NCBI GenBank assembly: GCA_964464695.1
Contig: CAYXKW010000002.1
Span: 28,379-89,935, forward strand
Length of the DNA stretch: 61,557 nucleotides
Direction: 5' to 3'
Source: an uncultured Candidatus Saccharibacteria bacterium
GTDB taxonomy: Bacteria; Patescibacteriota; Minisyncoccia; Phycocordibacterales; UBA5272
Part shown: in pieces, positions 1-61,557 of the stretch
How the letters are laid out: each line of letters begins with the position of its first letter
How positions within the stretch are numbered: the stretch's first letter is position 1
The notes under the pieces: generated by a model
The model's input: only the letters and a program-made list of their open reading frames with translations
Database searches by the model: none
What the model was told of the DNA's origin: nothing
Made by a program: the position numbers and the translations under genes

Positions 1-638
1 ACATACCAGTACCGAGTGTTTGATTGTAGATTTGTGATCGTAACTTGTTGTGATGTTCGTGCTAGGTTATCGTTAACGGCAACGAAACCATTCTTAGCGC
101 CAAAACCAACTGAGTTAATATCACCTTCGTTCATCAAGATTGGACTTGTGTTATAGAATACTTTTGCATTAGCCATTTCGTTTGTACTCCATGTAAATGA
201 AGCAGAACTATTTGTTACTGATTTACTTACTGAGTAAAATGATGGTGCTGTGAGACTTCCAGATACAGAAACAACTCCTGACCAACCACCAGCATTAATA
301 AGATCATTTATTGCGTCTCGTGTAGATGGACCAACACGTCCAAATCCAGTAGTAGCAGCTGAACCAGAACTTACGATTCCATTCTGAGTCTGGAATCTTT
401 CGACTGCAGCACGAGAAAGTGAACCAAAGTAACCAGTAACGAGACCTTCTGGGTAAATTGATGCATTATCCTTAAAGAAGTTTTGCATATTTGTAACACT
501 TGCGTTTGTTTCCCCGAAATCAAGCTGAGAGTCGACTGTGTTGTATGCATACACCTGTGTTGCTAGCATAGCAGAAGCGAGAATACTTAGTGCACTAAAT
601 GTAACCACAGAACGAGAACCGATTGTATTTTTTTTCAT
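1..638 (-). CDS. Secreted peptidoglycan-binding-domain protein, 5' part only (gene runs off the window start)
   Basis: Absent from the ORF track because it is truncated. Reverse translation from ATG (complement of 636-638) reads MKKNTIGSRSVVTFSALSILASAMLATQVYA (signal peptide), then GYFGSLSRAAVERFQTQNGI (PG_binding_1-like), then an Fn3-like Ser/Thr-rich region. Confidence 0.6.
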   Translation of the reverse strand, partial: MKKNTIGSRSVVTFSALSILASAMLATQVYAYNTVDSQLDFGETNASVTNMQNFFKDNASIYPEGLVTGYFGSLSRAAVERFQTQNGIVSSGSAATTGFGRVGPSTRDAINDLINAGGWSGVVSVSGSLTAPSFYSVSKSVTNSSASFTWSTNEMANAKVFYNTSPILMNEGDINSVGFGAKNGFVAVNDNLARTSQQVTITNLQSNTRYWY

Positions 639-990
639 ATTTTTTTGTTAAGGTTCTCAAAAAGAACCTACTTAATTAGGTAAAGACTGTCTCCTTATTT
701 CCTCTTGCAGTGCAAGATATATTGTTAGGGTTGAAATAACGAGATTACGAAGATATTTTTTTAAAAAATACTTGAACAGTGTAAGTGGGATAGCCCCCAC
801 GAGTGATGAAGGATATTCAACGTCCTTCAGGTGTACTATAATTATACAACAAATTTTAAAAAAAATCAAGGTTTCTAAGAGACAACTTTCTACACTGAGG
901 AAACACCCTTACTATCTATGCTGCACTTATCCCCTCCTTTTATTATTGTAAAAAGATACACTTACATCAGTTTCTGAAATACTATATATT

Positions 991-2199
991 ATGAATAAAA
1001 TCACCTCGACAATAACACTCTTCTTTATACTCCTTACTGGTTTCGCAAGTATTGCATCTGCACACTCTTCTTCAGTTGTGTATGTTGATGCAAACTACAC
1101 TGCAAACAATAGCGACAACCATGAATTTGGACATACTGCTTTTACGACAATCCAAGACGGAATAAATGCTGTTAACGAAGACGGGATTGTCTACGTTAAA
1201 CCAGGGACATACAATGAAACTCTCACCATCACTAAATCACTTTCGTTAAGTGGGTACACAAACTACGTAGTGTCAGGTGCTTCTGATGCCGCACCTTCGA
1301 TAAATGGCAGTAGCTCTATCGCAACTATTTTAGTACAAGGATCCAGTACACCACTTAGAGTGTCTATTTTTAATTTCCATATCACTAACGGAAACCATGG
1401 AATTCTTGTCGTACAAAGAGCAAACATGCTTATCAGTCACAATACAATCGATGGCTATATAAAAAATGGTATTACCTTTGGCTCAAAAATTATTCGTGGC
1501 GATGGAAATGTCTCAGGAACAATAAATAACAATATTGTTCGTGGCAAAGGTCCAATTGATACTATTTCACAAAATGGTATCCAGGTTGCAGAACAAAATA
1601 CAGCCACTATCGTTAATAATACAATTCTTAATAATGTGTACACTCTTTCGGGTATTAAATGGGCAACAGGAATTCTCATTCATAATACAAAAGGTGTAAC
1701 GGCGTCCGGTAATTTACTCATTAACAACCAAGCAGGCATCAATATTCTTCAGGCAACTAATAACACCCTTGAAGGGAACACTTTTATAGGGAACGAAACC
1801 TCCAATGCTGGAATTATGATAACTGACTTTGATGATGATACTCGTCCCGCCTCCGACAACACTATTAATAAGAATATAATTACTGGTGGTTATGTTGGGA
1901 TCTGGGCAAGTTACGCACCAAAAAATAAATTCACTAATAATATCATTTCTAGCACATCACAATACGGAATCTACTTTTGGGACACTGATACAAACACAGT
2001 AGCTAACAACATAATTAGCTTCATTTCATCTCCAACAAAAAAAGCTTACGGAGTGGCTCTTAACGGAGGTGATACAAAGAGACGAAGCATTGGCTCAAGT
2101 TATAACTACATTATAGACAACACCATTACTGACAGTGATGCAAAATACTATACTTCGAATGAGTCAGTAAAAAATGTTCTCCTGAGAAATAATTTCTAA
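991..2199 (+). CDS. Secreted right-handed parallel beta-helix repeat protein (PbH1/NosD-like)
   Basis: N-terminal signal peptide. Many repeats of the type NNTILNN / GNLLINN / GNTFIGN / NNIISS, typical of beta-helix repeats. Confidence 0.75.
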   Translation: MNKITSTITLFFILLTGFASIASAHSSSVVYVDANYTANNSDNHEFGHTAFTTIQDGINAVNEDGIVYVKPGTYNETLTITKSLSLSGYTNYVVSGASDAAPSINGSSSIATILVQGSSTPLRVSIFNFHITNGNHGILVVQRANMLISHNTIDGYIKNGITFGSKIIRGDGNVSGTINNNIVRGKGPIDTISQNGIQVAEQNTATIVNNTILNNVYTLSGIKWATGILIHNTKGVTASGNLLINNQAGINILQATNNTLEGNTFIGNETSNAGIMITDFDDDTRPASDNTINKNIITGGYVGIWASYAPKNKFTNNIISSTSQYGIYFWDTDTNTVANNIISFISSPTKKAYGVALNGGDTKRRSIGSSYNYIIDNTITDSDAKYYTSNESVKNVLLRNNF

Positions 2200-2248
2200 C
2201 CACTCTACAAAAAATACCCACTACTAGGTGGGTATTTTTATTATTTAA

Positions 2249-2668
2249 TTACTTAAACCATTCAATGTGCCAATTCTTCATCATGTTTATTTCCACTGTT
2301 TGTGCAGAAATAATTTCACGTGCAAGCTTAAGTAGTTCTGGTCGCTTTGAATTAGTAAGTACGGCTTCTGCCATAACAACAGCACCCTGATGATGCACAA
2401 TCATTTCAGATAGAAATGCCTTATCAAAAGCATCTCCTGTTTTTCCATTAAGACCTGCCATCATACCATCCATCGTCATATCCATCCCAACTGTGCCTCC
2501 CATCACTTCACCCTTTGGCATCATATGGCCACCTGTCATTGATGAATATTCTTGTGCATGTGTATCAGCACTTTTAGAAGTTCCGAAAGAAATAAAATAT
2601 AACGACGCAACCACAACCCCAATCACTATACCAACCCCACCATATTTCACCAATGAATTATTTTTCAT
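2249..2668 (-). CDS. DUF305 family protein with Met/His-rich N-terminal region
   Basis: FDKAFLSEMIVHHQGAVVMAEAVL ... AREIISAQTVEINMMKNW matches the DUF305 four-helix signature. TM anchor plus MTGGHMMPKGEVMGGTVGMDMTMDGMM. Confidence 0.75.
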   Translation of the reverse strand: MKNNSLVKYGGVGIVIGVVVASLYFISFGTSKSADTHAQEYSSMTGGHMMPKGEVMGGTVGMDMTMDGMMAGLNGKTGDAFDKAFLSEMIVHHQGAVVMAEAVLTNSKRPELLKLAREIISAQTVEINMMKNWHIEWFK

Positions 2669-2706
2669 AGATTGTAATTATAAATTAATAAAATAAAATA
2701 TCTAGA

Positions 2707-3102
2707 TTAATACGCCTTTGTATGAAGTAATCCTTGAGAGAAAAGATTCTGCAGGAGAAGAAATAGTTTTATTGTGCCATGACGTTTCTTATAGAGCAAA
2801 AACCTAAGTATTTCACCATGTGTAAAAATAACATATAGACCAGTAAAAAAAACAGCAGCAGCTAGCGCAAATTCATACGAAATAGAAAAATTGTACATCC
2901 AGCTTTGCCATATACGCATATGGTCAGCAAGTGTCATAGTACAAATGATATGAGTGCTCATCGAAAAAGGACAGTGTTCCATTGGAGTATTTGTTTCTGC
3001 CATATGAATCATATGGACCGGAGAATAGAGAACAATGCACAAATACCCCAAAAGTAACATAGCCCCTAACCATACTTTTACGAATGATGACAATCTAAAC
3101 AT
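2707..3102 (-). CDS. Small polytopic membrane protein, unknown function (His/Met/Cys motif HMIHMAETNTPMEHCPF)
   Basis: Clean ORF with 3 hydrophobic segments, 38 nt upstream of the DUF305 gene on the same strand. Confidence 0.5.
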   Translation of the reverse strand: MFRLSSFVKVWLGAMLLLGYLCIVLYSPVHMIHMAETNTPMEHCPFSMSTHIICTMTLADHMRIWQSWMYNFSISYEFALAAAVFFTGLYVIFTHGEILRFLLYKKRHGTIKLFLLLQNLFSQGLLHTKAY

Positions 3103-3135
3103 AGAAATAAGTATACACTTTTTTAAAAAGCTATT

Positions 3136-3834
3136 TTACTTCATCAGGACTTCAATTATCAAAAATTGAACATCTTCTATTGCTCGTATTTCTAATTGTT
3201 CTGCATCTTCCACCCCAAGCGCATCTCTCTTTTCTAGTAGGTATTCTTCAATTTTTAGTGAGCCTTCAACTATAAAAATATATACTCCATGTGATGGACT
3301 ATGAAGTGTGTATTGATGGTTCGCACCAGCCTTTAATGCCCCGTAAGAAATATATGCGTCCTGATTAATTATAAGTGATGATGGGCCTACTAGTTCAAGG
3401 ACATCATTCTTAATCTCATTAAACGAAAAATGCTTTTGATTATAGCGTGGGGAGATATTCTCTTCTTGTGGAACTATCCATATTTGGAAAAGCTCAAGCG
3501 GTTCATGTGTTGAATTGTTATGTTCACTATGCATCACTCCAGTTCCAGCTGACATAACCTGAACATCCCCTTCGTGCACAACATAACTATTCCCAATAGT
3601 ATCTTCATGTAGTACTGCACCTTTTGTCACAATGGTAATAATCTCCATATCTCGATGACCATGAGCTCCAAAACCTTGCCCCTCTGCAATCTCGTCATCA
3701 TTCAAAACTCGGAGCGCACCGAAACCCATTTTTGTCTCATCGTACCAATCATTAAAACTAAAACTATACCTAGAAGTAAGCCAACCGTAGTCCCCGCCAC
3801 CACGCTCTTTTCCTATATATTTAACTGCTTTCAT
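3136..3834 (-). CDS. Pirin family protein (YhhW-like)
   Basis: GFGALRVLNDDEIAEGQGFGAHGHRDMEIITIV and the bicupin layout. Start trimmed to MKAVKYIG (ATG complement 3832-3834). Confidence 0.85.
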   Translation of the reverse strand: MKAVKYIGKERGGGDYGWLTSRYSFSFNDWYDETKMGFGALRVLNDDEIAEGQGFGAHGHRDMEIITIVTKGAVLHEDTIGNSYVVHEGDVQVMSAGTGVMHSEHNNSTHEPLELFQIWIVPQEENISPRYNQKHFSFNEIKNDVLELVGPSSLIINQDAYISYGALKAGANHQYTLHSPSHGVYIFIVEGSLKIEEYLLEKRDALGVEDAEQLEIRAIEDVQFLIIEVLMK

Positions 3835-3873
3835 GGGTATAAGTCTATCATAAACGGGTGCTATACTTCTGTC

Positions 3874-4101
3874 ATGCCATATACAGAAAAACACACAAGA
3901 TCCATCGCAAAAGCTATTAGTTACAGGTTAGTCAGTATTGCCTTTGACCTTTTAATCATTTTTGCTTTCACAAAAAAAATTGAAATGACCATCGGTATTG
4001 TTGTTATTTCAAACATTGTAAGTATCTTTATGTACTATTTCCATGAACGCGCATGGAACAAATTCCACTTCGGAAGAAAACTCCTTACAGACAAGGTGTA
4101 A
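3874..4101 (+). CDS. DUF2061 family small membrane protein
   Basis: TRSIAKAISYRLVSIAFDLLIIFAFT ... FHERAWNKF. Start trimmed to ATG 3874, because the upstream part of the track ORF is antisense to the pirin gene. Confidence 0.6.
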   Translation: MPYTEKHTRSIAKAISYRLVSIAFDLLIIFAFTKKIEMTIGIVVISNIVSIFMYYFHERAWNKFHFGRKLLTDKV

Positions 4102-4138
4102 AGTAATATCTTCATTACAAACTTCACACTACCTATAT

Positions 4139-4660
4139 ATGCACACAAGTAAACATGCCATCGCCACTATACTCGTTTGTTGTACAGTAATCTTTTTTTC
4201 ATATACGTACTATAAAAAAAGCTATTTGAAAAATTCTCACACTCCCATACTACAAGTAACCCCTACACCAATACTTGAAGACGGTCCATGGGTTTGGCAA
4301 CATACCCTACTACTTGATGGTAAAAAAGTTACACCTGAAGATAGTCAAAAATTTATTATGACATTTACTCGTAATTCTCGAGAAGTAACGAGTACTACAG
4401 ATTGTAACTCCATCAGTTCTACCTATATACAAAATGGTGAGATTTTGAGTTTTAAGCCATTCATAGCAACTAAAATGTTTTGTGAAAAATCCCAAGAAGC
4501 TATCTACACACAAGAACTTTCACTTGCGACATCATATACAGTTAGTTCTACAACACTTACCATCAATCTTAATCGTGATGTAGGCACCATGATTTTTATG
4601 AAACCAGGAACCTTTCAAACAACAGCTCCAGACAAGACCAAAGAAGAAGCGCTTAAATAA
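4139..4660 (+). CDS. META domain (HslJ-like) membrane-anchored protein
   Basis: TM anchor, then DGPWVWQHTLLLDGKKV ... FKPFIATKMFCEKSQEAIYTQELSLATSYTVSSTTLTI, typical of META domains. Start at ATG 4139. Confidence 0.65.
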   Translation: MHTSKHAIATILVCCTVIFFSYTYYKKSYLKNSHTPILQVTPTPILEDGPWVWQHTLLLDGKKVTPEDSQKFIMTFTRNSREVTSTTDCNSISSTYIQNGEILSFKPFIATKMFCEKSQEAIYTQELSLATSYTVSSTTLTINLNRDVGTMIFMKPGTFQTTAPDKTKEEALK

Positions 4661-4662
4661 TG

Positions 4663-6324
4663 TTACGAGTTCATGTACGCACGAACGAGACGAATATCTT
4701 GATATGAGCACTTACCTTTAAGGTGTTCGTACACTGGTGTTAATTTACGAGTATCTAATTCTTTACATGCTTTTTTAATCGCATCTATTGTTTTCTTTGG
4801 TGGTAATGTGTGCTTGAGTTCGACTATTTCTTTAAGTTCTAACAACTTCTCTATATGTCCGATAATCGTGTCTACCGATAACGACCGTTCTTCAGCAATC
4901 TCAAGAATCGTCAGCCCTGATTGCAACATTTCTTTTGTCTTTTCATGCGAAGGCATTTTTGTTTCAACTTCCTCAACCACACTATCATCAAGCTCAACAA
5001 CAGACCCACCACGTTCTGTGAGGAACTTTTCATGGAGTCGCCCCAACTGTTCATCTGTATATTTTTCAATCGCATTCTCAGCCTGCATACTACGAGTACG
5101 GAAGGTATCATCTGCCTCTCTCACAGCTTCTGCTATCATGAGCGCTTGTGGATTAAAGCCCTTAAGATGGAGCCCCTCGAGAGACTTAAGTCGAGAGAGC
5201 GCAACATACCCTTGTCCTGAAGCAAAGGACCTACTTAAGTCAATTTCTGCCTTATCGAGGGTCATTCCTTGACTCTTGTGTACCGTTATCGCCCAAGCTA
5301 ATTTCACAGGTAATTGCATGAGTTCGGCTTTCACTTTTCCATCTTCTTCTATTTTCCATGAATCTGCTTTGATGGTTATTTTTTTACCATTAACAAGCTC
5401 CACAACAGGAGCTCCTTCATGATCAAAATTAATAACAATCCCCATTGACCCATTCACATAACTTCTATCTTGCGCATTTTTTATACAAATAACTTTTGCA
5501 CCAATTTTGAGCTGAAGAACCTCCTCTGCAAGACAGTTATTCTTAAGGGATGCAAGTAACTGAGCCTTCCCTTTTGTAATCATGTGATACGATCTGACTT
5601 CTCCTGGCATTTTTTTAAATGCCAACATATTAATCTCATCAACATTCTCATTATGTGTATAAAGCTTGATATGATCCTCAGTATGAGCTTTCTCATGAGC
5701 GTCGCGTAACATCTCGTAATGATCTTCTTCTACCTCGCCACTTCGTATAGCATTTAGGATGGATGTAAGCTTATCATCATCTTGTCTGAACTGTTCTGTA
5801 AGATAACACACGACAGGCTTCGCTTCCTTCCATGCTTTAGATGTAAAAGCAAACACTTCTTTATTCTCATATTCATCTCCATGACGCACAACTGGTGGTA
5901 GTTGGAAAAAGTCGCCAGTAAAAACAACTTGTACACCACCAAACGGTAACTCGTTTCTTCTCATGTGCTTCCCCACTTTATCTAACATGTCCACAAATGA
6001 CGCGTGGAGCATCGACACCTCGTCAATAATTAGCACCTGGGTTTCATTCCAACGTTTATAGAGATTAGCTTTTTCTTCAAGAGCATCTAGATCATATGCA
6101 TGTAGCTTTTGTTTTATACCAATACCACTCCATGAATGAATAGTTGTGCCACTAATGTGTGTTGAGGCGATACCTGTTGAGGCAGTTACGGCATATTTAA
6201 CACCGTGACGCTTAAGGTACACAATATACTCACGCAATGCAAAACTCTTACCAGCCCCCGCTGCGCCAGTAAGAAATGTCGTATGACCTAATTTAAGGAT
6301 TTGGAGGGCGGTTGATTGAAGCAT
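4663..6324 (-). CDS. Pif1/RecD-family ATP-dependent DNA helicase with C-terminal helix-turn-helix domain
   Basis: Walker A LTGAAGAGKSF, Walker B IIDEVSML, AITVHKSQGMT and a C-terminal LTILEIAEERSLSVDTIIGHIEKL HTH. Confidence 0.85.
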   Translation of the reverse strand: MLQSTALQILKLGHTTFLTGAAGAGKSFALREYIVYLKRHGVKYAVTASTGIASTHISGTTIHSWSGIGIKQKLHAYDLDALEEKANLYKRWNETQVLIIDEVSMLHASFVDMLDKVGKHMRRNELPFGGVQVVFTGDFFQLPPVVRHGDEYENKEVFAFTSKAWKEAKPVVCYLTEQFRQDDDKLTSILNAIRSGEVEEDHYEMLRDAHEKAHTEDHIKLYTHNENVDEINMLAFKKMPGEVRSYHMITKGKAQLLASLKNNCLAEEVLQLKIGAKVICIKNAQDRSYVNGSMGIVINFDHEGAPVVELVNGKKITIKADSWKIEEDGKVKAELMQLPVKLAWAITVHKSQGMTLDKAEIDLSRSFASGQGYVALSRLKSLEGLHLKGFNPQALMIAEAVREADDTFRTRSMQAENAIEKYTDEQLGRLHEKFLTERGGSVVELDDSVVEEVETKMPSHEKTKEMLQSGLTILEIAEERSLSVDTIIGHIEKLLELKEIVELKHTLPPKKTIDAIKKACKELDTRKLTPVYEHLKGKCSYQDIRLVRAYMNS

Positions 6325-6330
6325 GATAAA

Positions 6331-6389
6331 TAGACTTTAGCTCTTAGCTTGTAGCCAGTAGCTTACATGCAATTCGTTTCAGTGTAAGC
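6331..6389 (+). promoter_or_regulatory. Five heptad-phased TAGNNNN units running into a 7-bp hairpin
   Basis: tagactt tagctct tagcttg tagccag tagctta (6331-6365). Stem gcttaca (6361-6367) pairs with tgtaagc (6383-6389). Confidence 0.5.
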
Positions 6390-6412
6390 GGAAAAGTGAA
6401 AATACAGAAGAC

Positions 6413-6441
6413 TTGACTTTTTATATATTTTATGCTATAAT
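6413..6441 (+). promoter_or_regulatory. Near-consensus sigma70-type promoter
   Basis: TTGACT (6413-6418), 17-nt spacer, TATAAT (6436-6441). Confidence 0.7.
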
Positions 6442-6555
6442 ATAAATATAGGGTAATACTATTTGTATATCCACTTACAACTATAAAAAGTTGCAAGACC
6501 TCATGCTAGAATTACTGAGAAGTTGTAGTAACAATTACATCAAAGGAGGACAGCC

Positions 6556-6888
6556 GTGAGCACTAGTTCTTTTACGATAAAATACACGCTTCCCTGCGAA
6601 CATTGTGGTAGAAACAAAAATTGCCACACACGAATCGGCAACTGTGTCAGAAAAGGAGACACTGATCTCTTCGAAGGCCACCAGGTCTGCCTAACAAAAT
6701 GTCCCGGCTACAAAGAAAAAGAATGTCGGAGAAAAGGCACAGGCCAAGCACCTGAAGGCACGATTGATTTACGTAGAAAGGTTAGAGTGGCTCCAGGAAA
6801 TACTTTTGAATTCCTGAAAACCCTTCCTCCACCATTCAAGGTAAGTGAAGAGTACCTAGGCGAAAATCGCCGACACCGATTCCAATGA
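6556..6888 (+). CDS. Cys-rich 110-aa ORF (GTG start) or structured ncRNA; identity unresolved
   Basis: AAGGAGG lies 6 nt upstream of GTG. CxxCx5Cx6C ... Cx3Cx7C pattern. C-ending codons atypical for this genome, locally raised GC, and a long ORF also open on the opposite strand. Confidence 0.35.
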   Translation: MSTSSFTIKYTLPCEHCGRNKNCHTRIGNCVRKGDTDLFEGHQVCLTKCPGYKEKECRRKGTGQAPEGTIDLRRKVRVAPGNTFEFLKTLPPPFKVSEEYLGENRRHRFQ

Positions 6889-6901
6889 TAGGAACCCACT
6901 T

Positions 6902-6931
6902 CCACTAGCACAAGTTGCTGGTGGATTTTTT
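6902..6931 (+). terminator. Rho-independent terminator
   Basis: ccactagca / caagt / tgctggtgg (one G-U pair) followed by attttttat. Confidence 0.75.
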
Positions 6932-6952
6932 ATATTCAAGATAATCAACAAA

Positions 6953-7882
6953 CTATACCTTTAAATACTTTCGAACTGCCAAGAAAGAAGATACTACGGT
7001 AAGTACAGATCCGAAAGCAAGTAATGTAAGAGTGAGCTCTACGAAATGCGCTAAGTAAAAATCATTTATATTTAGTCCTTCAAAGAAGAAGACTGTTTTC
7101 TTTGTTACCCAAACAGTTGCTGGGAAGAAAATAACAAGCGTTGTAATAGTTGCAACTATTGCATAGAGAAGTGCTTCTACAATAAATGGACCACGAATAA
7201 ACATATTAGATGCTCCTACAAGCTTCATCACCGCAATTTCATCTCTATACACGAAGATAGCCAGACGGATTGTGTTGTACACTATCATACAACTCATAAG
7301 CACGAAGAGAATTGAAAGCCAGAAACCAACGGTATTCGTCCACCCAATAATACTATTTAATTTATCAATACTATCTTTTATTTGATAGTAGTTTACTTTA
7401 TCAACAACACTTTTGTTATCCCCCAACAATCCTGATTCATTGTTTAACTGGTCTGCAATAGCGGCATAACGTGACGTATCTTTTGCAATCACTGAAAGTG
7501 AGGCACCGAATGGATTATTCCCGAGCTCGTCAAGCGCTTGAAGCGTGAGCTGATCTCCCTCATGCTTTTTCTTGAAATCTAGAAGTGCTTGTTCTTTAGA
7601 AACATACACAACATCCTTAACATCACTTAGTCCAAGTAATTTTGCTTTAATAGTAATAGCTTGCTCTTCTGTAGCGTCAGTTGTTAGGTATACACGAACA
7701 TCTACTTTACTCTTTACTTGCTCAAGCGTGTAATCAAATACTGCTCCGAATAAATAAAAAGATGTGACAATCGAAAGAGTAATCGTTAAAATAAAAATCG
7801 AAGAAAGAGACACCGTTCTATTACGGTAAAAACCTCGTAGCCCTGCCAATATTGTTCTTTTCCACAGTACTGTTTTCATCAT
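6953..7882 (-). CDS. ftsX: Cell division permease FtsX
   Basis: 4-TM FtsX architecture with a large first loop, immediately downstream of ftsE. Confidence 0.85.
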   Translation of the reverse strand: MMKTVLWKRTILAGLRGFYRNRTVSLSSIFILTITLSIVTSFYLFGAVFDYTLEQVKSKVDVRVYLTTDATEEQAITIKAKLLGLSDVKDVVYVSKEQALLDFKKKHEGDQLTLQALDELGNNPFGASLSVIAKDTSRYAAIADQLNNESGLLGDNKSVVDKVNYYQIKDSIDKLNSIIGWTNTVGFWLSILFVLMSCMIVYNTIRLAIFVYRDEIAVMKLVGASNMFIRGPFIVEALLYAIVATITTLVIFFPATVWVTKKTVFFFEGLNINDFYLAHFVELTLTLLAFGSVLTVVSSFLAVRKYLKV

Positions 7883-7885
7883 ATA

Positions 7886-8566
7886 TTACATTGTAAATTT
7901 ACCAGATTTTTGGTCCCGTGTTACACGGCCATTCTCCATAGTGATAACTCGTCGCCCAAGATTATCAACAATACCTTTGTTATGTGTCGTAAGAATCACC
8001 GTTGTACCGAGATCGTTAATTTTCTTCAATATCTGGACGATATCATAGGTATTTAGTGGATCAAGGTTCCCTGTTGGTTCATCCGCAATAATAATCTCTG
8101 GACGATTAATAATCGCACGAGCAATAGCAACACGCTGCTGTTCTCCACCTGATAATTGATGCGGGAAGTGATACATCTTTTCCTTAAGGTCTACGAGATC
8201 AAGCACATGAGGAACATCCTCAGCAATTTCATCATCATGTCGTCCAGCTGCTTCCATAGCAAAGGCAACATTTTCATACGCAGTTTTATTTGGAATAAGT
8301 CTAAAATCTTGAAATACAACACCAACTTTTCTTCTGTAGTTCGTTATATCCTTTCCACGAAGTTCATGAATGTTGTCAGAGTTAAAAGAAACAACGCCTT
8401 CTGTCGGTGCCTCTTGAGCAAGCAACATCTTGATGAGCGTGGTCTTACCAGCACCAGAATGTCCTACGACTGATACCAGTTCTCCTTTATTGATAGTAAG
8501 AGAAATGTCACACAGGACTTTGTTACCATTTTCATATTCTTTTGAAACTCGGTCAAAATAGAGCAT
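7886..8566 (-). CDS. ftsE: Cell division ATP-binding protein FtsE
   Basis: GHSGAGKTT Walker [15 protein letters not shown] signature, [11 protein letters not shown]. Confidence 0.9.
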
Positions 8567-8653
8567 TAATTTAGTATAGCATGCTTAGAAATCTACAGGA
8601 TGTGAATTAAAATATAGTTTTAAAAACCTCTAAAAACAAAGGTGGGCTCAAAA

Positions 8654-9760
8654 CTATTTTATAAAGGTGTCGATAGATCTTCGTAACGTCCTAACTTCTA
8701 CGGGTTTAGCATGCCCCAACCTAAACAACATAACTTGGTTTTCAGTAACATTGTCAAAATCATTAAAACACTCTTTTTCTAGTTGTTCAGCTTCAATTAG
8801 CAATTTTTTATGTCGCTCTGAAAGAGCTCCCATTTCAAGTAATTTTTTACGAAGTAAAAATATAGGTAAACCTGCTTGTGGCTGAAGTGCTATACCAGCA
8901 TGAGTTGCTTCGAGCCAAACTCTTTCTAGCGCACGCCCAGCTTCTATAGAATATGCTGGGAGAATTTTAGGAATTGTTACTAGAACAAGAGTAGAGGATG
9001 ATATTATTTCATTGTATACAAAACGAGCAACAATATACGAAAAACCAAAATAATTAAAAATCTTCATGATTTTCCAAGGGTGAGTGTACTTAAGAAAGAA
9101 TTCACCGAACCAGCCCGCTTGTAAGGTCTCAACTGGAAGTCCATCTTTTTTTCTGTAAGCACTTTTTTGACTAAACCGTAGAAGCTTTTGTAGATGAACA
9201 TGAAGATCTTTTCTTTCTGATCGTATAATATCTACTAAATATACAGCTCGTGCTAGTTTTTTTATCCTCATTTTTTCAGATACCTCATGCCAAGTTACAT
9301 TTGGGAAATGAACTATCGCTTCGCGTAGTTTTTTAAGTTGCTCATTTGATACTTTTACAGAACTATACTGACGTCGATTTGTTCTTCTGGTCCAAATGGC
9401 ATCAAACAAATGATCGCAAGGCTCATCAGATAGCTTAAAAGTAAGTATAGCGGCAATATTATTTGACTCTTTATTCTCATAAGAAATAAAAGTACTTAAT
9501 CCATATGAACTTGCAGCTACTATACAATTCTCAATAACAGCGCCTAACGAAAGGAGTGAAGGTATCTGCCTAAAATTTAAATACGACATATCTAATTCTT
9601 CATGAACATGTATTCGAATTTGATTCTCTTTTATTTCAAATATCCACGGCTGAATGTTGTCACCTGACGGCGCCTGAATACCTGCAAATATAATTGCACG
9701 AATCACAGAATCTGAAATAGGAAGCTCACGAACTTTTCTTTCAGATTCATGTATTGTCAT
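8654..9760 (-). CDS. Acg-type two-lobed nitroreductase family protein (paralog of 20492-21553)
   Basis: GIQAPSGDNIQPW ... WTRRTNRRQY ... RALERVWLEATHAGIALQPQ. Confidence 0.7.
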   Translation of the reverse strand: MTIHESERKVRELPISDSVIRAIIFAGIQAPSGDNIQPWIFEIKENQIRIHVHEELDMSYLNFRQIPSLLSLGAVIENCIVAASSYGLSTFISYENKESNNIAAILTFKLSDEPCDHLFDAIWTRRTNRRQYSSVKVSNEQLKKLREAIVHFPNVTWHEVSEKMRIKKLARAVYLVDIIRSERKDLHVHLQKLLRFSQKSAYRKKDGLPVETLQAGWFGEFFLKYTHPWKIMKIFNYFGFSYIVARFVYNEIISSSTLVLVTIPKILPAYSIEAGRALERVWLEATHAGIALQPQAGLPIFLLRKKLLEMGALSERHKKLLIEAEQLEKECFNDFDNVTENQVMLFRLGHAKPVEVRTLRRSIDTFIK

Positions 9761-9777
9761 ATTTTCTTAGTATATCA

Positions 9778-10653
9778 CTACAGCTTTTTTTCGGCTTCAA
9801 GGAATCCGTCTATGTGACCTTTCGCAAGCACTCCTTCTATATCACTTGTCTCAAAATCTGTTCGATGATCCTTGACCATTTTGTATGGATGAAGCACGTA
9901 TGAGCGTATTTGATTCCCCCACTCAATTTCTGTTGTCTTACTAATTTGCCGTCCTTCTATTTCTGCTTTTCTTTTTTCCTCTTCAAGTTTAAATAATTTT
10001 GATTGTAGAATTTCAAGCGCCTTTTGTTTATTCTGTTCTTGTTGTCGTTCAGTTGCTACATGTACCGCTATGTTTGTTGGAATATGGATAACACGCACAG
10101 CAGTCTCGCGTTTGTTAACATTCTGTCCACCAGGACCTGAGGACTTTGAAGTTTCTATTCTAATGTCGTCCGGTGAAATAGTCTGTCGCTCAGCAGGAGG
10201 TACAACAGGTAATACTTCTACCATTGTAAACGAAGTATGACGCTTAGCTTGCGCGTTAAATGGTGATATACGAACAAGACGATGAACACCTGATTCATTT
10301 TTAAATGTTCCATATACATTTTTACCGGTTACCTCAAGTGTTAGATTTCTAAACCCACCGTGATCGTTTCTATTATCATGTAACACCAAGTATGAAATAC
10401 CATGAGAAGAAAAATACGCGTCATACATCTCAAAGAGCATTCGTACAAAATCTTCGCTATCATCTCCTCCAGCGCCTGCCAAAAAAGTAATGATTGCATT
10501 TCCTTTATCGAGTGCCCCGACTCCTTCTTTTCTATCTTTTAAGTCTTTTAGTACGCGAATGGTTTCTTGAGCTTTTTCTTTATCATTCCAAAAATCAACT
10601 TCATTCATGCGAGCCTCTAATTCCATTATTTCCTGGTCGAGATTTGGTTCCAT
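9778..10653 (-). CDS. prfB: Peptide chain release factor 2 (short N-terminal domain, single frame)
   Basis: SPF motif (RISPFNAQ) and GGQ motif (SGPGGQNVNK). Start taken at MEPNLDQE (ATG complement 10651-10653). Confidence 0.9.
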   Translation of the reverse strand: MEPNLDQEIMELEARMNEVDFWNDKEKAQETIRVLKDLKDRKEGVGALDKGNAIITFLAGAGGDDSEDFVRMLFEMYDAYFSSHGISYLVLHDNRNDHGGFRNLTLEVTGKNVYGTFKNESGVHRLVRISPFNAQAKRHTSFTMVEVLPVVPPAERQTISPDDIRIETSKSSGPGGQNVNKRETAVRVIHIPTNIAVHVATERQQEQNKQKALEILQSKLFKLEEEKRKAEIEGRQISKTTEIEWGNQIRSYVLHPYKMVKDHRTDFETSDIEGVLAKGHIDGFLEAEKKL

Positions 10654-10716
10654 ATCTACAGTATACCAAATAACCATCATTTGATTTGTTATCTGATATA
10701 CGTATACTTAGTAGAC

Positions 10717-11586
10717 ATGCATAGAAAAGGTATTATCTTGGCCGCTGGTCGTGGAACACGACTCTACCCAATGACGCTTGGTGTTAACAAGCAACTCCTG
10801 CCGATTTATGATAAGCCGATGATTTATTATCCGCTTTCGTTATTTTTACATGCAGGAATTAAAGAAGTATTACTTATTGTTGACCCACAAGATCTAGAGG
10901 CTTTCAGATTAATTTTAGGAGACGGTTCACAGTTTGGCATTTCACTATCGTATGAAACCCAAACCGTTAAACGTGGCATTGCAGATGCTTTTATTATTGG
11001 AGAGCAGTTTCTAGACGGCTCTCCTTCGTGTCTTATTTTAGGAGACAATGTTCTTCATGGAAATGGTTTTGAAAACATCATACAAAAAGCACACACCGAT
11101 GCCATATCTGGTGCCCGTATTTTTGGATATCAAGTACAAGACCCTGAACGATTCGGCGTAGTCTCATTTGATGAGACTGGTAAGGCTGTCTCCATTATAG
11201 AGAAACCTGTAAACTCACTTTCAAACTACGCTATACCTGGTATTTACTTTTACGATGAGCATGCGCCATCTCTTGCAAAACAATTAACTCCATCAGATCG
11301 TGGAGAGCTTGAGATTACAGATCTCAACAAAGCGTATCTAGAACAAGAAAATCTCATGGTGACTATTATTCCAAATGATGTTACCTATTTTGACACTGGC
11401 ACATATGACTCACTTATGGAGGCATCTCTCTATGTTCAAAAAAAACAATCCGAAACCAAGCAGCCGATTGCAAACTTAGAAGCGCTTGCTTATGAATACG
11501 GATACATTACGAAAGAAACTCTTGAGCAATCTGCAAAAAAACAATCGAAAACATCCTACGGAGAATATTTGTCATCTTTGCTCTAA
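10717..11586 (+). CDS. rmlA: Glucose-1-phosphate thymidylyltransferase
   Basis: KGIILAAGRGTRLYPMTLGVNKQLLPIYDKPMIYYPLS. Start at ATG 10717. Confidence 0.9.
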   Translation: MHRKGIILAAGRGTRLYPMTLGVNKQLLPIYDKPMIYYPLSLFLHAGIKEVLLIVDPQDLEAFRLILGDGSQFGISLSYETQTVKRGIADAFIIGEQFLDGSPSCLILGDNVLHGNGFENIIQKAHTDAISGARIFGYQVQDPERFGVVSFDETGKAVSIIEKPVNSLSNYAIPGIYFYDEHAPSLAKQLTPSDRGELEITDLNKAYLEQENLMVTIIPNDVTYFDTGTYDSLMEASLYVQKKQSETKQPIANLEALAYEYGYITKETLEQSAKKQSKTSYGEYLSSLL

Positions 11587-11597
11587 TAAATAAAAAA

Positions 11598-11631
11598 ACA
11601 CCATCTACACGAGACGGTGTTTTATTTTTTT
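11598..11631 (+). terminator. Rho-independent terminator after rmlA, overlapping the stop of the convergent gene
   Basis: acaccatct / acacg / agacggtgt (one mismatch) followed by tttattttttt. Confidence 0.55.
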
Positions 11632-11933
11632 CGCTTGAAACTTGCCATCAAACTTTTCCCATCGTCTGTCATAAAATAAATGTCATTCTTTTTCTTAGGA
11701 CCAGAATCTCCTATCGTAGCAAGTCCAAGCGCCATTAAATGGACCAAATCTTTTTCTATTTCTGCAATATTCGTAGAAGGATACCGTTCCCCATTTTCAT
11801 ATACATCTGGATACAAAGCCATGTAACTGGACATCACTTCTTCAAGTGTCATTTTTCCAGAAAGTCTATGACCTGACAATACTCCGAGCAAGCGTCGCTG
11901 ACTCAAAAGTAATTCGAAATTATCACTTTTCAT
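11622..11933 (-). CDS. Hypothetical 103-aa protein
   Basis: Clean ORF with ordinary composition and no recognisable motif. Confidence 0.45.
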   Translation of the reverse strand: MKSDNFELLLSQRRLLGVLSGHRLSGKMTLEEVMSSYMALYPDVYENGERYPSTNIAEIEKDLVHLMALGLATIGDSGPKKKNDIYFMTDDGKSLMASFKRKK

Positions 11934-12015
11934 CTAGATCTCCCATAGCTTATCTAATAAGAGCCTACACAAAATTACAGACTTTGTCGATATTGACGTC
12001 ACTCTTCTGTATCTA

Positions 12016-13155
12016 TCAAGTAAAGTACTTTCTGTCTTGTAATTCGTTTGGTAAATATCCATCATCTCCATACATAGCATACCCATCTCCATATCCAATA
12101 TCTTTCATTAATTTTGTTTCTGCATTTCGAAGTTTCATAGGAATTGGAAGGTTGCCCAGCTTTTTTGCGTCATCTAGCGCTTGTAGATATGCATCATATG
12201 ACATGCGACTCTTTTTGGCTTGTGAGAGATACGCTACACCGTGAGCCAAATTAATACCGCATTCAGGAATGCCGATTGTTTCAACCGCTTTAAATACTTC
12301 ATTTGCAATGACAAGAGCTTGTGAATCTACAAGCCCAATATCTTCTGATGCAAAAATAACCATTCGACGTGCAATAAACTTTGGATCTTCGCCAGAAGCA
12401 ATCATCCGCGCCAGATAATACATCGCCGCATCAGTTTGGGACGCTCTCATACTTTTAATAAATGCACTTATGGTATTGTAATGGTCCTCCCCTTTTTTAT
12501 CATACCGAAGTGTTGATGATTGAAGTGTCGACTCTAAATGTTCTACGCTTATCTCACCGCATAACTCAATAGTGTGTTCAAGAACTGATAACATCTGTCT
12601 TGCATCTCCTCCTGACATACGAACAAGCCATTCTTCACTTTCACTATCAATTTTTTTACTAAGTTTTTGTGATGCACGTTTGATTATTTCACGAAGATTT
12701 TCTTCTGTAAGTAACTCGAGTACAAAAACTCGAGCACGAGAAAGTAATGCAGGAATAACCTCAAAACTTGGGTTCTCAGTTGTTGCACCAATCAAAATAA
12801 GTTGACCATTTTCAACATATGGTAAAAGAAAATCTTGCTGTGCTTTATTGAATCGATGTATCTCATCTAAAAAAAGTATTTTTGGACCAAAAAGATTTCC
12901 ACCTTCGAGGATTCTTCTAATATCTTCTTTTCCAGAGGAGACCGCAGAAAGTTCATGATAGTCAGCATTAAGTGCTTTTGCATAAATACGCGCAAGCGAT
13001 GTCTTACCGGTTCCAGGTGGCCCCCACAAAATAAAAGAAAAAGCATGCTTTTTAGTAATTGCCATGTTAAGTGGCTTACCCGGTCCGACAAGATGTGATT
13101 GACCTATATAATCGACGAACGCTTTTGGGCGAAGAAGTGATGCGAGTGGTTCCAT
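12016..13155 (-). CDS. rarA: Replication-associated recombination protein A (AAA+ ATPase)
   Basis: [27 protein letters not shown], MgsA C-terminal region ([10 protein letters not shown]). Confidence 0.85.
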
Positions 13156-13195
13156 TTTTTCAGTATATCAAACCATATTCTGAAAATGTGGAATA

Positions 13196-13225
13196 TTGAC
13201 ACATATGTAAAATATGTGGTATAAT
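13196..13225 (+). promoter_or_regulatory. Sigma70-type promoter with extended -10
   Basis: TTGACA (13196-13201), 18-nt spacer, tgGTATAAT (-10 at 13220-13225), upstream of the NUDIX gene. Confidence 0.6.
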
Positions 13226-13274
13226 ATAAAAAGGAGTATCTGCTCCTTTAGGTTTACAATACAGGAGAATTCTC

Positions 13275-13748
13275 ATGAGTCCAGTTAAATCTAGTAAGGC
13301 TTCCGTTCTTACTATTGGATTACACCAAAAAACAGATGGGAGCATATGGACCCCACTCACAAGGTCAGATGGTTGGGAAAACCCTCTATGGAAAATCGTA
13401 GGAGGAAGAATACTTCCCGAAGAGGAAGCTGAAACGGCGGCGCTTCGTGAATATTGGGAAGAAGTTGGTCTTCGATTAGTAAACCTTCGTCATGTTGGTG
13501 GCATTAATAAACCATCAAATAACCCTCGATTCACATCACACCTTCAACATATTTTTGTTGGTGAAATACCATCACTTGAGGGATTCTTGCCTTCAAGTAT
13601 TGATGGACATGAAAAACTTCAAAATGAATTGTTTAGAGTTCAAGATATTCAACAGGCAATTCGAAATAATGCGGAACTTAATGGATACCGAATTCTCAAC
13701 GCCCATTCAGAAATTTTGGAAACACAGTTTGGTAGAATTTTTGGCTAA
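13275..13748 (+). CDS. NUDIX hydrolase
   Basis: Nudix box GGRILPEEEAETAALREYWEEVGL. Confidence 0.8.
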   Translation: MSPVKSSKASVLTIGLHQKTDGSIWTPLTRSDGWENPLWKIVGGRILPEEEAETAALREYWEEVGLRLVNLRHVGGINKPSNNPRFTSHLQHIFVGEIPSLEGFLPSSIDGHEKLQNELFRVQDIQQAIRNNAELNGYRILNAHSEILETQFGRIFG

Positions 13749-13771
13749 ACTTTTTGTTTTAGCAAAAACAC

Positions 13772-13798
13772 ATGCGCCTCATCGGGGCGTATTTTTTA
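13772..13798 (+). terminator. Probable terminator after the NUDIX gene
   Basis: atgcgcc / tcatcgg / ggcgtat (one G-U pair) followed by ttttta. Confidence 0.45.
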
Positions 13799-13819
13799 TA
13801 CTCAAACAGACATTTCAAG

Positions 13820-13892
13820 AGCCGTTGAGCAGGATTGAACTGCTGACCTCGTCATTACCAATGACGTGCTCTACCAACTGAGCTACAACGGC
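13820..13892 (-). tRNA. tRNA-Thr (anticodon GGU), no encoded CCA
   Basis: Reverse complement GCCGTTGTAGCTCAGTTGGTAGAGCACGTCATTGGTAATGACGAGGTCAGCAGTTCAATCCTGCTCAACGGCT folds as a cloverleaf. Acceptor GCCGTTG/CAACGGC, anticodon stem CGTCA/TGACG with loop TTGGTAA, T-arm CAGCAGTTCAATCCTGCTG-like. Confidence 0.9.
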
Positions 13893-14243
13893 TTATTTTA
13901 TTTTGACTACCTGCGGAGCTTCACTTTATTTGGTAATATCTACCAACTTGCGCCGTGAGCCTGCTGGCTCCCGACATCTTCGAAGCCAAGCTTCTCGATC
14001 TACAACGGCTTATTTTATATTTATTTCACCTACCCACAATTTGCATACTTGAACAGTCTACCAACTGCTTCCTACGCTTGCTAGCTCCGGAAGTCTGCGC
14101 GGCCAAGCCGCTTGAGCTACAACGGCTTATATTATTTCACTAATTAGCTAGTGAGTGTTTAATCTAGCTGGAATGAAGTAATATCTAGTCGAAAACCTGC
14201 TGGTTGTTCGACATCTTCGCGGCCGAGCCGTCTCGACGTGCAG
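13893..14243 (-). repeat. Three tandem 117-nt units upstream of tRNA-Thr; two carry the tRNA 5' 23 nt interrupted by a ~47-nt two-hairpin element
   Basis: Units lie at 13893-14009, 14010-14126 and 14127-~14243. On the minus strand, units 1-2 read GCCGTTGTAG(A/C)TC[A]-insert-AGTTGGTAGA. Inserts are 13949-13996, 14066-14112 and ~14187-14236. Confidence 0.8.
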
Positions 14244-14272
14244 TCGATTGTACCAAAAATTACTCCCCACTG

Positions 14273-14485
14273 CTAGTTGATAGAAAGTATTTTTGATGGT
14301 GAATGATGTCCACTAATAATACGTACGGACATGCCTGGAAACATTTCTCGACACAGCTCAACCACCCTACTATTTGCAAGATTATTTTCTGCAGGAACCT
14401 TTACCCATATACGATATTCATCGTCTTTTAATTTTTCTACTTTTTCCATTTTTGAATCTGGAACAACCTTAATCTTCAGATACAT
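14273..14485 (-). CDS. DUF167 (YggU) family protein
   Basis: MYLKIKVVPDSK ... VKVPAENNLANSRVVELC ... VRIISGHHSPSKIL. Start at ATG complement 14483-14485. Confidence 0.7.
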   Translation of the reverse strand: MYLKIKVVPDSKMEKVEKLKDDEYRIWVKVPAENNLANSRVVELCREMFPGMSVRIISGHHSPSKILSIN

Positions 14486-15173
14486 GTTTCTTTTTCCCGA
14501 TTTTATTTTCCTGTTGTAATCGGTATTCATCAATTAATTTATGATTACCCGACAGGAGCACTTTTGGTACTTTATATTTCTTCTTATCATGCTCATACAC
14601 TTCTGGACGAGCATAAATTTCATGTGACGCTATACGTTTCTCCTCAAGAGATAACTCATCGTGCAGTACGCCTTTAATTTGACGTGAGATAGCATCAATA
14701 CTTACCATTGCAGGTAATTCCCCTCCTGTTAAAACATACTCTCCTATACTCCATTCCTTGGCTTTCAGAATTTTCTTGACTCTCGAGTCAACTCCTTCAT
14801 ATCGCCCACAGATAAAAATAATATCGGTATATTTTTTTGCTGTAGTTTGGGCAAGAGTATTAGTAAACATTTCACCTCCAGCGTTAAAAATTACCACAAG
14901 TACCTTTGAAGTCTTTCTTCGTGCTATTTTCTTTTGTATTTTTTCTACGCAGTTAATAATCGGATCAACCCACATCACCATACCTGGGCCCCCACCGTAT
15001 GGCTTCCCATCAACACGACGATGTTTATCTGTTGTGTATTCTCTAAGTGGGTACGTGCTTACTTCAATTAACTTACTTTCTATTGCACGAAAAATAATCG
15101 ACTCTGCAAAATAAGAGTCGAGCATTTTTGGGAATATTGTGACCACATGGAACCGAAGAGGTTGTTGCTTCAT
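14469..15173 (-). CDS. trmD: tRNA (guanine37-N1)-methyltransferase
   Basis: FHVVTIFPKM ... DGKPYGGGPGMVM ... ICGRYEGVDSRV ... SIGEYVLTGGELPA. Confidence 0.9.
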   Translation of the reverse strand: MKQQPLRFHVVTIFPKMLDSYFAESIIFRAIESKLIEVSTYPLREYTTDKHRRVDGKPYGGGPGMVMWVDPIINCVEKIQKKIARRKTSKVLVVIFNAGGEMFTNTLAQTTAKKYTDIIFICGRYEGVDSRVKKILKAKEWSIGEYVLTGGELPAMVSIDAISRQIKGVLHDELSLEEKRIASHEIYARPEVYEHDKKKYKVPKVLLSGNHKLIDEYRLQQENKIGKKKHVSED

Positions 15174-15295
15174 ACTTGACAGTATAGCAATTTCGTAGCA
15201 ATTAAGCAAAATAAAAACCCTGTAGAGTTTTTACTAGTATAATTTAAAACAATACCTACGAACTTGCGTCAGGGCCTTTGGTAAAAAATTGCTCA

Positions 15296-15388
15296 GGTAC
15301 GAGGAACCTAGAAATTTTAAAAGGAGACGTACAAATGGTACGGCGACTTTTAAAATTTCGTAGCGACAAAGTAGATGAGATAATTTTT
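15296..15388. repeat. Nested-hairpin intergenic repeat (family F2, copy a)
   Basis: 13-bp stem gaaattttaaaag (15311-15323) / cttttaaaatttc (15347-15359) around the inner stem cgtac/gtacg. Shares tacgagg, agagacgtac, gtacg and acaaagtagNtga with 53455-53550. Confidence 0.65.
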
Positions 15389-15390
15389 GA

Positions 15391-15741
15391 CTAAAGGCTT
15401 TTTAGGTCGTTCATAACAGCATCCACATCCTCAGTATCATATCGTGGAGTATATGACTGTGACCCCTCTTCTTTACTTCCACCATTAAAAGCTGGACGCC
15501 CTTCAGGCTCATTAATCTTAAGGTTGACTCGTGCATTATTCTTCATTCCAACAACACGGAGTAATGTTCGAAGTGCTTTTGCTGTTGCTCCATCTCGCCC
15601 AATAATTTTACCCATGTCAGATGCATCAACATCGAGTGTAATTAACACACCCATTTCATCAACCCTTCTTTCTACTTTCACCTTCTCTGGATTATCTACT
15701 AAAGCCTCCACAACGTACTGGACAAATTCTTGATCTTTCAT
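15391..15741 (-). CDS. KH-domain RNA-binding protein (YlqC/UPF0109) with ~40-aa acidic C-terminal extension
   Basis: VKVERRVDEMGVLITLDVDASDMGKIIGRDGATAKALRTLLRVVG. Confidence 0.8.
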   Translation of the reverse strand: MKDQEFVQYVVEALVDNPEKVKVERRVDEMGVLITLDVDASDMGKIIGRDGATAKALRTLLRVVGMKNNARVNLKINEPEGRPAFNGGSKEEGSQSYTPRYDTEDVDAVMNDLKSL

Positions 15742-15813
15742 ATATGTAATTGTTTGTATGCAGTAAGTGTATCAATCTATTTCATTAAGATGACTAAAGT
15801 TATTCACAGAAAA

Positions 15814-15922
15814 TAGCACATAGCTTTTAGCTGTTCGCTCTTAGCAACTCAAAAGCGGTGCCTAAGGCACCGCTTTTGAGTTGTGTGTAGCTAAAGGCTA
15901 ACAGCTAACACCTAAAGGCTGT
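15814..15922. promoter_or_regulatory. 15-bp perfect hairpin flanked on both sides by heptad-phased TAGC / GCTA units
   Basis: tagcaca tagcttt tagctgt tcgctct tagcaac (15814-15848). Stem ctcaaaagcggtgcc / ggcaccgcttttgag (15848-15880). CTA recurs at 15891, 15898, 15905 and 15912. Confidence 0.6.
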
Positions 15923-15923
15923 C

Positions 15924-16223
15924 TTATGCCTTTACAGCTTCTTTCTTCTGAGGAGTCTTCTTAGGAAGAACGTTTATCTTCTTTCCAGTAAGAATTCCTT
16001 TTGTAACAAGTAAATTAAATGCAGTAGGAGTAGTTTGTGCTCCAACTGACATCCAATGCTTGATACGATCAGCTTTCGCTTCAAAAATACCAGCCTTTAC
16101 ATTATATGTTCCAACAATCTCAGCAAACTGAGATGTCTTAGCCTTGAGTGTACTTTCGGTAACAATGAGGCGGAAATGTGGGTCGTTCTTGCGTCCTGTA
16201 CGCTGTAATCTGATTTTTAACAT
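15924..16223 (-). CDS. rpsP: 30S ribosomal protein S16
   Basis: MLKIRLQRTGRKNDPHFRLIVTES. Start at ATG complement 16221-16223. Confidence 0.9.
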   Translation of the reverse strand: MLKIRLQRTGRKNDPHFRLIVTESTLKAKTSQFAEIVGTYNVKAGIFEAKADRIKHWMSVGAQTTPTAFNLLVTKGILTGKKINVLPKKTPQKKEAVKA

Positions 16224-16291
16224 GTGACGTATTCTACCACAAGTAGGCAAAAAAGAAAAGCCTTTGCGGTAAGACCCTTAAAATAAACCAA

Positions 16292-16717
16292 CTAAGAAGT
16301 CTCACTCTTCCCAATTTCTGCATGTACCTTTTTATGATAAAATTCATCCACTAAAAAATTAACCTTATCGACGAGCTGTTTTCCTGAGTAATCAACCTTT
16401 AAAATAACATCAGTTGCACCATCCTTTAAAGCTCTATTAATGGTATCAACATCTGAAATATTAGAGCACACAACAACAGGAATTGATAATCCTCCTGTTT
16501 CTTTCATTTTTCGAAGAAATCCAAAGCCATCCATTCCAGGCATCATCAAATCAAGCAAGATTACATCAGGAAGTTCTTTAATAACACCATTAACTCCTTC
16601 GAGACCATTTTCCTCAACAACAACGATGTACCCATGCTTTTCAAAACTGTGTTTATATATTTCCTGAAGATCTTTATTGTCTTCAATGATCATTATTTTT
16701 TTCTTTATCTCTGACAT
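16292..16717 (-). CDS. Single-domain response regulator (CheY-like receiver, no output domain)
   Basis: KKIMIIEDNKDL ... DVILLDLMMPGMDGFGFLRKMK ... VVVCSN ... ILKV. Confidence 0.85.
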   Translation of the reverse strand: MSEIKKKIMIIEDNKDLQEIYKHSFEKHGYIVVVEENGLEGVNGVIKELPDVILLDLMMPGMDGFGFLRKMKETGGLSIPVVVCSNISDVDTINRALKDGATDVILKVDYSGKQLVDKVNFLVDEFYHKKVHAEIGKSETS

Positions 16718-16739
16718 ACTGTGTTGTAATAACTTTAAA

Positions 16740-18320
16740 TTATCTGGCTTCTGGGAACTTAATATAAAATTGGGAACCCTTATCTCTTCCTTCTGACTCT
16801 GCCCAAATTTTACCTTTCTGTGCTTCTGTGAATTTCTTTGCCAAAAAGAGACCTAGCCCACTACCTAAAATGTTTACTTTTTGTAAATCTGCTCGTGAGA
16901 ATTCTTTAAACAATGATGGCATCACTTCTGGCTCAATACCGACACCAGTATCTGCTACTTTAATAGTAACATATCCATCTTTACTGGTAACAGAAACATC
17001 AATAGAGCCTTCTGGCGTGTACTTAATTGAGTTATCAATAATATTTATGATAATTTCTTTTAGCTTTGCCTGATCTGCATAAATCATTCTCTTGTGACTT
17101 GTGTCCAGAGCCGTAGTGAGATGTATACCTTTTTGTTCTGCGTGAATCTTAAAGATGGCAAGAATCTCATTAACTGTAATCAAAACGTCGAATTTCGTAG
17201 GAATATACTCCATTTGTCCTAATTCAATTTTTGATTTATCAAGATACTCCGCGAGCAGTGTCGTAACATCATTTCCCGCAATCATAATTTTCTGTAACAA
17301 ATCTTTTACAGGATTACTAATTTCTCCTTTATCGCCATCAAGTAACATTGTGGCATACCCTCGCATAACCGTAATAGGTGTACGAATCTCATGAGTTGCA
17401 AAACTCATCAATTCTGATTTTTGTTCATTTGCAAGTTCAATTTCAAAAGTATTACGAACAAGTTGGATACCGATAACAATAGTTAGTAGAAATACTAAGA
17501 TACGCAACAATAACTGCTCAACCGTTTCTGCAAGAATAAGCTCAATGAGCGAAACAACGCACAAGAAGAACGTAAAGAGCCCTGCGAAAATGTTCTTTAC
17601 GTGGAATAGCTCAACGATATATATTGCGTAGGCAGTAAATACAATAACTGGAAAAATAAAGAGTGCTCCGTATGGTACAAAATCAAAATTCTTAAACCCA
17701 ATTGGAAGAATGAAACTAAAGAGAAGGAGGAGTCCTGCTGTTAGTGACATACCCGTAAACATAAGCATCACTTGCCGACGCTCATCTCCTTTTGTTTCCC
17801 CTATTCTCTTAAAGAGAACCACAATACCCGCAACGAAAAATGAAAGTGTAACCACTCCAGCCAAAATAATTCCCTGGCTTTTTTCAGGACTGATAGCCTC
17901 ATCAGGAGAGATGAAGTTACTAAACTCTCGGAATACAAAAGGTATAAGAAGAAGCGATGAGGTAAAGAATGCGAGTGGCAATAGTACATATCTATGCCAT
18001 GGAGGTAAGACTTTTTGTTCATTTGGGAAAACATACGCAAGCTGAAAGAATGCATATGCATGCCAGATAGACAAGAAAATATGGAAACGAAGAGCGAGCA
18101 GTGCATCAGCTGGATCAGTAAACTTATACAAAAAATAGTTTGAAATACCCCATAAAATGGTAACGTATGAAAAGAAAAGAAAACTCCTGCTAGTGATACT
18201 ATTTCTACTTCTGTAGAGAACTGTCCATGCAAGAACTAGAACTCCAAGAACCGCAATACCGACACCAATCAGGTCAAACTTTACTCCTGAAAGTATTCCG
18301 TCAAAATATGTTGAATCCAT
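16740..18320 (-). CDS. Polytopic sensor histidine kinase (about 8 TM, HisKA + HATPase_c)
   Basis: H-box FATHEIRTPITV, N-box IIDNSIKYT, G-boxes DTGVGI and GSGLGLFLAK. N-terminal 290 aa are all hydrophobic helices. Confidence 0.85.
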   Translation of the reverse strand: MDSTYFDGILSGVKFDLIGVGIAVLGVLVLAWTVLYRSRNSITSRSFLFFSYVTILWGISNYFLYKFTDPADALLALRFHIFLSIWHAYAFFQLAYVFPNEQKVLPPWHRYVLLPLAFFTSSLLLIPFVFREFSNFISPDEAISPEKSQGIILAGVVTLSFFVAGIVVLFKRIGETKGDERRQVMLMFTGMSLTAGLLLLFSFILPIGFKNFDFVPYGALFIFPVIVFTAYAIYIVELFHVKNIFAGLFTFFLCVVSLIELILAETVEQLLLRILVFLLTIVIGIQLVRNTFEIELANEQKSELMSFATHEIRTPITVMRGYATMLLDGDKGEISNPVKDLLQKIMIAGNDVTTLLAEYLDKSKIELGQMEYIPTKFDVLITVNEILAIFKIHAEQKGIHLTTALDTSHKRMIYADQAKLKEIIINIIDNSIKYTPEGSIDVSVTSKDGYVTIKVADTGVGIEPEVMPSLFKEFSRADLQKVNILGSGLGLFLAKKFTEAQKGKIWAESEGRDKGSQFYIKFPEAR

Positions 18321-18405
18321 AATATAATTAAATAATGAAAATAAGTCTAGATCTTCCTAGTACTAAGTATATACGGAATCAAGGAAATGTCGTGTGTGTA
18401 ACTAT

Positions 18406-18816
18406 TTAGTCTGAAATAGGTCTCGTGACATTTTTATGCTTACTTGCGTTCCCTTCCAAGATAAGATTCATCTTTTGAACTAGCTCCTTCCCTGAATAAT
18501 TAACCTTAAGTAATACTGCAGCAGCTCCTGCTTGCAAGGCCTTATCATGAGTCGCTTGATCAGATAAATTAGAGCAAACAACCACCGGGATATTAATACT
18601 AGTATTTTCTTTCATCACACGAAGAAAATCAAAACCATCCATGTTCGGCATCATTACGTCAAGCAATATGATGTCAGGCTTCTTATCTGTTACTTCTGAT
18701 ATTCCAGATAGCCCGTCTCCTTCAATTACTACTTCGTAGCCAGCAGCTTCAAAGTTAATTGTATAAATCTCTTGGAGACTTTTATCATCTTCGATAATCA
18801 TTATTTTCTTTTTCAT
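18406..18816 (-). CDS. Single-domain response regulator (CheY-like receiver, no output domain)
   Basis: KKKIMIIEDDKSL ... DIILLDVMMPNMDGFDFLRVMK ... VVVCSN ... LLKV. Start at ATG complement 18814-18816. Confidence 0.85.
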   Translation of the reverse strand: MKKKIMIIEDDKSLQEIYTINFEAAGYEVVIEGDGLSGISEVTDKKPDIILLDVMMPNMDGFDFLRVMKENTSINIPVVVCSNLSDQATHDKALQAGAAAVLLKVNYSGKELVQKMNLILEGNASKHKNVTRPISD

Positions 18817-18861
18817 ATTTATATAGCGTAAGTATATACCTACCACTGCAATAAAACCACT

Positions 18862-20487
18862 TTAGCGAACAGTCGGCAAAGTGACCGTAAATAATGAACC
18901 TTTCCCTACCCCATCTGAGCTAATGGTAATTAGTCCATGATGAGCTTGGACAATTTCATGCGCAAGATATAGTCCTAGACCTGAACCACCACTATTTAAA
19001 ACCCCTCCTTCACCACGTGAAAATTTGGTGAATAATTTTGCTTTTGTTTCTTTGGTAATACCTATCCCTGAATCCTGTACAGAAAAAATAATCTGTTTAC
19101 TGACTGCGTCTCTGTGTAGCGAAACTTTTACGAAACCTTCTTTCGTATACTTGATACTATTGTCTATAAGATTAAGAAACACTTGTTTTAACTTAACGCC
19201 GTCGACGTTGAGCACAAAAGAATCTGCTTCGTCTAAAGTAGTTTCAAAAGAAAGACCTTTATCCTGTGCTGCGATTTTCATGTCACTCATGAGATCCTTA
19301 ACAACTATTTTAATATCCGTCTCTTCAAAGACATACTTCATGCCTCCTTGTTCAATTTTTGTTACATTCAAGAAATCCTCCACAACAGACGCGAGACCTT
19401 GAGCAGATGTAAATATGTGTCTAACTATTTCATTTTGTTTTGGAGTTAAATCACCAACCACCCCATCAGTAAGCGTTGAAGCATATCCCTTTATCACTGT
19501 AAGTGGGCTACGAAGTTGATGAGAAGCTAGTGAGATAAATTCAGATTTAAGTTTATCAAGAGATTGCAATTTTTCATTTGCTTCTTCAAGATTTTCTGTA
19601 AGGTGTTCCAGTGTTGAAATGTTCTTGATAAATTGAATACTGATAAGTAGCACAAACAAGAAAATACCAACTCGTAGTAATAGCTGTCCTGTATTTTCTG
19701 CAAAAATAACTTCTACAAACGTTGCAATACACAGTGCAAATGCCATGAGTGAAGCACCTAGATTTTGTACTTTAAAAGCCTTATGTTTAAAAATTGCATA
19801 TGCAGTGAAGACTGAAAAAGGTAAAAAAGTGACGGCCCCTAGAGGAATAAACCTTAAATCTTCAAAGACTGCAGGTAAAATAAGATTAAACGTAAACAAC
19901 AACAGAAATGTGATGATTGCACCAACTAAGATAAGTACAAAGGGGGTTTTCTCTCCTTTTTTTGCCTTAATAATTCTTCTAATTAAAAATATGAAACTTG
20001 TAACTATGAGTGAAATCGCAGTGAGAAGTAGTACCACAATCCCCTTTCCAACAATAGGCTCCGGTACCTCATTGACAAGTTGTACACCTGAAAAAACTAA
20101 ATCGCCAAAGAGCGCCCACAATGAAAAGATTGTAATGTAAGGAATGAGAATAAACTTATACCAGGTCGGAAATGTAACTTTTTCTTTTGGGAAAACATAC
20201 AGAAAATTGAAAAAAGAAAATGAATGCCAAAAACCTAGGAAAATTGTTATTTTCCAAGCCTGAAGAAATATATCTGGATCACGTGTCTGCGAACTACTGT
20301 AATTGAAAAAACTCCAAAGAATTGTCACAGAACAGAAAATAATAAACGAAACATTTGTAATACTTTTTGCATTACTAATGTACACAATAAAACCTAGGAG
20401 CCCAATTGCTGCGATTGTAATCCCAACACTTAACAAATCAAGATTACTAAATGATATATTTTGGATTAATTCGATAATTCCTGACAT
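18862..20487 (-). CDS. Polytopic sensor histidine kinase, paralog of 16740-18320
   Basis: H-box LASHQLRSPLTV, N-box LIDNSIKYT, DSGIGI, GGSGLGLYLA. Same multi-TM N-terminal architecture. Confidence 0.85.
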   Translation of the reverse strand: MSGIIELIQNISFSNLDLLSVGITIAAIGLLGFIVYISNAKSITNVSFIIFCSVTILWSFFNYSSSQTRDPDIFLQAWKITIFLGFWHSFSFFNFLYVFPKEKVTFPTWYKFILIPYITIFSLWALFGDLVFSGVQLVNEVPEPIVGKGIVVLLLTAISLIVTSFIFLIRRIIKAKKGEKTPFVLILVGAIITFLLLFTFNLILPAVFEDLRFIPLGAVTFLPFSVFTAYAIFKHKAFKVQNLGASLMAFALCIATFVEVIFAENTGQLLLRVGIFLFVLLISIQFIKNISTLEHLTENLEEANEKLQSLDKLKSEFISLASHQLRSPLTVIKGYASTLTDGVVGDLTPKQNEIVRHIFTSAQGLASVVEDFLNVTKIEQGGMKYVFEETDIKIVVKDLMSDMKIAAQDKGLSFETTLDEADSFVLNVDGVKLKQVFLNLIDNSIKYTKEGFVKVSLHRDAVSKQIIFSVQDSGIGITKETKAKLFTKFSRGEGGVLNSGGSGLGLYLAHEIVQAHHGLITISSDGVGKGSLFTVTLPTVR

Positions 20488-20491
20488 AGTA

Positions 20492-21553
20492 TTACATTAT
20501 ATATTCTACTATAGGCTTTACTCTTTTCGCTACTGCAGTCGGCTCACTTGCCTTCCCCATTCTAAAAATAAACCCAATATGTGAATCCTCAGCTTGAAAT
20601 ATTTTTACAATATCAATATATGACTTTTGAATCAAATCAACATGCTCACCAGAAAAATCTCCAGTCCCATTATCCTCAATATGCCCCCTAAGATAGATAG
20701 TTCCATTACATGGGTGCATAGCAATACCATGCGCAGTAGCAGTGAGCCATACACGTTGTAGCGTTCTCCCAAGGTTCACATAGTCCTTATTAGTTGTACC
20801 TTTCATACGAAGGGCACCATATGAGCCTGATGCTGCATACTTTTCTCCATTTTCTTTGCTTATCATTTTCGAAACTTTCAAAATTCTATTAAGTAATGTG
20901 AGTACAATCCAGTTCTTAAATAACTTAACACCTTTTAATTGATGTGGAAGGAATTCAAGTGTATCAATATAAAAACCCCCTGCTTTATCCTCATCTTTCT
21001 TGTTCCACAAAATATGATCGTAAAAAAAATCATGAAGTTTCTTGTTTTCAAAAAGTACTCGTTCATTCATCGCAAGTGCTACACCTAGTCGTTCCATATG
21101 GTGCTTATCATCCACGATAGAAAAAGAGTTATAACCAAGACTATCGGCAGCGTCATGTAAGGCCTTTTTTTCTACCACTGTTAATGTTTCTCCAGTAAAA
21201 TCTTTTCTATTGGTGCATCTGCTGTAGACAACCTCATAGAGTGGGTCTTTAGGAGTTTCTTTATGTTTCTTGAACAAAATATCAGCGACATGTTCGTGAT
21301 TACCGTTATGCGGGAATACTATAATATCTACTTCATATCCATATTCCTTCGCACTCACTACAATATTTTCCATAAGAGCACCATGGGCCATATATGACCC
21401 TTTTTGCTTTGAGTTATAGAGTGACAGGTCTGCTTCAGGGAGATTAAAAATAGAGAGTGTCTCACCATGAACTTTAAATTTCCATGGCTGGCAATTCTCA
21501 CCGGATGGAGCCTGAACGCCATCTACGATTATTTTTTCAATGACATCGTGCAT
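20492..21553 (-). CDS. Acg-type two-lobed nitroreductase family protein
   Basis: GVQAPSGENCQPWKF ... YSRCTNRKDF ... LQRVWLTATAHGIAMHP. About 350 aa, roughly twice a plain nitroreductase. Confidence 0.7.
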   Translation of the reverse strand: MHDVIEKIIVDGVQAPSGENCQPWKFKVHGETLSIFNLPEADLSLYNSKQKGSYMAHGALMENIVVSAKEYGYEVDIIVFPHNGNHEHVADILFKKHKETPKDPLYEVVYSRCTNRKDFTGETLTVVEKKALHDAADSLGYNSFSIVDDKHHMERLGVALAMNERVLFENKKLHDFFYDHILWNKKDEDKAGGFYIDTLEFLPHQLKGVKLFKNWIVLTLLNRILKVSKMISKENGEKYAASGSYGALRMKGTTNKDYVNLGRTLQRVWLTATAHGIAMHPCNGTIYLRGHIEDNGTGDFSGEHVDLIQKSYIDIVKIFQAEDSHIGFIFRMGKASEPTAVAKRVKPIVEYIM

Positions 21554-21565
21554 GTTTGTATATAA

Positions 21566-22753
21566 TTATAGGCCAAATATTTTTCTGAATGTTTCTGCAG
21601 CGTCCTGTCTTTGAGTAACTTCGTCTGGTTCATTATACGTCGGGATCAAAAGTTCATCCATATTAATAAGTGAACGGCTATTCACAAGAGGTTGGTTATT
21701 TGCAATTTTTCTTATACAGTAAGCAATTGAAGCGCCATTAACAATTGCAGCTCCTCCTAGCTGTGGCCATGAGACAATTGTCTTACCCATCTGAAGAAGC
21801 GACTCTTGCATTTTTACGGTAACATTTTCTACACCGACGCATTTTGTAGCCATCTTGCCAATACCAAACTTGTCAAGTTTAGTGAGTGACTCATATGATA
21901 AGTCATCTCCCATTTTCCCGTGGAAATATTCTACTGGCTCATCATGGTCGTATCTCTCAACATCAATTACAGCATTATCACCATTATCCGTCCCCATGAG
22001 TACAGGGATTTTATACTGCTGAGCCTTTTCACGAATAAGATATTTAATTGCAATATTATCAAGCTCATCAACAACAACATCAAGTCCATCAAAAAAGGCA
22101 TCTATATTTTCAGGAGTAAGACCATCTCTATAAAGTTCAATTTTCATGTATGGATTTATTTCATACATTCTGCGAGCTGCCATCTCTACTTTTAAAACTC
22201 CAAGATTATCTACGCCCATCAAGATACGGTTAGTATTAGAGAGAGCTAGCCTATCCATGTCTGCTAGCTTTATATGTTTAGCACCCCCCTGAAGGGTGAG
22301 TAAAAAAGCGACACTAGATCCGATACTTAAACCACCAATCCCAACAGTTGTGTTATAAAAATTTTTCTGTTCTTCTTCATTAATCAAATTTTTATTTCGT
22401 GCTGTCCTTACTGATTGAAAATCAGACTCCTTAAGAACATGAACAAGCTTGGAGGACCATGGAAAATATATCCAATTCCCATCCTTATGGATTGGTTTTT
22501 CTGATGCCAAAGCTGTGTAGTATATTTTAAATTCTTCTTTAAAAGTTTGAGTGTACACTTTAGTTGGATTCTGTATCCCAAAAAGTTCTAATTGTTGTTC
22601 TTCGTAATCATCAACAGAAACTTGAATCTTTCCGCTCTCAAAAAGCTGTGTAACAGCACGTTCATGTTCTTCGTTATTGAAATCAAAAATCACTGGTTCT
22701 GCGGGCGCTGTATCTCTTTTTGAAACAAGAAACTCTTCAAGATTGTGTGGCAT
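21566..22753 (-). CDS. ThiF/MoeB/E1-like adenylyltransferase family protein with ~130-aa N-terminal extension
   Basis: VGIGGLSIGSSVAFLL ... IKLADMDRLALSNTNRI ... DVVVDELDN ... PVLMGTDNG. Confidence 0.75.
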   Translation of the reverse strand: MPHNLEEFLVSKRDTAPAEPVIFDFNNEEHERAVTQLFESGKIQVSVDDYEEQQLELFGIQNPTKVYTQTFKEEFKIYYTALASEKPIHKDGNWIYFPWSSKLVHVLKESDFQSVRTARNKNLINEEEQKNFYNTTVGIGGLSIGSSVAFLLTLQGGAKHIKLADMDRLALSNTNRILMGVDNLGVLKVEMAARRMYEINPYMKIELYRDGLTPENIDAFFDGLDVVVDELDNIAIKYLIREKAQQYKIPVLMGTDNGDNAVIDVERYDHDEPVEYFHGKMGDDLSYESLTKLDKFGIGKMATKCVGVENVTVKMQESLLQMGKTIVSWPQLGGAAIVNGASIAYCIRKIANNQPLVNSRSLINMDELLIPTYNEPDEVTQRQDAAETFRKIFGL

Positions 22754-22830
22754 GGTTATGGATATTTACTTTTCTTAAGTGTACCATGCAAACAAAAGAG
22801 AAGAAGTTTTCTTTTTTGTGGGGAGGAAAG

Positions 22831-24357
22831 TTACTTATTGACCCAATTCTGTTTACCTGCAGCCCTAAAATATAATTCATGCCCACGTGGCCAAAAAATA
22901 ATCTTTGGATATATTCGGTCTCCTAAGTGAAGAGATAGTCTTGTGTACTCTGTACTTTGAGATAGGAGTGCCTCATAGATTATTTGTAGTGTTTTTTTTC
23001 TAATTGAAGACGTCATCTTCACGTTTGATTTAAGTTCTACATTTATTTCGAGGTATTGGTCTTCATTTTCATCATTTTTTGTGAACATTGTAAATTTACC
23101 TGTTACATACTGAGAAAGGTCTTTTGAGAGTAAGCCTTTTTTAATAAACTCAGGATATATAATTGCACCGTAAAAACTCGCAGAAAAGTCAGAACGCTCA
23201 TAGACATACACAAAGGGTAACTCAGTAATAGTATCTTTAATTCCTGCTAATGTAATTTCTACATCCAAATCTACTCCAACATTTTTAAAAATAGCTCGCA
23301 TCTCATCATAGGTATACACGCCGCCGCTATCTCCTATTTCATAACGGACAAGAGGTAACACATTATCTCCAGTACAATAAATAGAGCCGTTAACTGACTC
23401 AAAATTTATAAAATCTGGTATGTATTGTGCTAAAGTTGGCAACCTTAATGCTTGGTCAAATAGTTTTTCATAAAGGACTGTATTAGTAGTCGCCAATCTT
23501 CGAATAAGAACACAGAGTGGGGATTCTTGTGCCATTGTCCCTAAATCAGCACTTCCATACACATTCATGATATCTCTATAGATATCTTTAACACCTACAG
23601 CTTCAGTAATATAGTCTCTAAATGTCTCAGAAAATCCTTCTGCTGCAAATATTATTTTAAGATCAAAATCTTTCCAAGCAATACCTGCTTCAGCTCCTTC
23701 GTCTATCACATCTTTTACAAATGGAGGATATCCACATAAAATAATCTGATCAAAGTGCGGTGCTAGATTTTTAAATGTCTGAAAAATCTCATTTTTACTT
23801 ATTCCAGGAGTGATAATAGTAAACGAATACCCATGTTCAGTAATATGTTTAAATGCTTGGTAGGTTAGCAACCCTCCAATCCATACCCCCATTCCAAAAC
23901 AATTAATTACCAGAGTTGATTTTTTGTTATGTACTTTTGAGGAATTAAGAAACAACTGATGTGATACTGCGGATTGTAGGTCAATTGAAGATGTTCGTGG
24001 AAAGTAAAACGGCGCCCCAGTTGACCCTGATGTAGATGTCATAACGAGCGAGTCGTGTACTAGTGCTCCTTTTTTACACAAGCTATTCCAAGGAAATGCA
24101 CGCAAATAATTTTTTTTAGTAACTGGGGGGACAGTTGCAAATTCACTGATTGTTTTTATAGTCTTAGGATTTTTTCCTGATTGAGTGACAAATGTCTGAT
24201 ACGCCTCAACCTCACGCATAGTTTTTGAAAAGGTTTTCAATAATTGCTTTTTAGATATTTTTTTCCACTCTGTACTTTTTTTAGAATAAATATCATCCAA
24301 AACACTATCAAAGAGTTCTTTTTTTTGCTTATGACTATGTGTGAGTAAACGTTTCAT
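22831..24357 (-). CDS. PaaK / coenzyme F390 synthetase-like adenylate-forming enzyme
   Basis: VPPVTKKNYL ... MTSTSGSTGAPFYFPR ... YGSADLG ... LVRYEIGDSG. Confidence 0.7.
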   Translation of the reverse strand: MKRLLTHSHKQKKELFDSVLDDIYSKKSTEWKKISKKQLLKTFSKTMREVEAYQTFVTQSGKNPKTIKTISEFATVPPVTKKNYLRAFPWNSLCKKGALVHDSLVMTSTSGSTGAPFYFPRTSSIDLQSAVSHQLFLNSSKVHNKKSTLVINCFGMGVWIGGLLTYQAFKHITEHGYSFTIITPGISKNEIFQTFKNLAPHFDQIILCGYPPFVKDVIDEGAEAGIAWKDFDLKIIFAAEGFSETFRDYITEAVGVKDIYRDIMNVYGSADLGTMAQESPLCVLIRRLATTNTVLYEKLFDQALRLPTLAQYIPDFINFESVNGSIYCTGDNVLPLVRYEIGDSGGVYTYDEMRAIFKNVGVDLDVEITLAGIKDTITELPFVYVYERSDFSASFYGAIIYPEFIKKGLLSKDLSQYVTGKFTMFTKNDENEDQYLEINVELKSNVKMTSSIRKKTLQIIYEALLSQSTEYTRLSLHLGDRIYPKIIFWPRGHELYFRAAGKQNWVNK

Positions 24358-24424
24358 TATAACTGTTGAGACAACTTTACTAGTTTAGTTCTAATTGTGT
24401 AACAAGACAAATGACAACAAATAA

Positions 24425-26371
24425 CTATATGACTAATGTATAATCAATAACTTTTAGTTCAAGATTAGCGTTCTTAACTTTTATTTTTACAGGTGTGCCG
24501 ATTTTGTATTCTACGCCAGTACGTTCTCCGAACACTCGTCCACCTTTTTGGTCATAGTTATAAAAGTCATCGCCTAAATCACGAAGTCGTATCATACCTT
24601 CACACTTACTTTTCTTTTCTTCAACAAAGATTCCCCACTCAGAAACACCTGATACCATTCCATCGAACTCTTCACCAATTCGATATGACATGTACTCGAC
24701 TTGCTTGTACTTAATACTACCCCGCTCAGCATCAGATGCTTCCTTTTCACGACGAGATGCCTGCATACATAGCTTTTCGTAGAATCCTCTTTCCTCTACC
24801 TTTGGATAATTCTTATCAAGCACTTTCATGAGAAGTCGATGTGTAAGCACGTCTGGATAACGGCGAATCGGAGATGTGAAGTGTGAATAGAAATCAAAAG
24901 CAAGACCGTAGTGTCCGACGTTATTAGTACTATAAATAGCTTTTGCCATCGAGCGAGTAATATGAACCTGAAGGAGAGCTTTTTCTGGCCTATCTCCCAT
25001 TTTTATAAGGAGGTCATTTAAATCTTTTGATGGAATAAGTCCGTCCATAAATCTCACTGTGTACCCAAGTCCCTTAATGTATAAATTCAAGTCATGCATC
25101 CTATCTGGATCTGGTTTATCGTGAATACGGTACACACAAATTGCATTTCCTTCACCATTAATATCTTCTTGAGTCTTAGTAATAAATTTACTGACGTATT
25201 TATTTGCTAGAAGCATATACTCTTCAATTAATTTATGAGTATCACCACGTGTCTTGGTATACACATCAATCGGCACACCTTTTTCATCTAACTTGAATTT
25301 AACCTCCTCTGTTTCAAGCTGTAACGCGCCATTATCAAAGCGCGCTTTGTTTAATTTTTTAGCTATTGTATTTAAAATCTCAAGCTCTTCAAAAAAATCC
25401 CCACTCTTTGTATCGAGTGTTACCTGAGCATCTTCATAGCTATATCTTCGGTGTGAATTAATAAGTGAGCGCCCATACCATTCATTGTGAACATTCCCTT
25501 CGGTATCTAGCTCTAGGACACATGACATAACCAACCTGTCCTCACCCTGCACAAGTGAACACAGATCATTTGAAAGCACTTCTGGAAGCATTGGAATAAC
25601 TCGGTCAACAAGATATACAGATGTTTCTCGCGCGATTGCTTCTTGGTCTAATGCCATTCCGTCGCGTACATAATATGATACATCTGCAATGTGTACACCT
25701 ACTTCGAAATTACCATTTGGAAGTTTTTGGAATGAAATAGCATCATCAAAGTCTTTTGCATCAATTGGGTCAATAGTAAATGTAGGAACAGCTCTGAAGT
25801 CTCGTCTATCTTTCTTATCTTCCTCTGTAATTCCACGCGACTTGATACTATTTGCTTCTTCATTTACTTCTTTTGCATGCTCATCAGAAAATCCGCGTTC
25901 AAGTGCGTAAGCTAGCATTTCTGCATTATTATCTCCAGGCTTCCCTAAAATATTTGTCACTTTTCCAATTGGAGACTTTTTTGCATCAGTCCAATCAGTA
26001 ATCGCAACTATTACTTTCATACCGGTTTCTGCATCCATTCGTGCGTTATTTGGAACAATGATATCGGTATACATTCTCTTATCATCAGGCACAAGAAAAC
26101 ACATACCATTTTCTACTTCAAGAATCCCTGCATAACCCTTACGGCCTCGTTCGATAATCTGCGTAACACTACCGTATAGCTCATCTTCTCCTTTTTGATT
26201 CTTATGCTTCCCAAGAAGCTCCACCTCAACATGGTCCCCTTGTAACGCAGTATGGAGATGTGAATGGTCCACAAAAATAGCCCCTTCTTTGGATTGTTCA
26301 AGATCTGACACCCGAACGTACCCATCTTTTTTAGAAGTAATACTTATTTGCCCTGTAAAAAGTCTTTGCAT
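24425..26371 (-). CDS. rnr: Ribonuclease R (RNB family exoribonuclease with C-terminal S1 domain)
   Basis: IDPIDAKDFDDAISF, RVIPMLPEVLSNDLCSL, HYGLAFDFYSHFTSPIRRYPD, C-terminal S1 (FDGMVSGVSEWGIFV). Confidence 0.9.
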   Translation of the reverse strand: MQRLFTGQISITSKKDGYVRVSDLEQSKEGAIFVDHSHLHTALQGDHVEVELLGKHKNQKGEDELYGSVTQIIERGRKGYAGILEVENGMCFLVPDDKRMYTDIIVPNNARMDAETGMKVIVAITDWTDAKKSPIGKVTNILGKPGDNNAEMLAYALERGFSDEHAKEVNEEANSIKSRGITEEDKKDRRDFRAVPTFTIDPIDAKDFDDAISFQKLPNGNFEVGVHIADVSYYVRDGMALDQEAIARETSVYLVDRVIPMLPEVLSNDLCSLVQGEDRLVMSCVLELDTEGNVHNEWYGRSLINSHRRYSYEDAQVTLDTKSGDFFEELEILNTIAKKLNKARFDNGALQLETEEVKFKLDEKGVPIDVYTKTRGDTHKLIEEYMLLANKYVSKFITKTQEDINGEGNAICVYRIHDKPDPDRMHDLNLYIKGLGYTVRFMDGLIPSKDLNDLLIKMGDRPEKALLQVHITRSMAKAIYSTNNVGHYGLAFDFYSHFTSPIRRYPDVLTHRLLMKVLDKNYPKVEERGFYEKLCMQASRREKEASDAERGSIKYKQVEYMSYRIGEEFDGMVSGVSEWGIFVEEKKSKCEGMIRLRDLGDDFYNYDQKGGRVFGERTGVEYKIGTPVKIKVKNANLELKVIDYTLVI

Positions 26372-26606
26372 ATTGCCTTATTCTAACATAGTAAGACAAG
26401 ATGTGTTATCACGTTAACAAACTAGCATAAAAGTGTACAAAGGCATGACTTTCGTTTCTATTACGTTTCCATTCAATGAAGGTCTTACCTTTGTGTGACT
26501 TCTCCCATTAAAACTTTACAAATTAATAATTTACAGTAGTATAAAACTACCTAGCTTCTTTACGAGCTAGGAATTACAGTGTCGTGGACACAGAAAGTTT
26601 TTTATC

Positions 26607-26978
26607 ATGAAAGTTAGCCTTGAACTTTTTAGCACCGAAATGCCCTTCTTTAACAGTCATCTTAAAGAAGTTGCTGAGGGAGTAATCGATGGCTGGAGTA
26701 ATCTTACTCCCGAAGTCCAAAAACTTGTACTTTGGGCAGGTGTAAGGTTTGACCCAATTAAAGGTATTCAAGTCCAGATACAACTCGAGTGGGAGATAGT
26801 CATAGAATTCAGCCTAGTCAGCAAAATAAATCAAAAGCACACTTTTTATATTGAGGGGTGTGAAAAGATCAAAAGTCGAACTGAAGAGCTGTTCAAGGAA
26901 GTTGTACTTCAATCCTTAAAAAATATTTCAAAGGGATTGCAGGAAAACGCCGAAGACTTAAGAGAAACACTAGCGTAA
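26607..26978 (+). CDS. Hypothetical 123-aa protein
   Basis: Isolated plus-strand ORF with its own terminator and no recognisable motif. Confidence 0.45.
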   Translation: MKVSLELFSTEMPFFNSHLKEVAEGVIDGWSNLTPEVQKLVLWAGVRFDPIKGIQVQIQLEWEIVIEFSLVSKINQKHTFYIEGCEKIKSRTEELFKEVVLQSLKNISKGLQENAEDLRETLA

Positions 26979-27000
26979 AGTTTTGTGTCGTGTAACTAAC

Positions 27001-27028
27001 AAGCGCGTCTACGACGCGCTTTAATTTT
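27001..27028 (+). terminator. Rho-independent terminator
   Basis: aagcgcgtc / tac / gacgcgctt followed by taatttt. Confidence 0.6.
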
Positions 27029-27053
27029 GCCAATCCTTTCAATTCGAAAGTCC

Positions 27054-29318
27054 TTATTCCGCCAACCTTTCTGCTTCTTTAAAATTAATCGACAAAAGTT
27101 TACTGCCTCCATCAACACCAATAGTAACCCCGTACAGCATGTCACAGTGATTCATTGTTTCTCTATTATGAGTAATCACGAGAAGTTTACTATGTTCAGA
27201 AAGCCTCTTAAGCATCGCCCCGTATTTACGAGCATTTGATTCATCTAGTGGTGCGTCTGTCTCATCGAGTACCATAAATGGTGGAGGAGTTATTGCACTC
27301 ATTGCAAAAAGGAGAGCAATAGAGACGAGCGCTCGTTCACCACCTGAGAACATGCTTATTTCTTTTACTTTTTTATTTGGTAAAGACACATCTAAATCAA
27401 TCCCCTGTTCTTGTATTTCTTTTCCTTCCTCATCCATCTTAGTAGAAGTCACTAGTACTATTTTTGCTCTTCCACCAACAAAAACTTCTCCGAAAAATGT
27501 ACTGAAAACCTTTGAAACCTCTTGCACTCCTTGTGAAAAACGAGAGGACAGCGTTGATCGCAATTCATCAATAAGTATTAGTAAATTTCTTTCACTTTCT
27601 TTGATATCAGATAATTCTTTAAGAAGATATTCATCACGTTCTTTGGTTGTCGTAAACTCTTTAATAACTTCATCTTTATTTGGAATTCCTGCTTCTTCAA
27701 TACGGAGTTTTGACCGTTCAATACCACGCATAAGATCATGCTTTTGAGTATCACGGTATTTTTCAAGTGGCTGAATTTCCTTATACCCTTGCATATGTTG
27801 CCCAACAATAATCATACCCTCTTTGAGCAATGAGCTTGAGTGGTTACTTCGTAGATCTAACTCGCTCTCTTCTTGTTTTCGTAAATTAATGGTACTTTTT
27901 AATTCTCTTAACTTACTTTCAAGTAGCATTATTTTTTTCTCTTCTTCGTGACGAGTAACAACTGTCTGTTCTACTTGCGTGCCAAGAGCCTCTATCTGCC
28001 CTTCAAGTTTTGCAATTTCTAGCGATAGAAATGTAAGAGTACTTTCATGTTCTTCAATTGAATCAATGATAACCTTTATTTCGTTTTGGATACTCTCTTG
28101 TTTCGTTGTGTCAGCGTTGGTATATTTATTAAAAAATTCATGAGTTGCCTGCGTAACTTCATTTGTTAAAATGGACGCCTTTGGAATATCTGACTCATTT
28201 AATGCTTGTGTAAGAAAGCTCAATCTATTAATAATAGTGATATGACTAATTTTTACTTCAGTCATAGGGATAGTTACCGATGTTACTTCCCTATCCTTAC
28301 TGATCTGTTTTTCTAAAACTGCCTCCTCACCTTCTAATCTTCCAAGAGTTTTTATTACTTGGTCTTTACGTTCAAGTAAAAGTCTAAGCTCTGCATGTAG
28401 TCTATTTTTTTCTGCAGAAATACCAAGATCTTGTTTTGACTTCGTGTCTTTTTTTTGTTCTGTTAAAATAGCAAGCTCTTTTTCAATTGATTGTGTAACA
28501 ACAAGAAGAGAGTCCGATGTTCCTTCTTCATGAATTCTTTCTCGGAGCGCTGCAAGATCTCCATCTTCTTTGTGAAAATACGCAACGAGAAGTCCATGAA
28601 GGTTCTTACGCTCTTCTTCTTGTGATTCAATTTTCTTTACCTGTCGACCAAGATGATCAAGGTGTGGTTTTATTTCTGTACGAAGTAACTCGACTTCTCT
28701 CACGTGTGTTTTTACTTTCTCAAGCTTCCTTGTACTTTCTGCTAGACGTAAATGGTACACACGAAGCCCAAGAGCATCCTCAAGCGCTTCTTTTCTATCT
28801 TTTGGAGATGCTAGTAAAATTCTGTCAGCTTCACCTTGATTAATGATTGTGTGAGCACTTCCACCTATTCCTGCAAATGATAAAAGCTCCTGAACATCTT
28901 TAAGGCGAACCTTTGCATCATTTAAGGTATAGTCGCTTGTCCCATCCGCATAGATGGTACGAGAAAGTGTTAGATGCTCGTAGACAAGGTATGGAGCAAG
29001 TGAGTCACTAATAACTGGATTACTTGAGCTTTGTGCTTTTTTAAGTGCGTCTTTTTTTCTGTTATCAATTACCATGGTAACTGATGCTCGAGACATTGAT
29101 GAAAGATGTTCTGAACCTTTAAAAATAACATCCGAACCTGTTTTCCCGCGCATACTCTTCATTGACTGTTCCCCAAGGACAAATCGGATAGCTTCTGCAA
29201 TATTAGATTTTCCTGAACCATTTGGTCCAACAACACCAGTTACTTGATGGGTTACATCTATAGTTGTTTTCTTGGCAAAAGATTTAAAGCCCTGAATCGT
29301 AATGTAAGAAAGGCGCAT
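27054..29318 (-). CDS. smc: SMC-like chromosome segregation ATPase, short form (754 aa)
   Basis: MRLSYITIQGFKSF ... GPNGSGKSNIAEAIRFVLGEQS at the N-terminus. FSGGERALVSIALLFA ... MVLDETDAPLD at the C-terminus. Coiled-coil-like middle region. Confidence 0.8.
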   Translation of the reverse strand: MRLSYITIQGFKSFAKKTTIDVTHQVTGVVGPNGSGKSNIAEAIRFVLGEQSMKSMRGKTGSDVIFKGSEHLSSMSRASVTMVIDNRKKDALKKAQSSSNPVISDSLAPYLVYEHLTLSRTIYADGTSDYTLNDAKVRLKDVQELLSFAGIGGSAHTIINQGEADRILLASPKDRKEALEDALGLRVYHLRLAESTRKLEKVKTHVREVELLRTEIKPHLDHLGRQVKKIESQEEERKNLHGLLVAYFHKEDGDLAALRERIHEEGTSDSLLVVTQSIEKELAILTEQKKDTKSKQDLGISAEKNRLHAELRLLLERKDQVIKTLGRLEGEEAVLEKQISKDREVTSVTIPMTEVKISHITIINRLSFLTQALNESDIPKASILTNEVTQATHEFFNKYTNADTTKQESIQNEIKVIIDSIEEHESTLTFLSLEIAKLEGQIEALGTQVEQTVVTRHEEEKKIMLLESKLRELKSTINLRKQEESELDLRSNHSSSLLKEGMIIVGQHMQGYKEIQPLEKYRDTQKHDLMRGIERSKLRIEEAGIPNKDEVIKEFTTTKERDEYLLKELSDIKESERNLLILIDELRSTLSSRFSQGVQEVSKVFSTFFGEVFVGGRAKIVLVTSTKMDEEGKEIQEQGIDLDVSLPNKKVKEISMFSGGERALVSIALLFAMSAITPPPFMVLDETDAPLDESNARKYGAMLKRLSEHSKLLVITHNRETMNHCDMLYGVTIGVDGGSKLLSINFKEAERLAE

Positions 29319-29437
29319 AAATAAATAAGGAATATATTTCTTCTTTAGTGTACCACCCAATTCCCTAAACGACATGTGAAAAGTTTATGACAAGGAAAGC
29401 CTGGGTCTCAAGATTGAATATGGTACACTAATACTTT

Positions 29438-30208
29438 ATGACAACACTCCACGCAATCATTCTAGGTATTATTGAGGGACTTACTGAATTTTTACCAATA
29501 TCTTCTACTGGACACATGATACTTGTGTCCCATTTTTTACACATTGTTGACTCTGCAACATTAACAACATTTGAAATAGTTGTGCAGTTAGGGGCAATTC
29601 TTGCTGTTGTTGTTTTATTTTATAAAAAATTATTCCAAATAGAAATGATTAAGAAATTAATCGTTGCATTTATTCCAACTGGAATAATAGGAGTTATTGT
29701 TTACCCACAAATAAAATATCTACTTGGTAGCCAGGTATTAGTTGCTACGATGCTTATTGTTGGAGGAATTATTATCTTACTGGTTGAAAAGAAGTATGCA
29801 AAAGATACAGAGGCTGGAGAAATTATTGAAATCTCAAGCATTTCGTATAAAAACGCTTTTATTCTTGGTCTTTTCCAAACACTTGCAATTATTCCAGGTG
29901 TCTCAAGATCAGGTGCAATGATTGTTGGAGGACTCCTTAGGAGACTTTCAAGAAAAGTTCTTATTGAATTTACCTTTTTACTTGCTGTTCCTACGATGAC
30001 CGTAGCGACACTCTATACAATATTAAAAAAGCATAAGGAACTCACACTTGACTCTGTAAGTCCTATTGTTATTGGGACAATTGTATCGTTTGTCGTTGCA
30101 CTTTTTGTCATTAAATTTGCACTTGAGTATATCCGTAAGCACTCCTTTAGTATTTTTGGATGGTACAGAATTATTGTTGGTGTTATTTTATTGTTTGTCC
30201 TTTTATAG
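29438..30208 (+). CDS. uppP: Undecaprenyl-diphosphate phosphatase
   Basis: GIIEGLTEFLPISSTGHMIL ... PGVSRSGAMIVGG. Confidence 0.9.
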   Translation: MTTLHAIILGIIEGLTEFLPISSTGHMILVSHFLHIVDSATLTTFEIVVQLGAILAVVVLFYKKLFQIEMIKKLIVAFIPTGIIGVIVYPQIKYLLGSQVLVATMLIVGGIIILLVEKKYAKDTEAGEIIEISSISYKNAFILGLFQTLAIIPGVSRSGAMIVGGLLRRLSRKVLIEFTFLLAVPTMTVATLYTILKKHKELTLDSVSPIVIGTIVSFVVALFVIKFALEYIRKHSFSIFGWYRIIVGVILLFVLL

Positions 30209-30220
30209 AAGATAGCTACT

Positions 30221-30251
30221 AAAAAACACATACTCAGGTATGTGTTTTTTT
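30221..30251 (+). terminator. Rho-independent terminator (usable from both sides)
   Basis: aaaaaacacatac / tcag / gtatgtgttttttt. Confidence 0.7.
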
Positions 30252-30269
30252 ATGTAAACTATCAATAAT

Positions 30270-30719
30270 TTAATTACCACCTATATCGCTCATCTTAATT
30301 CCTTGGTTTTTATATTTTTTTGCCAACTTAACACGATTAAGCTGTTTTTCAACATGTCCTTCAAAGAAACTAAAGTCCACATTTTCTTCATTCTCATCTC
30401 GAAGTGCCTGCGCACGCTTAAGTGCTTGCTCTGCTCTGTCATGATCCAATTCTTCAATCATTTCACCACGCTCAAGGAGCACAACTACCTCAGTAATTCC
30501 TTTAAAGTTAGGACGCACATTGACCAAACCTTTATATACAGAATACCCAACACCTTTACCTCCCTTTTTAATAACCATCTCCCCTGCTTTAATAGTTGAA
30601 ACCAAAGCAACGTGCTTATTGAGCACGGTAATCATGCCGCTTGTTGTTGGTAGCGTAATACTATCAACAACTTCGTCAGTGATAACTTTATCTGGGGTGA
30701 TTACTTTTAGTTTTAACAT
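30270..30719 (-). CDS. atpC: ATP synthase F1 epsilon subunit
   Basis: MLKLKVITPDKVI ... LPTTSGMITVLNKHVALVS. Operon position after atpD. Confidence 0.85.
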   Translation of the reverse strand: MLKLKVITPDKVITDEVVDSITLPTTSGMITVLNKHVALVSTIKAGEMVIKKGGKGVGYSVYKGLVNVRPNFKGITEVVVLLERGEMIEELDHDRAEQALKRAQALRDENEENVDFSFFEGHVEKQLNRVKLAKKYKNQGIKMSDIGGN

Positions 30720-30739
30720 GTGAGAGATATACAAACTAA

Positions 30740-32741
<2,002 letters not shown>

Positions 32742-32748
32742 ATATATA

Positions 32749-33597
32749 TTATGCGGAAAGTGCCATAGCTCCTGAACTAATTTCTGCAATTTCTTGTGTT
32801 ACTGCACCTTGTCGTGCGCGGTTATAATACAACTTCAAATCATCTTGCAGCTCCTTTGCGTTATCAGTTGCGTTTTTCATTGCAAGCATACGGGCTGTAT
32901 GTTCAGATGCATAACTTTCAAGAATAGCGCCATAAATAATATTATGGAGCATCATTGGAATAATACTAGACAACACCGTGTCCTGGTCTGGCTCATAGGC
33001 ATACCGCGGCTCTCCTTTCGTGTCTGGTTCACCCTCAGATAAAAATGGAAGGAGTTGAAGATGTGTTGGAGTAAAAGAGCTCCCGTTTATAAAGTGTGTA
33101 TAGATAACACTCACTGTCCCAATCTTCTTTTCTTTATACCAATCAACAACAAGTGTAGAAGTTGCGTGTGCGTCATCTCCAGTTATCAATGAATTATTAA
33201 AAGATGCAAGAACTTCAAGATCAAGTTTCTTTGCAATCTTCTCAGAATACTTTCCAAATGCAATTACTTTTACTTTTTTTCGTTCTTCTTCTGTGTAGGT
33301 AGCGATTAACTTTCGGTATACATTCACATTATAACTTCCACAAAGCCCTTTGTTAGAAGATACTAATATGACCAATTCGTTTTCTACACCATTATGATTA
33401 AGAAGCTCGTGACGAGTATGGGGGTCGAGAGAAATATCATGTAAAATATGCTGAGCTTCTTCATGGAATGGTCGAATAAGCATCGTGTTATCAATTGATT
33501 TCTTCATCTTGGTAGCAGAAATCATCTCCATTGTTTTGGTGATTTTTTTGATACTCCCTACACTTTTTATTTTTTCCTTGATTACTTTTGTTTGCAT
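32749..33597 (-). CDS. atpG: ATP synthase F1 gamma subunit
   Basis: IKKITKTMEMISATKMKK ... ARQGAVTQEIAEISSGA. Confidence 0.9.
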   Translation of the reverse strand: MQTKVIKEKIKSVGSIKKITKTMEMISATKMKKSIDNTMLIRPFHEEAQHILHDISLDPHTRHELLNHNGVENELVILVSSNKGLCGSYNVNVYRKLIATYTEEERKKVKVIAFGKYSEKIAKKLDLEVLASFNNSLITGDDAHATSTLVVDWYKEKKIGTVSVIYTHFINGSSFTPTHLQLLPFLSEGEPDTKGEPRYAYEPDQDTVLSSIIPMMLHNIIYGAILESYASEHTARMLAMKNATDNAKELQDDLKLYYNRARQGAVTQEIAEISSGAMALSA

Positions 33598-33625
33598 AAA
33601 TGTATTACCTCAACCTCTCTATATC

Positions 33626-35128
33626 TTACTCGGGCTTTGTGTACATTGAAGCGTATGTTGTGAGTGCTCCCTTTAAGTTACTCTCAAAATCTTCAGACCA
33701 ATCAGTTGCTAATGAAGTAACAAGTGGAGCGTGAGATGCCTGCATGAACGTATGCATCCCCTTTTCCCAAACAACAACTTCAGCTGGTGTAATCCCATCA
33801 AGAAATCCATTGTTAACTGCGTAAATGGATGCAACTTGAAGTCCAACTGAAAGTGGTTCCCCGTTTGCTTGCTTCAGCACTTCCCCTGTTCTTTTTCCTC
33901 GTTCAATTGTTTTCTTTGTATCTGCATCAAGATCAGAGTCAAACTGTGAGAAACTTTCAAGCTCACGATATTGTGCCATAGCGAGCTTCATTTTACCTGC
34001 ATTTTTCTTCATAGCTTTTGTTTGAGCTGAAGATCCTACACGCGACACTGAGAGACCAACATCAATTGCTGGACGCATACCTTTGTAGAAAAGATTCGCG
34101 TCTAGAAATATCTGACCGTCTGTAATAGAAATAACATTCGTTGGAATATATGCAGATACATCCCCTGCTTGAGTTTCGATGATTGGAAGCGCTGTGATTG
34201 AGCCACCTCCAGCAGCCTCATTACGTCGACATGCTCGCTCAAGAAGACGTGAGTGAAGATAGAAAACATCTCCCGGGTACGCTTCACGTCCAGGTGGACG
34301 CTTAAGAAGAAGTGACATTTCACGGTATGCAACAGCATGTTTTGAAAGATCATCATATACAACAAGTACATCTTTTTTCTTATTCATAAAATATTCTGCA
34401 ACTGAAACTCCAGAATAAGGAGCAAGGTACGAGAGCGTTGCTGAATGAGATGCTCCAGCTAAAACAACTACTGTGTATTCCATTGCACCAGCTTCACGAA
34501 GTTTTTCTACAATCTGAGCAATCTTTGATTCTTTTTGTCCAATTGCAACGTACACACAAATAACCCCAGTTCCTTTTTGGTTGATAATTGTATCGACTGC
34601 AATTGTTGTCTTTCCTGTTTGACGATCACCAATAATAAGTTCACGTTGTCCACGACCAATTGGAATCATGGCATCAATTGCTTTTATCCCAGTCTGAAGC
34701 GCCTGATTCACTGGCTCTCGCTCCATAACTCCTGGTGCAATTTTTTCTACCAACTGCCGTTCTTTAGATTCAACTAGTGGCTCACCATCAAGTGGTTTCA
34801 TGAGTGGGTCAACTACTCGTCCAAGAAGTGATTCACCAACAGGAATAGACAGCACTCGTTTTGTTCGAGTAACCTCCTGTCCTTCACTCACCAAATCAGC
34901 TCCATCAATGATAACAACACCAACCATGTCAGATTCAAGGTTAAGAGCAAGCCCTTTTGCACCAGAAGCAAATGTAACCTCTTCCAAACTAGCGCAAGAA
35001 AGAAGTCCTGATACTCTAGCGATACCATCACTCACTGAGACAACAGTTCCAACTTCTTCTATCTCAACTTTTGTAGAAGCATGAGCAATTTTTTGTTCTA
35101 GTTCTTGAATTATTTTTTCTACTGACAT
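33626..35128 (-). CDS. atpA: ATP synthase F1 alpha subunit
   Basis: [18 protein letters not shown] ... [43 protein letters not shown]. Confidence 0.95.
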
Positions 35129-35154
35129 AGTTTTTGTGATTAATGGTTACGTTG

Positions 35155-35502
35155 TTAATTGGTGATTTGTTTAATAATTCTCTGAGCACTCCCATCGTAC
35201 ATCATCCCGTTACACTTTGCTTTAAAACCTGCAAGAATGTTTTTGTTGATAATAACTTCGTGTGGAGCATTGTTGTCGCCAACAATTCCTTTAATTACTT
35301 CAATCGACTGTTTTGAAAGTTCAAATGGGGTCTCTATAAGAATAGTCCCTTTACGATGACTCCCTTGGGACATCTGCAGTAACGACTGTTTAATAGAAGG
35401 AAGTAGAGTGAGTAGGTCGTACTTTGTAAGTAATTCTACAACATCAGCAATAGACGCTTTTCCTTCCAATATGTAGATGGCTAACTTTCGTGAGAGTGGC
35501 AT
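35155..35502 (-). CDS. atpH: ATP synthase F1 delta (OSCP) subunit, short form (115 aa)
   Basis: Operon position between atpF and atpA. C-terminal NILAGFKAKCNGMMYDGSAQRIIKQI matches the OSCP C-terminal motif. Confidence 0.7.
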   Translation of the reverse strand: MPLSRKLAIYILEGKASIADVVELLTKYDLLTLLPSIKQSLLQMSQGSHRKGTILIETPFELSKQSIEVIKGIVGDNNAPHEVIINKNILAGFKAKCNGMMYDGSAQRIIKQITN

Positions 35503-35514
35503 AGATGTGACTGC

Positions 35515-36012
35515 TTATGCTTTCATGTGAGCAATGAGTGCATTATTTTCATCTTCGGTCAGCTCTTTCATAAGTGTTTTTGCGTAAAGGGATGCAACAA
35601 GATGAGGAGCACGCAACGCAAAAGCTTTTTCAACTTCGGCTGCGATATGAGATTCTTGCTCAGTTAACTTTGCCATGCGTATATCAATTGATTCTTGTGT
35701 TTCTTTTTCAATTGTATGCGCAAGATCACGCGCAAGCGCTTCTCCGTTTGCAACGATTACATCACGCTCTTTTTTAGCAGCTTTTAGAATTTCAGCTTTT
35801 TGCTCATCTGCTATGGCGAGTGCCTTTTCTGCATCTCTCGCTTGGTTAAGGCCACGTTCAATAATACTATGACGTGTTGTAATTGTGCTCCCAATTTTTT
35901 TAAAGAAAAATTTATTGAGAAGAAAGAGGATGATAAGAAAGTTGAAAAAGTTAGCAAGCGCAACATGCCAATTAAATCCAACTGAGCCTAAAATGTTAAG
36001 AATTTCTTGCAT
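35515..36012 (-). CDS. atpF: ATP synthase Fo subunit b
   Basis: Single N-terminal TM helix then a long charged helix. Operon position. Confidence 0.8.
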   Translation of the reverse strand: MQEILNILGSVGFNWHVALANFFNFLIILFLLNKFFFKKIGSTITTRHSIIERGLNQARDAEKALAIADEQKAEILKAAKKERDVIVANGEALARDLAHTIEKETQESIDIRMAKLTEQESHIAAEVEKAFALRAPHLVASLYAKTLMKELTEDENNALIAHMKA

Positions 36013-36096
36013 ACAGGTAATTCGTAATCAGATACTTTGTTACAAGTTAAAGAAAATATCACTAACTCCCGACAGAGACCTGACTAACGACTTTTA

Positions 36097-36315
36097 TTAC
36101 TTAAGGAGGAAAAATGCAACTAGCGCAAAGATGGCGGTAGTTTCAGTCATCGCAACACCGATAATCATCTTTGAGAAAAGTGATCCTTCGATGTCTGGGT
36201 TACGCCCAATCGCTTCCATGGTCTTGCCTACAAGGTACCCTTGTCCTATTGCTGTTCCGATCATTGCAAGGATACACATTCCCTTTGCGATATAAATTGC
36301 TGCTTCTGGTGTCAT
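36097..36315 (-). CDS. atpE: ATP synthase Fo subunit c
   Basis: Two-helix hairpin with AIGRNPD loop and the conserved carboxylate in GVAMTETTAIFALV. Confidence 0.9.
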   Translation of the reverse strand: MTPEAAIYIAKGMCILAMIGTAIGQGYLVGKTMEAIGRNPDIEGSLFSKMIIGVAMTETTAIFALVAFFLLK

Positions 36316-36477
36316 GATAAATTATAATTAAGTTTGCTACTAGATGTTCGTGGAATACGTATGTATACCCACGAATTCTAGATGGTTTCAATAAAAATGA
36401 GCCTACTCGGCTTTGGAGAGCAGTATAGCAAATATACATATAATTTGCACCAATAACTTAATAGTGGCTTTTGATTA

Positions 36478-37311
36478 CTAATGCTGCCCTCCTTCTTTTT
36501 TCAGAACAAGAGAATAGTACACCGTCACGAGAGCAACGAATACAATTGATTGGACAACTCCTACTAAAATCCCCATCGCCATCCACACAGCAGGAACAAC
36601 AAATGCAAATGCTCCGAGCAAAATAACAGTAAGTACTTCGTGTGCAAAAAGATTACCAAATAAACGAAGTGAGAGTGAGAGTGTCTTTGCAAGTTCTGAG
36701 ATAATTTCAATCAAACCAACAAAAAAACCAATAATTGCAACCATTCCCTCTCCAAAGCTTCTTTTAAAACCATGTATTACTTGTTTAATCTGAATGAAGT
36801 GCGAGAGATAACCTAACACCCCTTGTTCTTTCATTCCAACAACCTGCATAGTAATAATAACTGCAAGAGCTAGACCAAATGTAGTATTAAAATCAGTTGT
36901 TGCACCACGAAATAGTGGAACATGTTCTCCGTTAACGATAATTGAAAACCCGTTAATACCTGGCATCATTGGAAGTAAATTAGCAACAAGCAAATACAGC
37001 ATGAGTGACCCAACGTATGGAATAACTACATGTGCCTTATGCTTATCTCCAAGAATAGATGTGATAAACGACTCAATCATTTCATACAAAATTTCCATAA
37101 GATGCTGAAATTTAGAAGGAATAAGTTTAAACTTTGAAACAGCAATGCACAGTCCGATCAAGAGAAGTGTAATAAATAGAATGGTTATTGAAGAGGTGGC
37201 TACAGTAAGTGGTCCAATATCCCCTAGTACGGGCGCAGTAATAGACGGAATTTCTTCCTGTGCCTTAAAAAAACTATGACTCTCGACTGTAGCTTCGTGC
37301 ATTTCTTGCAT
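36478..37311 (-). CDS. atpB: ATP synthase Fo subunit a
   Basis: LSLSLRLFGNLFAHEVL with the essential Arg. Polytopic protein. Confidence 0.9.
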   Translation of the reverse strand: MQEMHEATVESHSFFKAQEEIPSITAPVLGDIGPLTVATSSITILFITLLLIGLCIAVSKFKLIPSKFQHLMEILYEMIESFITSILGDKHKAHVVIPYVGSLMLYLLVANLLPMMPGINGFSIIVNGEHVPLFRGATTDFNTTFGLALAVIITMQVVGMKEQGVLGYLSHFIQIKQVIHGFKRSFGEGMVAIIGFFVGLIEIISELAKTLSLSLRLFGNLFAHEVLTVILLGAFAFVVPAVWMAMGILVGVVQSIVFVALVTVYYSLVLKKEGGQH

Positions 37312-37356
37312 AATGAAAGCTATTCTACCATAGTATTAGAAAGTTTTACCAGATTC

Positions 37357-37935
37357 TTACTGTTTATGTCTTGATTCATAACTAAGGTACAAAGACAGGA
37401 AACCAAATAATGAAGTGAGAATTAATATAACACCCTTAAAAGCAAACCAATCCCCTACCGTTAGAACACGTCTTGCTATCTCGTTACTCAGGGCTATCAA
37501 CAAAAAATAAAAAATCCACAGATACGTAAGCTTTTCCCATGCTCGCACTGTCATAGGTAGAACCTTATCAAACGCTATTGATAAGAAACTGATATTAAAC
37601 CTAAGTCCAAGTAAAAGAGTAAGAGCACATGTTACATCATACAAAGTGTCCCTCATCTGTATAAATTTCACATTTCTAAAATGAAGAGTTAGAATACCAA
37701 AAATGATAGTAATGAGCGCAACATACAGTGCAAGATACGGTATTCGTTTCTGAACTCTATACGTAACAATAGTGGAAATAATAGTAGCAACCATAAGAAT
37801 CATCGTTGCTTCATAAACGCGAAAAAATTTAAATGAGGCTAAAAACAAAAGCACTGGCCCAAATTCTAATAACGATGAGGCCACAATATGAGTGAAAATT
37901 TTTTTTGAAAAAATGGAGATACCTTTTTGATTCAT
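37357..37935 (-). CDS. YciB/IspZ-like inner-membrane protein
   Basis: Five-TM layout and LLEFGPVLLFLASFKFFRVYEATMILMVAT resemble septation protein A family N-termini. Start at ATG complement 37933-37935. Confidence 0.45.
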   Translation of the reverse strand: MNQKGISIFSKKIFTHIVASSLLEFGPVLLFLASFKFFRVYEATMILMVATIISTIVTYRVQKRIPYLALYVALITIIFGILTLHFRNVKFIQMRDTLYDVTCALTLLLGLRFNISFLSIAFDKVLPMTVRAWEKLTYLWIFYFLLIALSNEIARRVLTVGDWFAFKGVILILTSLFGFLSLYLSYESRHKQ

Positions 37936-37964
37936 GGTATGATGTACGGTATAGTATAAACCAT

Positions 37965-38681
37965 ATGAATACAATTAGACATTTTTTCAAAAATTTAAAA
38001 ATAACAACACCTGTAGCAATTTTACTTGCCGCAATTATGCTTTCAGTTTCTCACATTGCATATGCAACAATTATTTCAAAATCTGGCGGACAGAAAACTT
38101 TAGAAGCATTCAATGGAAGATCTGTAGATGAATCTGACTTTGCAACCGGTAAAACTAAAAGTGACGTTATTGTAGTTGAATACTCCGACACAGAATGCCC
38201 TTTCTGTGGCCAAGTTTATCCTGCTATGAAGAAACTTCATGAGGAATATGGCAGTAAAGTTTCTTTTGTGTATCGATATTTTCCACTTACACAAATCCAT
38301 CCGAACGCATTTGATGAAGCTCGTGCACTCTACTGTGTAGGAAAAGTAGCAGGTGCAGAAAAACGAAGAGAGTACATCAATGAAATATTCACCTATAAAA
38401 CAAACAAGCAGAATATGACACTGCCAAAAGGTGGCAAGGAATCTCTTGCAAAAAATATCGGTGTAGACGACAAAGCGCTTGCAGCTTGCATGCAAGGGCC
38501 TGAATCAGGAGATGTGGTGACAGCAAGTACACAAGATGGTATTGGTGCAGGTGTTCAAGGAACCCCTTCAACATTCATCCTTGTGAAGACCAAAAAGGGA
38601 TATGATATAGTTGCCCACATTGACGGAGCTCGCCAGTACGAATACTTTGCATCAGCTGTTGAAGAAGCTCTAGCAAGGTAA
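37965..38681 (+). CDS. DsbA-family thiol:disulfide oxidoreductase, membrane anchored
   Basis: TM anchor, CPFC active site (YSDTECPFCGQVYPAM), GTPSTFIL cis-Pro region. Confidence 0.8.
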   Translation: MNTIRHFFKNLKITTPVAILLAAIMLSVSHIAYATIISKSGGQKTLEAFNGRSVDESDFATGKTKSDVIVVEYSDTECPFCGQVYPAMKKLHEEYGSKVSFVYRYFPLTQIHPNAFDEARALYCVGKVAGAEKRREYINEIFTYKTNKQNMTLPKGGKESLAKNIGVDDKALAACMQGPESGDVVTASTQDGIGAGVQGTPSTFILVKTKKGYDIVAHIDGARQYEYFASAVEEALAR

Positions 38682-38710
38682 GAAAAATAGACTTAAGGTT
38701 GCTACACATA

Positions 38711-38737
38711 ATTGCCCTGCCCTTCGGACAGGGCAAT
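38711..38737 (+). terminator. Terminator hairpin after the dsbA-like gene
   Basis: attgccctg / cccttcgga / cagggcaat followed by ttgttt. Confidence 0.6.
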
Positions 38738-38922
38738 TTGTTTCATAGTTTTGAAGGAATTAGCCGTATCTAACTTTGTCCCCTTTACAAGCTAACTTGA
38801 CAGGAGTAGGATAACTAGGTGGCACCCGATATACACGGGCCACCCACAAAAAAAGAGAGTGACAATACCTGAAAAAAGGTAAAGTCACACAGTTCATTTT
38901 CACATAGAATGAGGCACACAAT

Positions 38923-39309
38923 ATGGCACAGAAAGTAACCCCGACAACAGGGGGACAAGAATTCATGGCGGCAATGGACGATGAGGCGAACTTGATTGAG
39001 CGCTTCTTCGAAAAAGTCAGCAAGTTGCGAAGAGGCATCCTGATTCAGTACTTTCCACGAACTGGTCAGTACTCCGGGACCCCTCTCGAACATCAGCTGC
39101 CTCGCACTGATGTGCAGATGATTCACAATGGCGGGGCCTGGGTCAGTTTCAGCCTCGCTGGTGTCATTTACCGCACTGAGACCATTGCGTGCTACAAGGC
39201 ATTCATTGCTTGGATCAAGGAGCTCCTCGATGACACCAAGCAAGCCGCCGCTTGGGCATCCGGAATTCTGCACGCGCCGGTCGGCATTCGTTTCTACACA
39301 CCTCGCTAA
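38923..39309 (+). CDS. Hypothetical 128-aa protein encoded by a GC-rich, GC3-rich foreign-looking gene
   Basis: Protein-like composition. Codons mostly end in G/C, unlike all neighbours. Followed by a strong terminator. Confidence 0.6.
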   Translation: MAQKVTPTTGGQEFMAAMDDEANLIERFFEKVSKLRRGILIQYFPRTGQYSGTPLEHQLPRTDVQMIHNGGAWVSFSLAGVIYRTETIACYKAFIAWIKELLDDTKQAAAWASGILHAPVGIRFYTPR

Positions 39310-39335
39310 GCTCCGATAACGGGCTGATGCACTAG

Positions 39336-48195: not shown

Positions 48196-48216
48196 TCAAA
48201 ATTGAAAGGACTTGAA

Positions 48217-48954
48217 ATGAGCCAAAAGCTCTTTGACATCCAGGTCTTCGTAAGAGAACTGGACGCATACACCCCAAGCGTATTTATCCGAGGAGATAAG
48301 CGACAGCAGGTAAACTTTGAAAGAATATTGTTACTTATAAAAAAAATCTTAGACACTTCGCGTCAGCATTTTGTTTACGCTCAACAGGAAAAAATAGTTG
48401 AAGCGCTCCATTTTGCTGCAGAGAAACATAGAGGAATTTATCGTAATGACAAATTTACTCCGTACTTCCTCCATGTGATTGAGGTTGTTTGCATCCTTAT
48501 TGATCAGCGCGTATATGACTACAAAGTCATAGTCTCAGCAATCATTCATGACGTTGTTGAGGATACTGACGCCACAAAGAAGGATGTGCACGACCGTTTT
48601 GGGCCAGCGATTGCAAGAATTGTTGAATTACTCACCAAACATCCGAATTTTATCAGACGCTGGGGATACTGGTTACTCATAAAAAATGAACCTGATAAAA
48701 ATATTCGATGGAGAGTGATTGTTATCAAATTTGCTGACCGTACTCACAACATAATGACACTTGGCTCAATGCCAGTGCAAAAACGAGTAGCTAAAATTAA
48801 GGAAACAGTTGAAGAGTTTCCGGCCTTGTACAAAGTACTCGTGAAAACATTTCGTAATCTACGGAAGATTGGTGTGATAACAAAACACGACTACATGGAT
48901 CTACCATTTAGACTCAACAATCAACTGGTGCATGCAATGCAAAGTCATTCATAA
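48217..48954 (+). CDS. HD-domain (p)ppGpp hydrolase-like protein (SpoT/RelA hydrolase domain only)
   Basis: ALHFAAEKHRGIYRNDKFTPYFLHVIEV ... AIIHDVVEDTDATKKDV ... KFADRTHNIMTL. Confidence 0.75.
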   Translation: MSQKLFDIQVFVRELDAYTPSVFIRGDKRQQVNFERILLLIKKILDTSRQHFVYAQQEKIVEALHFAAEKHRGIYRNDKFTPYFLHVIEVVCILIDQRVYDYKVIVSAIIHDVVEDTDATKKDVHDRFGPAIARIVELLTKHPNFIRRWGYWLLIKNEPDKNIRWRVIVIKFADRTHNIMTLGSMPVQKRVAKIKETVEEFPALYKVLVKTFRNLRKIGVITKHDYMDLPFRLNNQLVHAMQSHS

Positions 48955-48985
48955 AAAGCCTTTATCGTTTACGATAAAGGCTTTT
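48955..48985. terminator. 13-bp hairpin terminator between convergent genes
   Basis: aaagcctttatcg / ttta / cgataaaggcttt followed by t. Confidence 0.7.
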
Positions 48986-49009
48986 ATTATTTGCTTCTCT
49001 GTTGTATAA

Positions 49010-50155
49010 CTAATGCACAACTGACTTTGCAATCACATCCACTAACTCTTTATCAAACATCGTTGGGAGAATCATTTCTGCTGTAGGATTTTTCACATGT
49101 CCTGCAAGAGCAAGTGCAGCTTTTGTGAACATTCCAATCTCAAATTGCTTGATATTGTTCTCAAGCATTCCTTTAAATAATCCAGGAAAGATAAGTGAGT
49201 TATTAAGTTGATTAGGGAAATCACTTCTTCCTGTTGCAATAACTGCAACCCCAGCACTCTTTGCAACTTCTGGCATTATTTCTGGAACGGGATTAGCAAG
49301 CGCAAATACTATCGCATCCTTATTCATATTTTTTGCCATATCTTCTGTGAGAGCTCCTGCTTTTGATACTCCGATAAAAACATCAGCACCTTGGACCGCT
49401 GCTTCTAGACTTCCTTCGAAACCTTTTAATGTGCTTGTAGTTATAAGAGCTACCTTTTCTTTAGTAAGGTCACTACGTCCGTCATGGATAATTCCTTTAC
49501 TGTCGCAGAACAAAATGTTTGTAAAACCATACGCAAGCAAAAGCCGTGACACTGCAACGCCTGCTGAGCCAACACCGTTAACAACAATCTTCACGTCTTT
49601 ACCTTCACCTCGCCCGGTAACTTTAAGTGCATTAATGATGCCGCCGAGTACTACCGTTGCTGTCCCCCATTGATCATCATGCATTACAGGGATATCTAGC
49701 TCTTTACGAAGTCTTTCCTCAATTTCAAAACACCGAGGTGCCGCGATATCCTCAAGATTAATTGCACCAAAAACCGGAGCAATTTGCTTCACAGCTTTTA
49801 TAATTTCTTCTGTATCTTGTGTATCTAAACAAATAGGAAATGCATCCACCCCAGCAAACGACTTGAGTATCGCAGCCTTCCCTTCCATAACCGGAATGGA
49901 AGCTAAGGCTCCGAGATTCCCAAGCCCTAAGATAGCGGAGCCGTCAGAAATGATTGCAACAGTGTTACGTTTAAGTGTGTACTCACGAGCGTTCGCCGGA
50001 TCTTTTGCAATTTCTTTACACACCTCTGCCACTCCTGGTGTATACGCACGAGACAAATCATCCCTATTTTCCATAGGAACTTTTGTTTGTAGCCCAATCT
50101 TCCCTCGGAATTTTTTGTGAAGTTCTAAAGCTTCTTTGTTGTAGTCGTGTGTCAT
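49010..50155 (-). CDS. NAD(P)-dependent malic enzyme (short form)
   Basis: YTPGVAEVC ... ISDGSAILGLGNLGALASIPVMEGKAAILKSFAGVDAFPI ... GVGSAGVA. Confidence 0.85.
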   Translation of the reverse strand: MTHDYNKEALELHKKFRGKIGLQTKVPMENRDDLSRAYTPGVAEVCKEIAKDPANAREYTLKRNTVAIISDGSAILGLGNLGALASIPVMEGKAAILKSFAGVDAFPICLDTQDTEEIIKAVKQIAPVFGAINLEDIAAPRCFEIEERLRKELDIPVMHDDQWGTATVVLGGIINALKVTGRGEGKDVKIVVNGVGSAGVAVSRLLLAYGFTNILFCDSKGIIHDGRSDLTKEKVALITTSTLKGFEGSLEAAVQGADVFIGVSKAGALTEDMAKNMNKDAIVFALANPVPEIMPEVAKSAGVAVIATGRSDFPNQLNNSLIFPGLFKGMLENNIKQFEIGMFTKAALALAGHVKNPTAEMILPTMFDKELVDVIAKSVVH

Positions 50156-50220
50156 ATAAGATAATTTTCTATATTATTATATCTAAAAAAATAATTTCGC
50201 AGTGTACACATTCTATTAAA

Positions 50221-50347
50221 CGTCAGCCGAGTCGATATTTGGATGGAGTCCGACGGAGTTTTTTAAAAAAAGTTTAGAGACATAAGTAAGAGTACGTTGA
50301 GAAACTTTTTCTGAAAAACTCCTAGGAATACGCCAAATAGTGGCTCG
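50221..50347. repeat. Nested-hairpin intergenic repeat (family F2, copy c)
   Basis: Outer stem ggagttttt (50255-50263) / aaaaactcc (50314-50322). Inner stem aaaaagttt (50267-50275) / aaacttttt (50302-50310). Core agagac ... agtacgttgagaaact is shared with copy b. Confidence 0.6.
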
Positions 50348-50369
50348 GTGTTTTATTTCTTACCCATCT

Positions 50370-51260
50370 CTACTTCATGTAGAGCTCCATTTTAGCTCTC
50401 ACAACTTTCTTCATCTCTTCTTGGCCTTCATGTCCGAACTTATACGGAGCAACTTCATTTGGATGCTCTGCAAGATAATTCATTTCGCCATCTCTAAACG
50501 CTTTTCTAATTTCAGTGTTGATATGAACAATGGCGATTCCAGCATCAATTGAAGCAATTAAATCCTCATCTGTATTTCCACTAGCACCATGTAGCACCAG
50601 AGGCAAATCTGTAGCCTTTGTGATTTCCACTAATCTATCAATATGAAGCGCTGGGTCTGTAGCATCAATTAACATTCCATGAACATTCCCAATTGCAGGA
50701 GCAAACATATCAATACCTGTGCGCAAAATAAAATCCTTCGCTTGTTCTGGTGTTGTTAAGTTTTCTTCACTGACTCCTTCTGGTAGAGCTGTATTAAGTG
50801 ATGAGGACTGTCCAATATATCCAAGTTCAGCTTCAACGAGAACTCTCTTTCCTGTTTTCTCCTCATAATTTCTTACAAAATCTACACATGACTTAACAAG
50901 TGCTACATTTTCTTCATACGGAAGTTTCGCGCCATCAACAATCACACTATCGTATCCGGCTTCTACCACTTCTTGCACTTTTTCGAGTGTGTAGGTGTGG
51001 TCAGCGTTCAAAAAAATTGGGACATTGTACTCTTGGTTAAGTTCGTCAACAATCGTACGAACCATGTCTATGCCCATATAGTCACGCTCACCCTCACTTG
51101 CACCAATAATAACTGGTTGATTTAATTCTTCTGCAACCTCAACGATAGCGCGAGCCTGATCTAGGTTAGAAATATTAAAATGAGCAATTGCTTTTCCTTG
51201 ATTCTTATACTCACTAATTGTTTCGAAATAAACTTCTGATTGTGTGGTTAATGACTTCAT
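50370..51260 (-). CDS. fba: Class II fructose-bisphosphate aldolase
   Basis: AIAHFNISNLDQ ... PVIIGASEG ... LNADHT ... LVLHGASG. Confidence 0.85.
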   Translation of the reverse strand: MKSLTTQSEVYFETISEYKNQGKAIAHFNISNLDQARAIVEVAEELNQPVIIGASEGERDYMGIDMVRTIVDELNQEYNVPIFLNADHTYTLEKVQEVVEAGYDSVIVDGAKLPYEENVALVKSCVDFVRNYEEKTGKRVLVEAELGYIGQSSSLNTALPEGVSEENLTTPEQAKDFILRTGIDMFAPAIGNVHGMLIDATDPALHIDRLVEITKATDLPLVLHGASGNTDEDLIASIDAGIAIVHINTEIRKAFRDGEMNYLAEHPNEVAPYKFGHEGQEEMKKVVRAKMELYMK

Positions 51261-51303
51261 ATCAACATAGTATACAGCATGCATAGGGTATACTAAAAAG
51301 CAT

Positions 51304-52296
51304 ATGGAAAACAAACCTCAATTAGATTTTATCGCAATAGGTGACACAGTTATTGACGCATTTATTAGACTTTCTGTAGGACATATCCAAGAAACCGCCC
51401 ACGGTCGCGAAATATGCTTACCGTATGGAATGAAAGTTCCATTTGATGATGTATTTGTTCTGCCTGCAGTTGGGAATAGCGCGAACGCGTCTGTTTCTGC
51501 TTCTCGTTTAGGTCTTACATCAGCACTTATAACATCTCTTGGAAAAGACCAGCATGGGGATGAATGTCTTACACAGCTAACTAAAGAAGGAATTAGTACA
51601 AATTATGTAAGACAAGAAGAAGGTAAAAAAACAAACTACCACTATGTGCTTTGGAAAGAAGATGACCGTACTATTCTTATTAAACATGAGCAATTTACGC
51701 CAGTTATGCCTGATGTAGGTAGTCCAAAGTGGTTGTACCTCTCATCTTTAGGTGGACATACACTACCATTTCATCATGAATTAATTTCATATGTTAAAGA
51801 TCATCCAGAAATAAAGCTCGCATTCCAACCTGGAACATACCAACTTGCGTTCGGTGTAGAACTTGCTGAACTTTATAAAATTACGGAGGTTGTGTGTATG
51901 AACAAAGAAGAAGCAGAACAACTACTTGCCTCAGAAGGATCCCCGGTTAAAGATCTTCTAGATGGACTTAGCGCTATGGGACCAAAAACTATTATTGTAA
52001 CTGACGGACCACATGGCGCATACATGAAATATGACAACACCTATTTCAGTATGCCTCTTTATCCTGACATCGCAGCTCCACTAGAGCGAACAGGAGCAGG
52101 CGATGCATTCTTTTCAACGTTTATTGCATATCTTGCAAAAGGATATGATGCGCCATATGCTATGCGACGTGCACCAATTAACAGTATGAACGTTGTGCAA
52201 CATGTTGGAGCACAAGAAGGACTCCTCACAGAGCAAGCTCTAGAAGAGTATCTTAAAAAAGCACCTACTGATTACGTACTTTCAATAATGAAGTAG
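51304..52296 (+). CDS. PfkB-family carbohydrate/nucleoside kinase
   Basis: DFIAIGDTVIDAF ... GNSANASV ... TGAGDAFFSTFIAYLAKG. Confidence 0.8.
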   Translation: MENKPQLDFIAIGDTVIDAFIRLSVGHIQETAHGREICLPYGMKVPFDDVFVLPAVGNSANASVSASRLGLTSALITSLGKDQHGDECLTQLTKEGISTNYVRQEEGKKTNYHYVLWKEDDRTILIKHEQFTPVMPDVGSPKWLYLSSLGGHTLPFHHELISYVKDHPEIKLAFQPGTYQLAFGVELAELYKITEVVCMNKEEAEQLLASEGSPVKDLLDGLSAMGPKTIIVTDGPHGAYMKYDNTYFSMPLYPDIAAPLERTGAGDAFFSTFIAYLAKGYDAPYAMRRAPINSMNVVQHVGAQEGLLTEQALEEYLKKAPTDYVLSIMK

Positions 52297-52334
52297 AGTG
52301 GATAGACTTTAGAGAAAAGCATTACTCCATAAAG

Positions 52335-52404
52335 CAAGAACGACCGCTTCGCGGTCGTTCTTGTGTTAAAGCTAAAATCTAATGGCTACGAACTAATAGC
52401 TACC
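52335..52404 (-). promoter_or_regulatory. Five heptad-phased UAG units (minus strand) directly after the tktC stop, followed by a 12-bp hairpin
   Basis: CTA at 52372, 52379, 52386, 52393 and 52400 (plus strand), with the stop codon at 52405-52407. Hairpin caagaacgaccg / cttcg / cggtcgttcttg (52335-52363). Confidence 0.6.
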
Positions 52405-53391
52405 CTAGTGCAGTGTCTCTCTCACCTTCTGTGCAATATGCTTTGCTGTTAGTCCATACTCTTCGTAGAGCTCTTGTACCTTTCCACTTTGACCGAATCT
52501 GTCGTTCACACCAACTCGTCCAATACGAATCGGATGATGTTCACTTAAATATTCCGCAACAGCGCTTCCAAGACCCCCGGATATTTGATGCTCTTCGACC
52601 GTTACAATAGCGCGTACATCTTTTACTAGTCGAAGCAAGAATGCAGTATCGAGTGGTTTCACTTGTGGCATATTTACTACCATAACCCCAATTCCTTCTT
52701 TCTCTAGTAAGAGCGCAGCTTTTATCGCTTCATAAATAATTGGTCCACACGCAACAATCCCGACGGAATGGGTAAAGGTTCCACCGTATTTATGTTGTGG
52801 CATATACATCATGTATCCTTTACCGTGATTCCAAACATAGTTGTCTGGCAACATCATTGGAGTTTTTTCACGCGTAAGTCGTAGATATGCAGGCTCTTTG
52901 GTTGTTGCAATATGCTCAGTAATAACTTTTGCTTCCACTGCATCACACGGAACAAATACTTGCATGTTAGGAATCATCCGCATAATAGCAATGTCTTCTA
53001 TCGCCTGATGTGTTGCCCCATCTGGCCCAACAGAGATACCAGCGTGCGCTCCCACAACTTTTACTGGCACATCATTATAGGCAATAGTTGTGCGTATCTG
53101 TTCCCAATTTCTACCAGGTGAAAACATTGCGTAGCTCGCCATGAATGGAATATACCCCATAGCTGCCATGCCAGATGCTAGTCCTGACATTGCTTGTTCT
53201 GTAATACCAACTTCAAAAAAACGCTTCGGAAATTTGTCTCTAAAACCATCCATCTTAACACTGTCCGTTAAGTCTGCACACAGCGCAACGACTCTATCAT
53301 CAAGAACTCCCGCCGCAACAAGCCCTTCTCCGAATCCTTCGCGAGTTGCCTTTTGTTCTTCCCCTGCGGTAAATAATGTTTTTCTGAGCAT
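52405..53391 (-). CDS. Transketolase, C-terminal (pyrimidine-binding) subunit
   Basis: ATREGFGEGL ... VGITEQAMSG ... GATHQAIEDIAIMR. Confidence 0.9.
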   Translation of the reverse strand: MLRKTLFTAGEEQKATREGFGEGLVAAGVLDDRVVALCADLTDSVKMDGFRDKFPKRFFEVGITEQAMSGLASGMAAMGYIPFMASYAMFSPGRNWEQIRTTIAYNDVPVKVVGAHAGISVGPDGATHQAIEDIAIMRMIPNMQVFVPCDAVEAKVITEHIATTKEPAYLRLTREKTPMMLPDNYVWNHGKGYMMYMPQHKYGGTFTHSVGIVACGPIIYEAIKAALLLEKEGIGVMVVNMPQVKPLDTAFLLRLVKDVRAIVTVEEHQISGGLGSAVAEYLSEHHPIRIGRVGVNDRFGQSGKVQELYEEYGLTAKHIAQKVRETLH

Positions 53392-53454
53392 GTATGTTTA
53401 GTTAATATGGATGTTTTATTTAATTGAAATCTCTATGGCCATAAAATGACTTTA

Positions 53455-53550
53455 GATACGAGGCACGGGGTGAGTTTCGAAAGAGACGTACTAGATAGTA
53501 CGTTGACTGAGAAACTGGGGACCCGTAACAAAGTAGCTGAAGTTTTTTTA
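53455..53550. repeat. Nested-hairpin intergenic repeat (family F2, copy b) between the two transketolase halves
   Basis: Three nested stems: acggg (53465-53469) / cccgt (53522-53526); agtttc (53473-53478) / gaaact (53511-53516); acgtac (53486-53491) / gtacgt (53498-53503). Confidence 0.65.
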
Positions 53551-53553
53551 TGG

Positions 53554-54420
53554 TCATAGCTCTCCGTATTTAATTTTACCTTTAAGAGTTCTCAGTTCTT
53601 TAAGCGCAGCTTTTGACTCTTCTGCATTAGGTGCTTTACCATGCCACCTATAATCTCCCTCGAACGCAGTAACACCCTTACCTGGAATAGTGTGAGCAAT
53701 AATAACTGTTGGTTTATCAAGACTACTCTTCGCAGTACCTATAGCTCTTACAATATCTTTAAAATCATGACCATTCACCTCGATAACATGAAAATTAAAG
53801 GCTTCCATTTTATCTTTCAATGACTCAAGCGGGAGCACGTCTTCTGTATACCCGTCAATTTGAATAGTATTGCGATCAATAATAGAAATTACTTTTGTTA
53901 ATTTATATTTATTAAGTAATAAAAAAGATTCCCACACTTGACCTTCGTTAATCTCTCCATCACCCATACAGCAATAAAAAAATCTATCAGGTTTATGACC
54001 CTCTAGTCTATCCATGAGCGCCATACCGATTGCTTGTGATAATCCACTACCAAGAGGACCTGAAGAAGTCTCAAGCCCAGGAAGTGACTCACGGTGTGGG
54101 TGACCTTGAAGCCGTGAACCAAAACGTCTCAGCGTTTTTAATTCAGTCACAGAAAAATACCCAGCGTGTGCCATGGTTGCATACAAAACTGGTGCAATAT
54201 GACCATTAGATAGAATTAATCTATCACGCTCAACCCAATCAGGGTGACGTGGATTATGCTTCATAACTCTAAAATATAGAGCGGTAAACACATCAGTCAT
54301 ACCTAGTGGCCCTGCTGTGTGACCACTCCCTGCTTCAGTTAACATTTTAATAATACTTTCACGTATATCTTCCGCTCGAAGAGTTAGCGCTTGTACTTCA
54401 ACATCGGTGAGTGAGTGCAT
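53554..54420 (-). CDS. Transketolase, N-terminal (TPP-binding) subunit
   Basis: GSGHTAGPLGMTD ... LSNGHIAP ... GPLGSGLSQAIGMA ... GDGEINEGQVWE. Confidence 0.9.
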   Translation of the reverse strand: MHSLTDVEVQALTLRAEDIRESIIKMLTEAGSGHTAGPLGMTDVFTALYFRVMKHNPRHPDWVERDRLILSNGHIAPVLYATMAHAGYFSVTELKTLRRFGSRLQGHPHRESLPGLETSSGPLGSGLSQAIGMALMDRLEGHKPDRFFYCCMGDGEINEGQVWESFLLLNKYKLTKVISIIDRNTIQIDGYTEDVLPLESLKDKMEAFNFHVIEVNGHDFKDIVRAIGTAKSSLDKPTVIIAHTIPGKGVTAFEGDYRWHGKAPNAEESKAALKELRTLKGKIKYGEL

Positions 54421-54464
54421 ATAATCGTAGTATACAACTATTATCTTGAAGTCTGTAGTTTACT

Positions 54465-54503
54465 AATTCACAGAGCGAAACCGAAGGTTTCGCTCTGTGA
54501 ATT
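54465..54503. terminator. Perfect 18-bp hairpin downstream of rpe
   Basis: aattcacagagcgaaacc / gaa / ggtttcgctctgtgaatt. The loop reads UUC on the minus strand. Confidence 0.6.
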
Positions 54504-54526
54504 ATTTCTCTCCTTTTTTTAAATTA

Positions 54527-55195
54527 CTATTTAAAGTCTTCTTCTAATTTTCTTAATGTTTTTCGCACATCTTTATGAGTTGCCCCTCTGCTAAACAAAT
54601 AAGAACCAACTACTACGCACGTTGCACCTCTATTTCTTACTTTCAAAATTGTTTCTGGATTCATACTTCCATCAACTTGTATATCAATGTGCTTGCATGC
54701 GTCTTTCAAATACTCAATTCTTCTAGGCACACCATCGTCAAATGGTTGTCCTTGGGCACCTATATGCTTAATACCCATAACCTGAATAAAAACTTTTGAG
54801 TAACTTAATTCTGCTTTACGCACAAGAGCTGCAAAGGCTGGTACATTTTTATCATTAGAAACAGTCAACCCTAGATAGACGAGCTTTTTCCGTGCAACTT
54901 CCACAGCTTCAGCTACGTCATCATCGGTAAACGAATCGACATGAAGAATAACTCGCTGCGCCCCTAGAGCAATCACTCGAGGAAGAAACTTTCTCCAATC
55001 GTTAACCATAAGGTCAAATTCATACGAAAATCCTTCAAGTAATTCTTCATCTTTATATGGAAGCCATGTCTTCTCCAGACCAAATACTCCATCACAAAGA
55101 TCAATCTGCACACGTTCAGATAAACCTTCCAGTATAAAAAGTTTATCAATCAACTCTTCGAAACTTTTTGGTAGTATTGCTGGTGTAATTATCAT
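54527..55195 (-). CDS. rpe: Ribulose-phosphate 3-epimerase family protein
   Basis: ITPAILPKSFEEL, VQIDLCDGVF, DLMV, ILHVD, IQVDGSMN, VVVGSYLF. Confidence 0.7.
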   Translation of the reverse strand: MIITPAILPKSFEELIDKLFILEGLSERVQIDLCDGVFGLEKTWLPYKDEELLEGFSYEFDLMVNDWRKFLPRVIALGAQRVILHVDSFTDDDVAEAVEVARKKLVYLGLTVSNDKNVPAFAALVRKAELSYSKVFIQVMGIKHIGAQGQPFDDGVPRRIEYLKDACKHIDIQVDGSMNPETILKVRNRGATCVVVGSYLFSRGATHKDVRKTLRKLEEDFK

Positions 55196-55201
55196 AAATA
55201 A

Positions 55202-55363
55202 TTAATGTGTTATTTTATAATACACGGAAATGTATCCAACACCTTCATCACATGTTTCAACACTCGCACCATTACATTCAATTGGTGTATCATTTGGAAT
55301 AATTGGTACAAATATGATAGCAATGATGAGGAGTAAAATAGTAATAATGTTAGATATACTCAT
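55202..55363 (-). CDS. 53-aa membrane-anchored Cys-containing peptide (below the ORF-track cut-off)
   Basis: Reverse translation gives MSISNIITILLLIIAIIFVPIIPNDTPIECNGASVETCDEGVGYISVYYKITH. Paralogous to the next gene. Confidence 0.4.
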   Translation of the reverse strand: MSISNIITILLLIIAIIFVPIIPNDTPIECNGASVETCDEGVGYISVYYKITH

Positions 55364-55379
55364 AGAATATAATCATTAC

Positions 55380-55598
55380 TTAAAATGTTCTCGGCCGTGT
55401 TTCTACAACGTCCTTAGGTAACTGTAATTTTTGAAACAATGTAATATGTTCATCTTTACATTTAAGATAATACCCCCCTGCTCCATCAGGATAATTTGTA
55501 CAATCCTTTGGGTTAGGGTTGGTAACAACAGGGACAAAGAAAGAAAGTCCTGCTAAAACAACAAGTAGTCCGAAAAAAAATTTAATACTTGGGTTCAT
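55380..55598 (-). CDS. 72-aa membrane-anchored Cys-containing peptide
   Basis: MNPSIKFFFGLLVVLAGLSFFVPVVTNPNPKDCTNYPDGAGGYYLKCKDE. Shares FVP(I/V)(I/V)..N..P.(E/D)C(N/T) with 55202-55363. Confidence 0.45.
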   Translation of the reverse strand: MNPSIKFFFGLLVVLAGLSFFVPVVTNPNPKDCTNYPDGAGGYYLKCKDEHITLFQKLQLPKDVVETRPRTF

Positions 55599-55602
55599 AG
55601 TA

Positions 55603-56061
55603 TTACTTAGTTAGTTCATCTATTTGGATAATTCTATCTGAGTGTCGTTCTTCATGTGAAAAAGCGGTAGACAAAAATAATTCAATTGCCTGAACAGCCT
55701 CAAGCAATGTCACAAACCGTGCACCTATCGACAGGATATTTGCATCATTGTGTTCCCTGCCAAGCTTAACAAGCTCTAAATTCCCACCTGCATATACAAT
55801 TGAACGAACATGGCGATATCTATTAGCGACAATCGCCTCCCCCTGTCCAGAACCACCGAACAATATCGCATACGAAGGGTCATGCATTGCATCTTGCTGA
55901 ACCCTTTCAGATGCAAGTGCCATGTAGTGAGGATAATCATCACCATCTTCAAGCGTAAGAGCGCCACAATCAAAAACCTCGTGTTGTTTTTCTTCTAAAT
56001 ATGTTTTGACTTCTTCTTTAAGCGCGAAGCCTGCGTGATCAGATGCTAAGTAAATTTTCAT
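55603..56061 (-). CDS. rpiB: Ribose-5-phosphate isomerase B
   Basis: MKIYLASDHAGFALKEEV ... FGGSGQGEAIVANR. Confidence 0.9.
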   Translation of the reverse strand: MKIYLASDHAGFALKEEVKTYLEEKQHEVFDCGALTLEDGDDYPHYMALASERVQQDAMHDPSYAILFGGSGQGEAIVANRYRHVRSIVYAGGNLELVKLGREHNDANILSIGARFVTLLEAVQAIELFLSTAFSHEERHSDRIIQIDELTK

Positions 56062-56125
56062 AATAAATATAGTATACCTTTATTAGTTTTATTTTTAAAA
56101 TAACATCCACTTGCTCAACGTTACA

Positions 56126-57001
56126 TTACTCTTGTGCTACATTAGTATCTTGCTCCGATATATCATCACCTTTATACATCAGCACAAGAAAAGCAACAAT
56201 TAGGATCATCGTAAGGAGTGGAATGTACACAACAATATTTTTAATATACGGAATATTGTGAAGTATTGTGCTAACTAAAATCACTGGAGCAAGAGCATAC
56301 AGTGCCAATATATATGACTCAGTAAACGTACCTTCTCTTCCGGTTAACCATTTGCTTAACAACATAACAACAAGTCCATAGAATAATGTCATTAACAGAT
56401 AGAACAGCGGACTAAACACAGTCAAAAATATAATAATGAAAGCAATACTTAGACCTGGAATTATTTCTGCATACTGATTAATAAAAGTAACACCCTTTTG
56501 TATATCATCTTTTGAAAAAACAAACTCTTTTGAATGTTTCTCCATCCCTTCATACGAAGAGATCTTCACACCCTCTTCCTCCTCTACTGCTACACCATCT
56601 TTTGCAAGAAGAACAAATGAATCAGCATTCTTGTATGCATCGAAAGAAACGACACCATCATCAATAGTAATCATGTATGCGGGTAATACAGTCCCATTTG
56701 TAACGAGATTCTTTGCCTCACTTGGAATGGGGTATAGTTGTAATTTACCAGGAATATTTTTGGTGAGTTCTCCATCTTTGATAGTAATAACCAAATCTTG
56801 TGGAAACCCATCTAACGCTTGGCCTGAATATGTGTAAAGAAATGAAGGTATCTTTTTCCCAACAGTTACATAGAAAATAATAGAATAAGCAACAGACACC
56901 ACAAAAGTAACCAGTACAACTTTCCAAAATGCTTTCCAGAACGAATTTGCATTACCGTCCTGATAAAAAGATTTTTTCCAAAATGAGTCAAAAAAGTTCA
57001 T
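56126..57001 (-). CDS. Polytopic membrane protein (DUF1189/YvdJ-like, tentative)
   Basis: MNFFDSFWKKSFYQD N-terminus, one TM helix, a soluble insert, then three TM helices. Confidence 0.4.
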   Translation of the reverse strand: MNFFDSFWKKSFYQDGNANSFWKAFWKVVLVTFVVSVAYSIIFYVTVGKKIPSFLYTYSGQALDGFPQDLVITIKDGELTKNIPGKLQLYPIPSEAKNLVTNGTVLPAYMITIDDGVVSFDAYKNADSFVLLAKDGVAVEEEEGVKISSYEGMEKHSKEFVFSKDDIQKGVTFINQYAEIIPGLSIAFIIIFLTVFSPLFYLLMTLFYGLVVMLLSKWLTGREGTFTESYILALYALAPVILVSTILHNIPYIKNIVVYIPLLTMILIVAFLVLMYKGDDISEQDTNVAQE

Positions 57002-57110
57002 ATGATAGATTTGTGTACTATATTGTAACTGTAGAAGAAACACTGTGACTCTAAAACTCTACAGAAGTTAGACTAAAAGTATACTTCAATTTCAGTTATA
57101 GTAAAAGAAT

Positions 57111-57139
57111 AAAGAGTGACGTCTACGACGTCACTCTTT
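57111..57139. terminator. 13-bp hairpin terminator downstream of gap
   Basis: aaagagtgacgtc / tac / gacgtcactcttt. Confidence 0.65.
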
Positions 57140-57168
57140 ATTCTAAATTATTTTAAAATACAATGTTA

Positions 57169-61557: not shown

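What the first reader, a model, noticed from the sequence alone, without database searches (positions are those of the whole stretch)
13893..14243. Three 117-nt tandem units upstream of tRNA-Thr, two carrying the tRNA 5' 23 nt split in the D-loop by a covarying two-hairpin mini-element
All sequences below are read on the minus strand, the tRNA strand.

Layout:
- The functional tRNA starts GCCGTTGTAGCTCAGTTGGTAGA.
- Unit 14010-14126 starts GCCGTTGTAGCTCA, then a 47-nt insert, then GTTGGTAGA.
- Unit 13893-14009 starts GCCGTTGTAGATC, then a 48-nt insert, then AGTTGGTAGA.
- After that point neither unit resembles the rest of the tRNA.
- A third, more diverged unit (14127-~14243) keeps the insert.

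Structure of the inserts:
- Each insert folds into two hairpins.
- Hairpin 1 is GCGGC-TTG-GCCGC, CGGC-TCG-GCCG or TCGA(G)AAGC-TTG-GCTTCGA.
- Hairpin 2 has an outer stem CTTCC/GGAAG, GTCG/CGGC or GTCGAA/TTCGAC.
- Its inner stem closes a conserved AGCA loop: GCT-AGCA-AGC, GAGCC-AGCA-GGCTC or AACC-AGCA-GGTT.
- The stems differ in sequence yet stay complementary.
- One pair is G-U only on the minus strand, which argues for a selected RNA (or ssDNA) structure in the tRNA orientation.

Possible readings:
- A miniature insertion element that targets the D-loop sequence.
- Tandemly duplicated tRNA promoter/leader units producing small structured RNAs.

I know of no described equivalent.
Basis: seen in the sequence. 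Interest (0 to 1): 0.68.

Follow-up and report, generated by a model that had tools for sequence, protein, structure and literature searches.

The report
Hairpin mini-elements colonising a tRNA gene
Upstream of a threonine tRNA gene in an ultra-small (CPR/Paceibacteria) bacterium sit three copies of a roughly 100-base, two-hairpin insertion element that also lies beside many other tRNA genes, and in frame inside a protein gene, in related genomes. I found no earlier description of this family of probably selfish mini-elements, which interrupts tRNA gene copies while an intact copy always stays next door.

Summary
Window 13893-14243 (minus strand) holds three 117-nt-spaced units upstream of tRNA-Thr(GGT). 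U2 and U1 start with the tRNA's own first 13 nt, then a 47-48-nt two-hairpin insert, then AGTTGGTAGA (tRNA nt 14-23).

It is not a local oddity. A covariance model finds 32 distinct copies in the window and 18 related loci. Of stem positions, 84% are paired, with 79 compensated cells against 26 in shuffles.

In relatives the element sits upstream of at least seven tRNA species, always in sense orientation. Almost every copy is preceded by that tRNA's own nt 1-13. One relative has it alone, exactly between nt 13 and 14 of a decayed full-length tRNA copy.

A fourth window copy (47383-47436) lies in frame inside tgt. About half of close Tgt homologues lack an insert at that site.

Sister genomes show 0-3 units and clean empty sites. 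There is no Rfam match, no coding frame, and no transposase domain in the 61 kb.

Best reading: a non-autonomous, RPE-like miniature insertion element. Copies persist at tRNA genes only where a duplicated 5' end keeps an intact gene. The array is probably just transcribed leader. How it moves and how the duplication arises are unresolved.

The parts
14247..14255 (-). Extended -10 promoter TGGTACAAT that most likely drives the whole array plus the tRNA
   Evidence: TTTTTTTGnTACAAT is conserved at this position downstream of the DUF167 gene in L006, L007, L008, L013, L016, L019, L020, L028 and L196. Promoter function is inferred from the consensus, not shown.
14236..14246 (-). Native 5' part of the tRNA leader (CGACTGCACGT).
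   Evidence: The same 11 nt follow the promoter in relatives that have no element there: L196, L016, L013 and L019.
14127..14235 (-). Unit U3, an element inserted in the leader. Hairpin core is 14188-14235: CGAG, hp1 CGGC-TCG-GCCG, linker CGAAGAT, hp2 GTCGAACAACC-AGCA-GGTTTTCGAC. Next comes TAGATATTAC plus about 35 nt. Last is the native leader tail TTAGTGAAATAATATAA (14127-14143).
   Evidence: Covariance model hit 14184-14238, 56.2 bits. Fold. A copy at the same position in L008 differs by two compensated stem pairs. An almost identical hp2 sits in the L196 pseudo-tRNA.
14010..14126 (-). Unit U2. Copy of tRNA nt 1-13 (14114-14126); hairpin core (14067-14113); tRNA nt 14-23 AGTTGGTAGA (14057-14066); conserved 30-nt tail core (14027-14056); copy of the leader tail AAATAAATATAAAATAA (14010-14026).
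   Evidence: Covariance model hit, 63.9 bits. Repeats. The matching unit in L196 has a 30-nt direct repeat, leader -17..-1 plus tRNA 1-13. U2's hp2 is nearly identical to the hp2 of the tgt copy.
13893..14009 (-). Unit U1. Copy of tRNA nt 1-13 with one mismatch (13997-14009); hairpin core (13949-13996); AGTTGGTAGA (13939-13948); 46-nt tail ending AAAATAAAATAA (13893-13938).
   Evidence: Covariance model hit, 68.4 bits. Fold -19.4 kcal/mol with a U-G pair on this strand.
13819..13892 (-). Intact tRNA-Thr(GGT), the functional gene regenerated downstream of the units
   Evidence: ARAGORN; Rfam RF00005, 69.8 bits.
13772..13792 (.). Hairpin terminator shared by the tRNA transcript and the convergent NUDIX gene
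   Evidence: Terminator scan. A T-run follows the hairpin on both strands. No terminator-like site lies inside the array.
47348..47436 (-). Fourth copy of the hairpin element, in frame inside tgt. It adds 27 residues (..SRSEERRRVPELASEGTTINQTLKNFKCL) between MMGW and PTFTDSGG.
   Evidence: Covariance model hit 47383-47436, 37.7 bits, E=5e-8. PDB alignment shows the insertion. Homologue alignment. Empty and triple-filled sites at DNA level.
46364..47722 (-). tgt (tRNA-guanine transglycosylase) gene that hosts the fourth copy
   Evidence: PDB phmmer E=2e-81 to Zymomonas mobilis Tgt. PF01702 in homologues.

Best explanation
The three units are copies of a small, non-coding, non-autonomous insertion element family that lives in Paceibacteria/Nomurabacteria-type CPR genomes.

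Its core is about 48 nt: RAG, a short hairpin (4-5 bp, loop UYG or GAAGA), the linker CGAAGAU, and a 9-10-bp hairpin with an ARCA loop.

Most tRNA-linked copies also carry a D-loop-like NCAGTYGGTAGA and a conserved roughly 30-nt tail.

The core lands 3' of a TC dinucleotide, always in the sense orientation of the local transcript. In tRNA genes that point lies between nt 13 and 14.

An insertion there would kill the gene. The copies that persist are those where the tRNA's first 13 nt, often with the last nucleotides of its leader, are present twice. An intact tRNA then follows the element.

U2 and U1 are two such events stacked at one gene. U3 is a third copy that landed in the leader.

The array is most likely transcribed from the single promoter at 14247-14255 as a leader of about 360 nt. 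RNase P would remove it at the true tRNA 5' end.

On this reading the array is tolerated selfish or neutral DNA rather than a regulator. The hairpins are conserved because the family needs them to propagate, as single-stranded DNA or RNA of the sense strand.

Shown here: the family, its structure, its contexts, its orientation, the target-matched repeats and presence/absence polymorphism.

Inferred: mobility itself, co-transcription, RNase P removal and lack of host function.

Unknown: the enzyme, and how the duplication arises.
For: - Family and structure. There are 32 distinct copies in 19 sources. 84% of stem cells are paired, against 68% in shuffles and 26-45% with slid partners. 11 of 14 pairs change on both sides. 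Compensated cells number 79 against 25.8+-5.5, with 0 of 500 shuffles reaching that. An independent MAFFT alignment of 21 copies gives the same picture.
- tRNA contexts. Units lie upstream of Thr-GGT/CGT/TGT, Ile-GAT/TAT, Val-TAC and probably Lys-TTT.
- Matched repeats. In 12 of 15 units the first 7 nt match their own tRNA with no mismatch. This holds across 11 different tRNA 5' ends; the mean against other tRNAs is about 4 mismatches.
- Recent spread. Two L023 units are about 90% identical to each other, yet each carries the 5' end of its own tRNA, GGT or CGT.
- Core alone. It lies between nt 13 and 14 of a decayed full-length tRNA-Thr copy in L196.
- In a protein gene. It lies in frame in tgt. 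L189 shows an empty site and L190 three tandem modules. Of 115 close homologues, 54 are empty and 61 filled.
- Patchy distribution. Only 5 of 48 trmD-linked tRNA-Thr(GGT) genes in species-level genomes carry a unit. The closest relatives L005, L006 and L007 have none.
- Unit number ranges from 0 to 3.
- Partial 5' copies almost always carry the element. Only one, L022, lacks it.
- No intrinsic terminator or promoter-like site lies inside the array.
- Every copy shares the orientation of the adjacent tRNA or gene.
- The G.A/A.G excess over C.U/U.C in stems is 27 to 5.
Against: - No mobilising enzyme is identified. None of the 63 window ORFs has a transposase, integrase, HUH or reverse-transcriptase domain.
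- The units have no terminal inverted repeats.
- The direct repeat is not a classical fixed-length target duplication. Its left edge is at +1 in about 8 cases, but at -14, -17, -19 and -80 in others.
- Core-only insertions show no duplication.
- Copies at the same position in related genomes (U3 vs L008A; U2 vs the L196 unit) differ by compensated changes. That could instead mean host-level selection on an RNA structure.
- Gene conversion among copies could mimic recent transposition.
- Sampling is biased.
- Transcription was not observed.
Confidence: 0.6

Rival explanations
1. Duplication first, hairpin later. tRNA loci in these genomes often make partial or complete tandem duplicates. The hairpin element, still a mobile or spreading sequence, simply accumulates in the D-loop of the dead copies. 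The units are decaying pseudo-tRNAs, not products of a coupled insertion-plus-regeneration event.
For: - L196 has a full-length decayed tRNA-Thr copy with only the core at nt 13/14.
- L022 has a decayed tRNA duplicate without the element.
- In L148 the repeat comprises 80 nt of native leader plus nt 1-13, and the tRNA-derived part after the element reaches nt 20.
- In L073/L144 that part reaches nt 37. Together these cases look like a deletion series.
Against: - The junction GGTAGA|YTRTTCAAACGTGCACAAAG and the 30-nt tail are the same at Thr, Ile and Val genes in different genomes. This block therefore travels with the core and is not local leader.
- The tail is not detectably tRNA-derived (best case 39 of 300 shuffles score as high).
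- Element-free partial 5' copies are rare: 1 against at least 12.
Confidence: 0.2
2. Functional leader RNA. The units are selected parts of the pre-tRNA. The copy of nt 1-13 could pair with the tRNA's 3' acceptor strand, or with a 3' trailer copy. The hairpins could bind a protein or an RNase, so as to control maturation, stability or the amount of tRNA.
For: - The 5' copy tracks the acceptor sequence of its own tRNA across 11 variants.
- Hairpins are conserved by compensated changes, even between copies at the same position in related genomes.
- Orientation is strictly sense.
- In L073/L144 the outer 5' and 3' pieces co-vary, and the spacers round the inner tRNA pair with about 13 compensated pairs.
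Against: - The units are absent from most orthologous tRNA-Thr loci, including the nearest relatives.
- Copy number varies from 0 to 3.
- The same core is translated in frame inside tgt, where no RNA role is needed.
- There is no Rfam family and no terminator or antiterminator logic.
- The window has no 3' trailer copy.
Confidence: 0.13
3. Scars of site-specific integration. The units are attL-like remnants left by an integrase-mobilised element (a CIME-like mini-island) that integrates in the D-loop region and carries a replacement tRNA 5' end.
For: - A direct repeat of a tRNA segment that ends exactly at the gene boundary is the classic signature of tRNA-targeting integrative elements.
- Related loci also show 17-22-nt repeats of the tRNA 3' end (T-loop to 3' end) downstream of the gene.
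- In L144 the inner tRNA differs from the outer pieces, as if it had been brought in.
Against: - An element-borne replacement end would be the same at every target. Here near-identical elements carry 11 different, target-matched 5' ends.
- A mismatched end would inactivate the tRNA.
- There is no integrase in the window.
- The supposed islands are only about 100 nt.
- The core also occurs in tgt and in leaders with no tRNA sequence.
Confidence: 0.05
4. A purely local, decaying tandem duplication with no wider significance.
For: The three units are tandem and diverged.
Against: Homologous copies exist at seven tRNA species, in tgt, and in many genomes and metagenomes, with covarying stems.
Confidence: 0.02

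Closest known systems
Rickettsia palindromic elements (RPEs)
   Same: Both are short, non-coding, hairpin-forming repeats with no transposase of their own. Both are scattered in a reduced genome, in intergenic DNA and in frame inside protein-coding genes. Rickettsia PheT, for example, carries a 63-84-bp RPE-7-like insert (PMC1779305). Both show lineage-specific proliferation.
   Different: The host phylum is unrelated, and I see no sequence relationship (not formally tested). RPEs are 100-150 bp, whereas this core is about 48 nt. To my knowledge RPEs are not tied to tRNA D-loop positions, nor accompanied by a duplication that regenerates a tRNA gene.
Mitochondrial GC clusters / double-hairpin elements (fungal and other organelle genomes)
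   Same: Both are G+C-rich mini-elements in an A+T-rich genome that fold into one or two hairpins. They insert into intergenic regions, next to or into RNA genes, and into each other (own knowledge; papers listed, e.g. PMC4478555).
   Different: Those elements are organellar. No target-matched tRNA 5' repeat is known for them, and in-frame coding insertions are rare.
MITEs (e.g. Correia/NEMIS, cyanobacterial Nezha and small dispersed repeats)
   Same: Both are non-autonomous, dispersed, often co-transcribed with neighbouring genes, and sometimes nested.
   Different: MITEs have terminal inverted repeats and a short fixed target duplication. Neither is present here. The repeats here are 13-93 nt, or absent.
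tRNA-gene-targeting mobile elements (integrase-borne islands with tRNA 3' repeats; Dictyostelium TRE5/TRE3; yeast Ty3)
   Same: Both have a strong preference for tRNA genes and a fixed orientation relative to the gene. Both leave a repeat of a tRNA end that keeps the gene intact.
   Different: Those elements are large and autonomous. Islands duplicate the 3' part and carry one fixed replacement sequence. TRE and Ty3 insert outside the gene. Here a roughly 100-nt element interrupts the D-loop coding position, and the duplicated 5' end comes from the target.
REP/BIME elements mobilised by RAYT, and IS200/IS605-derived palindrome-associated elements
   Same: Both are strand-specific, hairpin-based elements. 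In both, the single-stranded fold rather than the sequence is conserved. IS200/IS605 types insert 3' of a short specific sequence without duplication.
   Different: No GTAG head is found here. The two hairpins are unlike each other. The copies are not restricted to extragenic space. No RAYT or TnpA gene was seen, although only 61 kb could be checked.

Membership tests
MITE | Terminal inverted repeats at the element ends | tested here: not met
   None of the six inverted-repeat pairs in 13700-14400 lies at unit termini. Unit ends are RAG... and ...AAATAA.
MITE | Short target-site duplication of fixed length | tested here: not met
   Direct repeats are 13, 27, 30, 32 and 93 nt at tRNA genes. None is visible for core-only insertions in tgt or the L196 pseudo-tRNA.
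MITE | An autonomous IS with the same ends in the same genomes | not testable with these tools
   Whole genomes could not be scanned. No transposase domain was found in 63 window ORFs.
RPE-like palindromic insertion elements | Short dispersed hairpin-forming non-coding repeat | tested here: met
   32 copies with covarying stems.
RPE-like palindromic insertion elements | In-frame insertion into protein-coding genes with the reading frame kept | tested here: met
   The tgt copy adds 27 residues without a stop. L190 has one to three modules in frame. The empty site is in L189.
RPE-like palindromic insertion elements | Sequence homology to RPE-1..RPE-8 | not tested
   No RPE models were available. 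Host and sequence make homology unlikely. This is therefore filed as 'works like', not as a member.
tRNA intron (group I or archaeal bulge-helix-bulge) | The insert interrupts a gene whose exons would make a functional tRNA | tested here: not met
   Every interrupted copy is truncated (ends at nt 20, 23 or 37) or decayed (L196). An intact uninterrupted tRNA lies next to it. None of the ARAGORN-called tRNAs contains the element.
tRNA intron (group I or archaeal bulge-helix-bulge) | Ribozyme core or splicing motif | tested here: not met
   No Rfam intron family matched at E<=10 or E<=1. 48 nt is far too short for a group I core. A bulge-helix-bulge motif was not searched for specifically.
Integrase att-site scar / cis-mobilisable mini-island | Direct repeat of a tRNA segment that ends at the gene boundary | tested here: met
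   The repeat of nt 1-13 starts at +1 in about 8 cases.
Integrase att-site scar / cis-mobilisable mini-island | The element carries one fixed replacement tRNA end and targets one tRNA | tested here: not met
   11 different target-matched 5' ends. The two L023 elements are about 90% identical but carry different ends.
Integrase att-site scar / cis-mobilisable mini-island | Recombinase gene in or near the element | tested here: not met
   No integrase or recombinase domain in the window. The rest of the genome was not testable.
REP/RAYT or IS200/IS605-derived palindromic elements | Strand-specific hairpin element inserted 3' of a short conserved sequence without duplication | tested here: inconclusive
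   Sense orientation holds in all copies. All junctions follow TC: GCTC|, GGTC|, CGTC|, CATC|. Core-only insertions lack duplication, but tRNA-linked units have long repeats.
REP/RAYT or IS200/IS605-derived palindromic elements | Left and right hairpins alike (bound by one TnpA), or a GTAG-headed palindrome | tested here: not met
   hp1 (GGC-TYG-GCC) and hp2 (GTCGAAAGTT-AGCA-AACTTTCGAC) are unrelated. The only GTAG motifs are tRNA-derived.
Cis-regulatory tRNA/aaRS leader (T-box, attenuator, riboswitch) | Conserved at orthologous loci, with a terminator/antiterminator or other expression platform | tested here: not met
   Present at 5 of 48 orthologous tRNA-Thr(GGT) loci. No terminator-like site in the array. 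No Rfam hit.
SINE-like retroposon | tRNA-derived body, A-rich 3' tail, variable target duplication, reverse-transcriptase partner | tested here: inconclusive
   An A/T-rich tail and variable repeats are present. The body holds a D-loop-like 11-mer, but the tail is not significantly tRNA-like. No RT is in the window, and the rest of the genome could not be tested.

The most novel reading that the evidence does not exclude
The element may be a new kind of tRNA-gene-specific mobile DNA that heals its own target. It would insert into the single-stranded, D-loop-coding sense strand. The tRNA's 5' end would then be rebuilt from the target itself, either by a target-primed or template-switching copy step, or from the tRNA in an R-loop. 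A mirror-image form would rebuild the 3' end from the T-loop onwards.

Alternatively, the flanking end-copies plus hairpins may form a leader-trailer scaffold that CPR bacteria use to process pre-tRNAs.
Probability: 0.15. Interest if true: 0.85.

Novelty: new variant of a known kind. Interest (0 to 1): 0.6.

Why it matters
- CPR/Patescibacteria genomes are thought of as extremely streamlined. This points to a dispersed, structured mini-element family that I did not find described. It reshapes their tRNA loci and inserts peptides next to the Tgt active-site motif.
- Practical consequences:
  - It creates tRNA fragments and pseudo-tRNAs that confuse annotation.
  - It may break assemblies. The contig of the closest relative ends right after trmD.
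  - It gives variable-number markers for strain typing.
- Biological interest:
  - It is a natural example of an insertion into an essential single-copy tRNA gene made harmless by duplication of the gene's end.
  - Matching 3' forms occur in relatives.
  - The mobilising machinery is unknown and could be new.

Tried and rejected
- Known RNA family. Rfam at E<=10 over 13000-15000 and at E<=1 over seven related loci gave only tRNA hits.
- Protein-coding repeat. The 117-nt period equals 39 codons, and a 62-aa plus-strand ORF spans two units. But no frame stays open across units in the window or relatives, and unit lengths are 116, 117, 118 and 143 nt.
- Internal promoters or terminators in the units. 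The consensus scan found none on the tRNA strand.
- Tandem Repeats Finder did not report the array, because the copies are too diverged. The repeat finder did.
- Phage origin. Two viral-contig scans gave only chance hits in 66%-GC contigs, or nothing.
- The metagenome pattern scan was about 90% chance hits in high-GC contigs. Only the 10 or so low-GC hits were real.
- The idea that the 30-nt tail is a degenerate tRNA T-arm/3' end was not significant.
- G-U against A.C counts as a strand test were indecisive, 8 to 5. The G.A against C.U asymmetry was informative.
- A search for closer relatives with a different unit number failed. The closest assembly's contig ends at trmD.
- Homologous-recombination, Campbell-type and integrase models were rejected on paper. 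They would place the donor's acceptor strand in the functional tRNA.
- Literature searches found no earlier description in CPR bacteria.
Full report
**1. Observation**

On the minus strand the window reads: trmD (14469-15173), a DUF167 gene (14273-14485), a 380-nt spacer, tRNA-Thr(GGT) (13819-13892), a hairpin terminator, and a convergent NUDIX gene.

The repeat finder gives start-to-start spacings of 117/117 and 117/120 nt, a 60-nt pair at 78% identity and a three-copy 25-nt family at 88-96%.

U2 and U1 begin with the tRNA's first 13 nt. A 47-48-nt insert follows, then AGTTGGTAGA (tRNA nt 14-23), then 46-47 nt that are not tRNA-like.

Each insert folds into the two hairpins described. The same array is present, base for base, in three to four independent assemblies of this strain.

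**2. Anatomy, refined**

Relatives show a conserved extended -10 promoter (TTTTTTTGnTACAAT) just after the DUF167 stop. A leader that starts C(G/C)(A/T)(C/A)TGCACGT follows it.

- In the window that leader start (14236-14246) runs directly into U3's hairpin core.
- So U3's 'diverged tRNA 5' end' is native leader, and U3 is an element sitting in the leader.
- U3 ends with the native leader tail (TTAGTGAAATAATATAA).
- U2 and U1 each consist of tRNA nt 1-13, the core, nt 14-23, a roughly 30-nt tail core, and a copy of the leader tail.
- The matching unit in L196 (TrmD 89% identical) makes this explicit. Its direct repeat is 30 nt, leader -17..-1 plus tRNA 1-13.

**3. It is a family**

A trmD-anchored scan of species-level genomes returned 64 loci, titled Candidatus Paceibacterota, Nomurabacteria, Parcubacteria and the like. 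tRNA-Thr(GGT) follows trmD in 48 of them.

- Five carry homologous units directly upstream: L008, L013, L016, L023 and L043.
- Two more, L012 and L033, break off inside units.
- The nearest relatives L005, L006 and L007 have clean empty sites: promoter, a short leader (about 19-90 nt), then the tRNA.

An element-internal pattern scan of metagenomes gave mostly chance hits in high-GC contigs. Every low-GC hit was a true copy.

- All lie just upstream of a tRNA: Ile-GAT, Ile-TAT, Thr-GGT/CGT/TGT, Val-TAC and probably Lys-TTT.
- The Thr-TGT and Lys-TTT assignments were read by eye from tRNAs cut by contig ends.
- In 12 of 15 units the first 7 nt equal the tRNA's own acceptor strand, across 11 different 5' ends.
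- The two L023 units, at the GGT and CGT genes, are about 90% identical and share a nested extra hairpin pair. Each still carries its own tRNA's 5' end.

**4. Structure**

A MAFFT alignment of 21 copies, with the two hairpins imposed, gave these figures:

- 84% of cells paired;
- 10 of 14 pairs with changes on both sides;
- 53 compensated cells against 17 in shuffles (0 of 500 shuffles reach it);
- 24-48% paired when partners are slid.

A covariance model built from that alignment finds 32 distinct copies. It gives the same result: 79 compensated cells against 26.

Hairpin 1 varies between GGC-TYG-GCC, TAAC-TTG-GTTA and CCAC-GAAGA-GTGG. Hairpin 2 keeps GUC...GAC, an ARCA loop and, in many copies, internal G.A/A.G pairs.

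Non-canonical stem positions are G.A/A.G 27 times against C.U/U.C 5 times. This points to the sense strand as the one that folds, as RNA or as single-stranded DNA.

All 32 copies have the orientation of the adjacent tRNA or gene.

**5. The core alone is an insertion**

In L196 a decayed but full-length second tRNA-Thr(GGT) copy carries 49 nt of core exactly between nt 13 and 14, and nothing else.

In the window the model finds a fourth copy at 47383-47436 (37.7 bits, E=5e-8, filters off). It lies in frame inside tgt.

- Against Zymomonas mobilis Tgt it is a clean 27-residue insertion between MGW and P(T/I)(F/L)TDSGG.
- At DNA level the empty site in L189 reads TGG TCT GGC CCT.
- The window has one module at that site. 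L190 has three tandem hp1-CGAAGAT-hp2 modules.
- Of 115 close Tgt homologues, 54 have the empty 5-residue segment and 61 carry 10-62 residues.
- Many of those residues are literal translations of the element, such as SRSLASKTS, SSSSAAKTS and SRSEERRRVPELASEG.
- All junctions follow a TC: GCTC| in tRNAs, GGTC| in tgt, CGTC|/CATC| in leaders.

**6. What it is not**

- It matches no Rfam family.
- It is not coding.
- No consensus scan found promoters or terminators in the units.
- It has no terminal inverted repeats.
- It was not found in viral contigs.
- None of the 63 window ORFs of at least 80 residues has a transposase, integrase, HUH or reverse-transcriptase domain. The window is ordinary CPR chromosome: ATP synthase, pentose-phosphate genes, UvrB, RNase R and so on.
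- The conserved tail is not detectably tRNA-derived.

**7. Mechanism**

Shown:

- a dispersed, structured, orientation-specific element;
- its presence/absence at orthologous sites;
- its position at nt 13/14 of tRNA copies that are never the functional one;
- target-matched repeats.

Inferred:

- Insertion at nt 13/14 of a single-copy tRNA is lethal unless nt 1-13 are duplicated, so only regenerated genes are seen.
- U2 and U1 are two stacked events, and U3 is a leader insertion.
- The array is read through from the one promoter and removed by RNase P.

The origin of the duplication is open.

- Homologous, Campbell-type or integrase-type recombination would put the donor's acceptor strand into the working tRNA, so they do not fit.
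- A fixed-stagger transposase does not fit repeats of 13, 27, 30, 32 and 93 nt.
- A copy mechanism that duplicates target DNA could fit: template switching, target-primed synthesis, or repair templated by the tRNA in an R-loop. A pre-existing partial duplication also remains possible.
- Element-free 5' duplicates are rare, 1 against at least 12. The core, D-loop-like 11-mer and tail move as one block between different tRNAs. Both facts favour a coupled event.
- L196, L148 and L073/L144 show that locus-specific duplications also occur.

**8. Comparison and novelty**

The closest analogues in behaviour are:

- Rickettsia palindromic elements, which occur in intergenic DNA and in frame in genes (PMC1779305);
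- mitochondrial GC-cluster/double-hairpin elements (own knowledge).

The element fails the defining tests for MITEs, introns, integrase scars, REP/IS200-type elements and regulatory leaders (see the membership table).

Literature searches found no description of this family, or of a tRNA-regenerating layout, in CPR bacteria.

I rate it a new variant of a known kind (miniature palindromic insertion elements). Its target biology is unusual and its mobilisation is unresolved.

**9. Caveats**

- Loci were sampled through trmD or through one sequence pattern, so contexts other than tRNA genes are under-sampled.
- E-values from the short-calibrated model are rough.
- Gene conversion among copies could imitate transposition.
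- No expression data exist.

Noticed in passing
L008 ~6700-7007 (minus), L023 7238-7500, L072, L110, L181, L016, L027, L042, L067 (downstream of the tRNAs): In these loci the tRNA is followed by 100-270 nt of GC-richer hairpin modules. Shared motifs are GATTAGTAAATC, CGAGAGACG and GAAACTTGTA. L008 and L023 also contain a hairpin-element copy. Each module block ends with a direct repeat of the tRNA's last 17-22 nt (T-loop nt 55-57 to the 3' end). This is a mirror image of the 5' units. The window has none.
   Followed up: partly
L073 8461-8732 and L144 3907-4172: tRNA-Ile(TAT) is nested between a 5' piece (nt 1-13 + element + nt 14-37) and a 3' piece (anticodon loop to 3' end) of an outer copy. 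In L144 the outer ends (GCACCTG/CAGGTGC) pair with each other but differ from the inner tRNA (GCGCTCA). The spacers flanking the inner tRNA pair with about 13 doubly compensated pairs between the two loci. That suggests a leader-trailer helix or inverted repeats.
   Followed up: partly
window 46364-47722 (tgt), residues ~142-184: Besides the element-derived insert, this clade's Tgt carries a second insertion of about 40 residues relative to Zymomonas mobilis Tgt. It is rich in K, E and S, and is conserved among close homologues.
   Followed up: no
L005, L016, L024, L036, L047 versus L006, L020, L028, L031: The tRNA-Thr(GGT)/tRNA-Thr(CGT) pair downstream of trmD is on the opposite strand in some relatives and on the same strand in others. 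The window has only the GGT gene, and that gene is its only tRNA in 61.5 kb.
   Followed up: no
L195 (GCA_020049755.1, contig JAHZTO010152132.1): The contig of the closest relative (TrmD 95% identical) ends immediately after trmD. This may be an assembly break caused by a repeat array like the one in the window.
   Followed up: no
window 4663-6324 (-): A Pif1-like helicase with a C-terminal HTH_40 domain. It is the only protein in the window that looks related to DNA transactions beyond ordinary repair genes. No link to the element is shown.
   Followed up: no
L065 ~7100-7135 and ~7235-7269; L022 7955-8046 (minus): The L065 leaders, such as TTGTAGCTCGAAGTTTGTTTCTTGTCACTTGAAT, look like A+T-decayed remnants of the element in a distant relative. 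L022 has a decayed tRNA-Thr(CGT) duplicate with GCTCG|GTTGG at the junction and no hairpins, possibly a unit that lost its core.
   Followed up: no

Follow-up and report, generated by a model that had tools for sequence, protein, structure and literature searches.

Tandem arrays of 7-nt units lying between genes have been described several times in bacteria, each time without a mechanism or a partner protein. GGGAATC in Xanthomonas and GGGGAYT in Nostoc form intergenic convergent arrays (Rehm et al. 2015, PMC4692102), with 70-75 convergent heptamer pairs in Xanthomonas, and comparable arrays are the TAACTGA repeats of Beggiatoaceae (PMC4679880) and the heptanucleotide elements of Geobacter (PMC2700814). 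Another kind of element, the ORF-bearing intervening sequence of 23S rRNA, is known from Leptospira and, as the S23p intervening sequence, from Coxiella burnetii; its inverted terminal arms pair into a long stem, its full form carries a PF05635 gene in the loop, it is sporadic among relatives and RNase III is its known processing enzyme, while the PF05635 (S23p) protein itself is a homopentamer (PMC4990558). PF05635, whose members also go by the names 23S rRNA intervening-sequence protein, S23p or Avd-like four-helix bundle, is a large family for which pentameric structures have been solved, and a function is known only for a relative, Avd of the diversity-generating retroelements. Avd, a homologue of the PF05635 proteins, is a pentameric nucleic-acid-binding cofactor. 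A third system of interest is that of TRAP and HutP, the ring-shaped RNA-binding attenuation proteins of Bacillus, of which TRAP recognises (G/U)AG repeats spaced by 2-3 nt.

The locus described here lies in a window, i.e. the whole analysed stretch of 61,557 nucleotides (C2:28379-89935), of an 841-kb genome with 38% G+C in 18 contigs (hereafter G000). Between rpsP, the gene for ribosomal protein S16 (15924-16223, minus strand; stop codon TAA at 15926-15924, probable start at the ATG yielding MLKIRLQRTGRK), whose orthologues were recovered in relatives, and the gene for a KH-domain protein, an earlier note had described heptad-phased TAG tracts on both sides of a perfect 15-bp hairpin, and these sequence statements hold on re-reading. 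The 5' arm of the rpsP transcript (15887-15921, minus strand) begins 2 nt past the stop codon and consists of five 7-nt units, an outer CAG followed by four UAG units (CAGCCTT TAGGTGT TAGCTGT TAGCCTT TAGCTAC), and the mirror arm (15807-15848, plus strand) reads CAGAAAA TAGCACA TAGCTTT TAGCTGT TCGCTCT TAGCAAC. The cargo between them is a palindromic hairpin of 37 nt (15846-15882), resembling an intrinsic terminator and readable from both strands, with an A-tract, the GC stem GCGGTGCC, the loop TTA, GGCACCGC and a T-tract; as CTCAAAAGCGGTGCC-TTA-GGCACCGCTTTTGAG it forms 15 perfect pairs, or 17 including the flanking AA/TT. For rpsP we predict a Rho-independent terminator, GCGGTGCC-TTA-GGCACCGC followed by TTTTGAGTT, 40 nt past the stop codon, and in one relative (G010) the stem shows a compensatory GT-to-AC change. 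A simple terminator scan missed this main hairpin because its T-tract sits within the extended stem. Rfam gave no match at the rpsP locus, its only match in the window being a tRNA, and none for a GC-rich repeat that adjoins long arrays. Towards the next gene follows a block (15766-15807, minus strand; GTGAATAACT at 15798-15807 and TTGATACACT at 15766-15775) which we infer to be promoter-like, and which stands at the same position in most congeners, arrays present or not. The YlqC/KhpA-like KH-domain protein, with a genus-specific C-terminal tail, is encoded outside the element (15391-15741, minus strand).

The 122-nt RNA of the rpsP element gives a single interrupted hairpin as its minimum-free-energy fold (-55.6 kcal/mol, z = -7.4), in which arm 2 pairs with arm 1; thus the arms pair, and flanks that had been judged only partly complementary are more so than first thought. 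As in the 23S rRNA intervening sequences, inverted arms pair into a long stem, the distribution among relatives is sporadic and a full form exists with a PF05635 gene in the loop; furthermore, the gene for RNase III (rnc) is present in G000. Unlike those, the rpsP copy lies between protein genes and has no ORF, its loop is an intrinsic terminator and its arms are five-heptad arrays. We consider it highly probable that the tract represents a palindromic element of the intervening-sequence kind, in a copy that lacks the gene and has arms of five 7-nt units. The likeness to the heptamer arrays of Xanthomonas, Nostoc, Beggiatoaceae and Geobacter lies in the 7-nt unit, in the intergenic position tens of bases from ORF ends and in the use of the sense strand past stops and of the antisense strand before starts. 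Tandem units near ORF ends with polarity away from the gene, as well as convergent stem-loop pairs, are found here as in Xanthomonas and Nostoc. However, the unit consensus T-A-G-[C/A]-[C/T]-[T/A]-[T/G] has a TAG core that is not G-rich, so that no quadruplex of the Xanthomonas/Nostoc type is expected, and the papers on those arrays name no gene family, whereas the arrays described here track PF05635.

The arrays are far above chance. The pattern (TAGN4)x3TAG matches five times in the window, compared with none in 100 shuffles, and 88 times in the whole genome, compared with 0-1 matches at the other periods from 4 to 12; TAG is also the best-kept in-phase triplet genome-wide. The recurrence that had been reported at two further window loci is real, and each has exactly five units. 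On the plus strand, TAGACTT TAGCTCT TAGCTTG TAGCCAG TAGCTTA (6331-6365) runs into the hairpin GCTTACA...TGTAAGC, the whole copy spanning 6331-6389, and on the minus strand a copy at 52336-52402 combines the hairpin AAGAACGACCGC-TTC-GCGGTCGTTCTT (52336-52362) with TAGCTAT TAGTTCG TAGCCAT TAGATTT TAGCTTT (52368-52402). Exactly five units are present in all three window arms that adjoin gene ends.

Chaining of matches gave about 90 arrays at about 67 intergenic loci in G000. Among arrays with at least four TAG, 53 of 55 fall outside the ORF calls, which are crude, in a genome that is only 12% non-coding. The loci follow a common plan: a gene, an arm of the form CAGnnnn(TAGnnnn)4, a palindromic terminator or other cargo, the mirror arm and again a gene. 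The units have a Y-A/G-G core, usually one CAG and then four TAG, and the arms face each other across the cargo. Between the outer end of an arm and the adjoining CDS start, CDS end or tRNA there are 3-15 nt, and the TAG strand of the arm always points away from the adjoining gene; gene starts are adjoined as often as gene ends, and with the crude ORF calls we saw no preference for convergent, tandem or divergent spacers. The core positions T, A and G are kept at 97, 98 and 99%, a core that is degenerate reads CAG or TGG, and in 17 of 52 arms CAG (CTG on the opposite strand) forms the outermost unit. Arms within one locus have a common unit flavour and pair better with each other than with arms of other loci (permutation p = 1e-4; 19 paired loci), while the centres of gene-less copies are mutually unrelated terminators. 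A few long perfect arrays of 8-10 units are present, and contigs end at long perfect arrays. Thus, the rpsP tracts are one gene-less copy of a genome-wide mirror-arm family and are not rpsP-specific. A role as DNA uptake signal was rejected by reasoning, as the units vary by locus and form arrays, unlike fixed uptake sequences.

Because the arms are mirrored and adjoin gene starts as often as gene ends, a reading of UAG on the sense strand only would cover at most half of them. This bears on the idea that the arrays are stop insulators, in which a TAG every 7 nt places a stop in every frame and ends stray or frameshifted translation before the terminator. Three successive units do cover all frames, several arrays begin with the gene's own TAG stop, a T before TAG yields TAA on the opposite strand and sister species carry TAA-containing 8-nt units at the rpsP-KH spacer; but with half of the arms antisense beside gene starts, with CAG and TGG units tolerated, and with arm units of PF05635 genes (GGTATAT, GAATTAG) and of Xanthomonas (GGGAATC) counted as being without a stop, we find this explanation hardly credible. 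Arms that are symmetric to gene direction, with outer ends adjoining CDS starts, CDS ends or tRNAs, would also suit arrays read as duplex DNA by a small, omega-repressor-like repeat-binding protein and acting as a boundary or roadblock at gene ends. The 7-bp phase has a precedent in duplex DNA, since arrays of 7-bp heptads are the binding sites of the omega repressors of inc18 plasmids, which are ribbon-helix-helix proteins. However, no candidate protein was found among ORFs of at least 70 aa, the association is with PF05635, which is not a known DNA-binding fold, and convergent, pairing arms point to a need for RNA or single-strand structure, which together leave duplex-DNA reading with a small chance.

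Counting units by an in-phase Y-R-G or N-A-G core, we found 13, 15, 39 and 10 arms with three, four, five and six units in G000, and 29, 33, 73 and 13 in a second genome of the same genus (G022). The corresponding numbers are 6, 11, 41 and 6 in a genome of another family (G027, N-A-G core), and 7, 27, 43 and 12 for the arms of PF05635 genes sampled across phyla, so that all four data sets peak sharply at five. Slippage yields a falling length distribution rather than a peak at five and is therefore disfavoured. In the summary that PMC4679880 gives of Mrazek 2007, long simple repeats in many bacteria are most often heptamers, which were ascribed to polymerase slippage, and slipped-strand microsatellites that expand in intergenic DNA up to the gene borders wherever selection permits, with no dedicated protein, would account for the few perfect arrays of 8-10 units and for the different copy numbers of G000 and G010 at the rpsP spacer. 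They would not account for arm counts that culminate at five units and fall 4- to 6-fold at six, for three core positions kept at 97-99% while the other four vary, for mirror pairs of matching flavour or for the lack of any array in a member of the same genus (G016), and we regard an origin by slippage as improbable. The five-unit mode might also reflect a fixed length of the terminal repeats in a mobile element.

The earlier note had taken the tracts for a landing pad of an oligomeric RNA-binding protein next to a terminator, with HutP, TRAP or the KH protein as possible binders. The 7-nt phasing, a YAG core that is conserved and the five-unit mode support the general idea, but the part that tied it to rpsP and the KH gene fell, about 67 loci being alike. 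As at TRAP and HutP sites, phased (U/G)AG triplets stand by a terminator, and the UAG triplets are 4 nt apart, as in HutP sites. Another similarity is that repeat number equals subunit number (11 for TRAP, 3+3 for HutP and five for the candidate pad). The proteins themselves are absent, however, and the candidate pads are not confined to a 5' leader, forming mirror pairs at dozens of loci. The HutP profile PF09021 had no match over cut-off in any of 41 genomes, with a positive B. subtilis control, and TRAP (PF02081), whose spacing differs from the 4 nt found here, was likewise absent from all 41; cold-shock domain proteins are absent from G000 and from 23 of 24 congeners. All three were ruled out as binders by this absence. 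The KH protein, tail included, occurs in 37 of the 41 genomes regardless of arrays, among them the array-free G016, and was rejected as ligand since it shows no association with the arrays (rho 0.12). An antiterminator pad of the HutP or TRAP type that serves the rpsP-KH junction in particular and is bound by the KH protein has the adjoining terminator and the HutP-like spacing in its favour; given that both protein families are missing, that the KH protein occurs without arrays, that the same plan recurs elsewhere and that the orthologous spacer of relatives shows no conservation of the arrays, it is very improbable. A better candidate ligand than HutP, TRAP or the KH protein is the pentamer of the PF05635 family.

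Comparison of relatives showed how labile the arrays are. The TAG array pattern occurs in 32 of 41 related genomes, a reversed-pattern control being near zero, the four variable unit positions depend on the lineage, and the number of matches runs from 0 to 237 per genome even within one genus. In the orthologous rpsP-KH spacers, G010 matches G000 in array flavour but not in copy number, G003 and G008 have arrays of a TAGACTG flavour, G007 and G013 have 8-nt ATAAAGTN units, and G015, G016, G019 and G024 have a bare terminator. By the earlier note's own criterion, which was that orthologous intergenic regions should conserve the phase, this lability means that the array is not a conserved locus-specific regulator. 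Moreover, since only 19 of 191 intergenic terminator-like hairpins in G000 carry arrays and the arrays are not conserved at orthologous sites, any host function must be dispensable.

Whole genomes were compared for G016 (same genus, no matches), G022 (165 matches) and G027 (100 matches). G016 lacks PF05635 genes altogether, and no triplet gives a period-7 signal in it. Of the 886 ORF calls of G000, 28 are represented by relatives in both G022 and G027 while lacking any in G016, and this set includes a RAYT-like Y1 transposase, the Y-family polymerase DinB, two PF05635 genes and one bAvd-like gene. Three of these 28 candidates (RAYT, PF05635 and DinB) were profiled across all 41 genomes. Array count correlates with PF05635 copy number at rho 0.76 (p = 6e-9; 41 genomes) and inside the genus at rho 0.82, both uncorrected for shared ancestry; these tallies cover TAG-type arrays only, and each armed gene contributes a few matches itself. 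The control values across the 41 genomes were 0.25 for RAYT and 0.12 each for DinB and the KH protein. Genomes lacking PF05635 have 0-21 array matches (median 3), compared with a median of 33.5 and a maximum of 237 in those that have it. There are exceptions in both directions: G023, G024, G029 and G036 have 14-21 array matches yet no PF05635 match, and G040 has two PF05635 genes and no TAG arrays. DinB had been considered as a driver of slippage and was rejected on its correlation.

The link to PF05635 is also one of position. We found that 13 of the 14 PF05635 genes of G000, G022 and G027 are flanked by convergent short-period arms, the exception (G027 C3 60099) lying between direct repeats. 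For instance, a G027 gene (C1 145157-145471) stands between (TAGTAAG)5 and (CTACTAA)6, and a G022 gene on C5 is preceded by (TAGACAA)5. One of the G000 genes (C4 59067-59417), whose product has 116 aa, has five TTRGCTK units before it and CAGCGAT TAGCTGT TAGCCTT TAGCTCT TAGCTAT on the opposite strand behind it, and the other (C5 38075-38422) has ATAAAGT-type arms, a flavour that is found at the rpsP spacer of G007 and G013; further arm units are GGTATAT and GAATTAG. At the rpsP locus, where there is no PF05635 gene between the arms, the terminator is the cargo. As the same arms flank the gene, PF05635 can be said to hold the terminator's place between them. When period-7 tracts of G027 were detected without a TAG anchor, the three commonest units among the 77 tracts were those found in the arms of three PF05635 genes resident there. 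The PF05635 proteins share the pentameric four-helix-bundle fold family with Avd; unlike Avd, which works with a reverse transcriptase, the armed PF05635 genes have none beside them, and the sole bAvd-like gene of G000 (C4 1400-1789) adjoins an RT-like ORF and has no arms.

This arrangement extends to other phyla. Five PF05635 proteins used as queries against species genomes gave 596 relatives, of which we took the best 80, i.e. those closest to the G000 copies and not a random sample of the family, leaving 76 usable loci. In the 120-nt flanks of these genes, 72% have a period-7 chain of at least three in-phase trinucleotides and 51% one of at least four, compared with 7% and 3% of control segments 280-400 nt away, and no enrichment was seen in the flanks of the 76 loci at periods 5, 6 or 8-11. 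At least one arm is present at 62 of the 76 loci and both at 47, with inward-reading cores that are mainly AGC, AGT, TAG and AGG. The cargo is thus a PF05635 gene at two other sites of G000 and between the arms in most of the sampled relatives from other phyla. At PF05635 genes the upstream arm is slightly better kept, with 4.2 exact cores against 3.6 downstream (p = 0.04), which may be a weak hint at reading at the RNA level. Taken together, the association in abundance, position and flavour points to PF05635 as a putative partner for bacterial 7-base repeats.

The main rival explanation, which is compatible with most of the data and also with protein binding to the arms, is that of a purely selfish mobile element resembling a MITE or an intervening sequence, with arms that are terminal inverted repeats serving propagation, gene-less copies that are non-autonomous and an effect on rpsP that is incidental. 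Variation of array presence and unit type among sister species at a single spacer and the range of 0 to 237 matches inside one genus would be expected of such an element, the outermost CAG/CTG units could be its defined ends, contigs end at long perfect arrays, and a gene-bearing form of matching flavour exists; rRNA intervening sequences are themselves regarded as selfish (PMC4990558). However, no transposase or recombinase accompanies the arrays. The arms are inverted as in MITEs, but target-site duplication was not evident, and the centres of gene-less copies are unrelated terminators rather than deletion derivatives of one master copy. The REP/BIME elements and their RAYT transposases offer a further comparison, as they too are palindromic repeats located between genes at gene ends, frequently paired in inverted orientation and bearing a 5' GTAG-like motif, and a gene for a RAYT-like Y1 transposase is present in G000. 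REPs do not consist of heptad arrays, however, and whereas REPIN abundance depends on the cognate RAYT, array count does not track RAYT across the 41 genomes; G018 has 237 matches and no RAYT, and G040 has no matches and five RAYT copies. A RAYT/REP system was rejected on these grounds, and a purely selfish element, although to be taken seriously, seems to us unlikely.

Our preferred explanation adds to the intervening-sequence-like identity a mechanism in which the PF05635 pentamer binds the arms. The five phased cores of one arm would form a pad for one pentamer, so that each subunit takes up one core and 7 nt, and the TRAP 11-mer and the HutP hexamer recognise their phased triplets with this same geometry; the substrate of the pentamer might be RNA, single-stranded DNA or duplex DNA. 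A transcript ending at the terminator would contain only the 5' arm, (YAGN4)x5, single-stranded just 5' of the hairpin and open to binding, while a read-through transcript would contain both arms and form an interrupted duplex of about 45 bp, a stem like those that are cleaved by RNase III in the intervening sequences of rRNA. Since the terminated transcript has one free arm and the read-through transcript two pairing arms, binding would compete with arm-arm pairing and could thereby determine how stable 3' ends are, or how they are processed, at dozens of gene boundaries. Binding of the pentamer to the arms is a tentative proposal, with a chance that we would put clearly below even, and the explanation as a whole, identity and mechanism together, falls just short of an even chance. 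An RNA pad is no better a fit to the symmetry of the arms, and to their position at gene starts as well as gene ends, than a DNA-level or a purely selfish element.

By analogy with TRAP and HutP, one could go further and propose that PF05635 proteins in general are sequence-specific pentameric rings, each subunit reading one core of a five-heptad pad, and that every paralogue is matched to a particular unit flavour and to a separate set of gene-less pads located at terminators and gene borders. We offer this as speculation that is rather doubtful at present. If it were true, it would explain the heptamer repeats of Xanthomonas, cyanobacteria, Beggiatoaceae, Geobacter and Patescibacteria, and also why rRNA intervening sequences have their arms and where the retroelement cofactor Avd came from. 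If our results hold, heptamer repeats and PF05635 would become one testable hypothesis rather than two puzzles, because gene-less arrays track PF05635 number, match the resident arm flavours and have five units per arm. For G000, this would mean that about a tenth of the terminators bear a selfish passenger or else an optional layer of 3'-end control that evolves fast. Among the papers searched, none joined the names of the PF05635 family with heptamer or tandem repeats. The PF05635 proteins match the structures 2GSC (X. campestris XCC0516, E = 1e-34) and 2RLD, both of which contain five chains in the deposited entry, and in the X. campestris table of Rehm et al. (PMC4692102) GGGAATC repeat 15 lies six bases off XCC0517, on the annotated start of XCC0516.

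A promoter-like pair, GTGAATAACT ... TTGATACACT, lies upstream of the KH gene (window 15766-15807) and is kept in most congeners, so the KH and trmD genes are probably transcribed separately from rpsP. The KH protein (window 15391-15741) has a C-terminal tail of about 35 residues that is restricted to this genus, and its matches in other families of the same order mostly cover residues 2-88 only. Adjoining rpsP is a gene cluster encoding a pair of sensor kinases and a pair of response regulators (window 16292-20487, C2 44670-48865), relatives of which are present in the array-rich genomes G022 and G027, with none in the array-free congener G016.

In the rpsP-KH spacer of two sister species, G007 (locus L008) and G013 (locus L015), the TAG heptads are replaced by arms of 8-9-nt ATAAAGTN units, whose core is TAA. 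These units also lie on either side of one PF05635 gene, of the 23S rRNA intervening-sequence protein family, in the genome under study, G000 (C5 37990-38520). The related genome G040 may carry arrays with yet another core, having two PF05635 genes, no TAG arrays and seven matches to the reversed pattern used as a control (GAT in 7-nt phase). Across the whole genome of G016, we counted 58 cases in which AAA/TTT recurs every 11 nt (four in-phase copies), a spacing far commoner there than other periods; this signal may reflect A-tract phasing or another repeat family.

The longest perfect arrays in G000, (TAGCCTT)8 and (TAGACTG)10, are directly adjoined by a GC-rich repeat, roughly 60-100 nt long (ctcgagacggctcggccgcgaagatgtcc...), found outside the window at C1 42200-42300, C9 9990-10072, C13 22290-22358 and C3 65340-65420 (loci L197-L200) and giving no match in Rfam. 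Long perfect arrays of this kind also form the terminus of several G000 contigs. The cargo of two further arm pairs outside the window, at C2 23400-23470 (L201) and C7 8560-8620 (L202), is a common 45-nt block, cgtggaaaaaaata.c.taatatggtagtatttcaacacagcaa, which is followed in the C7 copy by a tRNA and resembles either a promoter or the gene of a small RNA.

In three congeners (G007 C19 8667-9480, G011 C26 5994-6878 and G013 C27 3630-4522), a divergent PF05635 gene is the immediate neighbour of rnc, which encodes RNase III, an adjacency that may go back to one ancestral event. Finally, G000 encodes a bAvd-like protein (PF22296; C4 1400-1789), whose gene lacks heptad arms and has to its right an ORF resembling a reverse transcriptase, the two together being a probable diversity-generating retroelement.

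Follow-up and report, generated by a model that had tools for sequence, protein, structure and literature searches.

Known oxazolone synthetases and the layout of the locus

The oxazolone-synthetase family was characterised between 2020 and 2025 through OxzB (bioRxiv 10.1101/2020.06.11.147165), TyzB/TyzC (PMC10404671) and TrzS (PMC12856293). TrzS (Rv1355c) is an oxazolone synthetase whose substrate, N-acyl-tryptophan, is a small molecule, and TrzA/TrzS (Rv1356c/Rv1355c) make up an N-acyl-tryptazolone pathway in mycolic-acid bacteria, with trzAS adjoining c-di-GMP genes in Actinobacteria (PMC12856293). A GGDEF gene adjoins the Rhodococcus homolog.

An earlier note, made from the sequence alone, had described seven same-strand genes with short gaps and a set of enzyme motifs in the window, by which we mean the whole 61,557-nucleotide stretch of DNA analysed here. 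ORF coordinates, translations and family scans confirmed this layout, with a minus-strand run of seven ORFs at 16292-24357 in matching coordinates.

G1, 22831..24357, minus strand: PaaK-fold adenylate-forming (ANL) ligase, 508 aa
G2, 21566..22753, minus strand: predicted ThiF-like ATP-dependent cyclase half, 395 aa, with the family's N-terminal domain
G3, 20492..21553, minus strand: predicted two-lobed Acg-like flavin-dependent oxidase (FDO) belonging to the nitroreductase (NTR) superfamily, 353 aa
HK1, 18862..20487, minus strand: polytopic intramembrane-type histidine kinase, ~9 TM, 541 aa
RR1, 18406..18846, minus strand: single-domain CheY-like receiver, 146 aa from GTG and 136 from the first ATG
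HK2, 16740..18320, minus strand: HK1 paralog, 526 aa, N-terminal region of HisKA_7TM type
RR2, 16292..16717, minus strand: single-domain CheY-like receiver, 141 aa

From G1 to RR2 the intergenic gaps are 77, 12, 4, 15 (45 from the first ATG of RR1), 85 and 22 nt, and all motifs named earlier occur in the translations, namely TSTSGSTGAPFYF; VGIGGLSIGS...LADMDRLALSNTNR; and APSGENCQPW, SRCTNRKDF and RVWLTATAHGIAMHP.

The predicted cyclase and oxidase genes

The NCBIfam Rv1355c-family model NF005901 matched G2 with 312.9 bits (E 4.1e-93, profile positions 6-352 of 722) and G3 with 177.2 bits (positions 375-712), such that each alone falls under the cutoff of 476 and their sum of 490 lies over it. 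These matches bear out the suggested kinship to the Rv1355c ThiF-nitroreductase fusion; the accompanying statement that such fusions are of unknown function is outdated, as Rv1355c is the oxazolone synthetase TrzS (PMC12856293). G2 also matched ThiF PF00899 (89.5 bits), with models of ThiF families other than the Rv1355c type giving 72 bits or less, and G3 matched Pfam Nitroreductase (33.4 bits). PRK14851, the other ThiF-NTR fusion model, gave 179.9 bits for G3 and 65 bits for G2. Assignment of G2 as a MoeB/ThiF/TcdA-type enzyme was rejected on model scores far under cutoff. The family scan upheld the description of G3 as Acg-like, with 126.3 bits on the Acg family model (under its cutoff of 199) and Acg (2ymv) as its only sequence relative in the PDB.

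Alignment to a fused Rhodococcus "Rv1355c family protein" placed G2 on residues 11-334 (35% identity, E 3e-65) and G3 on residues 371-644; identity between G3 and the actinobacterial FDO domain is only 20%. The first ~130 residues of G2, previously left unassigned, are spanned by the Rv1355c-family profile and align with the N-terminus of the fused enzyme, and are a family feature common to TrzS rather than a sign of a peptide clamp. The AF2 model of G2 (pLDDT 86.2) had AclA, MoeB and ThiF as top Foldseek matches. Residues conserved at 100% in G2 (G141, G145, D165, D167, N173, N175, R176, D232 and K237; 71 orthologs) and in G3 (P16, S17, N20, Q22, P23, W24 and R112; 65 orthologs) are ATP-site and flavin-site residues.

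Judged from these profiles and alignments, G2 and G3 very probably belong to the oxazolone-synthetase family as a split Rv1355c/TrzS type, with G2 the likely ATP-dependent cyclase and G3 the likely flavin-dependent oxidase. As functions are described for TrzS, OxzB and TyzB/TyzC, closer analogies exist than the peptide-directed McbB/McbC and MccB/PaaA, and the earlier remark that no described system could be named fails for two of the three enzymes. We consider the chances about even that the pathway yields an oxazolone-type heterocycle. Known FDOs of the family use O2 and many Patescibacteria are anaerobes, which counts against this reading. Some other loci carry an NTR of plain Acg type and one has an alpha/beta hydrolase in its place, so the redox step may differ among loci.

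The ligase, the kinases and their conservation

G1 had no match in Pfam, scored 46.7 bits on the NCBIfam PaaK profile (well under the cutoff of 700) and shares only 15-17% identity with any ANL enzyme of solved structure. Its AF2 model (pLDDT 84.9) returned PaaK1/PaaK2 as best Foldseek matches (E 1.5e-21, TM 0.58/0.68), together with BT_0428 and ClxA. Across 25 homologs, the P-loop T107-P116, Y267-A270, D343 and the C-terminal K502 do not vary. G1 is thus a PaaK-fold adenylate-forming ligase with intact ANL motifs, as its PaaK-like label had implied. It occupies the slot held in known oxazolone systems by a FeeM/AHL-synthase-like N-acyltransferase, and a canonical acyltransferase was found neither in the window nor in 160 loci. 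PaaK-fold ClxA, of the closoxazole pathway, is a CoA-independent amide ligase (PMC12519233, PMC9400959). We propose that G1 is a presumably CoA-independent acyl-amino-acid (amide) ligase, and rate an N-acyl amino acid as its product at slightly under even odds. G1 could also be a CoA ligase, with an unrecognised protein doing the acyl transfer.

The median G1-to-G2 gap of 20 nt (91 pairs) and a natural ligase::ThiF (G2-type) fusion, P0323, open under code 11 and located in cassette context, indicate that ligase and cyclase are coupled. A second natural fusion, P0300, joins ThiF to an MIO (aromatic amino-acid) lyase/aminomutase, and Leu/Phe/Trp-type dehydrogenase (38 loci) and HisC-like aminotransferase (16 loci) genes recur as neighbours, both in only 1 locus and mostly directly upstream of the ligase. 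The fusions and these neighbours suggest that the acyl donor derives from an amino acid. Tailoring genes vary (the methyltransferase-like c27, Methyltransf_11, alpha/beta hydrolase), as do TrmB-type regulators (14/160 loci), a variability shared with small-molecule gene clusters. Across 160 loci we found no conserved small ORF or precursor peptide in or around the cassette and no other recurrent paa or beta-oxidation genes, and YcaO, protease and exporter genes were not found across the surveyed neighbourhoods. The earlier view, which set the genes apart from YcaO-type RiPPs and from cofactor pathways, is upheld by the missing small ORF and by the low MoeB/ThiF/TcdA scores.

The order ligase, ThiF, NTR and polytopic kinase recurs across many patescibacterial genomes. 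Among 51 informative loci of a ligase-anchored search, G2, G3 and a kinase lay on one strand in 45 and in canonical order in 39, and a search anchored on the kinase TM domain found all three enzymes in 36/49 loci and an NTR upstream in 46/49, these counts including some near-duplicate contigs. Between NTR and HK the gap has a median of 4 nt, and HK1 orthologs directly follow either the NTR or the c27 gene. The arrangement is far beyond chance, as it turns up again in dozens of divergent genomes whose flanks differ between lineages. The neighbourhood survey proposed earlier showed the trio to be a syntenic unit, and its tight linkage to membrane kinases to be real and reciprocal. The literature search returned no prior description of this ligase-ThiF-NTR-kinase cassette.

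HK1, which starts 4 nt past G3, has HisKA (55 bits) and HATPase_c (89.4 bits) domains, and HK2, 35.8% identical over 530 aa, has both plus HisKA_7TM PF16927 (30.7 bits; cutoff 28.6). Family-averaged hydropathy gave 9 TM segments joined by loops no longer than 17 aa, and W58, N62, Y63, N201 and Y230 are conserved TM residues of the kinase. The earlier count of about 8 TM helices was therefore one short, and the statement that no sensor domain is recognisable needs correcting for HK2; the membrane region of HK1 did not reach the PF16927 cutoff. Response_reg is the sole domain of RR1 (74.7 bits) and RR2 (79.4 bits; the two 56% identical), in agreement with their portrayal as CheY-like receivers without DNA-binding output. 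Adjacent receivers occur at a minority of loci, none with an output domain, and two kinases are arranged in this way only in close relatives (L001, L002, L003, L006, L081 and L083, with L082 ending within HK2). The duplicated HK-RR pairs of the earlier description are consequently lineage-specific and no general feature, and the receivers are lineage-specific too; the fixed-order core has four genes, the G1 ligase, the G2 cyclase, the G3 oxidase and one 9-TM histidine kinase.

Proposed pathway, rival readings and known systems

Our best reading is a CoA-independent, ligase-fed oxazolone-type small-molecule pathway tied to a 9-TM intramembrane kinase, with its product and sensing inferred. In many relatives, the neighbouring dehydrogenase, the aminotransferase or the fused MIO lyase/aminomutase would produce a carboxylic acid from an amino acid that is probably aromatic or branched-chain; in the window's lineage the acid would presumably be scavenged. 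G1 would adenylate the acid and, with no CoA involved, move the acyl group onto an amino acid's alpha-amine, standing in for the acyl-CoA-dependent N-acyltransferase of known systems, after which G2 would adenylate and cyclise the amino-acid carboxylate to an oxazolone and G3 would desaturate C-alpha/C-beta. Within the membrane, the kinase may detect either the product, which would be hydrophobic, or a state of the membrane that the product causes, and pass the signal to the single-domain receivers, which would act via protein-protein contact and whose pairing with the kinase would have been duplicated here (HK1-RR1, HK2-RR2). In this reading the region is a cassette for biosynthesis and sensing that is spread across the Patescibacteria; to the biosynthetic interpretation, together with a dedicated kinase that is functionally coupled to it, we assign a probability of roughly 0.5.

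That the kinase senses the pathway product itself is a tentative suggestion. Synteny strengthens the earlier idea of a signal-making module read by the kinases in that it proves linkage, and leaves ligand identity as inference. The metabolite may instead be a component of the membrane, an antimicrobial or an effector aimed at the host. The kinase would then sense another cue, such as contact with the host, stress in the envelope, or an aromatic acid or amino acid that comes from the host, and would be co-transcribed since it controls production or is coordinated with it. Synteny indicates co-regulation rather than ligand identity, an antimicrobial or stress-related role has been discussed for N-acyl-tyrosine derivatives and oxazolones, for which no receptor is known, and TrmB-type regulators could control transcription; moreover, the receivers lack DNA-binding output and loci often have none, so a simple autoinduction loop is not evident. 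However, short loops and no extracytoplasmic kinase domain favour a membrane-soluble cue, as the predicted hydrophobic product would be, and for a mere regulator the NTR-HK coupling would be unusually strict, such that we regard this alternative as rather unlikely.

If the trio instead salvaged or detoxified acids and amino acids of the aromatic or branched-chain kind, or made a cofactor-like product, G1 would be a true CoA/AMP ligase, as in PaaK-type catabolism, and the ThiF/NTR pair would carry out adenylation and redox chemistry other than oxazolone formation. Phenylacetate-CoA ligases as nearest structures of G1, dehydrogenase/aminotransferase neighbours typical of amino-acid catabolism and an NTR that varies in subtype and is once replaced all fit, yet the G2 score on the oxazolone model, the lack of further recurrent catabolic genes, and a dedicated 9-TM kinase with methyltransferase-like tailoring genes suit biosynthesis better, and we judge salvage improbable. 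Azoline RiPP pathways pair an E1 with a flavin dehydrogenase, and a RiPP-like or ubiquitin-like modification, with the G2 N-domain as clamp and the NTR as dehydrogenase (cf. McbB/McbC, MccB/PaaA), would accord with G2 model matches to PaaA (rank 7) and MccB (rank 37) whose alignments are longer than those of the core ThiF matches. Those matches are loose, however (TM 0.44-0.47, rmsd ~10 A), TrzS has the same N-domain and works on N-acyl-tryptophan, and no intergenic gap is long enough to conceal a precursor, which together with the absent RiPP genes makes peptide or protein modification highly improbable.

Returning to the oxazolone-type pathway, TrzS and G2+G3 share a profile matched end to end (N-terminal domain, ThiF ATP site, two-lobed Acg-like FDO), and the trz locus and the window both lie beside signal-transduction genes, c-di-GMP genes in one and a kinase in the other. 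In contrast to the window's two genes, TrzS is one fused protein, and identity is low in both halves (35% ThiF, 20% FDO); its partner TrzA is an acyl-CoA-dependent FeeM/AHL-synthase-like N-acyltransferase rather than a PaaK-fold ligase, and trz belongs to mycolic-acid bacteria whereas the cassette is patescibacterial with a 9-TM kinase as regular neighbour. TyzA/TyzB/TyzC (tyrazolone, PMC10404671) keep the ThiF cyclase and NTR-superfamily oxidase as separate genes like the window, with a third gene that supplies the N-acyl amino acid, as G1 is proposed to do; the two-step logic of cyclisation then desaturation in Tyz and in OxzA/OxzB of Pseudoalteromonas rubra is expected for the window as well. 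That third gene is an acyltransferase in Tyz/Oxz as opposed to an ANL ligase, no kinase is reported in those clusters, and G2 scores 313 bits on the Rv1355c model against 65 on the other fusion model.

With FMN-binding Acg (Rv2032/MSMEG Acg, PDB 2ymv), G3 shares a monomeric two-lobed nitroreductase architecture, but it scores below that family's cutoff (126 against 199 bits) and higher on ThiF-NTR fusion models, unlike some other cassettes, where a true Acg-family member is present. PaaK and ClxA share with G1 the two-domain ANL fold, P-loop and C-terminal catalytic lysine, and ClxA makes amide or ester bonds straight from the acyl-adenylate, so the PaaK fold is capable of this chemistry; G1 differs in being ~70-110 aa longer and in its low identity and PaaK score. 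In LuxM/LuxN-type systems, an autoinducer synthase gene lies beside a polytopic membrane histidine kinase that binds an acyl-homoserine lactone in its TM region. The cassette would resemble these in its hydrophobic acylated amino-acid derivative, adjacent genes and multi-pass TM sensing with no periplasmic sensor domain, but shows no sequence relationship, would make an oxazolone-type product rather than a homoserine lactone, and has a kinase that is not hybrid and only presumed to sense. For the reduced, ultra-small Patescibacteria, the cassette suggests the making, and possibly the sensing, of a small amino-acid-derived molecule. Compared with known systems, the enzyme family is that of the described oxazolone synthetases, and what is new is a split synthetase with a PaaK-fold ligase and a dedicated kinase.

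Seven co-oriented genes and their linkage in other genomes

An earlier note on this DNA had described seven minus-strand genes, and translation of the open reading frames recovered all of them, with their gaps and motifs as it had given them. G1, G2, G3 and a kinase together are called the cassette here, and the genes and their surroundings are as follows.

22831-24357 (-): G1, PaaK-fold ligase
21566-22753 (-): G2, ThiF-like protein
20492-21553 (-): G3, nitroreductase-superfamily protein (NTR) or flavin-dependent oxidase (FDO)
18862-20487 (-): HK1, histidine kinase
18406-18846 (-): RR1, receiver
16740-18320 (-): HK2, histidine kinase
16292-16717 (-): RR2, receiver
Upstream flank of the set: RNase R-like gene (named from its translation)
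Downstream flank of the set: ribosomal protein S16 gene (named from its translation)
Among the housekeeping flanks: SMC-type ATPase and ATP synthase subunits (Pfam)
13819-13892 (-): tRNA-Thr (GGT); the window (61.5 kb) yielded no other RNA gene

GC content is even, at 35-42% across 2-kb windows, and at gathering thresholds Rfam found neither riboswitches nor any other structured RNA over the whole window. In a scan of positions 15800-24700, promoter-like sites were no commoner than in shuffled sequence (26 versus 30.4), terminator-like sites numbered 7 versus 4.2 in shuffles, which we judged to be no excess, and no terminator fell in the intergenic spans between any of the seven genes; the scan is itself uninformative, and either one or two transcripts would be compatible with it. 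Elsewhere in the window lies a second two-lobed NTR/FDO paralog (8654-9760, minus strand, 368 aa, 27% identical to G3) that matches the NTR half of PRK14851, another ThiF-NTR fusion model (330 bits, positions 319-675 of 679). This paralog is solitary: its neighbours are a release factor gene (9778-10680) on one side and FtsX (6953-7882) on the other, and no ThiF gene lies near it.

Surveys of gene neighbourhoods revealed that the enzyme trio singled out by the earlier note is syntenic and that its linkage to the kinase holds whether approached from the ligase or from the kinase. A G1 alignment searched against one genome per GTDB species found relatives in at least 303 species-level genomes, the best 80 of which carry Patescibacteria or unclassified labels except for two MAGs labelled Gammaproteobacteria. 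In 51 ligase-anchored loci the sequence continued for 5.6 kb or more beyond G1 on its downstream side; 45 of them had G2, G3 and a polytopic kinase, all on G1's strand, and the order was G1, G2, G3, HK in 39 of those 45. A receiver directly followed the kinase in only 7 of the 51, and the doubled kinase-receiver arrangement (HK-RR, HK-RR) between an RNase R-like gene and S16 was confined to the closest relatives. The reciprocal test, a metagenome scan with the kinase membrane domain alone (8-sequence alignment A3), yielded 80 loci; where at least 4.2 kb of upstream sequence was present (49 loci), all three enzymes were found in 36, the NTR in 46 and none of the three in only 2, although some loci are near-duplicates and none of the synteny counts is fully independent. 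Spacing was operon-like, with median gaps of 20 nt from ligase to ThiF, 8 nt from ThiF to NTR (91 loci) and 4 nt from NTR to kinase.

The ThiF, nitroreductase and ligase proteins

Pfam and NCBIfam placed G2 among ThiF-fold proteins and G3 in the nitroreductase superfamily. Both also align with NF005901, the NCBIfam Rv1355c-family model of a ThiF-nitroreductase fusion (722 positions, curated cutoff 476 bits), with G2 occupying positions 6-352 (312.9 bits, E 4.1e-93) and G3 positions 375-712 (177.2 bits, E 5e-52); neither half reaches the cutoff of this fusion-based model, and their sum, 490 bits, lies above it. Likewise, G2 aligns with residues 11-334 of a fused Rhodococcus-plasmid "Rv1355c family protein" (35% identity, E 3e-65) and G3 with residues 371-644 of the same protein, two-part alignments that indicate an Rv1355c-type enzyme split at the linker. 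The two genes are 12 nt apart. The N-terminus of G2, earlier regarded as unassigned, is in fact covered by both the model and the Rhodococcus alignment (WIYFPW versus WIHYPW). Judged by these alignments, G2 and G3 are members of the oxazolone-synthetase (Rv1355c/TrzS) family.

Conservation of ATP-site and flavin-site residues suggests that both proteins are competent for catalysis. In 71 Patescibacteria orthologs of G2, residues G141, G145, D165, D167, N173, N175, R176, D232 and K237 are invariant, a set spanning the nucleotide loop, Arg finger and motif aspartate. D232 (in DELDN) falls opposite the aspartate in EECD of the Rhodococcus protein and is equated by motif alone with Asp217 of M. 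smegmatis TrzS, the ThiF-motif ATP-site aspartate whose D217A substitution is inactive (PMC12856293). In G3, the flavin-site motif P16, S17, N20, Q22, P23 and W24 is invariant together with R112 (65 Patescibacteria orthologs). Arg540 and Gln651 lie near the FMN/substrate pocket of the FDO in a family enzyme (PMC12856293), and G3, only 20% identical to the FDO half, offers no confident counterparts of them.

The AF2 model of G2 (pLDDT 86.2) has AclA, MoeB and ThiF as its nearest structures. The closest solved one, AclA of Tenacibaculum discolor (PDB 9egb, released 2025), is of ThiF type and was crystallised with substrate; our literature search turned up no paper describing its reaction, and AclA too may be a ThiF relative that cyclises small molecules.

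The earlier note could name no described system for these genes, and that view has to be given up, as G2 and G3 belong with several characterised enzymes. Pseudoalteromonas rubra has the oxazolone synthetase OxzB (bioRxiv 10.1101/2020.06.11.147165), N-acyl-tyrazolones are made in M. tuberculosis by the ThiF protein TyzB and the nitroreductase-superfamily flavin-dependent oxidase TyzC (PMC10404671), and Rv1355c, now TrzS, carries out ATP-dependent cyclisation of N-acyl-tryptophan followed by desaturation (PMC12856293). An exhaustive search with G2 gave 929 representative clusters at E <= 1e-30, including both split and fused forms. One unfused form, on a plasmid of Streptomyces sp. NBC_01426 (L162, 5920-7694), matches only the N-terminal half of NF005901 (425.9 bits) and is followed by a GNAT-family gene instead of an NTR.

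Against the Acg family model NF047509, G3 scores 126.3 bits, under the cutoff of 199, and the cassette NTR of locus L027 passes it at 227.9 bits. True Acg-family NTRs (up to 227.9 bits) adjoin the kinase in L008 (14215-15237) and L027 (14195-15205), and also in L061 and L068; in cassettes of this type ThiF and NTR are separated by TrmB regulators, a membrane protein or a Methyltransf_11 gene.

Two other settings in which ThiF-like proteins occur were weighed, namely RiPP biosynthesis and sulfur-carrier adenylation. Across 160 collected loci, no conserved precursor-like small ORF was found in intergenic sequence, those that recurred being antisense shadows or same-genome duplicates, and on this ground we rejected a RiPP reading. 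YcaO was absent among the recurrent neighbours of these loci. As regards an RRE-like peptide clamp at the N-terminus of G2, the model matched the peptide-modifying enzymes PaaA (5ff5, rank 7) and MccB (3h5a, rank 37) only loosely (TM 0.44-0.47, rmsd ~10 A), and the same domain occurs in TrzS, whose substrate is a small molecule. A MoeB/ThiF sulfur-carrier adenylyltransferase was rejected as well, the best such models giving at most 72 bits against cutoffs of 159-449 and no conserved small partner ORF being found in the 160 loci.

G1 has no Pfam match, AMP-binding included, and meets the PaaK models far below their cutoffs and over its N-terminal domain only (NF041878, 46.7 bits against 700; TIGR02155, 40.3 bits against 646). 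Its AF2 model (pLDDT 84.9) is that of a two-domain ANL enzyme, with Foldseek neighbours PaaK1/PaaK2 (PaaK1 2y27, E 1.5e-21, TM 0.58/0.68), BT_0428 and ClxA; the P-loop T107-P116 and the C-terminal catalytic lysine K502 are invariant among homologs. On this structural model, G1 has the ANL fold. The PaaK-fold ligase stands where every described oxazolone cluster has a FeeM/AHL-synthase-like N-acyltransferase using acyl-CoA (PMC12856293; PMC10404671; bioRxiv 10.1101/2020.06.11.147165). A tblastn search of the window and the 160 loci for a TrzA/OxzA-type acyltransferase found nothing credible, the queries being the 252-aa product of the gene divergently oriented to the Rhodococcus homolog (only a presumed TrzA) and a Streptomyces GNAT neighbour, and the family was also absent among the recurrent neighbours of the 160 loci. 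In PaaK the second half-reaction hands the acyl group to CoA. ClxA is a PaaK-fold amide ligase with amine or phenol acceptors (PMC9400959, PMC12519233), which indicates that this fold is able to couple an acyl-adenylate directly to an acceptor.

Outside Patescibacteria, a G1 homolog occurs in Nonomuraea gerenzanensis (NZ_LT559118.1, 8428-10371; locus L163; 36% identity over 85% of G1) with neither ThiF nor NTR within 9 kb, so such ligases are not always tied to the pair there. Its upstream neighbour is a HisKA_3 histidine kinase and its downstream neighbour a receiver-SpoIIE phosphatase, and G1-type ligases may be linked more generally to two-component systems.

Kinases, accessory genes and fusions

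HK1 and HK2 each consist of HisKA and HATPase_c domains behind a membrane region, and RR1 and RR2 are receiver domains only (Pfam/NCBIfam), confirming the previous description of receivers without DNA-binding output. The paralogs are 35.8% (kinases) and 56.3% (receivers) identical. Family-averaged hydropathy gave nine transmembrane segments, rather than the roughly eight counted before, with loops of at most 17 residues and an N-out/C-in topology by the positive-inside rule, which leaves no extracytoplasmic sensor domain. The membrane region of HK2 matches HisKA_7TM (PF16927) just above its cutoff (30.7 versus 28.6 bits), HK1 being below detection. PF16927 is also found in the cassette kinases of loci L166 and L167. 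A PDB profile search with the transmembrane domain returned no match.

Unbiased clustering of all neighbourhood ORFs in the 160 loci recovered four core families, NTR (123), ligase (118), kinase (115) and ThiF (115), and several accessory ones.

Recurrent accessory families in the 160 loci
Single-domain receiver: 39 loci, frequently ahead of the ligase
Leu/Phe/Trp-type amino-acid dehydrogenase: 38 loci, in 32 of which it immediately precedes the ligase; its best match is the model of the tryptophan dehydrogenase ScyB, at a score under the cutoff
c27, methyltransferase-like, ~305 aa: 35 loci, between NTR and kinase
HisC-like aminotransferase: 16 loci, together with the dehydrogenase in only 1
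TrmB-type regulator: 14 loci

Two fusion proteins are informative. P0323 combines a G1-type ligase (42% identity to G1, E 9e-142) with a G2-type ThiF, in a context of dehydrogenase, fusion, alpha/beta hydrolase, HisKA_7TM kinase and receiver. In P0300, a G2-type ThiF is fused to a MIO-type aromatic amino-acid lyase/aminomutase, the lyase part scoring above the cutoffs for both tyrosine 2,3-aminomutase and histidine ammonia-lyase, and a G1-type ligase, NTR and HisKA_7TM kinase follow. Read-through artefacts were considered; both fusions are open under code 11 and in normal cassette context, but each is known from a single contig only. In L166, the cassette with the ligase::ThiF fusion, an alpha/beta-fold hydrolase (3767-4648) occupies the usual nitroreductase slot, suggesting a variant pathway that lacks desaturation.

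A tryptophanyl-tRNA synthetase (TrpRS) gene directly follows the cassette kinase in about 22 of the 160 loci (L008, L013, L016, L017, L096, L104, L113, L126 and L160 among them), and tblastn found no homolog anywhere in the window. This adjacency and the ScyB-like dehydrogenase could reflect either a Trp-derived product or lineage synteny. With another housekeeping block following TrpRS and the dehydrogenase well under the ScyB cutoff, we dropped a tryptophan-specific reading as unproven.

Proposed pathway and comparison with described oxazolone systems

The accessory enzymes all remove or move an amino-acid alpha-amino group, which would leave a 2-oxo or unsaturated acid suitable as an acyl donor. 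In what we consider the most economical model, a five-step ligase-ThiF-NTR pathway, such an amino-acid-derived acid (or, in the window's lineage, perhaps a scavenged one) would be adenylated by G1 and ligated to an amino acid, G2 would adenylate the N-acyl amino acid and cyclise it to an oxazolone, G3 would desaturate it, and methyltransferases or hydrolases would tailor the product in some lineages. The product expected of this enzyme family would be an N-acyl 4-alkylidene/arylidene-oxazol-5-one. As the kinase's input region is made of membrane helices only, it may sense a hydrophobic product or the product's effect on the membrane, and its output would run through CheY-like receivers that act by protein contact. 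The earlier proposal of a signal-making module read by the kinases was right about the linkage, and a signalling role is possible; the ligand-receptor relation, like the substrates, CoA-independence and product class, is something we infer.

On the boldest reading, to which we give a probability of about one in four, the CPR would have in this cassette its first module dedicated to both making and receiving a small-molecule signal: ligase, ThiF cyclase and flavin oxidase would build an oxazolone-type or N-acyl-dehydroamino-acid autoinducer from two amino-acid-derived units with no need of CoA, and a co-transcribed 9-TM kinase would detect it within the membrane and relay to CheY-like receivers. 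If true, this would give oxazolones a receptor and a function, and ultra-small episymbionts a channel for cell-cell or symbiont-host communication. Because Patescibacteria are host-dependent and poor in regulatory systems, a conserved make-and-sense module would be relevant to their perception of partners or of population density. Were the kinase merely to regulate production, the cassette would still be among the few conserved specialised-metabolite loci of the radiation.

The cassette is a widespread, previously undescribed and experimentally tractable module. The N-acyl amino acid apparently comes from an ATP-dependent ligase and not from an acyl-CoA transferase, which could amount to a novel way of making oxazolone-type metabolites. 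A CoA-free ligase route would suit Patescibacteria, whose acyl-CoA and fatty-acid metabolism is commonly regarded as minimal. The accessory dehydrogenase, aminotransferase and MIO lyase/aminomutase predict building blocks, making the chemistry directly testable, and the obligate reciprocal linkage to one sensor-kinase family offers a first candidate receptor for the oxazolone class.

Our literature search found no paper tying oxazolones, ThiF with nitroreductase, or the cassette's gene combination to Patescibacteria. Oxazolone synthetases came to light only in 2020-2025, and their physiological role is a major unresolved question according to the authors, who suggest oxazolones as possible signals (PMC12856293). 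The trzAS locus and the Rhodococcus homolog adjoin genes for c-di-GMP enzymes, a setting that parallels the kinase linkage of the cassette and is in keeping with that suggestion. TrzAS, TyzACB and OxzAB contain a cyclising and oxidising pair of the same kind as the cassette, which differs from them in its feeding enzyme, its split architecture, its phylum and its obligate kinase.
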